A stretch of DNA of 64,000 nt from an uncultured Actinomycetes bacterium (GCA_963707645.1 CAVPQW010000009.1:371771-435770), one strand, 5' to 3'. Positions 1 through 64,000 are shown, counted from the first letter of the stretch. Numbers and translations are program-made. Notes: generated by a model from the letters alone, not told the origin.

Positions 1-360
1 GCAGCCTGGACCCCCATCGTGCGAATCATATGGCGGAGCGCCAGAGCCGTCCTGTTCGTCAGAGACCCGGTCCCCGGCTCGGCCCCCGCAAGCCCAGGAC
101 CAGTGCGATCCCCCGGATGTCCCATCCGATCCCGAACCGCGAACGGATGCGGCCGGACAGGTACCGCCGAGAGGGGGGGTGGCCTACGATCCGGACGATG
201 GACCCTGACCCCTGGCTGCGTCAGCCCCGCGAATCCCACATGAACTCGGCGTGGTAGGTCGTCTCCCATCCCCAGCTGATCAGCGACCCTCCACATGCCG
301 GTCGAACATGCATGTTCCGTCGCGACGGACCGTTGATCGTCGACAGCAGATGTGGCTGGT

Positions 361-1128
361 TCAGGCGATCAGCAGGCGAGCGCCGAGCTCTGCTGCGTCG
401 AGATCGAGGAGGTCGCGGTTGCGCTCGGCCCACCGGCCGGAGGCGAGGTCATCACGGAGGGTGCGTACGGCCCGCCACTCGACGTCCGGTCCGACACTCG
501 CCCACACCGAGACTCCGCGGCGGACCCTCTCGTCCAAGTACGCCTCGGGTCGGCGCCAGTAGGCCTCGTAGAAGCCGTCGGCGCAGTCCCACGGGATGAG
601 CACGGGTTCCATCCGGGCTCCGATCCCGCGAGCCAGCTCGGTCAGCGACGCCAGGACTCTGCAGGCTCTCGAGGCAGCGAACTCGGGCAGGTAGTCGCGA
701 GTCAGCCAGAACCGATCAGGGTCACTGGTGTCGAACGTGAACACGACCACCCGGCGGGCGACGCGCCGCATCTCGCGCAGGCCGGCGATCGGGTCCTGCC
801 AGTGATGAACGGTGGAGAACGCCATCGCGGCGTCGAAGGACTCGTCGGCGAAGGGCAGGTTCTCGGCAGTTCCAGCCACGCACGGCGCCGCGTCCGGGAG
901 GCGCTGCGAACGCATGAGCGCCGACGGTTCCACCGCGAGGACGTGGCGGTCGGAGGGCTCATAGGACCCGGTGCCCGCCCCAACGTTCAGTACCGTCTGC
1001 GCGTCGCCGAGCGCGGTCCGGACCCGCGCAGCGATGCGCGGTTCCGTGCGCCGGGTCACGGTGTAGGTGGCTCCGATGGTGTCGTACAGCTGGGCGCCGT
1101 ACATGGCCTCACGGAACGCGTCGTCCAC
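361..1128 (-). CDS. Class I SAM-dependent methyltransferase (type 11-like)
   Basis: A 255-aa ORF carries the glycine-rich SAM-binding motif VLNVGAGTGSY and a methyltransferase-like fold downstream. Confidence 0.75.
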   Translation of the reverse strand: MDDAFREAMYGAQLYDTIGATYTVTRRTEPRIAARVRTALGDAQTVLNVGAGTGSYEPSDRHVLAVEPSALMRSQRLPDAAPCVAGTAENLPFADESFDAAMAFSTVHHWQDPIAGLREMRRVARRVVVFTFDTSDPDRFWLTRDYLPEFAASRACRVLASLTELARGIGARMEPVLIPWDCADGFYEAYWRRPEAYLDERVRRGVSVWASVGPDVEWRAVRTLRDDLASGRWAERNRDLLDLDAAELGARLLIA

Positions 1129-1199
1129 GTCGCGGACGGTATGCGGGGGCCGTCGGCGGAGTCAACGCGGGCGCACGCATGGGTCGCGTGCGTCGCCGG

Positions 1200-2700
1200 C
1201 CGTCCCGCTGGACAACTCCAACCGCACCCGCTGCTAGACATCCCACGGTTGTAAGTGTCAAGCGGCCGGGTTGACGACGACCGCCCACGCCACCTCCTCC
1301 GAGTAGAGCGCTCGATGCCGTAGACATCCGTGCAGGATCCCCACCCACCGGTTGGCGAGCGAGCGGAGCGCCCGGCGGTGGCTGTGGCCCCTTGCTCGCA
1401 AGGCGTCGTAGTACCGGCGGGCCCCCGGTGAGCAGCTGATCGAGCAGAACGCCCACATGTCCAGGGCGTCGGCGAGCCGGCGGTTCCGGGCGAAACGGGC
1501 GAGCGCCACCTTCGAGCGCCCGGACGCCTTGGTGATGGGAGAGGACCCGGCGTAGTTCTTGCGGGACTTAGGATCGGCGTAGCGGGTCGGGTCGTCCCCG
1601 AACTCCGCGAGGACCCGGGCGCCGAGGACCAGGCCGAGTCCGGCAAGACTGCGCAGGATCTCGGCGTCCGGGTGTACCTCAAAACGTGCTTCGAGCTCCG
1701 AGGACAACGTCTCGATCTGGACGGTCATCTCAGCCACAACTCGGACCGTCGAGCGGACGAGCGCCCCGTAGGCCTCAGAGAGGACCACCGGCGCCTCGAG
1801 CTGGGTGCTCCGAAGCGCGGCCTTGACCTCCTCGGCCCGTTCGCTCACCCGGCGGGTGCGCCCTCCCCGCCTCAGGGCCGCCCCGATCCGGGAGGCGCTC
1901 ATGGAACGTCCCGCGGCAGGCGTGGGCGCCGCTTCGAGCACGGCCAAGGCATCTGAGGAGGCCAGGTCGGTCCCGAAGGCGACGAGCGCCGCCGGGTAGA
2001 ACTCCCGCAGGGCGCTCCGGAGCCGGTTCACTTCGCGCTGTCGGGACCAGATCAGGCTCTGGTGGGCCCGGGCCAGGACCTTCACCGCCTCAGCCAGGTC
2101 GGAGTCCCCGGCCACCTGGCGGTGCAGGTGGCGGTCCGTCCGCACCAGGTCTGCCAGGACCCTCGCGTCGCCGGGGTCGGACTTGGCCCCCGAGGTCCGG
2201 TGTCGGTCCCGGTACCGGTCGACCGACAGGGGGTTCACCGCGTGCACGGCGTAGCCGGCGGCAACGAGCGCCCCGACCAGCAGGCCCCGGTCGAGCTCGA
2301 TGCCGATGACCACGTCCGCGGCCTCCTCGGCGTGCGCGGCGAGCATCTCGTGCAGACGGGCCAACCCTTCGACCCCCTCCGGCACACGTCCCTTGGTGAG
2401 CACCCGGCCCTCGACGTCCAGCACGCACACGTCGTGGTGGGTCTCCGACCAGTCGATCCCGACGAAGATCACCGTTCCTCCTTCCCCGCTCGACGACGAC
2501 CTCGAGCCTGGAGGAGTACGCGGCGCCCTAATGGATCAGTGCTCAGAAGGCACGACATCCCACCAGCCGTCGGCTCCCCGCCACCCGGCGGGGGCACGAT
2601 CTAGCAATAGGGCTCTTCAGGCCCTGGAGGACTTGGTGCTCACCCGCCGGTGGCTCGGACAGCAGTCTGTGCGACGAACTGCTCCGAAGCCATTAGGATG
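1200..2700 (-). mobile_element. IS110-family insertion sequence (approximate boundaries)
   Basis: It carries one DEDD-type transposase ORF flanked by ~100-230 bp of non-coding sequence. It sits between a divergent methyltransferase gene and a lipoprotein gene. No terminal inverted repeats are visible, which is typical of IS110. Confidence 0.7.
1258..2472 (-). CDS. IS110-family transposase (DEDD N-terminal domain plus Transposase_20 C-terminal domain)
   Basis: The 404-aa ORF starts MIFVGIDWSETHHDVCVLD, matching the DEDD RuvC-like motif. Its C-terminal region has the conserved IS110 helix-hairpin-helix segment. Confidence 0.85.
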   Translation of the reverse strand: MIFVGIDWSETHHDVCVLDVEGRVLTKGRVPEGVEGLARLHEMLAAHAEEAADVVIGIELDRGLLVGALVAAGYAVHAVNPLSVDRYRDRHRTSGAKSDPGDARVLADLVRTDRHLHRQVAGDSDLAEAVKVLARAHQSLIWSRQREVNRLRSALREFYPAALVAFGTDLASSDALAVLEAAPTPAAGRSMSASRIGAALRRGGRTRRVSERAEEVKAALRSTQLEAPVVLSEAYGALVRSTVRVVAEMTVQIETLSSELEARFEVHPDAEILRSLAGLGLVLGARVLAEFGDDPTRYADPKSRKNYAGSSPITKASGRSKVALARFARNRRLADALDMWAFCSISCSPGARRYYDALRARGHSHRRALRSLANRWVGILHGCLRHRALYSEEVAWAVVVNPAA

Positions 2701-2707
2701 ACGCGCC

Positions 2708-4372
2708 GTGTCGAAGAGGGTCCCGTCGGTCGCGCTCGTCCTCGTTCTCGGACTGCTGGTTGCGGCCTGCGCTTCCAGCCCGCCCACTGCGCAGCAGGTG
2801 AAGACCTCGTTCGTCCCGCAGACGGTCGACTTCCTCGACGACGTCGGCCGGGGGGCATCGATCGCCCTCGACGCCGACGGCAACCCGCACATCGCCTACA
2901 TCGGGCTGATCGCCGCCCTCAAAGAAGGGGACATCCCGCCGGCGCACGCCGCCTCGGCCCCCGCACTGCCCGCCGTGCTGACCGCCTCCCAGAAGGAAGG
3001 GATCTTCAGCCACGGGTACGTGATCCAGACGGACATCACTTCGTCCGAGGCCACGGTGGTCCCGCTCACCAGCGCCAGCACGACGGGCATCGCTGTCGGC
3101 GCCAAGGGCTCCGAGAACGTGGTCTGGAACCAGAGCGACGGGGTGTACTTCGCGACCGCGCCCAACGACCTGGCGCCGTTCGGGGAGCCCCAGCAGGTGA
3201 CCAAGGAGGCCGGGCTGTCACCCGTCGTCGCGGTCGACGCGAACGACGTCCCGTGGGTGGCGTGGGTCCAGCCGGACGCGGCCACCGCCGGCGCCATCAG
3301 CCTGCAGGCCGCGACCCTCGACGGGGACAAGTGGACCGCCGAGCAGGTGGCCGACCTCGGCGCGTGCGACCCGGCGCCCTGCCCGCCCATCACGCTCGGC
3401 ATCGCCGAGGTCGACGGCTCCCCGGTCGTCGCCTACACCGACAGCGGCGGGAACGTCTCGCTCGCCAAGCGGGGCGGAACCTCCTGGACGACCGAGCGGG
3501 TTGCCTCCGGTGAGGGCGCACTCGGCGCGTCGCTGGCGGTGGCGAAGGACGGCACGATGCACGTGTCGTTCGCAACCACCGACGGCAAGGTCCGCCACGC
3601 GGCCGGTTCCGGCGGGAGCTGGACCGTCTCGGACGTCGGCAGCTACTCGCCGCCTGAGACGACGCCGACCGTGTCGCCGAGCCCCGCCGCCGCCCCGAAC
3701 GAAGCCCCCACCGCGGCCTCGGACGAGGCGCCCGTGCTCCTGCCCGGCACCTCGGTCGGGGTGGATCAGGACAAGGGCAACACACTGTTCGTCGCGTGGA
3801 CCGACCCCACCGGGCGGGCCGTCCGGCTCGCGCAGAGCACCGACGGCACGTCGTTCGACGAGGTCGACACGCCCGGCACGGAGGAGGGCGAGATGCCCGC
3901 GCTGGCCGTGCGGGCCGACGGGGAGGCCGAGCTGGCCTGGTACGACGCCCAGGCCGAGGACCTCCTGCTGGGCGGGTACCCGGAGAAGCTCGGCGGGGTG
4001 GCAGTCCCCGCGCCCAGCACCCCTTACACCCCGCCGCAGGGCGGTACGAGCGCCGGGTGCGCGAAGGACACGGTCGAGTTCGTCGCCCCGCCGGGCGCGG
4101 GTGGATCGGGGTTCTCGCCGGACACGGTGGAGGCGCCCAGCGGAGACTTCACGGCGTGTTTCGACAACCAGGACCCGGGCCAGACGCACAATGTGGAGAT
4201 CTTCCAGTCTGAGGCGGATGCTCAGGGCGGGGCGGCGCCGCTCGCCGGCGATGACACCTTCGCTGGGCCGAAGACTGACACCTTCGAGGTCAAGGGCTTG
4301 GCCGCGGGCGACTACTTCTTCCACTGCATCGTCCACGCCGCCACGATGACGGGGACGCTGACCGTCAAGTAG
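2708..4372 (+). CDS. Secreted lipoprotein with beta-propeller-like repeats and a C-terminal cupredoxin (blue-copper) domain
   Basis: The N-terminus has a lipobox, LLVAAC. The body has repeated blade-like segments (DGNPHIAYI, DVPWVAWV, GSPVVAYTD, GTMHVSFATTDG). The C-terminus has the type-1 copper ligand pattern FFHCIVHAATMTG (Cys...His...Met). Confidence 0.6.
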   Translation: MSKRVPSVALVLVLGLLVAACASSPPTAQQVKTSFVPQTVDFLDDVGRGASIALDADGNPHIAYIGLIAALKEGDIPPAHAASAPALPAVLTASQKEGIFSHGYVIQTDITSSEATVVPLTSASTTGIAVGAKGSENVVWNQSDGVYFATAPNDLAPFGEPQQVTKEAGLSPVVAVDANDVPWVAWVQPDAATAGAISLQAATLDGDKWTAEQVADLGACDPAPCPPITLGIAEVDGSPVVAYTDSGGNVSLAKRGGTSWTTERVASGEGALGASLAVAKDGTMHVSFATTDGKVRHAAGSGGSWTVSDVGSYSPPETTPTVSPSPAAAPNEAPTAASDEAPVLLPGTSVGVDQDKGNTLFVAWTDPTGRAVRLAQSTDGTSFDEVDTPGTEEGEMPALAVRADGEAELAWYDAQAEDLLLGGYPEKLGGVAVPAPSTPYTPPQGGTSAGCAKDTVEFVAPPGAGGSGFSPDTVEAPSGDFTACFDNQDPGQTHNVEIFQSEADAQGGAAPLAGDDTFAGPKTDTFEVKGLAAGDYFFHCIVHAATMTGTLTVK

Positions 4373-4430
4373 CGCCGAATCGCGACGCGGCCTTCCCGGT
4401 CGCGGTGGACCCCGCACCTACAATCGAAGG

Positions 4431-6335
4431 GTGAGCGTTCCACGCCCTCTCCCCTCGAGCATCCCCGACGAGCCCGGCGCGTACCTGTTCCGTGACCGTG
4501 ACGGGCGCACGGTCTACGTCGGCAAGGCCAAGTCGCTCCGGAACCGCGTGACGAGCTACTGGTCGAAGCAGCTGCACCCGCGGACCGAGGCCATGATGGC
4601 CGCCGCGGAGCAGGTCGAGTGGATCGTCGCGGCGACCGACGTCGACGCGCTCATGCTCGAGTACAACCTCATCAAGTCCCACCGCCCCCGGTACAACGTG
4701 CGGTACCGGGACGACAAGTCCTACCCCTACCTCGCGTTGACGGTCTCGGAGAAGTGGCCCCGCGCCCGCGTGATGCGCGGCTCCCGCCAGAAGGGAACCC
4801 GCTACTTCGGCCCGTTCGGGCACGCGTACGCCATCCGGGAGACGCTCGACGCGCTCACGCGGGTGTTCCCGGTCCGAACCTGCAGCAACGCGTTCTTCGA
4901 TCAGCGGGCCCGGGCCCGGCGGCCGTGCCTGTACTACGACATCGGGCGGTGCAGCGGGCCGTGCGTTCCCGAGGCGACCGGCGTCACCGAGGAGGAGTAC
5001 CGTCTGCAGGTCGAGGCCCTCGGCGACTTCCTGTCCGGGAAGTACGGGCCGGTGCTCAGCAGGCTCGAGGGGGACATGCAGACGGCGGCCGAGCGGCTCG
5101 AGTACGAGCGGGCCGCCAAGCTCCGCGACCAGCTCGCCGCCGCCCGCAAGGCGATGGAACACCAGGAGATGGTGCTGACCCGCGAGGAGGACCTCGACGC
5201 GATCGGCGTGGCCGAGGACGACCTCGAGGCGGCGTTCCAGGCCTTCTGGATCCGCCGGGGCCGCGTGATGGGACGCAAGGGCTGGGTGGTCGACCGTGTC
5301 GAGGAGCTCGACACCGGCCAGCTGGTCTCGTCGTTCATCGAGCAGCTCTACATGGAACGGGAGGAGGTCCCGCCGCGGATCCTCGTCCCGGTGATGCCGG
5401 ACGACGCCGACGTGCTGGAGGAATGGCTGTCGCAGCGGCGGGGCTCCCGGGTCCGGCTGGCCGTGGCCGAGCGCGGCGCAAAGCGGCGCCTGGCCGAGAC
5501 CGTGCGGCAGAACGCCCGCGAGGTGTTCCAGCGGCACAAGCTGAAGCGGGCCAGCGACTTCGGCGCGCGGTCGCGGGCGCTGACCGAGCTGGCCGACGCC
5601 CTCGGACTGGAACAGGCCCCGCTGCGGATCGAGTGCTACGACATCTCGAACCTCGGCCCGACGGACAAGGTCGGCTCGATGGTGGTGTTCGAGGACGGCC
5701 TTCCGAAGCGGAGCGACTACCGACGGTTCGAGATCAAGGACGTGCAGGGCCAGGACGACTTCGCCTCCATGGAGGAGATGCTTCGGCGGCGCTTCGCCCG
5801 CCTGCTCGAGGCCCAGGAGGCCGAACGGAACCGCGGCCCGGCCGCCGACGACGGCTCGCAGCGGAGGTACCGGCGGTTCGCCTATCCGCCGGCACTCATC
5901 GTTGTGGACGGGGGTCGCGGCCAGCTGGGCGTGGCCGAGAAGGTGCTCGCGGACCACGGGCTCGACATCCCGGCCGTCGGCCTGGCCAAGCGGCTCGAGG
6001 AGGTCTACATGCCCGGCCAGCCCGACCCGCTGATGATCCCCCGGTCGTCCGAGGCGCTGTTCGTCCTGCAGCACCTCCGGGACGAGGCGCACCGGTTCGC
6101 GATCACGTACCACCGGACCAAGCGCCAGAAGCGGGCGCTGGCGTCGCCGCTCGACGAGATCCCCGGCATCGGCCCGGCCCGCAAGAAAGCGCTGCTCCGG
6201 CGGTTCGGCTCGCTGCTCCGGCTCCGACAGGCGCCGGAGGGCGAGATCGCGCAGACGCCGGGCATCGGCCCCGACATGGCGAAGGCGATCGTGGAACACC
6301 TCCAGGCCCCGGCGGGCGCACGGGAGTCGGCATGA
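4431..6335 (+). CDS. uvrC: Excinuclease ABC subunit C
   Basis: The 634-aa ORF has an N-terminal GIY-YIG motif (GAYLFRDRDGRTVYVGKAKSLRNR), a UvrC-typical Cys cluster, and a C-terminal helix-hairpin-helix. A GTG start is called. Confidence 0.95.
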   Translation: MSVPRPLPSSIPDEPGAYLFRDRDGRTVYVGKAKSLRNRVTSYWSKQLHPRTEAMMAAAEQVEWIVAATDVDALMLEYNLIKSHRPRYNVRYRDDKSYPYLALTVSEKWPRARVMRGSRQKGTRYFGPFGHAYAIRETLDALTRVFPVRTCSNAFFDQRARARRPCLYYDIGRCSGPCVPEATGVTEEEYRLQVEALGDFLSGKYGPVLSRLEGDMQTAAERLEYERAAKLRDQLAAARKAMEHQEMVLTREEDLDAIGVAEDDLEAAFQAFWIRRGRVMGRKGWVVDRVEELDTGQLVSSFIEQLYMEREEVPPRILVPVMPDDADVLEEWLSQRRGSRVRLAVAERGAKRRLAETVRQNAREVFQRHKLKRASDFGARSRALTELADALGLEQAPLRIECYDISNLGPTDKVGSMVVFEDGLPKRSDYRRFEIKDVQGQDDFASMEEMLRRRFARLLEAQEAERNRGPAADDGSQRRYRRFAYPPALIVVDGGRGQLGVAEKVLADHGLDIPAVGLAKRLEEVYMPGQPDPLMIPRSSEALFVLQHLRDEAHRFAITYHRTKRQKRALASPLDEIPGIGPARKKALLRRFGSLLRLRQAPEGEIAQTPGIGPDMAKAIVEHLQAPAGARESA

Positions 6336-7264
6336 GCCAGACGACGAAGCCGGGGAGGCACCGCCGCGCCGAGGCGTCCGATGACGGACCGGGGCCGGCG
6401 ACCGGGCCCGACTTCACGATCATCACGGGGCTGTCGGGCGCCGGCCGGTCCGAGGCCGCGCGGTGTCTCGAGGATCTCGGGTACTTCGTGGTCGACAACC
6501 TGCCGCCGGGCCTGATCGGCAAGATGGCCGAGCTCGCCGCGTCGTCGGGCGGGCCGCAGCGGGTGGCGATCGTTGCGGACGTCCGCAGCGGGGTGTTCTT
6601 CCGGGACCTGGCGGACGGGTTCGCGGAGCTGAAGCGACTGGAGATCCCGTACCGGATCCTGTATCTGGAGGCGGAGGACGACGACCTCGTCAACCGGTTC
6701 GAGGGAACGAAGCGCCGCCACCCGCTCGCCGCCGCCGGCAGGGTCGTCGAGGGCATCCGCAAGGAGCGCCTGATGATGGAGTCGCTCCGGGGGGAGGCCG
6801 ACCTGGTCATCGACACGTCCGGCCTGTCGCCGCACGACCTCCGGGACAAGGTCCGCGACGCGTTCGCGCCGTCGAAGGCCCAGCAGGCCATGCAGGTCAG
6901 CGTGGTGTCGTTCGGCTATAAGTACGGGGTCCCGCGCGATGCCGACATCGTGCTCGATGTCCGGTTCCTGCCGAACCCCCACTGGGTGGCCAGGCTCCGG
7001 CCGCTCCCCGGCACCGACGCCCGCGTGCGCCGCTACGTCACGCAACAGGAGGCCTACGGGGAGTTCATGAAGCGGCTGATCGACCTGCTCGACTTCGTCG
7101 TCCCCGGCTACGTGGCCGAGGGGAAGTCCTACCTGACGATCGCCGTCGGATGCACCGGCGGCCGCCACCGTTCGGTGGTGGTGTCGGAAGCGCTGGGCTC
7201 GTACTTCCGGGATCAGGGTCTCCCGGTGGCGGTCGGGCATCGCGACCTGGGGAGGACCGGGTGA
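6332..7264 (+). CDS. rapZ: RNase adapter protein RapZ (YvcJ-family P-loop NTPase)
   Basis: The ATG overlaps the uvrC stop as ATGA. It has a Walker A motif, ITGLSGAGRS, and a conserved C-terminal CTGGRHRSV motif. It is the 3' part of the long frame-merged ORF 4619..7264. Confidence 0.9.
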   Translation: MSQTTKPGRHRRAEASDDGPGPATGPDFTIITGLSGAGRSEAARCLEDLGYFVVDNLPPGLIGKMAELAASSGGPQRVAIVADVRSGVFFRDLADGFAELKRLEIPYRILYLEAEDDDLVNRFEGTKRRHPLAAAGRVVEGIRKERLMMESLRGEADLVIDTSGLSPHDLRDKVRDAFAPSKAQQAMQVSVVSFGYKYGVPRDADIVLDVRFLPNPHWVARLRPLPGTDARVRRYVTQQEAYGEFMKRLIDLLDFVVPGYVAEGKSYLTIAVGCTGGRHRSVVVSEALGSYFRDQGLPVAVGHRDLGRTG

Positions 7265-7309
7265 TGCGTGGCCCGCGACCCGGCGCGAACGGAGCGGGCG
7301 TCGGTGGCA

Positions 7310-7392
7310 TGCGATCCGGGGCGCACGAGGTGGGCATTGGTCGCGCCCGACCCGGGGCGCACGAGGTGGGCATTGGTCGCGCCCGACCCGGC
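7310..7392. repeat. Intergenic tandem repeat, ~2.3 copies of a 36-bp unit (cccgacccggggcgcacgaggtgggcattggtcgcg)
   Basis: Direct reading of the sequence between rapZ and the downstream gene shows two perfect units and a partial third. Confidence 0.8.
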
Positions 7393-7413
7393 TCCGGGTG
7401 GAGGATGCGCTAG

Positions 7414-8439
7414 ATGCAGCTGCGGAACCGTCCCCCCGGTTCCCGCATGAGCCCGTTCGGGCGGTGGCGCGCGCGCCGCAGGATCCGCCGGGACATGAAG
7501 CCCGAGCGCGCCCCGCGCCGGGCGTTCCGGCGGCCCGGACGGTTGGCGTTTACCCGGTGGCGGCAGCGGCGGGAGCTGCGGGCGGAACGCCGGAGCTTCC
7601 GGCGGTCCGCCCCCGGTGGGGTCGCCGCCTGGCGCGCGCGCCGCGCCGCGCGCGCCAACGCCGAGGCCCCGGCCATGGTCCGTCCGGGCTGGCGCGTTCG
7701 GCGGCGGGCCCGGAGCGAGGCCCGCAGCGTGGCCCGTGAGCGCAAGCCGCAGCGCCTGTCGTTCTCGCAGCGGGTGACGGCGCGGCGCGCCGCGGCGGCA
7801 GCCGCGGCGCTCCCGAAGCCGGCCCGGCCCTCCATGGGCGAGCGCATCGCGGCCCGCCGCGATGCGCCCGCCACCCCCAAGCCCCCGCTGTTCCGGAGCG
7901 CCCGCGAGCGGTGGCTCGGCATCGCGGCCGTGCTCCTCATGATCGGGCTCGTCGGCGGGTTCGCCGTGATGGTGGGGCGGGGCCGGACCGTCGTGTCGGT
8001 CCAGGTCGTGCCGCGCCCGACCCTGTCCGTCCCCGACGACGGCGGGGTGTTCTTCGGGACGCCGCTCGCGGTCGGGCCCTCCAACATCGTGCGCTCCAAC
8101 CCGGCGCCGTCCCCGTCACCGTCGCCGTCGCCGAGTCCGTCACCGAGTCCGAGCCCGGCGCCGCCGCCGACCACGGCGCCGCCCGTCGTCCAGCCCAGCC
8201 CGCCGGCGCCGACCACCCAGCCGCCGCCCAGCCCGTCGCCGAAGCCGTCGTCGCCGAAGCCGTCGCCGAAGCCGAGCCCGAAGGCCTCGCCGACGCCTCC
8301 GCCGTCCCCGAAGCCGAGCCCGAGCCTGAGCCCCCCGCCCAGCCCAAGCCTGAGCCCGCCGCCGTCGCCGACCGTCAGCCCGCCGGGGCCGTCGCCGCAG
8401 GGCGACGGCAGGACCTCCGGCCCCCTCGTCGAGCCCTGA
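7414..8439 (+). CDS. Hypothetical membrane protein with an Arg-rich N-terminus, one TM helix and a Pro/Ser-rich (SPSP, PKPSP) C-terminal tail
   Basis: The 341-aa ORF has a predicted TM helix, WLGIAAVLLMIGLVGGFAVMV. A low-complexity proline-rich tail follows. No recognisable enzymatic domain is present. Confidence 0.45.
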   Translation: MQLRNRPPGSRMSPFGRWRARRRIRRDMKPERAPRRAFRRPGRLAFTRWRQRRELRAERRSFRRSAPGGVAAWRARRAARANAEAPAMVRPGWRVRRRARSEARSVARERKPQRLSFSQRVTARRAAAAAAALPKPARPSMGERIAARRDAPATPKPPLFRSARERWLGIAAVLLMIGLVGGFAVMVGRGRTVVSVQVVPRPTLSVPDDGGVFFGTPLAVGPSNIVRSNPAPSPSPSPSPSPSPSPSPAPPPTTAPPVVQPSPPAPTTQPPPSPSPKPSSPKPSPKPSPKASPTPPPSPKPSPSLSPPPSPSLSPPPSPTVSPPGPSPQGDGRTSGPLVEP

Positions 8440-8513
8440 GGCCCGGCCCGGCCCGGCCGGCCCGGCCCGCCGGGGCCGAATGGGCCATTCGACCAGTCGC
8501 CCCGCACGAGTAG

Positions 8514-10774
<2,261 letters not shown>

Positions 10775-11545
10775 GTGGCGGACCGCAAGCCGATCGTCGC
10801 GGCGAACTGGAAGATGCACAAGACGCATCTCGAGGCCATCCAGACGGTCCAGAAGCTCGGGTATCTCGTCTCCGCGGAGGACGCCGAGGCCGTGGAGGTC
10901 GTCGTGTGCCCGACGTTCACCGCCCTGCGTTCCGTGCAGACCCTGATCGAGTCGGACCGGCTGCCGTTCGCGCTCGGCGCGCAGAACGTGCACTGGGAGG
11001 AGAAGGGGGCGTTCACCGGCGAGATCGCTGCGCCGATGCTCGCCGCGCTGAAGTGCTCGTACGTGATCGTGGGCCACTCCGAGCGGCGGCAGCTGTTCGG
11101 CGAGACCGACGAGACCGTGGCGAAGAAGGTCAAGGCGGTGTTCGCGAACGGGATGACGCCGATCGCGTGCGTGGGGGAGACGCTCGAGGAACGCGAGTCC
11201 GGCCGGACCGACGAGCGCGTCGAGTCGCAGGTCAAGGCGGGGCTCGCGGGCCTCACGCCGGAGCAGGCCCGAACGCTGGTGGTGGCGTACGAGCCCATCT
11301 GGGCAATCGGAACCGGGAAGAACGCCGAACCGGCCGACGCCGGCCAGGTGGTCGGCGTGATCCGGTCGGTGCTGGGTGGCATGTACGGCGACGACGTGGC
11401 CCAGGCCGTCCGCGTCCAGTACGGGGGCAGCGTCAAGGCCGGGAACATGCGCGGCTTCATGGCGCACCCCGAGGTCGACGGCGCCCTCGTCGGCGGCGCG
11501 AGCCTCGACGCCGAGGAGTTCGCCCTGATCGCCAAGTACAGGTAG
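10775..11545 (+). CDS. tpiA: Triose-phosphate isomerase
   Basis: The 256-aa ORF has the motifs AANWKMHKT, VIVGHSERR and AYEPIWAIGTG. Confidence 0.95.
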   Translation: MADRKPIVAANWKMHKTHLEAIQTVQKLGYLVSAEDAEAVEVVVCPTFTALRSVQTLIESDRLPFALGAQNVHWEEKGAFTGEIAAPMLAALKCSYVIVGHSERRQLFGETDETVAKKVKAVFANGMTPIACVGETLEERESGRTDERVESQVKAGLAGLTPEQARTLVVAYEPIWAIGTGKNAEPADAGQVVGVIRSVLGGMYGDDVAQAVRVQYGGSVKAGNMRGFMAHPEVDGALVGGASLDAEEFALIAKYR

Positions 11546-11644
11546 CAGCGGCCCGCCGAGGACTCCGGAAGCCGGAACCAGCCCGGCGGAACGGCCGCCC
11601 GCTCTCGACTTGAACCCGCCGCGCGCCGATGCTTCCATCGAGCC

Positions 11645-12560
11645 ATGCGAGCCTCGCGATTCCTTCCGGCGGTGATCGTGGTCGTCCTGGCCGCGTGTTC
11701 GGAGAGCGTGGCTCCATCGGACACGCACCCGCCGTCCTCCCCGCCCGAGACTTCAGCGGCGACCACCGGGCCGACGTCCGCCCCGACCACCGGGCCGACC
11801 ACCGGACCGACCACCGGACCGACGTCCGACGCTCCGGCCGACCACCGGGCCGACCACCGGACCGACCACCGGACCGACCACCGGACCGTCGCCCTCCGAG
11901 AGCCCGGGTCGTCCGCCCGCGATCCCCATTGCCGGCCTCCCGGAGCAGGGCGTCGCGGTCGAGCACGACGGGGGAGTGGACCTCAACAACTTCTTCGACG
12001 GCGGTCTGGTCGAGCGCCTGGACGGCTTCTCGATCTACAACCCCACGGCGCTGCCGTATCACCTCGTCCTGGAACACGACGGCACCTACTATCTGCTGGA
12101 GGAGTTCCAGCGGCGGCTCCGGCCGCTCGCCTCGCAGCGGGCGGCGGACCGCGCGACGGGCTCCGACCCGACCGGACTCGACCTTCCGCTTCCGACGCAC
12201 GACGGCGAGCCGATCGCCGGGCACTGGCGGTACGTCACGATCGACCCCCGCTACGCCGACCTCCAGATGGCCCAGTGGTCGGGCGAGTGTGAGGTTCCGA
12301 CGGCCTACTTCATCGAGCAGGACGAGGGCGAAGTCGTCCCGGTGACCGGCGAGGCCGCCCCCGAGGACACGCCCGAGTCGTTCGCCCTCGGGTGGACCAA
12401 GCGGAGTCAGGCCGTCGTGTTCCTGCCCGAAGGCGCGTGCGGTATCGGCGCGGAGCAACCGGGCGTGTACTTCTTCCGGAAGCCCGGACAGGGCCGTCTC
12501 CTGGTCGCGACGCCGAAGGGATCCTCGGCCCGCATGTGGGGAACCACGATCGCGGACTGA
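11645..12560 (+). pseudogene. Lipoprotein with an (ACCACCGGNCCG)n-encoded TTGP repeat linker, apparently frameshifted inside the repeat
   Basis: A signal peptide with lipobox VVVLAACS sits in frame 2. The protein-like C-terminal domain (MDLNNFFDGG...) is in frame 0. The switch falls within the 12-bp tandem repeat around 11830-11880. Confidence 0.5.
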
Positions 12561-12601
12561 CCGTCGGCCGGTCCGGACGAAACTGACTAGGATTCGCCCT
12601 C

Positions 12602-13867
12602 GTGCGGCGACTCCTGTACGTGTGCCTCGACGGCCTCGGCGACGACCCCGTCCCGGAGTTGGGGAACCAGACTCCCCTCGAGGCCGCGGAGACGCCGTTC
12701 CTGGATTCCCTTGCCAAACGCGGCCGCACCGGGAACGTGTACACGGTCGCCCCCGGCATCGCGCCGGAGTCCGACCCCGGCGTCTTCGGCATCCTGGGGT
12801 ACGACCCGCGGGAGGAGCACCCCGGCCGGGGCGTGCTCGAGGCCGTCGGCATCGGCATGGACTTCGACGAGGACGACCTGGCCTACCGCATCAACTTCGC
12901 CACGGCGGAGTGGCCGGAGATCGTCGACCGGCGGGTCGGCCGCGACCTTTCCTCCGAAGAGGCGCAAGCCCTCGCCGAGGAGGTCGAGCAGCAGCTCACG
13001 CTGCCGAACGCGTCGTTCCAGCTCCGGGCCACCGTCGAGCACCGCGGCGCGCTCGTGATCCGGTCGACCGAGGGCCCGCTGTCCGCAAACGTGTCGAACA
13101 CCGACCCGGCGTACGGTCGCGAGGGCCACCTGGGGGTGGCCCTCGCGACCTTCGAGCCGCGCGTGGTCACGGCCGAGCCGCTCGACGGCACGCCGGAGGC
13201 CCGGCGTGCCGCCGACCTCACCAACGCCTTCGTCGAGGGCGCGGCCCGGATCCTGGACCGTTCGGAGGTCAACGCGAAGCGCCGCGAGCGGGGGAAGCTC
13301 CCGGGGAACCTCATCCTCACCAGGGACGGCAGCGACCACCTGCCGCCCATCGAGCACATCAAGGAGCGGTTCGGCCCTTCCTGGGGGTGCTTCGTGGAGA
13401 TGCCGGTGGAGCGCGGCATCGCGATGCTCCTCGGGATGGAGGCGGTCGACGCGCCTCGCCTGGACAACTCCGACGCGTCGTTCGCGGCCTGGGCGGCGCT
13501 CGCGGCCGAGGCGCTGGAGGGGTTCGACGCGCTCTACGTGCACATCAAGGGCCCGGACATCCCCGCCCACGACGGCCGGGCGATCGACAAGCGCGACGTC
13601 ATCTCCGCGATCGACCGGGCGTTCTTCGGCGAGGTCCTCCAGCGGATCGACCTCAGGAACACCATGGTCGCCGTGACGGCGGACCATTCGACGTCCTGCG
13701 TCCGCAAGGCGCACACGGACGATCCGGTCCCGTTGGTGGTCGCCGGGGGCCCGGTCACCCCCGACGGGTCGCCCGGGTACGGCGAATCCGTGGCCGCGAA
13801 GGGGTCGCTCGGGACCATGCGGGGGCCCGAGATCGTGCCCATGCTGGTGGGGATGATGCGGGAATGA
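12602..13867 (+). CDS. apgM: Cofactor-independent phosphoglycerate mutase, archaeal type (ApgM family)
   Basis: The 421-aa ORF starts LLYVCLDGLGDDPVPELGNQTPLEAAETPFLDSLA and has a metalloenzyme and PhosphMutase domain architecture. It is co-located with gap, pgk and tpiA. Confidence 0.8.
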   Translation: MRRLLYVCLDGLGDDPVPELGNQTPLEAAETPFLDSLAKRGRTGNVYTVAPGIAPESDPGVFGILGYDPREEHPGRGVLEAVGIGMDFDEDDLAYRINFATAEWPEIVDRRVGRDLSSEEAQALAEEVEQQLTLPNASFQLRATVEHRGALVIRSTEGPLSANVSNTDPAYGREGHLGVALATFEPRVVTAEPLDGTPEARRAADLTNAFVEGAARILDRSEVNAKRRERGKLPGNLILTRDGSDHLPPIEHIKERFGPSWGCFVEMPVERGIAMLLGMEAVDAPRLDNSDASFAAWAALAAEALEGFDALYVHIKGPDIPAHDGRAIDKRDVISAIDRAFFGEVLQRIDLRNTMVAVTADHSTSCVRKAHTDDPVPLVVAGGPVTPDGSPGYGESVAAKGSLGTMRGPEIVPMLVGMMRE

Positions 13868-14042
13868 GGGCCGGCCTCATGGCGTCTGCACGCACACGGC
13901 CCGATGGGCGACAATCCCGGAGGCGCTCCCCCTGCGTATCACACTCTTGGCAGGCAGCATTCGGCGTGTTCGTGAATTTGTGGCGAACAGGAGTCGCCGA
14001 TACACTTCGCCCGGTCATGCCGGGTAGGGGGTTTCCGAACGC

Positions 14043-15017
14043 ATGAGCGTGACGTCCGACTCCACGTTGGCCGAAGGCGCGACTCTGGAGGTCGAGGGCG
14101 GTCAGGCCGTCATCGGCCGCAGCCCGTGGCAACTCTTCTGGCTGAGGTTCAAGCGCGACAAGGTGGCCTTCGTGGGCCTCGGGTTCATCGTCCTCCTGAT
14201 CCTGATCGCTGTCTTCGCCCCGGTCATCTCCGACATCCGGGGCATCGGCCCGAACGAGCTGTTCCCCGAGACCACGAACGCGATCGGCCTGCCGTCCGGC
14301 CCCGACAGCTTCCACTGGTTCGGCGCCGACACGGCGAGCCGGGACGTGTTCATCCGGACGGTCTACGGGGCCCGCACCTCCATGACCGTCGCCCTACTGG
14401 CCACCGGCATCTCGGTGACCATCGGCATCATCATGGGCCTCATCGCCGGCTTCTTCGGCGGGGCGACGGACACGGTCATCTCCCGGACGATCGACGTCGT
14501 CATGTCGCTGCCGATCCTGCTCCTCGGGATCGGGCTCGCGGCGGCCTGCGGCATCGGCGCCAGCGGATGCCTGTTCGGGATCATCCAGCCGGGGTTACCA
14601 CTCGTCGTCTTCATCATCTCGCTCGTCAACTGGACGTACATGGCCCGCATCGTCCGAGGGCAGACCCTGACCCTTCGCAACCGGGAGTTCATCGAGGCAG
14701 CCCGCTCCCTGGGGTCGGGCAACACGCGGATCATGTTCCGGGAGATCCTCCCGAACCTGGCGGCCCCGATCATCGTGTACTCCACGCTGATCATCCCGGC
14801 GAACATCCTGTTCGAGGCGGCGCTGTCGTTCCTGGGGGTCGGCATCCCCCAGACCACGCCGTCGTGGGGCCGGATGCTCTCGGACGCCCAGCCGGTGTTC
14901 ACCGCCGCGCCGTGGATGATGCTGTTCCCCGGCATCGCGCTGCTGTTGACCACCTTGGCCTTCAATCTCGTGGGTGACGGGCTGCGCGACGCCCTCGACC
15001 CACGTACCGGACGGTAG
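14043..15017 (+). CDS. ABC transporter permease (peptide/nickel family, OppC/DppC-like)
   Basis: It has six TM segments and the EAA-like motif region EAARSLGSGNTRIMFREILPN. Confidence 0.85.
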   Translation: MSVTSDSTLAEGATLEVEGGQAVIGRSPWQLFWLRFKRDKVAFVGLGFIVLLILIAVFAPVISDIRGIGPNELFPETTNAIGLPSGPDSFHWFGADTASRDVFIRTVYGARTSMTVALLATGISVTIGIIMGLIAGFFGGATDTVISRTIDVVMSLPILLLGIGLAAACGIGASGCLFGIIQPGLPLVVFIISLVNWTYMARIVRGQTLTLRNREFIEAARSLGSGNTRIMFREILPNLAAPIIVYSTLIIPANILFEAALSFLGVGIPQTTPSWGRMLSDAQPVFTAAPWMMLFPGIALLLTTLAFNLVGDGLRDALDPRTGR

Positions 15018-15107
15018 GAGAGGGGAACGAAAGGAGGGCCTGATCTCGGCTTCGAGACGAACCACCAAGCTTCACCTGAACGACTGTCTTCCCAGAAAGG
15101 GGGGAAT

Positions 15108-17069
15108 GTGACGAAGCGAAAGCTGATCGGTGCGATCGCCCTGACCGCCATCCTGTCGATGGTCGCCGCCGCGTGTGGCGACAACGGCGGCGGCACGACG
15201 GGTCCCACCGGGACCGCGCCGACCACCGCAACGGGGCCGACCACCAGTGGGGGCGCGACCACGGCGCCGACCACGGCTCCGACCACGGCGGGCGGCGACC
15301 AGTTCTCGGGCGGCACGTACCGGACCGCGATCGAGGACTTCGGGTTCACCGGGGCCTTCGACCCGACGGGTGAGTACCTGGGCTCGGCCTGGGGCCTCTA
15401 CAGCCAGCTGCTGCTCCGCACCCTGTTCACGTACAAGCACATCGAGGGTACGGACGGCGACACGCTGGTCCCGGACATCGCAGACGCCAACCCTGACGTC
15501 TCGGCCGACGGGCTCACCTACACGTTCCATCTGAAGAGCGGGGTCAAGTTCGGCCCGCCGCTCGACAGGGACGTGACCTCGCACGACATCGAGTACGCCT
15601 TCGAGCGCATCAACACCAAGCCCCTCGTGGCCCAGTACGGCTTCTACTACAACGGGGTCATCAAGGGCATGACCGGCGACAAGCCCAAGCCTGCGCCGGT
15701 CGAGGGCATCGAGACGCCCGACGACTCGACGATCATCTTCCACCTCGAGAAGCCGACCGGCGACCTCCTGTACCGCCTGGCCATGCCGGCCACCGCGGCC
15801 ATCCCGGAGGAAGTGGCGGGCTGCTTCAACAAGGCGGGGGACTACGGCCGGTACCTGATCTCCTCCGGTCCGTACATGATCGCGGGCGAGGACGCGCTCG
15901 ACGCCACGTCGTGCGACACCCTGAAGCCGATCGCCGGCTTCGACCCGACGAAGGAACTGACGCTCGTCCAGAACCCGAACTACGACGCTGCGACCGACTC
16001 GCCTGACGTTCGCTCGAACAACATCGCGGGTCTGCACGTGGTGATCGACACGAACACGGACGACATCTTCCAGAAGATCCAGACCGGCGAGCTCGACGGC
16101 TCGTGGGCATCGTCCCCGCCCCAGCCGGTGGAGCAGCAGTACCTGACGGACCCAGCTCTGAAGGGCCTGCTGCACGCCGACCCGGGTGACCGGACGTGGT
16201 ACGTCACGATGAACATGCTCACGCCGCCGTTCGACGACATCGCCGTTCGGAAGGCCGTGAACTACGCCATCGACAAGCAGGCGCTCCAGAAGGCATGGGG
16301 CGGGCCGCCGCACGGCGACATCGCCACGCACATCATGCCTCCGACGGTGCTCGACTTCGGCGGGGAAGAGTACGACCCCTACGCCACTCCGAACGAGGGC
16401 GGGTCCGCGGACCTCGCCAAGCAGGAGATGGCCAAGTCGAAGTACGACACCAACCAGGACGGCACGTGCGACGCGCCGGAGTGCAAGAACGTCGTCTTCC
16501 TCAACCGGACGACGCCTCCGCACGTCGACATGACGCCTTCCATCGTGGACAGCCTCTCGTCCATCGGCATCTCGCTGAAGGTCCGCGAGCTGGACACGGG
16601 CACCTGCTACACGACGATCCAGACGGTGAAGAACCTCGTCCCGCTCTCGGCCTGCCCGGGTTGGGGCAAGGACTACGCGGACCCGTCGACGTTCGCCGTG
16701 CTGTTCGACTCGAGCGGCATCAGCTGCGAGGGTCAGATCAACTACTCCGAGATGGGCATGGACGCCGCCAAGGCCAAGGAATGTGGCGTCGACGCCGAGT
16801 TCGCCAAGGTGAAGGACTCCGTTCCGAACGCCGACGCGGACATCGCCAAGTGCAACGCTCTGAGTGGTGACGACCGGACCTCGTGCTGGGTCCAGTTCGA
16901 CAAGGATCTGATGACCAAGTACATCCCGTGGGTCCCGTACCTGTGGGCCAACGCGTTCACGGTCGTCACTCCTTCGGTCACGACGTACCAGTTCGACCAG
17001 TTCGCTGGGACGATCTCGTTCTGTCACATCGTGGTCGACAACGAGTTCCACGACCCAACCGCGCTGTAA
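15108..17069 (+). CDS. ABC transporter substrate-binding lipoprotein (family 5, peptide/nickel-type)
   Basis: It has a lipobox, AAACGDN, and is 653 aa, which fits an SBP_bac_5-like protein. It sits within the ABC operon. Confidence 0.8.
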   Translation: MTKRKLIGAIALTAILSMVAAACGDNGGGTTGPTGTAPTTATGPTTSGGATTAPTTAPTTAGGDQFSGGTYRTAIEDFGFTGAFDPTGEYLGSAWGLYSQLLLRTLFTYKHIEGTDGDTLVPDIADANPDVSADGLTYTFHLKSGVKFGPPLDRDVTSHDIEYAFERINTKPLVAQYGFYYNGVIKGMTGDKPKPAPVEGIETPDDSTIIFHLEKPTGDLLYRLAMPATAAIPEEVAGCFNKAGDYGRYLISSGPYMIAGEDALDATSCDTLKPIAGFDPTKELTLVQNPNYDAATDSPDVRSNNIAGLHVVIDTNTDDIFQKIQTGELDGSWASSPPQPVEQQYLTDPALKGLLHADPGDRTWYVTMNMLTPPFDDIAVRKAVNYAIDKQALQKAWGGPPHGDIATHIMPPTVLDFGGEEYDPYATPNEGGSADLAKQEMAKSKYDTNQDGTCDAPECKNVVFLNRTTPPHVDMTPSIVDSLSSIGISLKVRELDTGTCYTTIQTVKNLVPLSACPGWGKDYADPSTFAVLFDSSGISCEGQINYSEMGMDAAKAKECGVDAEFAKVKDSVPNADADIAKCNALSGDDRTSCWVQFDKDLMTKYIPWVPYLWANAFTVVTPSVTTYQFDQFAGTISFCHIVVDNEFHDPTAL

Positions 17070-17218
17070 GCGGTCGGGACGGGAACCTGCCACATGGGAA
17101 GGGGGGACCGCCGGCGGAGCCGGCGGTCCCCCCGGACCACATGAAGGTGCAACGAAGGTCGTGCCGAATGGACGGCACGAGGCGAGGGTAGGAACCTCGA
17201 CGAGACAGGAGGAAGCGA

Positions 17219-18187
17219 ATGGGCCGCTACATCATCCGAAGGTTGCTGTGGGTGGTCTTCGTCCTCCTGGTGATCAGCTTCATCACGTACTTCATCTTCT
17301 TCAAGCTTCCGCCGGGCGACCCGGCGATTCGCTTCGCCGGCAAGCAGCCCACGCCGGCGCTGGTCGCGGAGGTCAAGAAGCAGTTCGGCCTGGACAAGCC
17401 GTTCATCGTCCAGTACGGGCTCTTCGTCAAGCGGGTGTTCCTCGGCGACGAGTTCGGATGGCCGGGGCTCGGGAAGTCGTTCAACACGCGCTCTCCCCTG
17501 AAGCCCATCATCCTGCAGCGACTCGCCGTGACCGCGCAGCTGGCCTTCGGCGCTGCGCTCGTGTGGATCTCCATCGGGATCCCCATCGGGATCCTCTCCG
17601 CCCTCAAGCCGAGATCGGCGGGCGACCGGTTCGCCATGGGGTTCGCCCTCTTCGGCGTGTCGGCGCCGGTGTTCTGGCTGGGGCAGATGTTCCTCTACAT
17701 CTTCTGGTTCAAGCTCGGCTGGGCGGCCGGATCGGGGTTCTATCCCATATCCCAATACGGCTTCATCACCTGGGCGAACCACATGATCATGCCCTGGGTG
17801 GTGCTGGCGTTACTTTTCGCCGCCTTCTACGCCCGGATGTCCCGGGGCAACCTCATCGAGACGATGTCCGAGGACTACATCCGCACGGCGCGGGCCAAGG
17901 GCCTGTCCGAGAAGCGGGTGGTCGTCCGGCACGGGCTCCGTTCGAGCCTGACGCCGCTCGTCACGATGATCGGGATGGACCTCGGTGCGCTCCTGGGCGG
18001 CGCGATCATCACGGAGACGGTGTTCAACCTGCCGGGAATCGGGTCCTACGTGGTCCAATCGGTCCGCAGCAACGACTTCAACGCGATCCTCGACGTCACC
18101 ATCGTGGCGGCCCTGGCGGTCACGCTCATGAACCTGCTGGTCGACATCGTCTATGCCTATATGGACCCAAGGGTGAGGTACACTTGA
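17219..18187 (+). CDS. ABC transporter permease (OppB/DppB-like)
   Basis: The N-terminus reads MGRYIIRRLLWVVFVLLVISFITYFIF and a BPD_transp_1 domain is present. Confidence 0.85.
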   Translation: MGRYIIRRLLWVVFVLLVISFITYFIFFKLPPGDPAIRFAGKQPTPALVAEVKKQFGLDKPFIVQYGLFVKRVFLGDEFGWPGLGKSFNTRSPLKPIILQRLAVTAQLAFGAALVWISIGIPIGILSALKPRSAGDRFAMGFALFGVSAPVFWLGQMFLYIFWFKLGWAAGSGFYPISQYGFITWANHMIMPWVVLALLFAAFYARMSRGNLIETMSEDYIRTARAKGLSEKRVVVRHGLRSSLTPLVTMIGMDLGALLGGAIITETVFNLPGIGSYVVQSVRSNDFNAILDVTIVAALAVTLMNLLVDIVYAYMDPRVRYT

Positions 18188-18247
18188 GTCGCGGACGCCC
18201 TTCTGGGGCGTCCGCTGGTTCATCTTCCAGCCCAGGGGGTCTCCGCC

Positions 18248-19257
18248 GTGCCTGAGCCGCTACTCGAGGTCAAGGATCTCAAGGTCCATTTCTCGACCGA
18301 GGACGGCATCGTCAAGGCCGTCGACGGCATCAGCTTCTCCATCTCTCCGGGTGAGACCATGGGGGTGGTGGGGGAGTCGGGCTCGGGCAAGAGCGTGTCG
18401 TTCCTCACGATCATGGGCCTCATCAGGTCCAAGGGCGCGATGGTCTCGGGGGAGGTCCTGTTCCGGGGACAGGACCTCCTCAAGCTCCCAAGCGACGAGC
18501 TCCGGCACGTCCGGGGCGCCAAGATCAGCATGATCTTCCAGGACCCCATGACCTCGATGCACCCGTTCTACAAGGTCGGGGCGCAGATCGGCGAAGCCAT
18601 CCAGGCCCACCAGGACGTCTCCAAGAAAGAGGCGTTCAATCAGTCGGTCGAGATGCTCCGCCGGGTCGGCATCCCGCGGCCGGAGGAGCGGGCCAAGCAG
18701 TACCCGCACGAATTCTCCGGCGGCATGCGGCAGCGGGCGATGATCGCGATGGCGCTGTCGCTGAACCCCGACCTGCTCATCGCCGACGAGCCCACGACGG
18801 CGCTCGACGTGACGGTCCAGGCGCAGATCCTCGACCTCATCGACCGGCTGAAGGAGGAGTTCGACGCCGCCGTGGTCATGATCACGCACGACCTGGGCGT
18901 GGTCGCCGAGCACTGCGACGACATCATGGTCATGTACGCGGGCAAGGCCGTCGAGTACGGCGAGGCCCGCGACATCTACTACAACTCCCACCACCCCTAC
19001 ACGTGGGGGCTGCTGCAGTCGATCACCCGGATCGACCAGGACCTCGGCGAGCGACTCCGGCCGATCAAGGGCCTGCCGCCGTCGCTGATCTTCGTCCCGT
19101 CGGGGTGCGCCTTCCATCCGCGCTGTCCCCACGTGATGGACGTGTGCAAGAAGGAGATCCCGCCGCTGCTCCCGTCGGCGGGGCACCACGCCACGGCGTG
19201 CCATCTGTCGCTGGCGGAGAAGGAGCGTATCTTCGACCAGGAGGTCGCAGCCAACCG

Positions 19258-19261
<4 letters not shown>
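18248..19261 (+). CDS. ABC transporter ATP-binding protein (OppD/DppD-like)
   Basis: It has a Walker A motif (GESGSGKS), the signature LSGGMRQR, and an oligopeptide C-terminal domain. Confidence 0.9.
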
Positions 19262-20316
<1,055 letters not shown>

Positions 20317-20408
20317 GCGGGTCGGAGCGGGCGTCGGCCGGTAGACTGATGCGGTTCGTTTCCAGCTGTTTCGATCGTGATCGTTCGTTCGTAAGGAGCT
20401 CGTAGGCC

Positions 20409-20639
20409 GTGTTGCACCTGATCGTGCTGATCGTCGACATCATCGCGGCGCTGTTCCTGATCGTGTTCATCCTGCTGCACTCGGGCAAGGGAGGCGGGCT
20501 GTCGGACATGTTCGGCGGCGGCGCCGGCCTGGCGGGGGGAACCGCGGTCGAGAAGCGGCTCGACAAGATCACCGTGGCCACGGCGATCATCTTCGGGGCC
20601 ACCACCTTCATCCTCGCCCTGTACACGAACAGCGGGTAG
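20409..20639 (+). CDS. secG: Preprotein translocase subunit SecG
   Basis: The 76-aa ORF has two TM helices and the conserved motif LLHSGKGGGLSDMFGGG. Confidence 0.9.
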   Translation: MLHLIVLIVDIIAALFLIVFILLHSGKGGGLSDMFGGGAGLAGGTAVEKRLDKITVATAIIFGATTFILALYTNSG

Positions 20640-20698
20640 CGCCGCGCCCGGCAGTCGCCCGGTCTCCAGAGACCCCGCCGGTATACTGGCGACCCTGC

Positions 20699-20787
<89 letters not shown>

Positions 20788-20788
20788 C

Positions 20789-21790
20789 TCTGAAACTGAT
20801 GGACGTCGGGTACAGACTCGGGCCTTCGGAGCGAAGGAGGACCGATGACCGACAGGGAGCTGGACCGGCGGGCCGCGCATCGTCTCGCGGTCATCCGCCA
20901 CGTCCAGGAGGTGACCCGCAACGTCAGCAAGACCTGCCGCTACTACGGGATCACGCGCCAGGCCTACTACAAGTGGCTGCGCCGCTACGAAGCGGGCGGT
21001 GTGGCAGCCCTCCGGGACGGCAGCTCCCGCCCGCGCACGAGCCCGAGGGCGACCAGCGCCGAGGTCGTGGGCAAGATCGTGTATCTGCGCACGACCTACC
21101 ACTTCGGCCCGCAGAAGATCGCCATGTACCTTGAGCGTTACCACGGGCTGAGGCTCAGCCCGTCGGGGATCTGGCGGATCCTGCATCGCCTCGACATGAG
21201 CCGGCTCCCGGCATCGCAGCGATACCGCCGTCAGAAGGATCGCTGGAAGCGGTACGAGAAGCCGCAGCCCGGCTCACGTGTGCAGATCGATGTGAAGTTC
21301 ATCGCACCGCTCCCCGGGTCGCGGCGCAGGTACTACCAGTACACCGCGATCGACGACTGCACCCGGATCCGTGTCCTGCGGGCATACGAGCGGTGCAACC
21401 AGGCGACGTCGATCCGATTCCTCGACGAGGTCCTCGCGCGCCTGCCGTTCCCGGTGGAGACCATCCAGACCGACAACGGCGCTGAGTTCCAGTCGGGCTT
21501 CCACTACCACCTGCTCGACCGGGGCATCGGACATGCGTACATCCGGCCAGCGACACCTCGTCTCAACGGCAAGGTCGAGCGCTCCCATCGGATCGACGCG
21601 GACGAGTTCTACAAGCTCCTCGAGGGCGTCGTCATCGACGGCTCGGGGCTGTTCGCCGAGCGTCTCCGCGCGTGGGAGGACTACTACAACTTCGACCGCC
21701 CACATGGGGGCCTGGGTGGCCAGACGCCCTATGAGAGACTGCGGCAGAAGACTGGGGCCCAGGTGTGACCGGCCATCGTCAGTTGCACAC
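20789..21790 (+). mobile_element. IS481-family insertion sequence with imperfect terminal inverted repeats and a 15-bp target-site duplication
   Basis: The left repeat is tctgaaactgatggacg and the right repeat is the reverse complement of ...cggccatcgtcagttgca. The flanking direct repeat cccctccgacaccac lies at 20774-20788 and 21791-21805. That repeat is the last 14 nt of tRNA-Leu plus one base. Confidence 0.8.
20845..21768 (+). CDS. IS481-family transposase (DDE integrase core)
   Basis: The 307-aa ORF has an HTH N-terminus and an rve core with QIDVKF...YQYTAIDDCTR...QTDNGAEF. Confidence 0.85.
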   Translation: MTDRELDRRAAHRLAVIRHVQEVTRNVSKTCRYYGITRQAYYKWLRRYEAGGVAALRDGSSRPRTSPRATSAEVVGKIVYLRTTYHFGPQKIAMYLERYHGLRLSPSGIWRILHRLDMSRLPASQRYRRQKDRWKRYEKPQPGSRVQIDVKFIAPLPGSRRRYYQYTAIDDCTRIRVLRAYERCNQATSIRFLDEVLARLPFPVETIQTDNGAEFQSGFHYHLLDRGIGHAYIRPATPRLNGKVERSHRIDADEFYKLLEGVVIDGSGLFAERLRAWEDYYNFDRPHGGLGGQTPYERLRQKTGAQV

Positions 21791-21964
21791 CCCCTCCGAC
21801 ACCACCGCTGACCAGCGCAACGCTCGAAGAACACGATCTCACCCGAAAGGCCGATCGAGGCTCCCGCCTACGCCCTGGTAGGCTGACGGCGGCGATCCGA
21901 CCACCCGCGAGGCGTATCGTCTCTCCTCGGTGACGTCACGAAAGCTGCGCGGTTCGCCGCGACA

Positions 21965-22972
21965 GTGGAGGGCACGCAGATGAGTCAACCTGGGCACACC
22001 GAGGCTGCTCCCGACCCGCCTCCGAGTACTCGGCGGGCGATCCACATCGTCGCCGCCGTACTTGTGGGCGTTGTCCTCCCCGTCGCCCTGGTGGACACAC
22101 TGGTCGGGCACTTCGCGGCCGACGCGTTGTTCCTTGCGCTGTTTCTCGGCGTCCTTGGCAGCATGATCGGCGGCACACGCCGGATGGTGTACCTCGCCGT
22201 GCCGTTCGCGGTCGCTGGTGGTCTTGGAGCGTTCACCGCGTACGACTGGTGGTGGGTTGGCCTCCTGACGCTGTTGGGGGTCGTTGCCGGCGCTGGGATC
22301 CGGTGGGGGTGGCTGCCTTCACTCCTGATGCTTCCGTTCATCGCCACGTTTGTCAGCCCGGTCTCGTCGGGACGACACGCAGTGGCCTACGGCATCTATG
22401 CCGGGATCGGCCTGCTCTACGGCGTCGTGCTGGCCCGCCGCTTCAAGGCCCCTGCAGCAGTCGAGGGTCAACGGCTGTCAGTTCCAGCTGCGGTGGCGGT
22501 GGCGGCGGTGATGGGCATTGCGCTGTGCGGCACCGCGGCGATCGGTGTGGCATTGGGATGGACCGAGCCGTACTGGGTGCCAGAGCCGATCCTCATCCTG
22601 ACCCTGTACATCCTGATGGGGAAGCGAGAACGCATCCGGGAGAAGGCCCTCGCCACCACGGTCGGCGTCGTTGTCGCAGTGCCGGTAGCGATCGTGGCTC
22701 CGCCGACGTGGGCGATCTCCGTCATCGCCACCGCAGCCTTCGTCTTGGCACTCACGCAGTACAAGAAGAGCTATTGGCGCTACTACAGCCTGTTCACGTT
22801 TGCTCTCGTCCTCGCGCTCTCGCCACCTGGACACGTTGGCGCCGAGGCGGCACACCGTGGCTCGGAGATCCTCATCGGCATCGGCGTTCTCGTCGTCGGT
22901 CTCGGTGTCCTTCACGCACTTGGCCGGTGGTTGGCCAAACGTGAACCGGTGCCGGTACTCGCTGAATCCTGA
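21965..22972 (+). CDS. Multi-pass membrane protein, possibly FUSC-like aromatic-acid exporter
   Basis: The 335-aa ORF has about 8-10 hydrophobic helices. It has no soluble domains, so the family assignment is tentative. Confidence 0.45.
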   Translation: MEGTQMSQPGHTEAAPDPPPSTRRAIHIVAAVLVGVVLPVALVDTLVGHFAADALFLALFLGVLGSMIGGTRRMVYLAVPFAVAGGLGAFTAYDWWWVGLLTLLGVVAGAGIRWGWLPSLLMLPFIATFVSPVSSGRHAVAYGIYAGIGLLYGVVLARRFKAPAAVEGQRLSVPAAVAVAAVMGIALCGTAAIGVALGWTEPYWVPEPILILTLYILMGKRERIREKALATTVGVVVAVPVAIVAPPTWAISVIATAAFVLALTQYKKSYWRYYSLFTFALVLALSPPGHVGAEAAHRGSEILIGIGVLVVGLGVLHALGRWLAKREPVPVLAES

Positions 22973-22998
22973 ATCGGCTCGAAGTCAGGAGGCACACC

Positions 22999-23544
22999 AT
23001 GGCGACGAGCTCGGCGGAGCCCATCGAGGACCTGTCGCCGCGTGAACGTCGGCGCGTCGTGGTCTGGGCGGTGGTGCGCACCATCACCGCAGTTGCCCTG
23101 GTCGTCGCCATCTACTTTCTGACCCCGCTCGGTCACAGGACGAATGCCGGAAGAGTGGTCGAGCTCGGAGCCGGATTGCTTGCCTTGGTCGCCGTCATCG
23201 CGTGGCAGCTCCGCCAGATCATCAGGTCTGCACACCCGAGCGTCCGTGCCGTCGAGGCACTCGCGTTCTCCGTCCCGCTCTACATCCTGCTCTTTGCGAC
23301 GGCGTACTTCCTCATGGCGCATGCGAACGCAGCGGCATTCGGCGGACGCATGACCCGGACTGACTCGATGTACTTCTCAACCACGATCTTCACGACGGTC
23401 GGATTCGGTGACATCACAGCAAAGAGTCAGGCCGCCCGGGTGGTCGTCACACTCCAGATGTTCCTCGATCTCGTCATCCTGGGGCTCGTAGCCCGCCTGG
23501 TCGTGAACGCCGTGAGGATCGGCAAGCAACGCCGCGTCGAATAG
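22999..23544 (+). CDS. Two-TM potassium channel (Ion_trans_2 pore domain)
   Basis: The selectivity filter is TTVGFGDI (TVGYGD-type) between two TM helices. A K+ channel-like pore helix is present. Confidence 0.8.
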   Translation: MATSSAEPIEDLSPRERRRVVVWAVVRTITAVALVVAIYFLTPLGHRTNAGRVVELGAGLLALVAVIAWQLRQIIRSAHPSVRAVEALAFSVPLYILLFATAYFLMAHANAAAFGGRMTRTDSMYFSTTIFTTVGFGDITAKSQAARVVVTLQMFLDLVILGLVARLVVNAVRIGKQRRVE

Positions 23545-23788
23545 ACCGCGCCGAACGGTGCGACCCCGCGCCGGCCCGTTGCCCGATGAGCATCCAAGCC
23601 CGACCGGGTTCGGCGTCGGGGGTGTGGCCGAGCGCCGATCCCTGGCGGAACGGTCTGTCACTATTACGGCGGCGCCGCGCCCCAGGTGAAGGGTGCTGCG
23701 TTAGACCAAGGCGCAGGCGAGATGGCGGAGGCCTGGGAGCGACGAGCCTCTCGATCACGTCATACGACCCTTTGGGATAGGGTTTGCT

Positions 23789-25411
23789 GTGCCCGTCCGG
23801 ACTTCAAGGGATGGAGGCTGGCGTGGCGGACTCGCTGACCCGGCAACAGGCACTCGACCATGTCGGTGCGTGGTGCTCTTCGAGAACCGGTCCCTGGACA
23901 ACGTGCTCGGCCACCTCTACGGCCCCGAGGATGGCAAGACGTTCGAGGGCGTCATCGGCAAGGACCTGACCAATCCGATCCCGGAGTGGGCCGAGCACGG
24001 CGCCGATCGCAAGGTGGTGCCGTACACGGTCGCCACCGACATGGACTCGCCCAACCCGGACTCGGGCGAGGAGTGGTACCACACCAACACGCAGCTGTTC
24101 GACACGCTCGACGAGCACAACCGGTTCAAGATCGGCGAGGGCGTGACGGCGCCGTGGAACGCGCCGCCGCCCGGTGCGACGCCGACCATGGACGGGTTCG
24201 TCACCGACTACATCAGCACGTTCACCGGTGAGATGGGCCGCCAGCCCACCTACGACGAGTACGCCCACATCATGACCGGGTTCACCCCGGAGCAGGTGCC
24301 GGTGCTCAGCGGGATCGCGCGCGAGTTCGGGGTGTTCGACCACTGGTTCTGCGAGGTCCCGTCCCAGACCTTCATGAACCGCTCGTTCTGGACGGCGGCG
24401 ACGTCGTCGGGGTTCGTCGTGAACAGCCCGGTGAAGAAGTGGTTCGCAGGGCAACGACGCGGAGACGATCTTCGAGCGGCTCGAAGCGCACGGCAGGACG
24501 TGGAAGGTCTACGTCATGGAGCCGATGCCGTTGTCGTTCGCCGGCATCATCCACTACTCCGCGGTTGAAGGATCGCCTCGCGACGCACTTCGTCCCGTTC
24601 GCCGAGTTCGAGAAGGATGCCGCCGCCGGGACCCTGCCCGACTTCTCGTTCATCGAGCCGAACATGATCGCCGGCCACGGCGACTACCATCCCGCGATCG
24701 GTCGGGCGATGGGTCCCCAGGCTCGACGTCGCGATCGACCCACCGTCCTCGATCCTGTCCGGCGAGGCGTTCTTGGAGCGGGTGTTCAACGCGTACCGGT
24801 CGGCGACTCGGAGTCGGGCACCAACGTCTGGAACACGGCCCTGCTGATCGGCTGGGACGAGCCGGGCGGCACCTACGACCACGTGCCGCCCGGGACCGGT
24901 CCCGCCACCCGATCCGGCCGCACCGGCGGGCGAGTTCGGCTTCACGTTCGACCGCTCCGGCTACCGGGTCCCCGCCATCATCGTGTCGCCGTGGGTCGAG
25001 CCGGGCTCGGTGTACAACGAGGAGTACCGCCACACCTCGCTCATCGCGACGCTGCGCAAGGCGTGGGATCTCGGCGAGGCGTTCACCCAGCGCGACGCGG
25101 CGGCCCGCACCTTCGATCACGTGTTCACCCGCGAGACGCCGCGTGACCCCAGGATTGGGCCACCTTCGAGGCCCTGCCGGTGGCCGAATGGACGATGGAT
25201 GACGAGGTCGTGGGCAACACCCTTCAGCACCCTCGGCAAGGCCGCCGGGCCCGGCTTGATCGAGAAGGCCAGGGAGTTGGGCGTAACCTCCCCGCAACTC
25301 GACGATCCCTCCGTGGAACTCACGGGGGAACTCATCATCGAGGTCCTCAGGGATGTCTCCTGGCACTTCTTCCCCAATTGGCTCCTGCGAGCGCGGGCGA
25401 TTAGCCGTTGA
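23789..25411 (+). pseudogene. Phosphoesterase-family pseudogene (phospholipase C / acid phosphatase, PF04185)
   Basis: The hallmark VVLFENRSLDNVLGHLYG and FDHWFCEVPSQTFMNRSFW motifs are present. The reading frame switches at least three times. Conserved segments (ETIFERLEAHGRTWKVY, TALLIGWDEPGGTYDHVPP, PAIIVSPWVEPGSVYNEEYRHTSLIATLRKAW) lie in different frames. Confidence 0.8.
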
Positions 25412-25547
25412 GGAGGACCCGTGCTCAGTTTCGGGTCGCCTGCGCTCCTGGCCATCTGCCTGGCAAGGGCGACCGCGCCCTATAGGTGCTCGACCGGCTT
25501 CGCCAATGGATCGCCCGCAAAACACCCCCCTAAACGCAGACGCGAGG

Positions 25548-25790
25548 GATGCGTGTCTACGCTCCTGTCTACGCTCCGAGCGGAACGTGCTGGGACGGCG
25601 AGGGATGTCGACCTCATGCCGGGCCTCGATCTCCAGGCACGGCGTGAGACGCGGTGGAACCCTCAGACATGGCGCTCGCCCGATTGAGGGCCTAGTGGGC
25701 GGAATAGCCGTCAGGGCGTCAAATCCCCCCTCCGACACCATCTACCTGCGGAAACGCAACGCCTCCGGGCCTTCGCCGGCCGGCCCGGGG
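25548..25790 (+). repeat. Copy A of an att-like repeat of ~240 bp that contains the 3' half of tRNA-Leu (anticodon loop to CCA, 25684-25740)
   Basis: The segment ttgagggcctagtgggcggaatagccgtcagggcgtcaaatcccccctccgacacca matches the tRNA-Leu 3' half. It is preceded by the tandem motif tgtctacgctcc x2 at 25554-25577. The downstream flank is homologous both to the native tRNA flank and to copy B. Confidence 0.75.
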
Positions 25791-26209
25791 GCGTCTGTCT
25801 GCCCATTGTCTGCCCACTCACCCGAAGATGGCGTCTCCGATGGCGTCCGCGGCTCGCTGGAGCCGCTCCGGCCGGGTGTGTTGGTAGATGGCCTGCGTGA
25901 TGGCGGGGGAGAAGTGGCCGAGCAGCGTGTGTTCTCTCACTGAGATGGGCGACAAGACGCCGCGGTTCTCATGTCGTTCGGGGGAACCGGTCCAAGACGG
26001 GTCGAGGGGACGGCGGCTTCACTCGTTGCCGCTGGGTGGTCGCCGGCCAGCGATGGACGCAGCGTATCGTCCGATCGGGGGATGGCGCCCGATCCAGGGG
26101 TCAAAGTAGCATTCGATCGCTTGGACGCTCTGCGCGAGGACGACGATGAAAAGACGGGAATGGGCGGGCGCGCTCCTGAGCCGGGCAAAGCCCGCGACCC
26201 GGTCCATTC

Positions 26210-27188
26210 GTGCGCGCAGACGGGCGCTGGTCTCTCTCGGCACCATCGTGTGCCTGTATGCCGGTGCTCGTCGCACAACCCGCAACCGCCGGACTCGCGA
26301 AGCCCGACCTCGTCGTCCTCTCGGGAGGCTTCGCACACGTTACGGCCGACCTCCAGGAGCAGCGATGGTTCTTCCGCGGAAAGGCCTACCAGCTGACGTG
26401 GTCGGCACGGATCAAGAACGTTGGCGACGCCCCCGCCGGCGCGTCGCGGGCAGGCCTCTACTTCAAAGGAACGAAGACGTGGTCTCGCTTGAGCACGCTC
26501 GCTGTCCCCAGCTCCTGCGGGGGAAACGGTGTCGGTGAAGGACAGTTTCCAGAAGACGTTCGATGTCTCGACGTGGAAATACGGGACCTACCCCCTCAAG
26601 ATCTCGCCGGACGTCGGTCGTGTGGTCGGTGAGGGCAAGGAGGCCAACAACTGCCGGACGCTGCCGTTCTCGTTCTATGTGATTCCCACATTCATCTTTG
26701 CTCACGTTGGGGGAACCAAGCCGGCGTTCGACGACGACAGAGCCGGCGTGACTGCGACCTGGGAATCCGGCCTCTTGTCCTTCGGGGGCCTCCGCAGCAA
26801 ACCGCCCCCCTTGGGAAACCAGGGGATCATCGACTACCCGCTCTGCTGCGGGCCGACCCTGTCGTTCACGATTCAGGGGACCGACTCGGTCGGCTGCACG
26901 TACAGTGGATCCGGGGAGGACGAAACGTTCCCCTCGACGAATCGCCTCCGTCTGATCTTCGGCCGCGGGTCCGCGAACTACCGCGCTCACAATCTGATCG
27001 ACGGGACTTTCACGTTCAAGGTCACCATCGTCTGTGACAGCGACACGTACGTGATCGACTGGGGCTCGTCGAATTGCAGCCCCTGGTGGTGGAACACCAC
27101 CGAAGGAAGCCTTGGCGGTTTCCCGATCCGGGGCTCGAAGAACGGCAGGGGGTCCTCCTTGATGCTGACCCCGACTGCGACGGTGTGA
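26210..27188 (+). CDS. Hypothetical secreted Cys-rich protein with locally lower GC, probably frameshifted near 26510-26540
   Basis: Two overlapping protein-like ORFs (26210-26632 and 26529-27188) read as a single protein. The codon usage is atypical, with AT-rich stretches around 26650-26720. Confidence 0.4.
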
Positions 27189-27454
27189 GCTACCAATGGA
27201 AGTTCTCCGCCTGATCATCCAGCGCGAGCTCGGCATGGGCCCAGTGGCCGAGTGCGCACTCCTCACCCCGTACCCAGCGGACCCGTCGCCCAGCGGTTGC
27301 AGTCCAGGACGAACGCCACGAGGACGTCCTCGGCGGCATGCTCAAGCGCATGAGGTCGGATGCCATCTTCCTGGCCGCCGCCACGGGGCGCATCGATCCT
27401 TCAACCCGAGCGGCAATGTCTATGAGGCTGTCTCGACCTTTCTTAGCGCCGCCC

Positions 27455-27700
27455 TAGAGGTGTCTACCATCTGTCTACGATCCGAGCGGAACGTAGTGGG
27501 ACGGGGCGGCATTGTGACCTCGATCGGGCCCCGATTCAGGCACGGAGCGGTACCCCGTGGCATCCTGCGGGACGGAGCTCACCGCATTGAGGGCGTAGTG
27601 GGCGAATAGCCCGTGGGGGGTTCAAATCCCCCCTCCGACACGGTTCTGACCTGCGGAAACGCCAGGATTTGGCGGCCTTCCAGCCAACCCCAGCCGGGGG
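27455..27700 (+). repeat. Copy B of the att-like repeat with a tRNA-Leu 3' fragment (27597-27642)
   Basis: About 75-80% identical to copy A over ~240 bp. It carries the tgtctacMatcc x2 motif at 27461-27483 and ends in ...ggttcaaatcccccctccgacac. Confidence 0.75.
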
Positions 27701-28218
27701 CGCCGTCGCAATTCATCCGGAATGGGTGAGGTGCATCGCCGATTCATCTGATCCATTCGATGCATGTCGCTGGCACGCTTTCGCGAAGGTGAGCTTCACG
27801 TCGATCGCGATGCTCCTCGTGCTCGGCAGCACGGGATGCGGCGGGAGTGGCGGCGGCGACGGGACCGAAAGTCCCGCGGCGTCAGGGAGCTGTGTCGGGG
27901 TGCGACGAAGTGAACGCGCTCAAGAGCTCACTCACGGCACTCACCCAGGTGAACCCGGTGAGCGACGGGACCGATGCACTGAGATCGGCTGCCGCCGAGG
28001 TGAAGACAAATCTGGATGCCGCGGAGTCGGCGGTGGCTTCCGATCTAAAGCCCGCGGTGGATCAGGTGCGCACGGCGTTCGGCGACCTGGAGACTGCGCT
28101 CCAGGGGGTCTCGTCGGGGGGCGGCCTCGGCGCTGCCGCGGGCGACGTGGTCCAGGCCCTGACCAAGCTAGGCTCCGCGCTTACTGCCCTGTCGTCGGAG
28201 ATCAGCACAAGGTGCTAA
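27669..28218 (+). pseudogene. Small helical lipoprotein, signal peptide and mature part in different frames
   Basis: Frame 0 encodes the lipoprotein signal MLLVLGSTGCGG. Frame 1 encodes an Ala/Leu-rich helical domain, 27847-28218. The frames switch near 27850-27900. Confidence 0.35.
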
Positions 28219-28728
28219 CCGCCGAACGCCCGTAGTGAGCCAGCCGGTTCTCTCGGCGTCTGGTCGGCGGCGTGGTTCGTCCGCAGGAGGTCGGAGTGCA
28301 TCTTCGGGGCCGCCGCCATCACCGCCTGATTGGCGTCGTGGTCGCGGGCCTCGGCCACCAAGGCGCCGTCGCGGCATAGCGTCGCCTGTTGGCGGGCCGA
28401 CCGCAGCAGGGTGGCGAGTTCGTCACCGCGCCAGTGTCGGCAGTGACGCCTCCGCCGTGCCATCCAGCCGAGCGGCAAGATCGTGGCCGGGGGGGAAGGC
28501 GACTCTCCGCAGGCTTTCGTTCTGGCCAGGTACCTGGCCGCCTAGGAGGCGCAGGGGAGTTCCGTTGGCGCTTGAAACTTGGTGGGGCAACGCCCGGGTC
28601 GGTCAGGAGCCCCAAGCGGCAAGCCAGCGAGGTCATGGTGAACAGGGCTGACGAACCTCTACGTGGAGCGACAGGGGCGGCTGGCGATGGCGTGGTCGGC
28701 GGTAGGGCGAATGGCGACGGACCCTCGA

Positions 28729-29272
28729 CTACGTCTTGTGGACGTCAGCGCATTTCGCCACACCTGCCGCGGCGGTTGCACGTTCCAGCTCGATCTGGGT
28801 CTCTTCGAGGCCATTCGTTGCTGCGACGAACGCCTCACTGTCGCGGCCCTTCGCCGCTGCAACCTGGTCCGCGTTGAGTTGGACGATCTTCTCGACGGCG
28901 GCCAGCACGTCGGCCCACGGCTTGCGGCCTGTTGGCGGTTCAGCGAGGGCCCGCAGCCCCTTGAGCCACGCCTCGAACGTGGGAGCCACCTGGTCCTCCA
29001 GCCAGACCGCCACCTGGGGGAACGCAGATGGATCGGGATGAGTTGGATCGAAGTTGGGAGCAGGGAACTCGCTCCATGCCTGTTTGGCTTCGAGCGCCCT
29101 CTGACACACAGCCGTGGCGCGTGCTGCGAACGCCTGGCCGACGCCCCGAAGGCGCTTGGTTCGAGGGGGGCTCGCCGCTACAAGCCGTCAACGAGATCAA
29201 GAAGATGAGCGCGACGATGTAGAGGAAAGCTCGCCGGCGATTGACCTTCCCCCTTCTCGGGATTGCGTTCAT
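28729..29272 (-). pseudogene. Small helical lipoprotein, frameshifted after the signal peptide
   Basis: The signal peptide MNAIPRRGKVNRRRAFLYIVALIFLISLTACSGEPP is in one frame. The protein-like body (RALEAKQAWSEFP...ADVHKT) is in another. The junction is at a G6 homopolymer near 29165. Confidence 0.4.
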
Positions 29273-29875
29273 GGGCGGTGGACATAGTGGCGCGTCGTCT
29301 CGTCGCGGGCAAGCCCCATTCACCAAGCTGGCAGCCGCGGCGCGATAAGTCGTCTTCCTGCCAAGCGGGTCTACGCGTAAGCAACATTCGCCGCGGCTCG
29401 AGAAGGTTGCCCACAGCCTGTTTGAAGGGGAGGAGGCCGTCGGGGCGCTTGAGGCGACATGCCCCGAACGGTTCGAGCGGCTGCTCCGGGCCGTCCTCGC
29501 GACCTCCGACCCGCATGCCGGAATCCGCCGCCGGGGAGCTCGCCTGGGGCGCCCCGGCCGACTGGACGCGGCAGGCGTTGACCGGCTGCGGGGCGACAGG
29601 GAAAAGGCGCAATGCTCCCGTAGGACGGCACCGCGCCATCCCGCTACCTGGCCGGAGAACGCGGCGACCTACCCTCCTACCGGTCGAGGCGACGACGACA
29701 CCCGAAGCCAGGCGCGGTCAGTTCGGCGAGAGGGCCACCGCGGCGACCTGTGCACCTGAGGTAGTAGATGGCGCCTGCAGCGCTCGACTGGAGGCATTCG
29801 ATGCCGAAGTCGTACGTCCCGGCGGGGAGCGGACCCGTCACCGCCAGCAGGCTGAATGCGTCGCTGAAGTCCCCG

Positions 29876-31378
29876 TCAGGTACGCGCGCCTGGGCCGCCG
29901 ACCCCGCGACGCTTCCAACGGACGTCACCAGTCGGCAGTATCCGTAGCGCTCCGTTCGTATGCCCTCTGGTGATCAGGCCTCGCAGGCGACTGGCGGGGG
30001 TGTCGCCGGCGTCCGCCGTGCAGGTGTCGACGTCCGGTCCCCCGCGGGCGGTGTCGTTCCCACCGACGCCGTCGCGGGTGTTGAGCGTGTCCTTTCCACC
30101 GGCGCCCTCCAGCACGTCCGCGCCGCCACCCCCGACGAGGGTGTCGTTCCCCAGACGCCCCCGGACGGTGTCGGTCCCGTTCATCCCCAGGAACGTGTTC
30201 CCGGCGTTCTGCGAGACGGCGTCGATGGTGTCGCCGCCCTTCCCACCCGTGACCCTCTCCACGTTGGCGCGGATGTCGTCCCCTTCGGCGCCTCCCGATG
30301 CCCCGTCGTTCGCGAGGTTGTCGAGCAGGACCTGAACGGCACCCGCACGTGGGGCGTAGCTCGCGGTGTCCGAGCCGGCGCCGCCGGTGAACGCGTCGGC
30401 GCCGTCGGCCGCGGCAAGCGACGTAAACGTGTCGTTGCCGGCGCCGCCGTCGACCGTGTCGCCGGCTGTTCCGCCGGTGAGCTTGTCGGCCCCCACCTGC
30501 CCGTTCAGCGTGAGCGCCCCGGTGAATGCACTGCCGGTGCCCTTGCCGCCTTTGGCTTCGAGGCGGTCGTTCCCGCCGCCGCCGTTCACTGTGATGGCCT
30601 CCACGCTGGCGAGCGTGATGTCGGCATCGCCGTCCGTGTTGAGATTGACGCCGCCGGTCCCGATCGTGACGAGGTCGGCGGCGCCACCGCCCTGCAGCAC
30701 GAAGGTGTCGCTGCCGCCCCCCAAGTCGACCGACGCCTCGATCTCCGAGGCGCCGCTCTCCTCGGCGGTCGCCCCCGGCCCTGATCGCCCCGCCCGACAG
30801 GTCCATCGAGAGCTTCGCCGGCCGCCACCGTCCCCGGTCACGACGATCGAGTCGACGTTGTTCACGGTGGCGCCCCCACACGTCGGGTCGGAGATCTTGG
30901 GCCCGGTCACGTCGAACTCCGAACCGGCCCGGCGGATCGTGGTCGACTCGCCGCTCTCGACCGTGACCGTCAACATCGAACCCGTACGGGAGCACGGCGG
31001 CGTCGCGGACGCGCTGCTGAGCGTCAGACTCGTAGTTGGACACGCCGGCGTTCGAAGCGGACTCGAACACGACGACGACGAACGTGCTCCCCGGCAGGGC
31101 CCGGAGAAGATCTCTCCGCCCTGGAGGTTGTGCAGCCCTGGTGCAGCCGGACCGATTCCCGAGGGGGTCACGACGTGGAGGTTGTTGTGGACCTGATTGA
31201 ACGCTCTCTGTAGTGACGGGTCGTCGCAGACTCGGGGTCCCACTTGAACCAGTTGTCCCGCCGAATTGAGGATGTAGTGCCGATGCGGCGGAACCCTCGT
31301 CAGATTCGGATCCGCGACCGCCGATCCGCCCCATCCAACCATTCCGATGACGGCCAATATCACCAGCAACCTACGCAT
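29876..31378 (-). CDS. Secreted calcium-binding protein with hemolysin-type (RTX-like GGxGxD) repeats
   Basis: The N-terminus carries a signal peptide, MRRLLVILAVIGMVGWGGSAVA. The C-terminal half has nonapeptide repeats (GGAGNDTFT, GGAGSDTAS, GGKGGDTID, GGGGADVLE). A Ser/Thr-rich linker separates the two. Confidence 0.65.
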   Translation of the reverse strand: MRRLLVILAVIGMVGWGGSAVADPNLTRVPPHRHYILNSAGQLVQVGPRVCDDPSLQRAFNQVHNNLHVVTPSGIGPAAPGLHNLQGGEIFSGPCRGARSSSSCSSPLRTPACPTTSLTLSSASATPPCSRTGSMLTVTVESGESTTIRRAGSEFDVTGPKISDPTCGGATVNNVDSIVVTGDGGGRRSSRWTCRAGRSGPGATAEESGASEIEASVDLGGGSDTFVLQGGGAADLVTIGTGGVNLNTDGDADITLASVEAITVNGGGGNDRLEAKGGKGTGSAFTGALTLNGQVGADKLTGGTAGDTVDGGAGNDTFTSLAAADGADAFTGGAGSDTASYAPRAGAVQVLLDNLANDGASGGAEGDDIRANVERVTGGKGGDTIDAVSQNAGNTFLGMNGTDTVRGRLGNDTLVGGGGADVLEGAGGKDTLNTRDGVGGNDTARGGPDVDTCTADAGDTPASRLRGLITRGHTNGALRILPTGDVRWKRRGVGGPGART

Positions 31379-31488
31379 CGGCGCCCCTCCCCTTCGCTCG
31401 TTGATCGGACGAATATCACGAAGGCCAACGGCGACGCAAGCTCGATGCGAGCGGAACGCGCGGCGGTCCCGGCGTGGGAGGACGACGC

Positions 31489-31677
31489 ATGACCCGGACG
31501 TTCGCGGCGCTGTCGGACCCGACCCGACGTGACTTTCTCGAGCGCCTGTCGACGGGACCGGCGTCGATCAGCGAGCTCGCGACGCCGCACATCTCGCTCC
31601 GGGGCGCCCTTCAAGCACTCCACGCGTTCAGGACCCTGGACGACGTCAGCAGCAGTGGAGCGCGAGTGGCAGGGTGA
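31489..31677 (+). pseudogene. Truncated ArsR/SmtB-family HTH regulator fragment
   Basis: The motif FAALSDPTRRDFLERLSTGPASISELA matches an ArsR helix-turn-helix. The ORF stops after ~63 aa. The expected wing and dimerisation region are missing or out of frame. Confidence 0.45.
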
Positions 31678-32847
31678 CGGACCCGGTGTAGTCGAAACCG
31701 ACCGCCCAGATGTCCGAGGCAGACGAGGCGCCGACGGCCAGGAGCCGGTTGTCGAATCCGGTCAGGTTGGGCTGGGCACCCGCCTCCACGCCGTTCCGTT
31801 CCCACTTCATGACGAGCGTGCGGCTGGGCTGCTCGACGACGTCCCCACCGCTAGTGCGTTGGAAGACGATGTCGCGACCACACCCCTCAGGTCGTTCGGG
31901 CTGGACGACCCTCCTCCGACATTGGGACTCGGCACGACCTTCCACGAGGAGCCGTTCCATTGCTCGACCAGGGTGCGGCTCTCGCTCGCCCCCGGGGTCG
32001 TACCAGCCGACCGCCCAGGCATTGGTGGCGGAGGTGACCGACACTCCTCTGAGGTAGGTGTCGTTCCCGGGGCTCGGTTCGAGTGCGCTTCCAGGCCGTT
32101 CCGTTCCAGCGCACGATGAGGGTGTCGGTGCCGGTGCTGGTGCTGTAGTCGCCGACCGCCCATGCGTTCGTAGAAGAGGTAGCGGCGACGGAATAGAGCG
32201 CGGTGAAGCCCCCCGGGCTCGGGCTCGGCACACGCTTCCATGCGGTGCCGTTCCAGCGAAGGATCAATGTTTCCCCGTCGGCATCGCCCACGGCCCAGGC
32301 GTTCGAGGTCGAGGTTGCGGCCACCGCGTACAGAACGACGTCGGACGCCCCGGCCGGGGTCGGGCTCGTCTGCCTCGTCCACACTTTGCCGTCCCAGTGC
32401 TCGATCAAGGTGTGATTGGCTCCTTGTTCGCCGTAGCCCCCCACCGCCCAGGCATCGGAGGCGGACACGGCGGCGACGCCGTTGAGGACGGTCGGGTTGG
32501 TTCCCCGGGTTGGGGTTCGGGGTCTGCTCCCACGCCGTTCCGTCCCAGTGGTGGATGAAGCTCTGCTGCCCTCCGGCGAAGTAGTTCCCCACCGCCCAGG
32601 CATCACACGGGGACACCGACGCGACTGCGGTGAGCGAGTTGTTCGTCCCCCCGACGGCGGCCGGCTGTGTTCCGAACCAGGGGACGCACGTCGCCGCGGC
32701 CGCGCTGGGAGCGCGGACCGCGATCAGCGACACCGCGGAGCAATCCGGCCGAGACTCTGGCAGCAAGAACGAACGACGACCGAAGTCCCATAGCTCCCCC
32801 AACTCGTGCGAGGCTCGGATGCTCACAGAGCGGATCAAACGAGTCAA
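31646..32847 (-). pseudogene. Secreted beta-propeller repeat protein, multiply frameshifted
   Basis: The repeated blade motif xxNAWAVG...TLIxHWDGxxWxxVPSPxPG occurs at least 6 times. The copies are spread over three reading frames (ORFs 31807-32847, 31887-32606, 31646-32233). The N-terminus is RR-containing and signal-like. Confidence 0.5.
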
Positions 32848-33046
32848 GCCGACCGCTGGCCTCGCGGTCGCTCGTCATTCCACAGACGTGGTTTGCATTC
32901 CTGGCGCCGCCTGCGCTGGACTTCTATCCGACCTTCCAACCGGACGCTTGTGGAAGGGGCTGAGGCCTCCACCGAGCAAGAGCCGGTCGGGGGCCCTGCC
33001 TACGTTTTTTGTCTACGCTCGTTGTTGCAGCAGGAGGAGGTCACAT

Positions 33047-33636
33047 GAGCGACAAGATGGCGACGAGAACCATCCGCGGGATTGAAGCACCTGTTCCGGG
33101 CCGGTGGGAGATCGATCCGGGCCACACCTCGATCGCATTCGTGGCCAAGTATCTGATGGTCACGAAGGTCCGGGGACACTTCTCCGAGTTCTCGGGGTTC
33201 TTCCAGGTGGCCGAGCGCCCGGAGGATTCCAGCGCGGAGATCACCATCAAGGCGGCCAGCATGAGCACGGGCAACGAGGATCGCGACAAGCACCTGCGCT
33301 CCCCGGACTTCCTCGACGTCGACGTCTTCTCCGACCTCCCGGTTCCGAAGCACGAAGCTCGAGTTCCCTGGAGAGGACCGCATCGCGCTGACCGGCGACC
33401 TCACGATCCGTGACGTCACCAAGTCAGTGGTGCTCGACGCCGAGTTCACCGGGATGAGCCAGGATCCCTGGGGGAACCCCCGGGCTGGCTACTCCGCGAG
33501 AACACAGATCGACCGGGAGGATTTCGGCGCGAGCTGGAACTTGGCCCTGGAGGCCGGGGGCTGGCTCGTGTCGAAGACGGTGCAGATCGAGCTGGACGTC
33601 CTGACCACGCTCAAGGTGGACGAGACAGTATCGTGA
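33047..33636 (+). pseudogene. YceI-family (polyisoprenoid-binding) protein with one apparent frameshift near 33335-33350
   Basis: The N-terminal part carries WEIDPGHTSIAFVAKYLMVTKVRGHFSEFSGFF. The C-terminal part carries VVLDAEFTGMSQDPWGNPRAGYSARTQIDREDFG. The two parts lie in adjacent frames. Confidence 0.65.
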
Positions 33637-33788
33637 CCCGTCGGTCCGCGTTCTCGATCTGGCGCGGACGCTGGACGGTCACGCCCGGCCGGTACGGGAT
33701 CCTGGTGGGCAACCCCTCGCGGAACCTTCCGCTCCGTGGCGAGGTGAGCGTCCGGGCCTGACCGGGGCGGCGGTGTGATCGTGCGGGC

Positions 33789-35063
33789 CTACCGCGTCAG
33801 GATCCGAGCCAGCGCGAACGCCTTCGGAGTGGCCCCGGCGGCAACCATGCGGCCGTCGGCCTGGAGGGCTGCCGCGAAGGCCTGGGCGGCCCCCGCCTCG
33901 AACGGGATCCTGACGGTGCCCTCACGTTGCCGAGGATGGGTCCAGCCGGCCTCCCCTCCCGTACCGGACGAACAGGAACTGGGACGTGGAGCGCCTGGCC
34001 CGAGCCCCGACGACCGTGGTCCTGCCGTCCGCATCCACGCACAGCGCGTTGCCACTGAGGAACACGCGCACGCCGAGCGTCGTCTCGACCCACCCGTTCC
34101 CGCTGAACCTGCGGTCGAGGCGGCCGGCCCGGCCGTACCGCGCCACGAGGATCGATCCCGAATAGGACTCACCGGCCATCACGATCCTGCCGTCCGGAAG
34201 GAGGGCGACTCCGGTGGGCCAGGCGCTGTCGACGCCGTGGAACGGCGTCGACACCTTCCCGCCGTTCCCGAACGACCGGTCGAGCCGCCCATTCGGCCGG
34301 TAACGCGCGAGGGCAAAGCGGGGGAACGAATATCCGGCGTTTCCGGCCGCGATGATCCTTCCGTCGGGTTGGATCGTCACGGCCGTCGCGGTGTGTCGGT
34401 GACGTGCGGCAAGAACTCCGTGATCACCATCCCGTCCCCGCCGAACGACGGGTCGAGCCGGCCTCCGGGGAGGAAGCGGGCCACGGCGAAGGTTGCCCCC
34501 GTGTCACCGCCCGACCCGGTCCATCCCGCGACCACGATGCGGCCGTCCGACTGGAGCGCCACGCTGGTGGCGAGATCCTCGTAGTTCGGGAAATCGGCGG
34601 TGGCCACCCCATGGTCGCCGAAGCGTGCGTCGCGCCGCCCGTCGGGCAGGTACCTGACGACCTTGAAGACCGGCCCCGTCCCGGCGAACAACGACCCGAC
34701 CGCTACGATCTTGCCGTCGGGCTGGAGGGCCAGCCCGCGGACTCCGGACGTCTCCCGGCCGAGGCCGGTCACCACTCTGCCGTCGAAGTCGAACGAAGGA
34801 TCGAGCGCGCCGTTCGGGAGGTAGCGGATGAGTGCGAATCTTCCGGCGGCGGTCGATCCGCCGGCGACGATGCGGCCGTCCGGCTGGACGACGACGGCGG
34901 CCGCGCCGTCCGGACGCTGGGTGATGTTGGTGGTGACCCGGCCGTCGCCGCCGAAGCTGCGGTCGAGCGCGCCGGGAGCGCCGTCGGCGGGCCCGGCCGT
35001 GACGATCAGGACCAAGCCGGCCCCGATCAGGCCGAGCAAACCGCCCTTCCTCCGTGGCTTCAT
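33789..35063 (-). pseudogene. Secreted delta-60 repeat (beta-propeller) protein with two frameshifts
   Basis: It has a signal peptide, MKPRRKGGLLGLIGAGLVLIVTA. The repeated motif LDxSFGxDGxV...PDGRIVxAG...FAxARYxxxGxLD appears at least 6 times. The repeats are distributed over three frames (34377-35063, 33922-34380, 33789-34172). Confidence 0.55.
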
Positions 35064-35396
35064 GCCGCCTCTTCAATTGTGCCGCCGGGCACAATCACGA
35101 TGCGCGCCAGACCACCTGCGGGTCAAGCCTCCGACACGTTCGGATTCCGAGCGTGTTGGGATGCCGGGAAACCGGGCGCACGCGGTCGAGGAGACGCTCC
35201 TGGCACTGCGCGGTGAGCGCCGACTGGCCGAGCGCGTGAGGCTCGGCGAGCCGGTCACGTCGGCGCTTTTCCGAGAACAAGAAACGATTCGGTGGCTGGA
35301 TCGGACCGCGATCGACGTTCCAGTCTGCCGTGAACGCTGGTGTACACCAGCGCGTCCGGTCCTCTTCCTCGACAGGAGGCGGTTTCGGGCGAATCC

Positions 35397-38300
35397 CTAC
35401 GCGCCGGCGCCCGATTGCGGGCAGACGCGCTCGTACGGCCGGTCGGGGAGCAGGTCGGACCACTCGCCGGGCGTCAGGTCGCGACCGGCGACGCCGCACG
35501 CGAACCGCACCCACGACCGCACGTCGGTCGGCCACACGGCGGTGTCCACCAGGTTCTCGATCACGAGCTCACCGCGAGAGGTGAACCGCGCGGCGGGAAC
35601 CGAGGCCGGCTCGATCGGGAACGCGGTCCCGATGCGCTTGCGCGTGCGGACGTCCCACAGGCTCGCCGTCTGGTCCGACGAGCTGATCACGAACGTGCGT
35701 CCGTCCCGGCGAGAACGATATCGGGTCGACGGCGTCGGTCGCCACCCGGATCGGGGCGCCCATCTGCGCACCGGCTCGCCCATCCCAGAACACGACCGCG
35801 CCGTCCTCCGTGCCGCCCGCGAGGACGTCGCCATCAGGCGCGAACGCGATCGAGGTGATGTGACCGTCGGTCTTCGGGCTGAAGAGCGGGGCGCCGCTCG
35901 CCGCGTCCCAGACCCGGACCGTGGACGAGGGTGCGCAGGCGACCGAGGGCTGCGAGCGCGCGCCCCGTCGGGCTGAACTCAAGCCCGCCCTTGCCGAACG
36001 GGACTTCGTGCTCGTACAGCGTGTTCCCGGATGCGAGGTCGAGCACGTGGACTACCGATCCGGATGCCCCGTCGGCCTGCGTCTGGACCGCGAGGAGCTT
36101 CCCGTCCGGGCTCACGGCCACGCCCCAGACCGTGGCCCCAAAGGCGAGCTGTCGGTCGACCCTCCGGCGATCGACGTCCCACAGGGTGATGCCGCCGCTG
36201 ATGCCGCCGGTCACGAGCGTGCGACCGTCGGGCGTGAACGTCAGCGCATTCGCCTCCTTCCCGTTGCGTGCTGGGAGCGTCGCGACGAGGCGGCCGGTCT
36301 CGAGGTCGGCCAGCCCACCCGGCCGCCGTCGAGCGTTTCTGCCATCAGCCGCCCCGACGGGTCGACCCAGAAGCAGGGCGTGAATCCGCATCCGTCGCTC
36401 GGCTTCCAGCGGAAGGAACGGCCGAGGCGCCGGGAGCCGGCCAGGTCCCACGCCACCCCCTCGGAGAGCACCGTGCCGTCGTCGGGCGTGATTTCGACGT
36501 TGAGCCCGCCGGAGAAGGGCCGGTCGACCTGGCCCGACTGGATGTTCCAGACGTCGAGTCCGCCGAGGAAGTCCGCCCCGACGACGGTCGAGCCGTCCCC
36601 GGTCCAGGCCACGTCGACGACCCACGCCTTGACCGGAAGGTCCCGCCCAGGCGCTCGACGTGTGCGCTCGTGAGGTCCAGCAGCACCAGGAGGGCGCTCG
36701 GCTGGATCGGATTGGGGCTGTTGTCCGCGATCGCCGCCATCTCGCCGTCGGGCGAGAGTGCGAACGGCCCACCCATGTCGAACCGGCGCTCGATGCGGCC
36801 GTCGTCGGACCATACGAGCGTCTCCCGCCCTGGGCCGACGTCACGAGCGTCCCGCCGGGCGTAAACCGTGCGATGACCTCGTTGACTGCGTGGCCGAGGG
36901 GGTACTCCCGGTCCCACAGCACGTCGCCCGTGGCAGCGTCGAGCATGGACAGGTGCGCGGCAACCGGGATGGGAACGCCTGGCGCCGAGGTCGCCACCGC
37001 GACGGCGATCCGTGCCCCGTCGGGCGAGAAGTCGAAATGCGTGAACCGGGGCGGGCCCGCGGCTGCCGGGAGCCGAGTCCCAGGAACCGATCTCCCGGGC
37101 TTCGCGGGCGGCCACGTCGACCATGAACAGGTGCACGCGTGTCGTTCGAGGTGGTGCCCACCGCGAGGGTGCGGCCGTCCGGGGAGAATGCGAGGGCCTC
37201 CTGGGACACGGCGCCCTCCAGCTGGACGGGCGGCCGTGCCGCTCGCCACGTCCGGAGGTTGTGGAAGCGGACGACACCGGCGGAGTCGCCCGAGGCCATG
37301 ACGCGTCCGTCGGAGCTGATCGCCACGGCGTCGATCTCGTTCGCCGACGGACGGATGGTGTGGAAGACGAGCGGGTTCGACTGGAGGACTCCGAGCAGGT
37401 CGCCCCGGGTCTCGGGCAGGTCGGCGAGCCGGGTTCGCCAGCCACCGCGAGCAGCATCTGGCGGTCGAGCTTGGGTTCCGCCTGGGCCAGGGCTCCGACG
37501 CGTTCGGCGTCCGAGCGGAGGGCCTGTTGCTCGGCCGCGGTCTGCGCGTCACGGGCATTGCCCCGCTGGATCAGGGCCAGCGCGCCGGCAACGAGCGCGA
37601 CCACCAGGAACAGGGCGACTCCCGCCAGGAGGCCGCGGAGGCGGCGGTTGGTCCGGCGCTGGCGGTCGGCTTCTCGCTCGCTGCCCTGGCGGCCCTGCGC
37701 CAGGAACTCCCGCTCGAGCGCGTTGATCTCGCGGTCGTGCTGCTGCGCCCAGTCGAGCGTGGCCGACAACCGGGCGCCCCGGTAGAGATCGCCGGGGTCG
37801 CGCCCCCGCTCCTCCCACTGCCGGGCGGCCTGGGTGAGGTGGCCGCGAAGCTGGCGGCCCGTGGCGTCCTCCTCGAGCCAGCCCCGGAGGCGGGGCCATT
37901 CCCGGATCAGCGCCTCGTGCGCGATCTCGATCATGCCGTCGTCGCGCGTCAGGAGGCGGTCCTCTGTCAGGCGGCCGAGCACGGCGGCGACGGCCGGGTC
38001 GTTCTCCGCGTCGAACTCCGTTACGGGGACGCGCCGGCGCACGGCCGCCTCGCCCTCGCCCTCGCCGACCAGCCGCAGCAGCACGCTCCGGACGGCGTCG
38101 CGCTCGGCCGGGCCGAGCTGGTCGTACGAATCCTCGCGCCAGCCGCGCGACGGCGCCCCGGACGCCCCCGGTCCGTTCGTGGGCGTCCAGGCGGAGCCAC
38201 CCGGCCTCGTCGCGGGCCCGCCACAGCTCGACGAGCGTGGTCGACAGGAGCGGGAGCCCCCCGGGCTCGTCGGCCACCTCCGCCACGAGGACGTCGGCGA

Positions 38301-40302
38301 GCGCGGACTCGACCCGGAGCCCGGCCCTCCGCGCGGGAAGCTCGATTGCCCGCCGGAGCTCGTCAGTCGTCATCGGGCCGACAAGGACGAGGTTGGCGGC
38401 GAGCAGATCGGCAAGCTCCCGGTACGGGGCGACGTGGCCCGTGTAGTCGGCCCGGATGGTTACGACCACCGCATGGGCCTCGGGTTCGTCGGCCATCCGG
38501 ACAAGGCGATGGAGGAACGCGTCCCGTTCCGCGTCGTCGGTGGTCGTGGTGAAGGCCTCCTCGAACTGGTCGACGACCAGCACGAGCCGCGTTCCCGGGT
38601 CGGCGGTGAGCAGCGTGGTCTCGAGCGTCACCATCGGATGCTCGCCGGGGCGCATGACAGCGTGGCCCCACCGTTCGCTCCCCGGGAGGAGCCCGGCGGC
38701 GAGCGACGGAAGCAGCCCCGCCATCACCACCGAGGACTTCCCGCCGCCCGAGGGCCCGACCACGCCGAGCAGGCCGGTCCCAACGGTCCTCGCCGCGAGC
38801 TCGCCGACGAGGCGTTCGCGGCCGAAGAACGTCGCGGCGTCCTCTTGTTCGAACGCCGACAGGCCCTTGTACGGGCACACGTCGGCGGCGCCATCCGCGA
38901 GGGGCGATCCGTAGATCCGCCCGAGCCGCATGGCGATCGCGTTGCCGGCGAACTCCAGCCCGGCGGCCTGCCGGTCGCGCCCCGACGCCAGGAACTCCGC
39001 CGCCGCCGTCAGCCGGCGCTCGGCCTCGGCCCGGGCCCATTCGGCGAGCGCCTCGTGGATCCGCGCCGGAACGCCACCCGTCGAGCGGAGCATGGCCTCG
39101 GCGGGCAGCTCGCCGAGGTCCTCCGGCCGGCCCACGTACGCGAGGGCGATCTCGTGGAACGCCTCGGCCCCCAGCGGCAGGAGCCGGCGGTGGCCGTCCC
39201 CCCGCACGTCGGCCCGTTCCACCAGGGACGCGATCTCTGCCTGACCGTCTGCCTCCCCGAACAGGCCGAGGACCAGCGCGGCCGATGCCTCGACGTCTTC
39301 CATCGCGGCGGCGACCGCCGCGGCCGCCTCCGGGTGGATATGCAGGTCGTCGACGACGAACAGGCCCGGGGTTCGGGAGGCGCGAGCCTGGGCCACCAGC
39401 GCGAGCGCGGCGGCCGCCCCGGCGCCGCCGGACCCCGCGTATCGGACCGAGCCCTCACCGTGCCGCTGCACATCACGGGCGAGTTCCGCGGCGAGTCTGG
39501 TCGTCCCGATCCCCGGTGGCCCGGACACCAGCACGACCCTTCCCCGGCCCCGCCGCACCTGGCGCCACGTCCCGCGCAGCCACCGGAGCTCGTGGGTCCG
39601 GCCGGCGAGCGTGGTGTCGTCGTCGAGCTCGATCGGCATCGCCGCCGCGATGACCGGCTCGCGTTCGGGGCGCTCGGCCGGGGGACCGGTGAACCCCGCC
39701 TCGAGCAGCTCGACCGGTCGGTCGAACCCCTTGAGCTCGGCGGCGCCGGCAGGTCGGAACGCGAGGTCCGGCGCCGCCTTGTCGGCGACGTTGGTGGTCA
39801 CCAGGACCTGTCCCGCTCCAGCCTTCGAGCACAGCCGCGCCGCCATGTTGAGCGCACTGCCCCGGAATCCGCCTTCGACCGGGATGGCCTCACCCCGGTC
39901 GATGCCGACGCCGACGGGCAAAGGGAACGCCGGGTCGAGCTCTGTCTCCTCCCGACACGCCTCCTGGAACTCGAGCGCGGCGCGCACGGCCTGGTCGGTC
40001 TGCTCAAAGACGGCGAACGCCTCGTCGCCACGGAGCTCGAGCACCTCGCCGTTCCGGGCCTCCACGGCCTCCCGGGCAACCTCGGCGAACCGCTTCGCCA
40101 GGCGTGCTGCCGCCCCGTCCCCGCGTTCCCGGGTGAACGTCGAGTACCCCCGGATGTCGGCGATGAGGAACGTTCGCACAACGGCGCCCGACCCACTCGC
40201 CGCCGAATCGCCCCCAGTGACTTCCTCGATGTCCGACACGCACCCCCCTCGGAGCCGCAGCGTACTGGGTGGAGGATGGGAAGAGCCGGCCGACGGAGGC
40301 AA
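35397..40302 (-). pseudogene. Giant STAND-type signalling protein: class III adenylyl/guanylyl cyclase, AAA ATPase, nSTAND (NACHT-like) NTPase, TM helix and WD40 repeats, with 8 or more frameshifts
   Basis: The cyclase domain carries RTFLIADIRGYSTFT...GVGIDRGEAI. The first P-loop is VVLVSGPPGIGTTRLAAEL. The second NTPase carries CPYKGLSAFEQEDAATFFGRE...GVVGPSGGGKSSVVMAGLLP. A conserved IEIAHEALIREWPRLRGWLEED segment and a TM helix, LLAGVALFLVVALVAGALALI, follow. WD40 blades are scattered over ORFs in all three minus frames (37549-40302, 36345-38084, 35834-37558, 36841-37326, 36241-36813, 35569-35982, 35397-35834). Confidence 0.7.
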
Positions 40303-40570
40303 GCCTCGTCAAGTAGGCCCACCGAACTGCCCGGTTCGGCTTGCCGCGAGCCCCCGGCTGCGCTAGCGTTCGCGCGCGCCGCCGACCGGCGGCGCTTGCC
40401 GAACCCGAGGAGGTGACCGGTGACCGTGGCTCCCGAGGTCGTCGTGTCGCGTCCCGTTTCGGGTCGGCTCTCCTCGCGCTGATCGCTCCGCACCGCGCGC
40501 CAACAGGTTCCCGAACGGGACGCCGCCGACGCATGTCCGTCGTCAGCCGTCTCGGAAGGAACTTCCTGCA

Positions 40571-40945
40571 ATGTCACGCGACCAGCGCCATCGCGAACGC
40601 CGCGGTGGCCCCACATCGTTCCGGTGCACCCGGTGCGGGCTCGACGTGCCGCTGCATGCCGCGGGAACCGCGCACCGCAACCACTGTCCGAACTGCCTGT
40701 GGAGCCGTCACCTCGACGACGACACGCCGGGCGACCGGGCGGCCGAGTGCGGCTCGGCCATGGAACCCATCGCCATCAGCGTTCGTGGGGACGGCGAATG
40801 GGTGCTCGTGCACCGATGCTCCCGGTGCGACGTCGTCCACCTGAACCGCTCGGCCGGCGACGACAACCCGCTCGCACTCCTGCGACTGGCGGTGCGGCCG
40901 CTCGCCCAGCCGCCGTTCCCGATCGAGCTGGTGACCAAGCTGTGA
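40571..40945 (+). CDS. RNHCP-domain protein (zinc-ribbon)
   Basis: It has the diagnostic motifs FRCTRCG...HRNHCPNCLWSRH and a C-terminal CSRCDVVHLNR. The 124-aa ORF is intact. Confidence 0.75.
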   Translation: MSRDQRHRERRGGPTSFRCTRCGLDVPLHAAGTAHRNHCPNCLWSRHLDDDTPGDRAAECGSAMEPIAISVRGDGEWVLVHRCSRCDVVHLNRSAGDDNPLALLRLAVRPLAQPPFPIELVTKL

Positions 40946-40986
40946 TCCGGCCGCGAGCACCCCCGTCGCGGTAGGCTCGCCCGAGC

Positions 40987-41262
40987 ATGAACACCGGCAC
41001 GAGCACCGAGACGATCGCCGAGGGCCATACCGACATCCGGGTCGACGAGGGCGACCACGAGCGGTTCAGCCACTACGTCGACAAGGGCAAGGTGACCGAG
41101 GCGTACGTCCTGGGCACACCGGTCATCGCCCTGTGCGGCAAGGTGTGGGTGCCGTCGCGCGACCCCAAGAAGTTCCCGGTGTGCCCGGAGTGCAAGCGGC
41201 TGTACGACATGGGGCCCGAGGGCCGGCGCCTCGAATGGGAACGCCGCAGCCAGGAAGCCTGA
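40987..41262 (+). CDS. DUF3039-family protein (conserved actinobacterial)
   Basis: The motif FSHYVDKGKVTEAYVLGTPVIALCGKVWVPSRDPKKFPVCPECKRLY matches the DUF3039 signature. Confidence 0.7.
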   Translation: MNTGTSTETIAEGHTDIRVDEGDHERFSHYVDKGKVTEAYVLGTPVIALCGKVWVPSRDPKKFPVCPECKRLYDMGPEGRRLEWERRSQEA

Positions 41263-41290
41263 TCGCGCGGTCATACCGCGCAGGGCCGCC

Positions 41291-43640
41291 TCAGGCCGGG
41301 ATCATCTCCCCGACGAATGCCTTCAGCGCCCGGTACTGGGACTCGCCGTCGAGTCCTGCTTCCCGGAGCACCATCGGCCCGGGGCCGCTTCCGAGGAACC
41401 GCCCATCGCGGAACGGGTGCAGCGAGGCCTCGCGGCCCCGGGCCGACGTGACCCACCGGAACAGCGTCGGCATGGTGAAGTCCGTGATCCCGATGGCCTC
41501 CTCCGCGACCTCCGGCGGGAAGATCCGGTCGCGATCGGCCTGCGGCAGGGCATCGAACAGCTCGGCGCTCGCCACGGAGTACACGTCGAGCTCGATGCCG
41601 TCGGCGAGGAGCCGGGGGAGCGCATGCTGCAGGAAGGCGTACGTCACCGCGCTGCCCTGGAGCACGAGGCTGCCGGCCCGCGGCCCGTTCGCCTCGCGGA
41701 GCCGGTAGACGCCCGAAGCGGCCGCCTCCACAGGCGCCAGCCCGAGCGCGTTCCGGTCGAGCACGGTCTCGTTCGGCCTGGTGACGAAGGGGAACATGAC
41801 CGCGGGACGCCGCCGGAGCGCGGCGGTGACCAGGGTCCAGATCTCGGCCGGGTCCCACGGCGTGAGCGTGATCACCGTCCCGCGCGGGAAGTTCTCCTGG
41901 ACGATCTGCAGCGGCTGGGGATCGGCGTGGGTCGGTCCGTCCTCGCCGGTCTTCAGCCCGGTGTGGGCGCAGACGAGGATCGCCGTGGGGAACGGCTCGC
42001 CAGTGACGGCCGAGCGGGCCTGGGCTCCGATCGCGTGCAGCCGGGCAGGGATGTGCCCGAGAGCTGCGATGAAGGCCCCGTACGACGATCCGACGCCGAT
42101 GTGGCGCCCGTATGTCGACAGTCCGCACAGGATGCCGGCCATGGCGTCCTCGCAGATGCCGCCCGTCGACATCAGGCGGGCAGCCGGGTTGTCCTGCAGG
42201 TCCAGGAACCCGTTGGGGAACCCGGCAGCGACGCCGTCGATGCTGGTCGAGCCGAGCAGGTCGGCCGCGGCCGCCAGCATGGCGCCGCCCCCGGCCCTGT
42301 TGTAATGGTTCAGCACCCGGCCCAGCTCGGCCCGGAGCGTGGTGGACGTCCCGGGCTCCAGGCGGAACTCGGCGCGGGACCTCGTGGGCGCGATACGCCG
42401 CCTCGAATACCCGCCCGGCGTCGGGTGCCCCGGCGCGTGGCGTCCGCGCCATGCCGTCCAGCCGGGTCCGCGAATCGCGGAGCCGCTCCGCCAGGAACGC
42501 GACGGTCGCGGATTCCCGTTCGAGGACCCGGCGAACGACCGACAGAGCGTTCCACAGGCACCGCTCGAGCACGGCCTGCTCCGCCTTCCAGCTGACAGGG
42601 CGGGGACGTGGGATCGGCGCAGCTCGGCAGGGCCTCGCCGGTTCCGGCGAGGAGGGGATCCATGGCCTGGTAGAACTCGGGCGAGCACAGCTTGTGTCCG
42701 GCGCCGTGGGACTGCCGGCCCTCGATGCCGTACTGCCACCCCTTGACCGTCGAGTACACGATCGCGGTGGGCTGACCGCTGTCGAACGCGAGCGCCGCCT
42801 GCTGCGCGGCCGCGATCTGCCGGAGGTCCCGGCCGTCCGGAACCCACACCACGTTCCAGTCGTGGAGCCAGAAGAGCTCACGGGGATCCCACTGCACGTA
42901 GTCGCCGGGGTCCTGCCCGGTGCGGCAGACGTGGTCGGAGTCGATCGAGGCCTGGTTCCAGTCGACGTGGACGAAGACGTTGTCGAGCCGCATGGTGCCC
43001 GCCGCGGCGAGCGCCTCGGCCACCCGCCCGGGGGTCAGCCCACCCTCGCCCTCGACGATGTGGACCCGGGGTGCGTTCGGCCCGTAGGTGTCCCGCGCGC
43101 CGAGCGCAAGCCCGAGCGACGTGGCCATGCCGACACCCGAGGCGCCCGTGGCGAGCCGGACGAAGGGGGTCGCCGGGGTGGGGTGGCCGTCGAGGGCCCG
43201 AGAGCCGAACCCCCGGAACAGGGGGGTGTCGGTGATCGGGTTCCGCCGGAACCCCAGGAGGTCCTCGAGCCGGAGCCGGTCCCGCAGCTCGTCCGGGAGG
43301 AGGTCCTCCGCCGCGAGCCGGGCCACCTCGTCCCGGAGCGCCCACAGCGCGTACAGGCCGAGCGCCTTGTGCCCGGCCGCGTACGAGATCAGATCAGCGT
43401 CCGGGCGATCCGGCCGCGACAGGTCGTGGTCGAGGGCGCCGAAGATCAGCGACGCCACGATCCGTCCCGACGAGATGGAGCCGCCGGGGTGCCCGGACGT
43501 GGGCGCGTAGTTGTACATCGCCGCGCACAGCGACCGGTAGATCAGGTCGAACGTGCCGAGGTGACCGATGTGGTCATCGGTGAGCGCGTCGCGCGGAGCC
43601 GTTGCCGCCGACCTCGAGGTAGGTGCCGCGTCGCGGCCCG
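41291..43640 (-). pseudogene. tkt: Transketolase, with 3 or more frameshifts
   Basis: The N-terminal TPP-binding domain (GHPGGSISSGRIV...AGHKALGLYA...GEGGLTPG) is in ORF 42310-43830. The middle and C-terminal domains (PTHADPQPLQ...TRPNETVL...) are in ORF 41291-42847. A linker segment (ERESATVAFLAERLRDSRTRLDG) sits in a third frame. The start codon MAYAFGPRRGTYLEVGG is in yet another frame. Confidence 0.8.
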
Positions 43641-43869
43641 AATGCGTATGCCATCGCCCGTTTCCCCCTTCGCGAAGGAGCACTTCGGAGCGTGGCCGGC
43701 GCCGCGCCGGCCCACGTACGGCCGTTCGGCCCTGCCCGGGGATGCCTTTCGGCGGGCCCTCCGCGCCGAATCGCGCGTGGCGCCGTCGACGACCCGGCCC
43801 GATCCGGCCGGGACCACCGGCCCTGCGCACCTGGCCCGCCGGTCATCACAGTGGTGTTCGTCCGAGAAG

Positions 43870-44362
43870 GAGGTGCGCCGTGTCCAACGTCGTGACCGGG
43901 CATGGATCCACGTCGACCGCTCGGCTCGAGGCCGGTCACCGGCCGGAGCTGCAGGTGGCGTTCGCCCGCCTGGAGGTTGCCCTGCGGGAGTACGCCGCCG
44001 TGCGACGGCTGCCACACGGAAATGATCGCCGCGGCCCTCTGGCCGCTCCGGGGGGCGTTCGATCGGCACCTCGAGGTCACCGAAGACGCTGAGGGCGTGT
44101 TCGCCGATGTCCTTCGGCGGGCTCCGGCGCTGGCCGCGGTGGTCGATCGGCTCCGCATCGAGCACGTCGTGCTCCGAGCCCGGCTGGAGCGTCTGCTCAC
44201 CCCGTCCGGGCATCCGGCGGGCTCGGCGTCCGCCGACTCGGGCGCCATGGCGGCGATCCGCGAACACGCCCCCGGGCTCATCGCAGGACTTCGCCCTCCA
44301 TCGCCGGCATGAGGCGCGGTTGATGTTCGACGCCTACCTGGAGGGGATCGGGGGCGACTGAA
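43870..44362 (+). pseudogene. Hemerythrin-like (HHE cation-binding) domain protein, frameshifted twice
   Basis: Three consecutive frames each hold part of a His/Glu-rich helical bundle. These are ...HRPELQVAFARLEVALREYAAV, ...HTEMIAAALWPLRGAFDRHLEVTEDAEGVFADVL...IEHVVLRARLERLL, and ...DFALHRRHEARLMFDAYLEGIGGD. Confidence 0.4.
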
Positions 44363-44438
44363 GGGCTGCCAGGCTTCGTCGCTCCGACGGCGGCGAGTTC
44401 GCCGGCCAAGTTCTCCGTCGGGGTAGGCTCGGATCGCC

Positions 44439-45404
44439 ATGACGAACCGGGCGGGCGGGAAGAGCTGCGGCGCGATCAACGTTGGCCGCTGGCGTGCTGT
44501 CCTCCCCATGGTCGCCGCGGCGCTCGTCACCACGGCGCTCGTCGTGGTCGGGCCCGCGAACGCCGACACGACGACCATCCAGGTCCACCCTGGCCCGCAC
44601 GCCATCCAGGACGCCCTGGAGCAGGCGCAACGGGGCGACACGCTCAACCTGCACGCCGGCTTCTACCGCCAGCCGCACGGGTTGCGTGTCGACAAGCCGG
44701 TCGTGATCCGCTCGGCCGGTGACGGCGTCGTCACGATCACCGGGATGTGCAAGGTCGGCGTCACCATCGCGGTCGCCGCCAACAACGTCCGCCTCCGAGG
44801 CCTCCGCGTCGTCGGCGCCGACGCCAGGTTCAGGTTCCTCCCGACGGAGGTCGACTTCACCAACGTGCGGTCGGGCGAGATCTCGGACAGCGTGGCGCGG
44901 GACACGTGCGGCAAGGCCGGCCACCCGGCCGAGTACGGGATCAACGTGTTCAACAGCGGACCGATCAAGGTGCTGCGCAACGACACGTTCGGCTTCGAGG
45001 ACTCCGGCGTCTACATCGGCGGCATCTCCGACACGGGCGACGGGACCCTCATGGTCCGGGGCAACACCATGCACGGGAACGTCCGCGGGATCATCGTCGA
45101 ATTCTCCTCGGCGACGATCGCGGTCGTCGGCAACCTGGTCCGGCACAACCAGCGGGCGGGCGAGGAGTTCACGAACGCCGGTATCTTCCTGCACGGGAGC
45201 GACGGCGTCCTGATCCGCGACAACACCGTGACGAACAACGGCCCCGACGGGATCGTCCTCGACGATGCCTCCGACCTCAACCGCGTGATCGGCAACGGCG
45301 TGCACGGCCACACCGCCGACCTCCACAACGACGGCGGGTCGAACTGCTTCAGCGACAACGACTACGACACGTCGAGCGGCGACGTGAGCGAAGCCTGCAG
45401 CTGA
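44439..45404 (+). CDS. Secreted right-handed parallel beta-helix repeat protein (pectin-lyase fold / NosD-like)
   Basis: It has a signal peptide, AVLPMVAAALVTTALVVVGPANA. Repeated NxxxxN/G-rich beta-helix rungs are present (VRGNTMHGNVRGI, VVGNLVRHNQRAG, IRDNTVTNNGPDG). Confidence 0.6.
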   Translation: MTNRAGGKSCGAINVGRWRAVLPMVAAALVTTALVVVGPANADTTTIQVHPGPHAIQDALEQAQRGDTLNLHAGFYRQPHGLRVDKPVVIRSAGDGVVTITGMCKVGVTIAVAANNVRLRGLRVVGADARFRFLPTEVDFTNVRSGEISDSVARDTCGKAGHPAEYGINVFNSGPIKVLRNDTFGFEDSGVYIGGISDTGDGTLMVRGNTMHGNVRGIIVEFSSATIAVVGNLVRHNQRAGEEFTNAGIFLHGSDGVLIRDNTVTNNGPDGIVLDDASDLNRVIGNGVHGHTADLHNDGGSNCFSDNDYDTSSGDVSEACS

Positions 45405-45452
45405 ACGCCGATCAGACGAACGCCGAGCAGTCGAACGTGGTACCGGCGGAGC

Positions 45453-46250
45453 TCAGATCGTCCGCATCCGGTTGTTGCGCGGGTTGTGCTCCAGCTCCGC
45501 GAGGCCGAGGTGCTCCATGAGCGGCGGCATGTACATCCCGAACCGCCCCCGGTAGCCCTTGCGCATCCCGTACCACCCGCCGACCGGGTTGTCGGGCGAA
45601 CGGGCCCACGCCTCGACGGTTCCCTCGGCCGCGGCCTTCTGCTCGTCCGCAGAGCCGAGGAGCATCCAGTCGCCGTGGTCCTTCAGCATGGCGTGGAGGT
45701 CGTCGATCGCCCGCAGCTGGTAGGTGAGCTTGGTCGTGCCGACCATGCAGACGATCAACGGCGGGTCGGCGTCCTCGTCCCGGTACATCGTGTACTCGGA
45801 CGTCCCCGGCGGGGTCTGCAGGACCCAGGGGTCGTCCTTCGTTCCGCTGCCGCTGGCCAAGGCCCTCCTCCTCCTATCCGAAGTCCGGCGCTTCCGTCTC
45901 GATGCAGTACTTGTGGTCGAACCGGTTCGAGTCCCTGACGAACTTGTTGTACGCATGGCTGAACTCGAGGGAGTTGGGTTCGGTCTCCGCCGCCCGCTCG
46001 AGGTCCTTGGCGATCTTGGCGGCGAGCTTCGCCTGGTCGCCCGGACAGGTCTGGCCGCCGAGTCCTTCAGCTCCTGGACGTGCTTCGCCGCCTCGGCCGG
46101 GTACTGCTCGGGCGGCACGTCGGCGACCGCCAGGCGAACCGTGTCGCTGACGCCGCAGAATCCCGGCAGGTCCGAGCTGCTGCACGAGGCCGACAGGGCG
46201 CCGATCACGAGCACCAGGAGAGCGACCCGGGCGCGCACGGCGAGGACCCG
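45453..46250 (-). pseudogene. Hypothetical lipoprotein with two frameshifts
   Basis: A lipobox signal, RVALLVLVIGALSASCSSS, lies at ~46235-46175. Protein-like segments (AKIAKDLERAAETEPNSLEFSHAYNKFVRDSNRFDHKYCIE and TKDDPWVLQTPPGTSEYTMYRDEDADPPLIVCMVGTTKL...GGWYGMRKGYRGRFGMYMPPLMEHLGL) alternate between two frames. Confidence 0.4.
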
Positions 46251-46289
46251 AGTTCTCCGGTGGCTCCGAACGCACGAACGGGGATCGTC

Positions 46290-46760
46290 GGCGACCGCAA
46301 GCGAGTCCGAGTACAGAGGAACTCGAGGTCCGGCGGGGGATGGCCCGCCATCCGGAGCAGCACCGCGGCGTCCCGTCGCTGCTCGGCGCTGTGCGTGACC
46401 ACGTGGACCAGGAAGAACCACAGGGGGAACACGTCCCGGCCGCCGAGGTCGACCGTCGCCGCCATCGCATCGTCGTCGAGCGTCGCCAGCCACGCCTCGA
46501 GCTCCGCGTCCTCGCGGCCCATCGTCCGGCCAGACTCCTCCGCCGAGTCGAGAAGTCGGACTCGGGGCTCGAGTCCCACGACCTCGCGCGGCAAGCCCGC
46601 GGACCCGGTCGCGCCAGCTCCGCTCGACGTCGAGCGCGTGGACCAGCGTGTCGCGGAGGTTGCGGTAGGTGACGGTCGACGGCGCGATGAACGTCTCGGG
46701 ACCGGCCTCGACGCGCCGTCGCGAGCACCTGGCGGTTCGCCCAGGAGGTGTACGGAGGAG
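46290..46760 (-). pseudogene. DinB_2 / mycothiol-dependent maleylpyruvate-isomerase N-terminal-like protein, frameshifted
   Basis: An N-terminal-like motif, [26 protein letters not shown], is in one frame. A core segment, VFPLWFFLVHVVTHSAEQRRDAAVLLRMAGH, is in another. The boundaries are approximate. Confidence 0.3.
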
Positions 46761-46839
46761 CGATTCGGACGTCGTCGGCGCGCACGGCACGGAATGCTAC
46801 GCGAGGTCGCCGTCGGTCCTGTTCGGGAGAATCCATCAC

Positions 46840-48392
46840 ATGCTGCTCTCGGAGCTGGCGCGGGTGTCGAACGAGGTCGCCGCGACCTCGAAGCGACTGG
46901 CGAAGATCGCCCTGCTCGCCGACCTGCTGCGCGCGGCCGAGGCCGACGAGGTGCCGGTCGCGGTGGCGTACCTGTCCGGGTACGCGCCGGGTGGGACGAT
47001 CGGCGTCGGATGGGCGGCCTGCGCTCGCTGCCGGAGCCGCGGAGGAGACCGTCGCTCGAGGTCCTCGAGGTCCAGGGCGCGCTCGAGGACCTCCGCGCCG
47101 CGACCGGGCCGGGCTCCCAGGCCAGGCGGAAGGACGCTGCTCGGCGACCTGTTCGGCCGGGCGACGGCGCCCGGAGCAGGCGTTCCTTCGTGGGTCGATC
47201 CTGGGCGAGCTGCGGCAGGGCGCGCTCGAGGGCGTCATGGTCGAGGCGGTGGCCCGGGCCGCCGAGGTGCCGGCCGCCGACGTTCGCCGGGCGGCGATGC
47301 TGGCGGGCGACCTGGGGGCGGTCGCACGGGCCGCGATCACCGAGGGGACCGAGGGCCTGCAGCGTTTCCGGCTCACCGTGCTCCGGCCGGTCCAGCCGAT
47401 GCTGGCGCAGTCGGCGGAGGACGTGGGGGACGCGCTCGAGCGCGCCGGGGGAGAGGCGGCCGTCGAGTGGAAGTTCGACGGCGCCCGGCTGCAGATCCAC
47501 CGCTCGGGCAACGAGGTCCGCGCGTTCACCCGGAACCTCGCAGACGTCACCGACCGCGTCCCCGAGATCGTCGAGGTGATCCGGGGCCTGCCCGTCGAGT
47601 CGGTCGTCCTCGACGGCGAGGCGATCGCGCTTCGGCCCGACGGACGGCCGTTCCCGTTCCAGGTCAGCATGAGCCGGTTCGGCTCGCAGCTGGACGTGGA
47701 GGGGTTGCGGGCGGCGACGCCGCTGTCCGTGTTCGCGTTCGACGTGCTGCATCTCGACGGGCGCGACGTGCTCGACCTGCCCCTGCGTGAACGGTTCGAC
47801 GCGCTCGAACGGGCCGTTCCGGCGGAGCACCGCGCGCCGCGGATCGTCACGGCCGACCCGGACGAGGCGTCGGCGTTCCTCGACGAGGCGATCGAACGGG
47901 GCCACGAGGGCGTGATGGTGAAGTCGCTCGATGCTCCGTACGAGGCCGGCCGGCGGGGCACGGGCTGGATCAAGGTCAAGCGGGCGAACACCCTCGACCT
48001 GGTGGTGCTCGCCGCGGAGTGGGGGCACGGCCGCCGGCAGGGCTGGCTGTCGAACCTCCACCTCGGCGCGCGGGACCCGGCGAGTGGGGGGTTCGTCATG
48101 CTCGGCAAGACGTTCAAGGGCATGACCGACGCCGTCCTGACCTGGCAGACGGAGCGGCTCCAGGAGCTCGAGACCTCCGCAAGACGCATACACGGTCCAC
48201 GTCCGGCCGGAGCTCGTGGTCGAGGTCGCGTTCGACGGCGTGCAGACCAGCACGCGCTACCCGGGCGGCGTCGCGCTGCGGTTCGCCCGCATCAAGGGGT
48301 ACCGGCCGGACAAGCGCCCGGAGGACGCCGACACCATCGAAACCGTGCTCGCGATCAGGGCCCGTGCGCACGGGGAGGATTCCGCCGGGTAA
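46840..48392 (+). pseudogene. ATP-dependent DNA ligase (LigB/LigC-type), with 4 or more frameshifts
   Basis: The N-terminus reads [30 protein letters not shown]. The adenylation domain carries the motif [13 protein letters not shown]. The OB-fold end carries [41 protein letters not shown]. Three frame switches lie within ~47020-47200 and one near 48180. Confidence 0.8.
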
Positions 48393-48456
48393 GCCGGCTC
48401 CCGAAGGGGTAGGAATCAAGGGAACAAGGACAAATCACCGCGAAGGAGGCACAGGC

Positions 48457-48735
48457 ATGGCCACGACCAGGCAGACCCAGGCCGCCAAGCGGAACATCAA
48501 GAAGGCCCAATCGGCGGCGAAGAAGGCCAAGACCATCACCAAGCTCCCGAAGGCGGTCCGGCAGGACCTCAGTCGGAACGCGGCCGCGGCCCGGCGTCGC
48601 GGGGGCAAGCCCGGCCGCTCGCTGGACGATCGCACGCGCGAGCAGCTCTACGAGACGGCCAAGAAGAAGAACATCGCCGGCCGCTCGAAGATGGGCAAGT
48701 ACGAGCTCATCCGGGCGCTCCGCAAGGCCGGCTGA
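48457..48735 (+). CDS. Small basic protein with a Rho termination factor N-terminal-like motif (GRSKMGKYELIRAL)
   Basis: The 92-aa Lys/Ala/Arg-rich ORF has a GAAGGAGG ribosome-binding site 8 nt upstream. A strong terminator hairpin follows. Confidence 0.5.
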   Translation: MATTRQTQAAKRNIKKAQSAAKKAKTITKLPKAVRQDLSRNAAAARRRGGKPGRSLDDRTREQLYETAKKKNIAGRSKMGKYELIRALRKAG

Positions 48736-48759
48736 CCTTCACCGGAGCACCAGTTCGAG

Positions 48760-48800
48760 GGACCCCGCCCGCAGCGCCCGGGCGGGGTCCTCGCTTTGCC
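48760..48800 (+). terminator. Rho-independent terminator hairpin (ggaccccgcccg / ccgggcggggtcc) followed by tcgctttgcc
   Basis: A GC-rich 12-bp stem with a 6-nt loop and a T-containing tail sits immediately after the 48735 stop. Confidence 0.6.
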
Positions 48801-48930
48801 CGGCGCGTCCACGAAGCCCTGCCCCTCAGGCCCGGGCCCCAAGGAAGGCGACAACACCCGCGAGGGCGAGGACCCGGGCGACTACTGATCCGGATGCCGT
48901 CCGGGGCCTTCTCGTGGGAGGCTCCGGGCG

Positions 48931-50157
48931 ATGCGGGTGCTGCTGGTCGGTGTGGGCGGCGTGGGCGAGGCCATCGCGGTGATCGCGCGGGAACGGCCCT
49001 GGCTCGAGTCGATGGTGCTCGCCGACTACCGGGTCGAGCGGGCCGCCGAGGTCCAGGCGAGGACCGGCGACCCGGACCGGTTCCCGGTCGAACACGTCGA
49101 CGCGAGCGACCCGGCGTCGGTGGCGGAGCTCGCACGGCGGCATACGGTCGACCTGGTCATGAACGCCGTGGACCCGTCCTTCGCCCGCTCCGTCTTCGAC
49201 GCGGCGTTCGAGGCCGGGTCGCACTACATGGACATGGCCATGACGCTGTCCAAGCCCCACCCGAACAGCCGTTACGAGGAGTCGGGACGTGAAGCTCGGC
49301 GACTAGCAGTTCGAACGCGCCGCCGACTGGGAGGAACGCGGCAAGCTCGCGCTCGTCGGCATGGGCGTGGAGCCGGGCCTGTCCGACGTCTTCGCCGCGT
49401 ACGCGGCCAAGCACCTGTTCGACCTGGCGGCATCGACGAGATCGGCGTCCGCGACGGCGCCAACATCGTCGTGCACGGGTACGAGTTCGCCCCGACGTTC
49501 TCGATCTGGACCACGATCGAGGAGTGCCTGAACCCACCGGTGGTGTGGGAGCAAGGGCCGCGGGTGGTTCACGACCGAGACGTTCAGCGAGCCGGAAGTG
49601 TTCGAGTTCCCGGACGGCATCGGGCCCGTTGAGTGCGTGAACGTCGAGCACGAGGAGGTCCTGCTGATCCCGCGGTGGGTCGACTGCAGGCGGGTGACGT
49701 TCAAGTACGGGCTCGGCGCCGACTTCATCGAGGTGCTGAAGACGCTCCACCTGCTCGGCCTCGACGGGACCGAGCCCGTGAGCGTGAAGGGCGTCAAGGT
49801 CGCGCCGCGGGACGTGGTCGCCGCCGTGCTGCCCGACCCGGCGCACGCTCGGCGACCGCATGACCGGCAAGACGTGCGCCGGCACGTGGGTCACCGGCGT
49901 GCACGAGGGCCGGCCGCCGCGAGGTCTACCTGTCCCAGGTCGCCGACAATGAGCAGACCATGGCCGAACACGGCCTCCAGGCCGTCGTGTGGCAGACCGG
50001 CGTGAACCCGGTCATCGCGATGGAGCTCCTGGCGGAAGGGCTGTGGTCGGGCGCCGGCGTGCTCGGGCCCGAGGCGTTCGACCCGGATCCGTTCGTGGAG
50101 CGGATGCCCGGCTACGGGCTCCCCTGGGCCATCCGCGACTCGCTCGCGGAGGGCTGA
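48931..50157 (+). pseudogene. Saccharopine dehydrogenase NADP-binding family protein with an in-frame TAG and 3 or more frameshifts
   Basis: The Rossmann N-terminus reads MRVLLVGVGGVGEAIA. Conserved segments (KLGD*QFERAADWEERGKLALVGMGVEPGLSDVF; IDEIGVRDGANIVVHGYEFAPTFSIWTTIEECLNPPVVWE; FPDGIGPVECVNVEHEEVLLIPRWVD; HGLQAVVWQTGVNPVIAMELLAEGLWSGAGVLGPEAF) lie in different frames. A TAG at ~49300 replaces an expected Glu codon. Confidence 0.75.
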
Positions 50158-50323
50158 ACCACCGGCTCGCGCTCGAGCGCGCCAACCGGTCACGCCAAGT
50201 GTCTGAGCCGTGGCATGTCGTGGCGAGAACACGCCGGAGCGGGCAATCTGTGCGCCGCCGTTTGTTTCGTCGCTCCCGTCGGCCGTCACACGACGTCGCG
50301 ACGGCCGTCCATTGACGAATCCG

Positions 50324-51517
50324 CTATCGCAGCGGCTGGAACGCGGAGCGCAACTCTTGCGCGAAGAGCTCCGGTTCCTCCCACGCGGCGAAGTGACCGC
50401 CCTTGTCCACCTCGTTGAAGTAGATGGGGACGTTGGGGTAAGCCCGCTCGACCCAGCTGCGCGGGGTACGCCAGATCTCCCCGGGGAACGACGTGAAGCC
50501 GACCGGAATCGAGACCGGCGGGGGAGCCTGGCCGGCCGCACGAACGCCCTCTTGTCCTTCCTCCCAGTACGAGCGCGCCGCCGACGCCCCGGTGCCGGTC
50601 AGCCAATACAGCGTGATGTTGTCGACGATGTGTTCCCGGGTGAGATTGCCCGAAGGTTCTTTGTCGACAAAGGCGCGGGCGATCTTCTCGTAGGCGTCGG
50701 TGTCGTGATCGATCATCCAGGCCGCCAGGGCGATGGGCGAATCCAGAAGGGCATAGCCGATCGTCTGCGGGCGCGTTGCCTGCTCCACGAAGTAGCCAGT
50801 GCCGGTCGCGTGGAATGCGTCGAGCTGGTCGAGGGCAGCACGTTCTTCTTTGGTGGGTGGCGACGCGCTCAGGGCGTCGACGTCGCCCAGCGCCGGCGTG
50901 AGAAGGTTCGTGTGGATGCCGAGCAAACCGTCGAGTGACAGGCGGCCCATCGCGTCAGTGACCTGGGAGCCCACGTCACCGCCCTGCGCGACGTACCGGG
51001 CGTAACCGAGGCGCCGCATGAGCTCGTGCCAGGCCCGGCCGATGCGGATGGGGCCCCAGCCGAGTTCGGTCGGCTCGTCGGAGAAGCCGTAGCCGGGGAT
51101 CGACGGCAGCACGAGATGGAACGCGTCCTCGGCGCGTCCGCCGTGCGCGGTCGGGTCGGTGAGGGGGCCGATGGTCTCGAGCAGCTCGATCACCGAGCCC
51201 GGCCAACCGTGCGTCATGATCAACGGCAACGCGTTCTCGTGCCGCGACTTCACGTGGATGAAGTGGATGTTCAGCCCGTCGATCTCGATTGTGAACTGCG
51301 GCAGCGCGTTCAGTCGCGCCTCACACCGGCGCCAGTCGTACTCGTTCTCCCAGTAGCGTGCGAGCTCCTGAATCGTCGCCAACTGCACGCCCTGTGACCG
51401 ATCCGCTACGAGCTCCTTGGAGGGCAAGCGCGTGGCAGCGATCCGGCGGTGCAGCTCCGCGAGATCTTCGTCGGGAACGTTGACTCGAAACGGTTGGATG
51501 CTCGGGTCGTCAGCCAC
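50324..51517 (-). CDS. Epoxide hydrolase (microsomal-type EHN N-terminal domain plus alpha/beta hydrolase fold)
   Basis: A GTG start sits after a GGAGG ribosome-binding site. The motifs PFRVNVPDEDLAELHRRIAATRLP and HGWPGS are present. The ORF is intact at ~397 aa. The long 5' extension of ORF 50324-51994 is not coding. Confidence 0.8.
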   Translation of the reverse strand: MADDPSIQPFRVNVPDEDLAELHRRIAATRLPSKELVADRSQGVQLATIQELARYWENEYDWRRCEARLNALPQFTIEIDGLNIHFIHVKSRHENALPLIMTHGWPGSVIELLETIGPLTDPTAHGGRAEDAFHLVLPSIPGYGFSDEPTELGWGPIRIGRAWHELMRRLGYARYVAQGGDVGSQVTDAMGRLSLDGLLGIHTNLLTPALGDVDALSASPPTKEERAALDQLDAFHATGTGYFVEQATRPQTIGYALLDSPIALAAWMIDHDTDAYEKIARAFVDKEPSGNLTREHIVDNITLYWLTGTGASAARSYWEEGQEGVRAAGQAPPPVSIPVGFTSFPGEIWRTPRSWVERAYPNVPIYFNEVDKGGHFAAWEEPELFAQELRSAFQPLR

Positions 51518-51807
51518 CGGGGACCTCCGCTCGTGGGTTGCTCTGGATCTTGCGCCCAGATGAGAGGTCTGCACAACCCGTACATCGCGCGGGCTCTGCC
51601 GAAGGCCGCAGAGCCACACATATCTGTGACCTGCTCGCGCCGTCGGGTGCATTGCTTGACGCTGGGGTGAGCGACGGGCTCGTCCTCCCCTTCGCCATTC
51701 AGCCTGGGATCGACTTGCCCGACGTGGGCTCTGGTCACTCCCGCACGCAGGCGTGCCACGACGAGATTGCACCTTGCGCGGCCGATGCGGCCGGAGACGA
51801 CCAGCCC

Positions 51808-52098
51808 TCAGTGCGTCCTGCGTCGTGCAGTCAGAAGAAGTGCCCACAGGCCGAGCATGACCGCCAGGCCGATGAGGAAGGATCCACCTGCGATCGCCTC
51901 TGCCCCTCTGGGCCCAGGGCTGATCCCATGGGCCAGCTTGTCCGCACCCATCCCGGCGACGAGCCCGACGATGAGGGCAACGAAGGCAGTCCACAACGCC
52001 CAGAACACCGCCCGCTGCTGTTCGACGGGAGGATCCGCGAGCTCATCGACCGGATCAGGCGGGCGCTGCTCCGGCAGTTCTTCGACTGTCTTGGCCAT
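51808..52098 (-). CDS. Small two-TM membrane protein (hypothetical)
   Basis: The segment MAKTVEELPEQ... is followed by two hydrophobic helices. The start is chosen at an internal ATG of ORF 51808-52212. Confidence 0.3.
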   Translation of the reverse strand: MAKTVEELPEQRPPDPVDELADPPVEQQRAVFWALWTAFVALIVGLVAGMGADKLAHGISPGPRGAEAIAGGSFLIGLAVMLGLWALLLTARRRTH

Positions 52099-52239
52099 AG
52101 CCGGCTCCTCGCCCTCGATGGTGCCGTCAAGAGCCCGATGCGGCATGGGCGTGAAGACCTGCATTCCCCGAGGCGATCGTCGGGGAGGGCGGCGGGCTCC
52201 CTCGGGGTGCATTCCGACGGCCGGCGGCTCCGTCGCGGT

Positions 52240-52632
52240 TCAGCGGCGCCGGGCCAGGAATGCAACCAGGCCGCGCCAGGCCGCGAGCAGCAGCCCGGTC
52301 ACGACGAGCGTCACCGTGAGGAACGTGAACGTGGTCCTGCCGTAGCCATGGCCCAGGATGGCGGCGCGGATGAGCACCCCCGCGCTGACCCCGATCAACC
52401 AGGCCGCGGCGAGGCGGGCGAGGCCTGGTCGCCGGTAGGCCCCGAGGAGCAGCGCGGCCGCCAGGAACCCAACCACGACGGGAAGGGCGTTCCGGGCAAG
52501 GCCTTCCAGCGTGATGCCCTTGTCGTGGGAGATCAGGCCGATCGGAGCGAAGAGCGAGATCGCGATGACGTCGCCGAGGGCGAGCTGCCAGGTGCGGAGT
52601 CGGGTGCCCGACTTCCGCGCCAAGGCCTTCAT
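52240..52632 (-). CDS. DUF3054-like membrane protein
   Basis: The ~130-aa product starts MKALARKSGTRLRTWQLALGDVIAISLFAPIG and has 4 TM helices. Its start overlaps the stop of the upstream DUF2017 gene. Confidence 0.5.
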   Translation of the reverse strand: MKALARKSGTRLRTWQLALGDVIAISLFAPIGLISHDKGITLEGLARNALPVVVGFLAAALLLGAYRRPGLARLAAAWLIGVSAGVLIRAAILGHGYGRTTFTFLTVTLVVTGLLLAAWRGLVAFLARRR

Positions 52633-53127
52633 TCGCCCTCCGTGCCGGCCGGGTCGAGCGAGACGGAGAGCGCGACCACGATCTGTTCCTCCAGGAAGCC
52701 GAGGTAGTGGTACACGGCCATCTGGTGGGCGTTGGGGTCGCGCGGGTCGAGCTCCCGTTCGTACATCTCCTCGGTGACGTCGAGCTTGGTGCCGAGCACC
52801 AGACGGAGGTCGTTCACGGCGCCCATCCACGCGACCAGCTCTTCCTCGGTCACGCGCTTCGGCGTCGATGGTCCGCTCGAACTCGTCGATGGCCGCCGTG
52901 TGCTCGGCCAGGAGGTCGTCGCGCATCAGTCCCGCGTACTCCTCGTTGGCATCGGGGTCGTCCGTGTAGGCGGGCGGGAACAGCCGTCCGAGCGAAGGGT
53001 CCTCCGTCGGGAGCAGCTCGCGGAGCTCTCCGGCCAGGCCACGCAGGATGTCGCGTTCGCCTTCGGGGATCCGGATCTCGAACTCGCCCCTGCGGTTCCT
53101 TCGGATCCTGCGCTGGATGGACGCCAC
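52629..53127 (-). pseudogene. DUF2017-family protein (ClpS-associated), one apparent frameshift near 52860
   Basis: The N-terminal part (MASIQRRIRRNRRGEFEIRIPEGERDILRGLAGELRELL...TAAIDEFERTIDA) and the C-terminal part (MTEEELVAWMGAVNDLRLVLGTKLDVTEEMYERELDPRDP...) lie in different frames. Confidence 0.5.
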
Positions 53128-53134
53128 GGGCCGG

Positions 53135-53440
53135 TCAGGAGTCCTTCTGCATCGTCGCCCACAGCCCGTGCGCGTGGAGGCGCGACACGTCGAACTCGGC
53201 CCGCTCGCGGTTGCCGTGCGACACGATGGCCTTGCCCTTCTGATGGACGTCGAGCATGAGCTTCTCGGCCTTGTGCCGGCTGTACCCGAAGAGCTTCTGG
53301 AACACGAACGTCACGTACGACATGAGGTTGATCGGGTCGTTCCACACGATGACCATCCAGGGACGGTCGGGCGTGACGTGCTCGTCGGCGTCCGGCCGCT
53401 CGACCTCGACGGGCGCGGTGGCCGTGTCCACGCGGGCCAT
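53135..53440 (-). CDS. clpS: ATP-dependent Clp protease adapter ClpS
   Basis: The 101-aa product carries the ClpS core [46 protein letters not shown]. Confidence 0.9.
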
Positions 53441-53514
53441 TCTGGCAGGGAACGGCGTGACGCCGCCATGGCGAAGGTCACAGCGGCCGGGGGGAGCGGC
53501 GGGCTGAGGGGAAC

Positions 53515-53748
53515 CTATGCCGACACGAACATGCGGTGGAGCTCCTGGATGACGGGAGCGCGGTGGCCCATGGCCCACCCCTCCTCGTCGTCGTAGACGC
53601 CGGTGACCTCCCCGCATGCCGGGCAGATCTCGACGCGGTAGGAGTCCTCCGTGGCGCGCGTGCGACGCAGGTCGCGGACCACACCGGTGAGCAGCGCGAT
53701 GGCCGCGAGGGTGAGTCCGCACTGGGAGCAGAGAGTGTCCGAATACAT
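53515..53748 (-). CDS. Small Cys-pair protein (CSQCG...CPACG), hypothetical zinc-ribbon
   Basis: The 77-aa ORF has two CxxC pairs. It lies directly upstream of clpS. Confidence 0.3.
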
Positions 53749-53973
53749 CGCTCAGATGGTGTCGGATGGGAGGACGCAAACCTTGAGTGGGGCACCTGCG
53801 CGAAGGGGACGAAAGGTGCAACCCGCCCGCGCGGCAGTTGCTATAGTCCCCGGCCGAGGGTTCGGCAAGGCACAACAGAGGTTGCTCGAGCAGTTCCCTC
53901 ACAGGGTCCCGCGAGGGACCCGGGCCGCCGGGCCTGCGAGTCCGGGCAGGCCGGGAAAGGAGGGGATTGCAGT

Positions 53974-54177
53974 ATGGCAACCGGCATCGTGAAGTGGTTC
54001 AACTCCGAGAAGGGGTACGGCTTCATCTCCCAGGAGGGTGGAGAGGACGTGTTCGTCCACTTCTCGGCGATCTCGGGATCCGGCTACCGGAACCTCGAGG
54101 AGAACCAGAAGGTCGAGTTCGACGTGACCCAGGGGCAGAAGGGCCCCCAGGCCGCGAACGTGCGACCGATCGGCTAG
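53974..54177 (+). CDS. cspA: Cold-shock protein (CspA family)
   Basis: The product reads [33 protein letters not shown], with RNP1 and RNP2 motifs. A GAAAGGAGGGG ribosome-binding site lies upstream. Confidence 0.9.
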
Positions 54178-54231
54178 CGATGTGGAACCCTCCCGCCGGC
54201 AGGGCTGGGAGGGGCCACGCAAAGCACGACG

Positions 54232-54275
54232 AAGGGGCCACCGGAGTAATCCGGCGGCCCCTTCGACGTGTTTGC
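54232..54275. terminator. Bidirectional terminator hairpin between convergent cspA and the RGG-tail gene
   Basis: The stem aaggggccaccgg pairs with ccggcggcccctt around a 6-nt loop. It lies between stops at 54177 (plus strand) and 54287 (minus strand). Confidence 0.55.
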
Positions 54276-54286
54276 GAGAGGTTGCG

Positions 54287-54709
54287 CTAGGAGCGGGGTG
54301 CGCCGCTGGGCGCCCCACCGGGGCCGCCGGGGCCGCCGGGGCCGCCAGGACCACCGGGCCCGCCCGGACCTCCCGGCCCGCCCGGACCCCCGGGCCCACG
54401 GCCGCCGCCGCGGCCGCCATAGCCGCCGCCGCGCCCGCCGCCACCACCACCGGGCCCACCGAAGCCGAACCCGCGGCGCCGCTCGCGGATCTGCACCGCG
54501 GGCGCCTCCTTGATCTTCACGTTCAGCGGCGTGTGGCCGGTGCGCTCCAGACGGACCTTGATGAAGTCGCTCGTGTGCTCGCGCTCGATCTCGCGCCAGC
54601 CGTCGTTCAACAGATGCTTCAGGCGGCCCTCAGCGGTCTTCCGGAGCCTCTCGGACCCCGGGACCTTGACCTGCAGCCGCTCGTACCGAACTTCCTTGTG
54701 ATCGCCCAT
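54287..54709 (-). CDS. Small protein with a conserved N-terminal domain and a Gly/Arg plus (GGP)n low-complexity tail
   Basis: The product starts MGDHKEVRYERLQVKVPGSERLRKTAEGRLKHLLNDGWREIE. The tail is RGGGYGGRGGGRGPGGPGGPGG... encoded by a 9-bp tandem DNA repeat at ~54300-54400. Confidence 0.5.
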   Translation of the reverse strand: MGDHKEVRYERLQVKVPGSERLRKTAEGRLKHLLNDGWREIEREHTSDFIKVRLERTGHTPLNVKIKEAPAVQIRERRRGFGFGGPGGGGGGRGGGYGGRGGGRGPGGPGGPGGPGGPGGPGGPGGPGGPGGAPSGAPRS

Positions 54710-54867
54710 GAGGCACCAAGGGTAGCAGCGGGTGCCGGGGCCCACCCGGCGCCCACAGCGCGGCCGCGCCTTCGCGCGTGCACCCCCCGCGAGCAGGACG
54801 TTTGGCGTTCCTCCATCACGGGTACCACGCCTTCGGCCGAAGCACCATTCCGAGAGGGGGGCACCAC

Positions 54868-57420
54868 ATGCGTCGATCGCCGGTTCCCGCCGGGCCCGTT
54901 TCGCCGTCGTCTTCACCGTCATGGCCCTGACGCTCGCCGCCGTGGCGGCGTCGAACGCCGCGACGCCGCCGACCGGGGGCGTCGGCCCCGGGACACCGAC
55001 CACCACCTGGTCCGGCCCCGTGAAGACCGCCGTCACCGATGGCGAGACGGACGCCGAATGCCAGGCGGCGAACGCATTCTGCGACGACTACACGCTCAAC
55101 GTGACCGTCCCGGCGGGGTTCTACTCGAACCACTCCGGTGGGGTGACCGTCGAGCTCGCCACGCAGATCCCGGCCCAGGACTTCGACCTGTATGTCTTCT
55201 CGAACCCGCAGCACACGGCGGAGGTCGGCCACGCCGCCACTGAAGGCACCCTCGCCGAGTCACTGTTCGTCCCGAGCGCGCAAGGCGCCTACTACGTCCG
55301 GGTGGTGTACTTCGCCGTCGCCAACGCCTCTTACGACGGCACGGCGACGTTCTCCAGCCAGGCGGGCGGGTCGACCGGCGGGGCGACCTTCAGCAACACC
55401 CAGGTCGCGTTCGCCCCGGCCACGATCGTGTCGCCGAACTTCGTGGCCGGCGAGCCGCAGGTCACCGTCGAGCGCCCGGCCGAGGACTCGATGAGCGGCG
55501 CCATCAGCGCCAACCGGATCTTCGCGGACTGGCCGTTGTCGTCCCGTTCGAACACCGGCATGCTCAGCCGCTCGACTGACGGCGGGAGCTCGTTCCGCCT
55601 GCTGCTCGACCTGACCTGCGCCCAGCGGAGCCGTCCGAACTGTGCCACCGGCGGGGGAGGGGACACCGAGAACGACGTCAGCCCGCGTGACGGAACGCTC
55701 TACTTCGCCGACCAGGAGTCGCTCGGGCAGGAGTCCACCAGCAGCTCGACCGACCACGGCGACACGTTCCCCGTCGGCCGGCAGTTCGCGGTGACGAACG
55801 GCGCGACCGGTGTCGACCGGCAGTGGGTCGCGCCGACGGACAACAGCGCCGCGTTCGTCGTCTCCGGACAGACGCTCAACGCCTTCCTGGCCTACCACGT
55901 CCCCGGGGCGGGTCAGTACGTCCAGGGGATCACCACCGGCGGGACGCCGCTGCCCCAGCCGGTCACGCAGATCCAGTTCGTCTCGCAGAGCGGGCAGCTC
56001 CGCGTCGACAACACCGATGGACCGGGGCACGGCTGGATCTACCAGCCGTACCGCTCGTTCACGGGACATTCGCTCGGCGCGAGCCACTACATCGTCTCGA
56101 CGGCGCCTGCTTCCGGCTACCAGCTGCCGACGAGCTGGAGGGACAACAAGGTCACGGACGACAACCCGACGATCTTCCCCTGGCTCTCGCTCGACGATCA
56201 CGGGAACGCCTACGCGGTGTGGTCGACGGGAGGTGTCATGTATCTCAGCGTCTCGCCGATCGACGACAAGGCGAACAACCCGCAGCTCGGCGGGCGTCCC
56301 GGCACGTTCTGGTCGCCGCAGGTCCGGGTCGAGCCTGCCCACCGTGAAGATCGCGCTGTTCCCGGAGGTCATCGGCGGCAGCGCCGGCCGCGTCGGGATC
56401 ACCTACGACGGGACGACCGAGTGCCAGGGGGACTCGGCGGTCTGCGTGCCGGCGACCAAATGGAACACCTACGGCGCGGTCATCACGAACGCGCTGCAGC
56501 ACGACGGGCCCGCGGTCGTGTCGACGGGCGTCGTCAGCCACCGGGTCGTCCACACCGGGAACATCTGCACGAGCGGAACCTCGTGCGTTGCCACGGTGCC
56601 GGCGCAGGACCGTTCGCTCCTCGACATGACCGATCTCGGCGTCGACAAGGACGGCCGGATCGGGGTCATCTTCACGGACAACAACTCGACGATGCAGCAG
56701 GGCGCGACGCCGGCCGACCCCAAGGAGTCGCCGTTCGTCCACTTCGCCAAGATCGTGAAGGGGCCCGGGCTGCTCGCCTCCAAGCAGAGCATCGCCGTGA
56801 AGGTGTCGACGACGCCCGAACGGGGCGACAACAGCGGCGACGCGACCTGGCCGAACGTGACGGCCGCGCAGAGCATCGCCGGACTGGACATCACGCACGA
56901 TTCCCTCCGGCTGCAGAACGGGAACCTGATCGGGCGGATCCGGCTGCAGGACGCGAGCGCCGCCGGCATGGCTGCCGCGCTGACGAAGTTCAACGCCGCG
57001 TCCGCGGCCGCGAACAGCACCGACCCCGCGGCGCAGCGCCTGCAGTACGTGCTGCGGTTCTCGAACGGGAGCGACGTGTTCCACATGTCGGCCGAGTTCA
57101 CGCCGGGCCAGCCGCTGCGGTTCTTCGGCGGGAAGCTCGACGACAACGACCAGCTGATCAACCCGACGAACGCGGCCGTGTCGGGCGCCGGCTACCACGC
57201 CGATGCCGCGTACCACGTGACCGGGAAGGTGTTCGTCCGGGACAACGTGATCCAGGTGATGGCCCCGGTGGGCGACTTCGGGTTCGCGGCGGGCACCACG
57301 CTGTTCAGCGTGTCGCCGTACGCCGAGGCCGGCCCCAGCGAGGCGAACGAGCTGACGGTGCTCCTGCTGATGCGGGTCGTCGACTCGGCGGAGCCGTTCG
57401 ACACGACGCTGGGTTCGTAG
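54868..57420 (+). pseudogene. Large secreted protein, possibly sialidase/BNR-like beta-propeller, with a disrupted start region and one internal frameshift near 56335
   Basis: The ATG at 54868 (MRRSPVP...) is one frame off the signal-peptide frame (IAGSRRARFAVVFTVMALTLAAVAASNA). The body continues in frame 0 to ~56340, then in frame 1 (VKIALFPEV...TTLGS*). Confidence 0.5.
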
Positions 57421-57432
57421 CTCAGCACGACG

Positions 57433-57475
57433 GAAGGGCGGGACCCCTGCGCGGGGTCCCGCCCTTCGCGTTGCT
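57433..57475. terminator. Bidirectional terminator hairpin (gaagggcgggacccc tgcg cggggtcccgcccttc)
   Basis: A perfect 15-bp GC-rich stem sits between convergent stops at 57420 (plus strand) and 57493 (minus strand). Confidence 0.65.
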
Positions 57476-57492
57476 CAGCGAGTTGCTTCGGT

Positions 57493-58440
57493 TCAGGCCG
57501 TGAGCGTGACCGGGATGCTCACGACGTTGGTCGGCCGGCCGTCCTTGGCGCTCTCCTCGAAGACCTCGAGGGTTCCGTCCTGGTCGTGATCGACCTCGTA
57601 GTCGAGCGCGACCTCGAAGCTCCCCCGGCAGCCCGTGCCGCAGAGCGCCGTTGCCACGCCGGACGCGATCACGTCGCCGTTCTCGTCGAGCAGCCGGTAG
57701 CTCACCGTGGCCTCGAACACGTCCGCCGTGCCGACGATCTCGATCGGGCTGATGACGGTGTCGCCTGGCATCGGCGCGTCGACCACGATTGCCGGGGCGA
57801 TGAACTCGAAGTCGTCGCGTACCCACGGCCGGTTCAAGAAGTTGCCGTCGACGTCGAACGGCTTGATCTCCTCGCCGTCGAGCTGGATCCGCACGCCGCC
57901 GACGGTCTGGAACTGAGTGATCGTCCACACGACCTGGCCGAGGCGCGTCCACTCGGACACGGCGCTCCCTCCCGAGAAGAACTCGTTCGACAGGTTCACC
58001 GTGGCGACGTGGTCGGCATCGTCGGTGATCGACAGGCCGAGGAGCTTGGTGCCGGGCGGAATCTGCGTCCCGATGCCGTCGGCCGTCTCCTCGTCGGTCG
58101 GGCCGTCGAGCAGAGCCTCGAGCGCCGCGCGGCCGACTGCCTCAGTCGCCGGCTCGATGCGCCACACGCGGGCGAGGGTGCTGCCGTCGCCGGCGTCGAA
58201 CCAGACCTCGAGGGTGACCGTGCCGGATGGGGTGGTCGGATCCGGCGAGGTCGTCGGCGAGCCGGTGGGCCCGGTCGGGAGAGGAGTCGGGGTGATGGGT
58301 TCCGTCGTGGGGCCCGGCGGGCTTCCGACGGGGCTGATCGGCGTGACGGGGCCGGTGGCGACCGGGCCGCCGCTCTTCGCGCCCTCGGCGCAGGCCGCCA
58401 GCAGGGCCGCCGCCGCGAGGATGGTGATGAGGCGCTTCAT
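57493..58440 (-). CDS. Lipoprotein with GerMN and immunoglobulin-like domains (short LpqB-like)
   Basis: It has a lipobox, LLAACAEG, and a Pro/Thr-rich linker. Its start overlaps the sensor kinase stop as ATGA. GerMN-like segments are present (VWFDAGDGSTLARV..., VSYRLLDENGDVIAS). Confidence 0.65.
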   Translation of the reverse strand: MKRLITILAAAALLAACAEGAKSGGPVATGPVTPISPVGSPPGPTTEPITPTPLPTGPTGSPTTSPDPTTPSGTVTLEVWFDAGDGSTLARVWRIEPATEAVGRAALEALLDGPTDEETADGIGTQIPPGTKLLGLSITDDADHVATVNLSNEFFSGGSAVSEWTRLGQVVWTITQFQTVGGVRIQLDGEEIKPFDVDGNFLNRPWVRDDFEFIAPAIVVDAPMPGDTVISPIEIVGTADVFEATVSYRLLDENGDVIASGVATALCGTGCRGSFEVALDYEVDHDQDGTLEVFEESAKDGRPTNVVSIPVTLTA

Positions 58441-59906
58441 GTTCGTTCCCTCCCTTCGGGGATCTTCTGCGTCTCATCCTCGGGACGGGGGGCAACGCGG
58501 TTCTCGCCGGCCGGTAACGATCCCGCAACGGGCAGTCGAAGCGTGAACACCGACCCCCGGCCGGGTTCGCTGTCGACCTCGATGTCGCCGCCGAGCAGGC
58601 GGGCGTTCTCCATCGCGATGGCGAGGCCGAGCCCGCTTCCGGGCCCGGTTCGCGACGGGTCGAGCTTGTGGAACCGGTCGAACACGCGGGGGACCTGCTC
58701 GGGTGGGATGCCGGGGCCCCGGTCGGCGACGGCGACCGAGGCGGAGTACGAGTCCGCGGCGACGTGGACGGCGGCGGATCCGCCTCCGTGTTCCAGCGCG
58801 TTGCCGATGAGGTTCGCCAGGATGCGCTCGAGGCGGCGGCGGTCGGATTCCACGACCGTTCGTCCGCCCACCACGGTGACGGCGCCGTCCCAGTCGCGGG
58901 CGGCGACCACCGCCCGGACGAGCGCATCGAGATCGACCGGTTCCTGGATCGTGGGCTCGGCCTCGGCGTCGAGGCGCGAGATCTCCATGAGCTCCTCGAC
59001 CAGCCGGCGCAGCCGTGCCACGTCGGTGATCAGCAGCTCGGCGGGACGCCGTGCCTCGGGCGGCATGTCGTCGAGGTGGTCGCGGAGCAGCGAGGCCTCG
59101 TTGACCAAGGCGGTGAGCGGGGTGCGCAGCTCGTGCGAGACGTCGGACGTGAATCGCCGCTCGCGCTCGCGCGCCTCGGACAGCGCCGCGATCTTGGCCT
59201 CGAGCGCGCCGGCCATCTCGTTGAACGAGGCCGCCCAGTCGCCGAACTCGTCATTGGTCTCGACCGGCAGACGCGTGTCCAGGAGGCCTTCCGCCATGGA
59301 ACGGGCCGCATCCGACGCCCGTGCCACGGGTTCCAGCGTCCGGCGTGCGAGCAGCACCCCGGCGATGGCCGAGATCCCCACGATGACGAGCCACCCGAGC
59401 GCGAGCACCACGCCGAGCTGGCGCAGGTCGGCCTGCAGGCTCGCCTCGCTGAACACGAAGTACAGGTCGGCGCCGGCCGAGAGCACGCGTTCCCCGACCA
59501 CGAGCGACGGGTCGTCGTCGATGTCGAGGCGCTGATACCCGACCTGCGAGTCGTCGACCAGCGCCGCGAGCTCCGCCGGAGGCCGGAAGGATCGCAGCGG
59601 CACCGACGAGGCGTTGACGCGGTCGCCCGTGAAGATCACCGTGCCGAACCCGCCGGTCGAGTAGAACGCCAGCAGGGCGTCGGTCTGCGCGGACCCGGGG
59701 TGCTCGGTCAGGTTCTGCTGGGCGAACAGCAGGTTGAGCCGGGCCTGGCGCAGCGCCCGTTCCACCGAGTCGTCCAGCCGCGACTGCCGGACCAGCAGGA
59801 ACGACCCGACTGCGAGCGCGCCGGCCGAGAGCCCGGCCACCAGGACGAACGAGACCGCCAGGCGCCGCCGGAGGCGCTTGGGCGCGGCCACCTCCCGGTG
59901 CGCCAT
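58437..59906 (-). CDS. Two-component sensor histidine kinase (MtrB-like)
   Basis: It has two TM helices, a HAMP domain, a HisKA domain with the H-box FTSDVSHELRTPLTAL, and a HATPase_c domain (GGSAAVHVAADSYSASVAVADRGPGIPPE...GSGLGLAIA). Its start overlaps the regulator stop. Confidence 0.85.
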   Translation of the reverse strand: MAHREVAAPKRLRRRLAVSFVLVAGLSAGALAVGSFLLVRQSRLDDSVERALRQARLNLLFAQQNLTEHPGSAQTDALLAFYSTGGFGTVIFTGDRVNASSVPLRSFRPPAELAALVDDSQVGYQRLDIDDDPSLVVGERVLSAGADLYFVFSEASLQADLRQLGVVLALGWLVIVGISAIAGVLLARRTLEPVARASDAARSMAEGLLDTRLPVETNDEFGDWAASFNEMAGALEAKIAALSEARERERRFTSDVSHELRTPLTALVNEASLLRDHLDDMPPEARRPAELLITDVARLRRLVEELMEISRLDAEAEPTIQEPVDLDALVRAVVAARDWDGAVTVVGGRTVVESDRRRLERILANLIGNALEHGGGSAAVHVAADSYSASVAVADRGPGIPPEQVPRVFDRFHKLDPSRTGPGSGLGLAIAMENARLLGGDIEVDSEPGRGSVFTLRLPVAGSLPAGENRVAPRPEDETQKIPEGRERT

Positions 59907-60604
59907 CAGCGGTCCTCGGTCGGATCCACCCGGTCCATGCGGTACCCGACGCCGCGGACGGTTCGGATCAGGACCGGATTGGCCGGGTCGCGCTCGATCT
60001 TGCCGCGGAGCCGCTGGACCGCCACGTCGACCAGCCGGGAGTCGCCGAGGTAGTCGTAGTTCCAGACCTTCGACAGCAGCACCTCGCGAGTCATCACGCG
60101 GCCGGCGTTGCGCGCAAGCTCGAGCAGCAGCCGGAACTCGGTGGCGGTGAGGTCGAGCTCGACGCCGCCCCGGCGGGCGACGTAGCCGGTCGGATCGATC
60201 TCGATGTCGGCGATGGTCACGGCCGGCTCCTCGGGCTCGCCCGACGACCGCCGCAGCACCGCCCGGAGCCGCGCCACCAGCTCCGAGAGCTCGAACGGTT
60301 TGGTGACGTAGTCGTCGGCGCCGAGCTCGAGCCCGACCACCACGTCGGTCGTATCGGTGCGCGCCGTCAACATGATCACGGGGATGCGGCTGGTCTTCCG
60401 GAGCTCCCGGCACACCTCGAACCCGTCGAGCGAGGGGAGCATCACGTCGAGCACCACGGCGTCGTACGGTTCGTTCCTCGCGCGCATCAGCCCGTCGCGC
60501 CCGTCGCCGGTCGTCGCGACCCGGAACCCGGCCCGTTCGAGCCCCATCTGGACGACCTCCCTGATCGAGGCGTCGTCCTCGACGACCAGCACGCGTTCGT
60601 CCAT
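59906..60604 (-). CDS. OmpR-family response regulator (MtrA-like)
   Basis: The receiver domain reads MDERVLVVEDDASIREV...DAVVLDVMLP. The winged-helix end reads LIRTVRGVGYRM. Start chosen at the internal ATG (MDERV...) of ORF 59906-60715. Confidence 0.9.
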   Translation of the reverse strand: MDERVLVVEDDASIREVVQMGLERAGFRVATTGDGRDGLMRARNEPYDAVVLDVMLPSLDGFEVCRELRKTSRIPVIMLTARTDTTDVVVGLELGADDYVTKPFELSELVARLRAVLRRSSGEPEEPAVTIADIEIDPTGYVARRGGVELDLTATEFRLLLELARNAGRVMTREVLLSKVWNYDYLGDSRLVDVAVQRLRGKIERDPANPVLIRTVRGVGYRMDRVDPTEDR

Positions 60605-60717
60605 GGCGGATCGAAGCGTAGCCCCGTGACCAGCGCGAACCCAGGTCGTGGGGCCGGTTGTTGCACGATCGTTGCCCGCCGCGCACGTGGGCACGCCGGG
60701 TAGCCTGGGCGGCACGC

Positions 60718-61311
60718 ATGGCTGCCGTCGTCGGGATTCGCCACGGGGAGGTCGAGAACCCCGACCACCTCGTCTACGCGCGATCGGAGGGCTTCCCGCT
60801 GAGCGCGGCAGGGTTGGAGGCCGCGCAACGGCTCGGCGACGCGATCCGGAAAGCGAACGTGGTCGCGGTGTGGGCGAGTCCGCTGACCCGCGCTCAACAG
60901 ACGGCCCGGGCGCTTGCGGAGCCGCACGGCCTCGCCGTGCAGACCGATGATCGCCTGATCGAGTGGGGCGGCCTGCTGCGCTGGCAGGGAAAGTCCTGGC
61001 CGGAGTCCATGCAGGACCCGGAGCTGCTCGCCATGTACGCGGATCCGGTCGCGAAGTCGCCCGGCTACCCGCTCGACGAGGCCGGCCGGGGCGTCATGGC
61101 CTGGGCCGAGGAACGCGCCGCGGAGCATCCCGACGGGGTCGTCCTCGGCGTGTCCCACGAGGCGCCGCTCATCGCCGCGTGGCTCGCCGGCCGGGGCGCC
61201 GACTTCCACGCGTTCCGCTCGGTGAACGTCCCGCATCTCCAGGGCGTTCGGCTCGTTCCCGGGCCTCCGGAAACCGTCGATCCGGGGGAGGCGCTGGCCC
61301 CGTTCTGCTGA
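60718..61311 (+). CDS. Histidine phosphatase family protein (phosphoglycerate-mutase-like, GpmB-type)
   Basis: It carries the catalytic motif IRHGEVENP. The product is ~197 aa from the internal ATG. Confidence 0.65.
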   Translation: MAAVVGIRHGEVENPDHLVYARSEGFPLSAAGLEAAQRLGDAIRKANVVAVWASPLTRAQQTARALAEPHGLAVQTDDRLIEWGGLLRWQGKSWPESMQDPELLAMYADPVAKSPGYPLDEAGRGVMAWAEERAAEHPDGVVLGVSHEAPLIAAWLAGRGADFHAFRSVNVPHLQGVRLVPGPPETVDPGEALAPFC

Positions 61312-61402
61312 TCCGGGTCGTCGGCGTGAGCACGGGGTAAGACCTCTGTGAAGATCGACTGAAGTTCGAGACACCCGCCCGTTCCATGGCGAACATGGGT
61401 AC

Positions 61403-62596
61403 GTGATGAAGAGACTCCTGACAGCACTCGCGTTTGTCGCCGTCATCTCGACGGCATGCGCCTCCCTCGCGACCACGTCGCAGGGTGGCACCCAGATCCC
61501 GCCGTGGGCGTCGGCTCAGAGGCATTCCGCCTCGTCCGCCGCGTCCCCGGTGCCGGAGCCGACGTCGTCCCTCTCGCCAGCCCCGCTGCCGAGTGGGTCG
61601 CCCGCGGATGTCGACCCCGGTGCTGAGCCGATCGTCCAGGTCGTGCAGCGCACGCTCCCGGCGATCGTGAACGTCACCACGAACCTGCTGGAACCCAACC
61701 CCTTCGGCGACGCCACTCCAGGAAAGGGAGTCGGCACCGGGTTCATCATCCGTTCCGACGGAATCGTCGTGACCAACTTCCACGTGGTTGAGGGCGCGCA
61801 GCGCATCACCGTCACCACGTCGGAATCGCCGACCCAGTCGTTCGAGGCCAGGGTCATCGGCGGCGACCAGGAGGCGGACCTCGCCGTCCTGAAGATCGAC
61901 GCGAACGACCTCCCGACCGTGACGCTCGGCGACTCGAGCGCGCTGGACCTGGGGGAGCGGGTCGTGGCCATCGGCTACGCCCTCGCCCTGAACGGCGGCC
62001 CGTCGGTCACGAGCGGCATCGTGTCCTCGCTCGACCGTGAGGTGAAGGCGGCCGACCCGAACTTCGAGGGCGGCGCCCGCACCTACACGCACGTCGTGCA
62101 GACCGACGCCGCCATCAACCCGGGGAACTCCGGGGGCCCGCTGCTGAACCTCGCCGGGCAGGTCATCGGCATCAACACCGCCGGCACCGCGTCCGCCGAG
62201 AACATCGGGTTCGCCATCGCGATCGACTTCGCGAAGCCGACCATCGAGCACGCCGTTGCCGACCCGTCGGCGCCGGTGGCGTTCCTCGGGGTTACCTCGA
62301 CCACCGTGACGCCGCTCGTTCAGCAGCAGGAGAACCTGTCCGTGGACCAGGGCGCGCTGGTGCTCGCCGTGGCGCCGAAGGGCCCGGCGGAGGACGCCGG
62401 CATCGCCGCGGGCGACGTGATCACGAAGTTCGACGGGCAGGCGGTCGACTCGTCCGACACGCTCGGCCAGCTCATCCTGTCCAACGCTCCGGGCGAGACC
62501 GCCACCGTGACCGTGATCCACTCGGGGGGCGAGTCCCAGACGTACGACGTGACCCTCGGGGTCCGCCCGCTGCCGACACCAACAGCGTCGCCGTAG
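61403..62596 (+). CDS. HtrA/DegP-family trypsin-like serine protease with a PDZ domain, lipoprotein signal
   Basis: It has a lipobox, AVISTAC, and the catalytic motif GNSGGPLLN. The C-terminal PDZ domain carries GALVLAVAPKGPAEDAGIAAGDVITKFDG. Confidence 0.85.
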   Translation: MMKRLLTALAFVAVISTACASLATTSQGGTQIPPWASAQRHSASSAASPVPEPTSSLSPAPLPSGSPADVDPGAEPIVQVVQRTLPAIVNVTTNLLEPNPFGDATPGKGVGTGFIIRSDGIVVTNFHVVEGAQRITVTTSESPTQSFEARVIGGDQEADLAVLKIDANDLPTVTLGDSSALDLGERVVAIGYALALNGGPSVTSGIVSSLDREVKAADPNFEGGARTYTHVVQTDAAINPGNSGGPLLNLAGQVIGINTAGTASAENIGFAIAIDFAKPTIEHAVADPSAPVAFLGVTSTTVTPLVQQQENLSVDQGALVLAVAPKGPAEDAGIAAGDVITKFDGQAVDSSDTLGQLILSNAPGETATVTVIHSGGESQTYDVTLGVRPLPTPTASP

Positions 62597-62625
62597 GAAC
62601 AATCCCCTCCCCTCCCAACGGCGAT

Positions 62626-62666
62626 GGCGCGACCCGGCTTCCCAGCCGGGTCGCGCTGGTGTTCGG
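62626..62666 (+). terminator. Candidate terminator hairpin after htrA (ggcgcgacccggc ttccca gccgggtcgcgc) followed by tggtgttcgg
   Basis: A 12-13 bp stem with a T-containing tail. It lies upstream of the ThiS-like start at 62696. Confidence 0.4.
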
Positions 62667-62695
62667 GCTCAGGCGGCTGCGCTAGCCTCTCGTTC

Positions 62696-62896
62696 GTGAA
62701 GGTTCGACTGCGGAATCCCGACCGGGAGATCGAGGTCGCCGGGCCGCGCTCCGTGCGCGACGTGTTGGTGGAGCTCGGCGTGGACCCGGACACGGTGCTC
62801 GTGATTCGCGACCGTGAGCTGGTCACGCGGGAGGAACGCCTGGGCGACGCCGACTCGATCGAGATCCGGCCAGTGATCTCCGGAGGCGCCCGGTGA
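62696..62896 (+). CDS. ThiS/MoaD-family ubiquitin-like sulfur carrier (TtuB-like), C-terminus GGAR
   Basis: A GTG start is called. The product is ~66 aa with a beta-grasp fold and ends ...PVISGGAR. It lies immediately upstream of, and overlaps, a TtuA-like gene. Confidence 0.6.
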   Translation: MKVRLRNPDREIEVAGPRSVRDVLVELGVDPDTVLVIRDRELVTREERLGDADSIEIRPVISGGAR

Positions 62897-63915
62897 GGTG
62901 CCGGCGGTGTCGAGGTTCCGCCGTGATCGAGGTCCGGCGGCACAACGCCGCGTTCTGTCAGCCGTGCTTCATCCATCATGTGAACGAGACCGTGAAGCGC
63001 ACGGTGAAGTCGCACCGGATGCTTCGGCCCGACGACAGGATCATGGTCGCCGTCAGCGGCGGCAAGGACTCGCTGGGGCTGTGGGACGTGCTGCTCGAGC
63101 TCGGGTACGACGCCACCGGCATGTACCTCGGGCTCGGCATCGGGGACTACAGCGAACGCTCCCGCGAGGTCACGAAGGCGTTTGCCGAGGAACGCGGCGC
63201 CGCTCTGATCGACGTCGACCTGGCGGGGGAGTACGGCTACGACATCCCGACCGCAGGCAAGAAGGGCTCGCGGTCGACGTGCGCCGTGTGCGGGTTGTCG
63301 AAGCGGTACGTGTTCAACCGGGTCGCGCTCGAGCACGGGTTCGACGTCGTCGCGACCGGCCACAACCTCGACGATGAGGCCGCAACGCTGCTCGGGAACA
63401 CGCTGCGGTGGCAGACCGGCTACATCGCGCGGCAGTTCCCGGTTCTCCCTGAGCGCGAGGGCATGGTGAAGAAGGTCAAGCCGCTCGTCCGCCTGAGCGA
63501 GCTGGAGACGGCGGCGTACGCGTTCCTCCGGCAGATCGACTACGTCGTCGAGGAGTGCCCGCTGGTCGGCGGGAACACGCAGCTCCGATACAAGGCCGCG
63601 ATGAACCAGCTGGAGCAGACATCGCCGGGGACCAAGGCGCAGTTCCTGATGGGATTCATCGACAAGGGCGCGGCGCTGTTCAAGTCGGAGGACACCGCCG
63701 AGCTCGCGCCGTGCGAGCGGTGCGGGCAGCCGACCACCGGGCGGTTCTGCGCGTTCTGCCGGGCCCGCTCGCAGGTGCTCGGGGAACGCCTCGGAGCGCC
63801 GGCGACGGAATCCCAGTCCGCCTCGGAGGACGAGCAGCAGGTGGCTCGCGAGCTGTCCGACGAGGTCATGCCCGCGGAGATCTACGCCGACTCGAACGCA
63901 CCGGGCTCCCGATGA
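62893..63915 (+). CDS. ttuA: TtuA/TtcA-family tRNA 2-thiolation PP-loop ATPase with N- and C-terminal zinc fingers
   Basis: The PP-loop motif is VAVSGGKDS. The N-terminal zinc finger is CRRCRGS...CQPCF. The C-terminal zinc finger is CERCGQ...CAFC. A GTG start overlaps the upstream stop. Confidence 0.75.
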   Translation: MRCRRCRGSAVIEVRRHNAAFCQPCFIHHVNETVKRTVKSHRMLRPDDRIMVAVSGGKDSLGLWDVLLELGYDATGMYLGLGIGDYSERSREVTKAFAEERGAALIDVDLAGEYGYDIPTAGKKGSRSTCAVCGLSKRYVFNRVALEHGFDVVATGHNLDDEAATLLGNTLRWQTGYIARQFPVLPEREGMVKKVKPLVRLSELETAAYAFLRQIDYVVEECPLVGGNTQLRYKAAMNQLEQTSPGTKAQFLMGFIDKGAALFKSEDTAELAPCERCGQPTTGRFCAFCRARSQVLGERLGAPATESQSASEDEQQVARELSDEVMPAEIYADSNAPGSR

Positions 63916-64000
63916 GCGGGCCGTTCGAGGCGGGCGAGCGGGCCCTGCTGCTCGACCAGAAGGGCCGCCGATACCTCGTGCGGCTCCAGCCCGACCGCGA
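63912..64000 (+). CDS. trmI: tRNA (adenine-N1)-methyltransferase TrmI, N-terminal fragment (runs off the window)
   Basis: The product reads MSGPFEAGERALLLDQKGRRYLVRLQPD, resembling the TrmI N-terminus (GPF.GERV.L.D.KGRRY...L.PG). The ATG overlaps the ttuA stop. Confidence 0.5.
   Translation, partial: MSGPFEAGERALLLDQKGRRYLVRLQPDR

Follow-up and report, generated by a model that had tools for sequence, protein, structure and literature searches.

STAND NTPases of the nSTAND1 clade (PF20703) were originally defined in predicted counter-invader systems, and the accessible portion of the original account lists EAD, TIR, peptidase and kinase N-termini as well as FGS/lectin sensors among the partners of these NTPases in predicted conflict systems (Kaur, Iyer, Burroughs & Aravind 2021, PMC8195603). 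Mycobacterial proteins of the Rv0386, Rv1358 and Rv2488c type are soluble and have a class III cyclase that leads straight into an AAA_16/NB-ARC-like P-loop module, with TPR repeats and a LuxR-type DNA-binding domain behind it. Ma1120 of M. avium is a minimal class III cyclase, and both this enzyme and the guanylyl cyclase Cya2 represent stand-alone or otherwise regulated domains. Avs and bNACHT proteins are tripartite, i.e. they combine an effector, a STAND NTPase and a repeat sensor, while Pycsar reportedly consists of two genes encoding a cyclase and an effector that is activated by cNMP. The gene described here lies in a window of 64,000 nucleotides (the whole stretch of DNA that was analysed) from an uncultured Actinomycetes bacterium, and judged by its sequence it is best read as a variation on known STAND/cyclase architectures.

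The locus encodes a real signalling protein of about 1,600 residues. One gene on the minus strand extends from position 40302 or 40239 down to a TAG stop codon at 35399-35397, its pieces appearing as ORFs in all three frames. The GTG codon at 40239 agrees with the N-terminus of the orthologue in L001, an Illumina-assembled relative, and TTG at 40302 opens the longest ORF; starting from GTG, the gene covers 35397..40239 (-) and specifies ~1,603 aa. In L001, the corresponding place on the chromosome is occupied by an intact orthologue of 1,610 aa. In a frameshift-aware alignment the window gene is collinear with this ORF from end to end (1014/1591, 64% identity), requiring nine shifts of +/-1 that yield 10 segments, and the corrected path is free of in-frame stops. 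The protein consists of a class III cyclase, an AAA_16 P-loop, an nSTAND1 NTPase, one hydrophobic helix and a WD40 region of ~640 aa, in this order. Further intact homologues are present in L002 (1,629 aa), L003 and L064, and the family, which occurs in soil Actinomycetota and Chloroflexi, is uncharacterised. A first-pass annotation of the locus had anticipated the size, the succession of cyclase, two P-loops, TM helix and WD40 region, the sequence motifs and the scattering of the ORFs over three frames, all of which hold, the domain order according to Pfam matches on the frame-corrected protein and a fold match. Its further proposals, i.e. decay, an unusual output, a link to an RNHCP gene and a role in defence, are overstated or find no support, as detailed below. 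The reconstruction and HMM search that it had suggested returned a strong match to nSTAND1 and matches to AAA_16 and WD40, while Guanylate_cyc and NACHT stayed below their cut-offs.

The N-terminal cyclase domain (aa ~19-185; 39685..40185, minus strand) stays below the cut-off of the Pfam model Guanylate_cyc (16.7 against 21.9 bits, E 0.0055), even though the match extends over profile positions 14-172 of 183. Its identity is nevertheless secure, since a profile of the family finds the cyclase Ma1120 in the PDB as best sequence-profile match (E 3e-28), and since the AlphaFold model of the domain (pLDDT 90.5) returns Ma1120 as best fold match in Foldseek (TM 0.92, rmsd 1.3-1.5 Å, E 6e-14). The catalytic motifs FLIADIRG, RGDEAF and ALNMAARL are present. 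Both metal-binding Asp residues and the transition-state Asn and Arg, a set shared with Ma1120 and Cya2, are invariant wherever 30 family members align. At the two positions that select adenine, where an adenylyl cyclase has Lys and Asp, the window cyclase has Glu and Gly, each found in 26/30 family members, and the third specificity residue is Ala. Likewise, the base-specifying residues of Rv0386 are non-canonical. The best PDB matches include Cya2 and the KDA->EGY mutant of Ma1120, which have the same Glu/Gly pair, although the third residue of the window cyclase is Ala rather than Tyr. Replacement of K101 and D157 in Ma1120 raised guanylyl cyclase activity according to the abstract of PMC4215837. 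By analogy, the Glu/Gly pair suggests GTP or another non-adenine substrate.

A cyclase in this position had previously been considered an unusual output for a STAND protein. However, mycobacteria have an established and already surveyed class of proteins in which a cyclase is fused to AAA_16/STAND modules, the Rv0386 type, and the exact N-terminal architecture of the window protein is present in dozens of public proteins. As in the Rv0386 type, the cyclase directly precedes the AAA_16 P-loop, and eight proteins of that architecture (P0095-P0099, P0105, P0106 and P0116) are 43-50% identical to the query over its first ~33-35%. In contrast to the soluble Rv0386 type with its TPR repeats and LuxR DNA-binding domain, the window protein continues with nSTAND1, a TM-like helix and WD40 repeats, and no Pfam match to GerE or TPR was obtained for the frame-corrected sequence.

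The first P-loop module (aa ~205-445; 38905..39627, minus strand) is AAA_16-like, with a Pfam match at aa 211-261 (E 2e-8) and a five-stranded core and a helical bundle. Its Walker A motif GPPGIGTT (39522-39499) has Thr where the family keeps Lys. This Lys is also missing in the closest orthologue, and with its loss in this lineage the module may serve as a scaffold only. The second module (aa 456-815; 37794..38874, minus strand) matches nSTAND1 over the full model (profile positions 1-378 of 379) and, with 375.6 bits in the frame-corrected protein, far exceeds the cut-off of 27.1 (E 5e-112); before frame correction, the raw fragments scored 249.7 and 92.9 bits. Walker A (GPSGGGKSS, 38757-38731) and Walker B (LVVDQFEE, 38580-38557, or LVLVVDQFEE when read longer) are both intact and canonical. 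Of the two motifs highlighted at first, CPYKGLSAFEQ is where the nSTAND1 model begins (position 1), while GPSGGGKSS represents its Walker A. The designation as a NACHT-like P-loop was right in that the module is a STAND-type NTPase, but it is not a NACHT domain proper: NACHT (PF05729) attains 19.0 bits in the window protein, under its cut-off of 26.7, which the L002 homologue passes (30.6 bits). Hence, the second P-loop is NACHT-related and best assigned to nSTAND1. Like described members of the clade, the window protein places an output at the N-terminus, the NTPase in the centre and repeats at the C-terminus. It differs from those in the accessible text of PMC8195603 by its N-terminal cyclase with an extra AAA_16 module, by WD40 as sensor and by the TM-like helix behind the NTPase, a feature of which that text makes no mention. 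In other proteins, the N-terminus ahead of the AAA_16-nSTAND1 core is of the SARP DNA-binding or the kinase type, i.e. outputs are swapped.

One hydrophobic segment, the TM-like helix LLAGVALFLVVALVAGALALI, lies at aa 870-890 (37569..37631, minus strand) and has an Arg cluster, RQRRTNRRLRG, ahead of it. The helix is followed by the WD40/beta-propeller region (35418..37335, minus strand), of which Pfam models of both kinds cover about aa 966-1562 of the frame-corrected protein and which ends with the conserved C-terminal tail FACGVAGRDLTPGEWSDLLPDRPYERVCP (35504-35418, minus strand). The helix was found in 15/15 full-length homologues that include this part of the protein, and in 76/79 related loci it follows nSTAND1 at a distance of at most 220 aa. 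The proposed topology derives from hydropathy, from the positive-inside rule and from the architectures of sister proteins. In the sister proteins P0100-P0120, which lack both NTPase modules, a cyclase of the same subfamily (54-59% identity) passes directly into one TM helix, its implied orientation being N-in, and the propeller again follows the helix; in contrast to the WD40 region of the window protein, their sensor consists of a YVTN propeller combined with SBP_bac_5 or Peripla_BP_6. L162 shows the layout cyclase, AAA_16, nSTAND1, TM, YVTN and SBP_bac_5. Because solute-binding domains are placed after the helix in the sister proteins, the sensor of the window protein is probably extracytoplasmic. 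Classical STAND proteins are cytosolic and WD40 propellers are mainly intracellular in well-studied systems, from which one could imagine that the segment is a buried or oligomerisation helix of a cytosolic STAND regulator, whose WD40 region senses an intracellular ligand as in Apaf-1. We regard this as unlikely, since every homologue combines strong hydropathy (mean Kyte-Doolittle 2.3-2.8 over 19 residues) with the Arg cluster ahead, since the same helix joins homologous modules to bona fide extracytoplasmic solute-binding domains, and since the C-terminal region has conserved Cys pairs. The output, a cyclase, would be the same in either topology.

The architecture also recalls antiviral proteins, and an Avs/bNACHT-type or Pycsar-like function had been considered, in which a cytosolic sensor would detect a phage protein and the cyclase would raise a cyclic (pyrimidine) nucleotide alarm. 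Besides the origin of nSTAND1 in predicted counter-invader systems (PMC8195603) and the recurrence of cNMP cyclases as effectors of such systems (PMC7159879), the PADLOC model of PycC, PDLC02367, matches the cyclase domain with E 1e-13, better than Guanylate_cyc; of the Pycsar components, the cyclase is the only one with an HMM match. The window protein resembles Avs and bNACHT in its tripartite design. However, comparison with the defence catalogue in PADLOC at E<=0.01 returned neither Avs nor bNACHT nor a further family of STAND defence proteins, the entire set of matches comprising PycC, mad3/mad8, IetA and HEAT-ARM fragments, and NACHT stays sub-threshold. Unlike in Pycsar, the cyclase shares one polypeptide with NTPases and a sensor, and no gene for a cNMP-binding effector lies beside it in the window or in L001, L002, L003, L029 and L064, i.e. 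the two-gene layout is missing. No mobile or defence genes surround five homologous loci (L001, L002, L003 and L064 with intact ORFs, L029 with an apparently frameshifted one), which sit amid unrelated metabolic or regulatory genes, a setting that the first-pass annotation had itself named as speaking against its reading. The surroundings of the window copy, close to tRNA-Leu and IS481, are variable. Finally, the position beside a DUF3039 gene is conserved in two genomes, and the sensor probably lies outside the membrane. We therefore consider a role in phage defence very improbable; the window protein would be a regulatory receptor rather than a phage sensor.

The DUF3039 gene (40987..41262, plus strand) is the only conserved neighbour; in L001 its counterpart (89-90% identical) directly adjoins the intact orthologue. 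Between the cyclase gene and DUF3039, the window contains an intact, divergently oriented RNHCP gene (40571-40945, plus strand; PF12647, E 1.6e-37), which had been thought to be linked to the sensor. RNHCP is absent from the syntenic L001 locus and from all of the 80 related loci, and since this adjacency is not conserved, the RNHCP gene is outside the system.

According to the alignment with L001, the nine single-base frameshift sites span 35706..38136 on the minus strand, at about 38136 (+1), 37436 (-1), 37137 (+1), 37073 (+1), 36826 (-1), 36662 (-1), 36318 (-1), 35941 (+1) and 35706 (+1). They are confined to the 3' 2.8 kb of the gene, the 5' 2.1 kb being free of any; the first falls inside nSTAND1 and 7/9 inside the WD40 region. 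The gene had been declared decayed and almost certainly non-functional on account of its fragmentation, but spectrum and distribution of the lesions better suit consensus indels of long-read assemblies. We think it probable that the nine frameshifts are consensus indels of a long-read metagenome assembly that is poorly supported over ~31 kb; the organism itself would then probably have an intact gene. The lesions form one contiguous block, from about 21.8 to 53 kb of the window, with a density of roughly 1 per 780 bp in its conserved genes and none in ~28 kb of flanking genes, and within the block they are indifferent to gene identity. Homologues on long-read-style (Flye-style) ENA contigs are split alike, while Illumina-assembled homologues are intact; the homologue in L029 is apparently frameshifted.

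The less probable alternative is a genuine recent pseudogene, i.e. the organism itself would carry the nine frameshifts in a decaying variable region beside tRNA-Leu and IS481. The frameshifts are after all present in the deposited sequence, and adjacent genes are broken as well, including an SDH-like gene with an in-frame TAG (49305), while the housekeeping genes on either side are unbroken, which is also the picture in genomes with true pseudogenes. Transposases of IS110 and IS481 are present in the window. A tRNA-Leu/IS481 junction with att-like remnants of tRNA marks the start of the block, a setting that makes real decay plausible too. Within the block, homopolymers of 6-7 nt are in frame (e.g. 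C6 at 38257, 39198 and 40243), several lesions lie outside any homopolymer run, and stretches of 2.5-4.2 kb within the block are lesion-free, all of which speaks against an artefact. In addition, fragments of the gene are missing from the protein database (best match 67% identity), although PGK of the apparent source contig is there at 100%, which would fit a source annotation that skipped a pseudogene. Actinobacteria without mismatch repair have an insertion-biased indel spectrum rich in 1-bp events, and this weakens the argument for an artefact from the single-base spectrum. If the gene were a pseudogene, selection may have continued for some time to act on its 5' part (cyclase and NTPases, 694 aa, with an out-of-frame tail behind them). 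The retention of conserved residues nevertheless argues for consensus errors: beyond the first frameshift, 47/47 near-invariant residues are kept in the window protein, and a second frameshifted product, LigB, retains 105/105 despite four frameshifts. Thus, 0/152 near-invariant codons are changed in the frameshifted stretches of both genes, where ~4 changes would be expected at a substitution-to-indel ratio of 5:1 (P ~0.01). The ratio of C-terminal to N-terminal identity with L001 is 0.86, compared to 0.90-0.94 in intact pairs. Only single-base events occur, without larger deletions or truncations, and ~27 frameshifts face one nonsense codon. Moreover, 9/9 lesions lie within the 3' 56% of the gene (chance ~0.005 under uniform decay), and the same pattern recurs in homologues from unrelated long-read assemblies.

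Taken together, we favour, with a probability of about one half for both parts jointly, a single-pass, receptor-type nucleotidyl cyclase gated by a STAND module, whose frameshifts are consensus errors. In this model, the helix would cross the membrane with the N-terminus inside, and the WD40 propellers would bind a ligand outside the cell. Ligand binding would release NTP-dependent oligomerisation of nSTAND1, by which the cyclase domains would meet as dimers and produce a cyclic nucleotide. Class III cyclases need to dimerise for activity. A wider and rather doubtful extension is that members of the nSTAND1 clade, taken until now for cytosolic NTPases of 'conflict systems', would for the most part be single-pass TM receptors, an 'outside-in NLR'. 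External WD40, YVTN or solute-binding domains would then drive, across the membrane, the NTP-dependent oligomerisation of a cytoplasmic output. In the subfamily of the window protein, this output would be a cyclase whose specificity residues are guanylyl-like.

Provided that the lesions stem from the assembly, the gene should not be scored as lost, and caution is advised because 'pseudogenes' in long-read metagenomes can be artefacts of poorly supported blocks. The family, with dozens of public members, joins a cyclic-nucleotide synthase and a STAND switch via a conserved, probably membrane-spanning helix and is a candidate for bacterial signalling by cGMP or another nucleotide than cAMP in soil Actinomycetota. 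If the proposed topology is true, NLR-like switching would reach to the transmembrane sensing of external ligands.

In the window (~70% G+C), the minus strand from 40302 to 35397 contains parts of a single protein in ORFs spread over all three frames. When the raw fragments were searched with Pfam, a 917-aa ORF contained nSTAND1 (E 1e-73) and AAA_16, a second ORF in a different frame contained the rest of nSTAND1 (profile positions 282–378), and WD40 matches were detected in four further ORFs. Three-frame reading together with frameshift-aware alignment revealed that the STAND gene is collinear end to end, at 64% identity, with an intact 1,610-aa ORF (L001:6071-10903) at the syntenic locus L001 of a related, Illumina-assembled MAG. 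The first-pass annotation had proposed a single fragmented gene, and both lines of evidence bear this out. The alignment placed nine shifts of +/-1 nt on the minus strand (~38136, 37436, 37137, 37073, 36826, 36662, 36318, 35941 and 35706); the corrected path is free of stop codons and the first 2.1 kb are in an intact frame. Of note, against references of less than ~45% identity the aligner calls too many shifts (13 "shifts" in the intact ORF of the homologous locus L003); shift calls were taken only from L001 alignments (64–95% identity) and direct three-frame readings. The closest match in a scan of genome contigs reached 65% identity.

The frame-corrected protein comprises 1,603 aa starting from a GTG at 40239. 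Pfam detected AAA_16 (aa 211–261), a full-length match to nSTAND1 (aa 456–815; E 5e-112) and beta-propeller/WD40 models (~aa 966–1562), while the NACHT model stayed below threshold in this protein. Guanylate_cyc also remained below threshold (16.7 bits vs the 21.9 cut-off), yet the cyclase domain is established by three further results. A profile of 30 family members matched the Mycobacterium avium cyclase Ma1120 at E 3e-28, residues 1–449 yielded an AlphaFold model with pLDDT 90.5 and pTM 0.85, and in Foldseek the cyclase domain of this predicted model superimposed on Ma1120 with a TM score of 0.92 and an rmsd of 1.3–1.5 Å, followed in the ranking by Rv1264, Cya2, CyaC and Rv1900c. Both metal-binding Asp residues, the Asn and the Arg are invariant wherever family sequences align. 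The adenine-specifying Lys/Asp pair is replaced by Glu/Gly, the same pair as in the KDA→EGY mutant of Ma1120 and in the guanylyl cyclase Cya2. Replacement of K101 and D157 in Ma1120 raises guanylyl cyclase activity (PMC4215837). The substrate is therefore uncertain, and the label "adenylyl" is best avoided. The first P-loop module is modeled by AlphaFold as a five-stranded core with a helical bundle. Its Walker A Lys is kept in nearly all other family members (GKTRL), but is a Thr in the window (39499–39522, GIGTTRL) and in L001 (GMGTTRL). Because the L001 orthologue is intact, this Thr is a lineage trait rather than a sign of decay, and in this lineage the module may be a scaffold without catalytic activity.

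The STAND gene is not the only gene affected. All frameshift lesions lie within one contiguous ~31-kb block (~21.8–53 kb), in which nearly every gene longer than ~500 bp bears single-base frameshifts. The block was mapped by a codon-usage HMM, Pfam annotation and orthologue-guided alignments; strand could not be called from GC3 frame plots alone because of their noise. Counted gene by gene across 33–53 kb, there are 9 lesions in the STAND gene, 4 in LigB (46840–48375), 5 plus one in-frame TAG in an SDH-like gene (48931–50157), 2 in a transketolase-like gene (41291–43830), 1 each in DUF2017, a lipoprotein gene and YceI, and 1–2 in a delta-60 repeat gene. Lesion density in this part is ~1 per 780 bp, with near-random spacing regardless of gene identity. 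A PLC-like gene (23.8–25.3 kb) and an RTX-like gene (29.8–31.1 kb) are likewise frameshifted. The TAG at 49305–49307 (VKLGD-stop-QFERAADWE, same frame on either side) is the sole nonsense codon among ~27 lesions and presumably stands where homologues have a Glu codon. No lesions were detected in ~28 kb of flanking genes outside the block, i.e. uvrC, rapZ, gap, pgk, tpiA, apgM and the opp operon on the left and mtrA/mtrB/lpqB, htrA and ttuA on the right. A candidate lesion in the rapZ-gap stretch of this flank (7.3–8.5 kb) was rejected, as what the stretch encodes is a Pro-rich low-complexity membrane protein rather than a broken whiA or yvcK. The usual genes between rapZ and gap in actinobacteria are yvcK and whiA; in the window this interval (7264–8532) contains only the Pro/Ser-rich, membrane-anchored low-complexity ORF, with a short tandem duplication upstream of it (~7260–7330).

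The block starts just past a tRNA-Leu (20699–20787) and an IS481-family transposase (20845–21768). The 3' half of this tRNA-Leu(GAG) recurs downstream at 25684–25729 and 27587–27632 with 72% and 87% identity and small indels, a pattern that, together with the adjoining IS481, is typical of elements that integrated at the tRNA and left remnants in tandem. An intact IS110-family transposase (1258–2472; DEDD_Tnp_IS110 and Transposase_20) belongs to an insertion-sequence type other than IS481. At the right edge of the block lies a 9-nt periodic GCCGGGGCC-type repeat (54308–54460), which is Gly/Pro-rich when translated.

We consider it roughly 70% probable that the frameshifts in the STAND gene are an artefact of long-read assembly in a poorly supported stretch. 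All lesions are of single bases, and larger deletions or truncations are absent. Corrected LigB, which is 85% identical to its L001 counterpart, has lost none of 105 residues near-invariant across 77 intact homologues, and the STAND protein keeps 47 of 47 near-invariant residues past its first frameshift. The ratio of C-terminal to N-terminal identity to L001 is 0.86, with 0.90–0.94 for intact pairs, and nine of nine STAND lesions fall within the 3' 56% of the gene, for which the chance under uniform decay is ~0.005. The PGK of the window matches, at 100% identity, a protein on a 960,693-bp NCBI/ENA contig, a length that suggests a long-read MAG. Similar splits affect homologues on Flye-style ENA contigs: locus L162 has at least 4 shifts in ~1 kb, and at locus L161 both the STAND homologue (6001–10843; 933 + 625 aa) and the adjoining SBP_bac_5 gene (11033–12881; 252 + 365 aa) are split, suggesting that this assembly series is prone to frameshift errors. 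In a protein-database search 15 of 15 homologues from long ENA contigs were shorter than ~1,600 aa, while those from Illumina MAGs were intact (1,610, 1,629 and 1,882 aa). Real and recent decay, which we regard as rather unlikely, would agree better with homopolymers of 6–7 nt that are in frame and several lesions lying outside any run, observations that likewise leave classical homopolymer errors unsupported as the cause. Furthermore, one nonsense codon exists, an integration hot spot with att-like remnants of the tRNA (at 25684 and 27587) marks the start of the block, and the block includes lesion-free stretches of 2.5–4.2 kb. In actinobacteria lacking mismatch repair, indel spectra are insertion-biased and rich in 1-bp events, which we also count in favor of decay. 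That the block is a decaying second copy is unlikely because the protein database contains no intact STAND paralogue (best match 67% identity). To check the frameshift sites in a separately assembled genome of this lineage, metagenome contigs were scanned with LigB; among the matches listed nothing exceeded 71% identity, and the STAND, DUF3039 and RNHCP genes were absent from these LigB loci. The window copy is either mis-assembled or freshly broken. The frame breakage stands, whereas its initial description as decayed and non-functional is doubtful, given single-base lesions in one block and the retention of conserved residues.

Positions 1–5968 of L001 are syntenic with window 54195→40998, sharing cspA, clpS, DUF2017, DUF3054, LigB, a NosD-like gene and DUF3039, the last of which (89–90% identical) directly adjoins the STAND gene in L001. 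Relative to L001, the window contains insertions of RNHCP, the transketolase-like gene and an SDH/epoxide-hydrolase block. An RNHCP gene was present in 0 of 80 related loci. STAND ORFs are intact in L001, L002, L003 and L064, and apparently frameshifted in L029. Their flanks encode unrelated functions, among them a luciferase-like oxidoreductase, a response regulator, a CO-dehydrogenase subunit, a P450, a TMEM175 channel, SbcCD-like proteins, a two-component system and PEMT; no mobile genes, defence genes or cNMP-effector partner were found in these five flanks. The PADLOC matches are confined to cyclase models of the PycC type (best E 1e-13) and trivial P-loop fragments, with none to Avs or bNACHT. 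Of the first-pass interpretation, the domain order and motifs hold, the decay claim is weakened, and neither the proposed tie to RNHCP, which is inserted relative to L001, nor a role in defence is supported.

After nSTAND1, all full-length homologues covering this region have a hydrophobic segment of 19–28 residues (mean hydropathy 2.3–2.8) with an Arg cluster in front of it. More broadly, 76 of 79 related loci have a strongly hydrophobic, TM-like segment with an Arg/Lys cluster before it at most 220 aa downstream of the nSTAND1 NTPase; the loci represent Actinomycetota, Cyanobacteria, Chloroflexi and further phyla and include Streptomyces, Kitasatospora, Amycolatopsis, Nostoc and Moorena. In a set of sister proteins (P0100–P0120), a cyclase domain 54–59% identical to that of the family is followed directly by a TM helix, a YVTN propeller and an SBP_bac_5 or Peripla_BP_6 solute-binding domain. 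In contrast to these receptor-type cyclases, L162 (6001–11099) inserts AAA_16 and nSTAND1 ahead of the TM helix, the order being cyclase/AAA_16/nSTAND1/TM/YVTN/SBP_bac_5. Since such solute-binding domains are extracytoplasmic, we infer that the STAND protein has its N-terminus inside the cell and its sensor outside. Tentatively, nSTAND1 proteins at large might be transmembrane "outside-in" NLR-like receptors.

A known class of mycobacterial proteins, the Rv0386 type, combines cyclase, AAA_16 and LuxR domains. The combination cyclase/AAA_16/nSTAND1/TM/WD40 is found, under generic names, in dozens of public proteins from MAGs; literature searches yielded no description of it, nor is one known to us. 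nSTAND1 was defined in predicted conflict systems by Kaur et al. 2021 (PMC8195603), the consulted parts of which make no mention of a conserved TM helix after nSTAND1. Related NTP-dependent systems are known to use cNMP cyclases as effectors (PMC7159879). In other proteins, the AAA_16–nSTAND1 core is combined with a SARP DNA-binding or kinase N-terminus, suggesting a regulatory module whose outputs can be swapped.

The active site of class III cyclases is obligately dimeric. Together with the analogy to STAND switches, this leads us to propose that a ligand would be bound by the external propellers, relieving autoinhibition, upon which nSTAND1 would bind or exchange NTP and oligomerise. The N-terminal cyclase domains would thereby be assembled into productive dimers, and cyclic nucleotide would be made.
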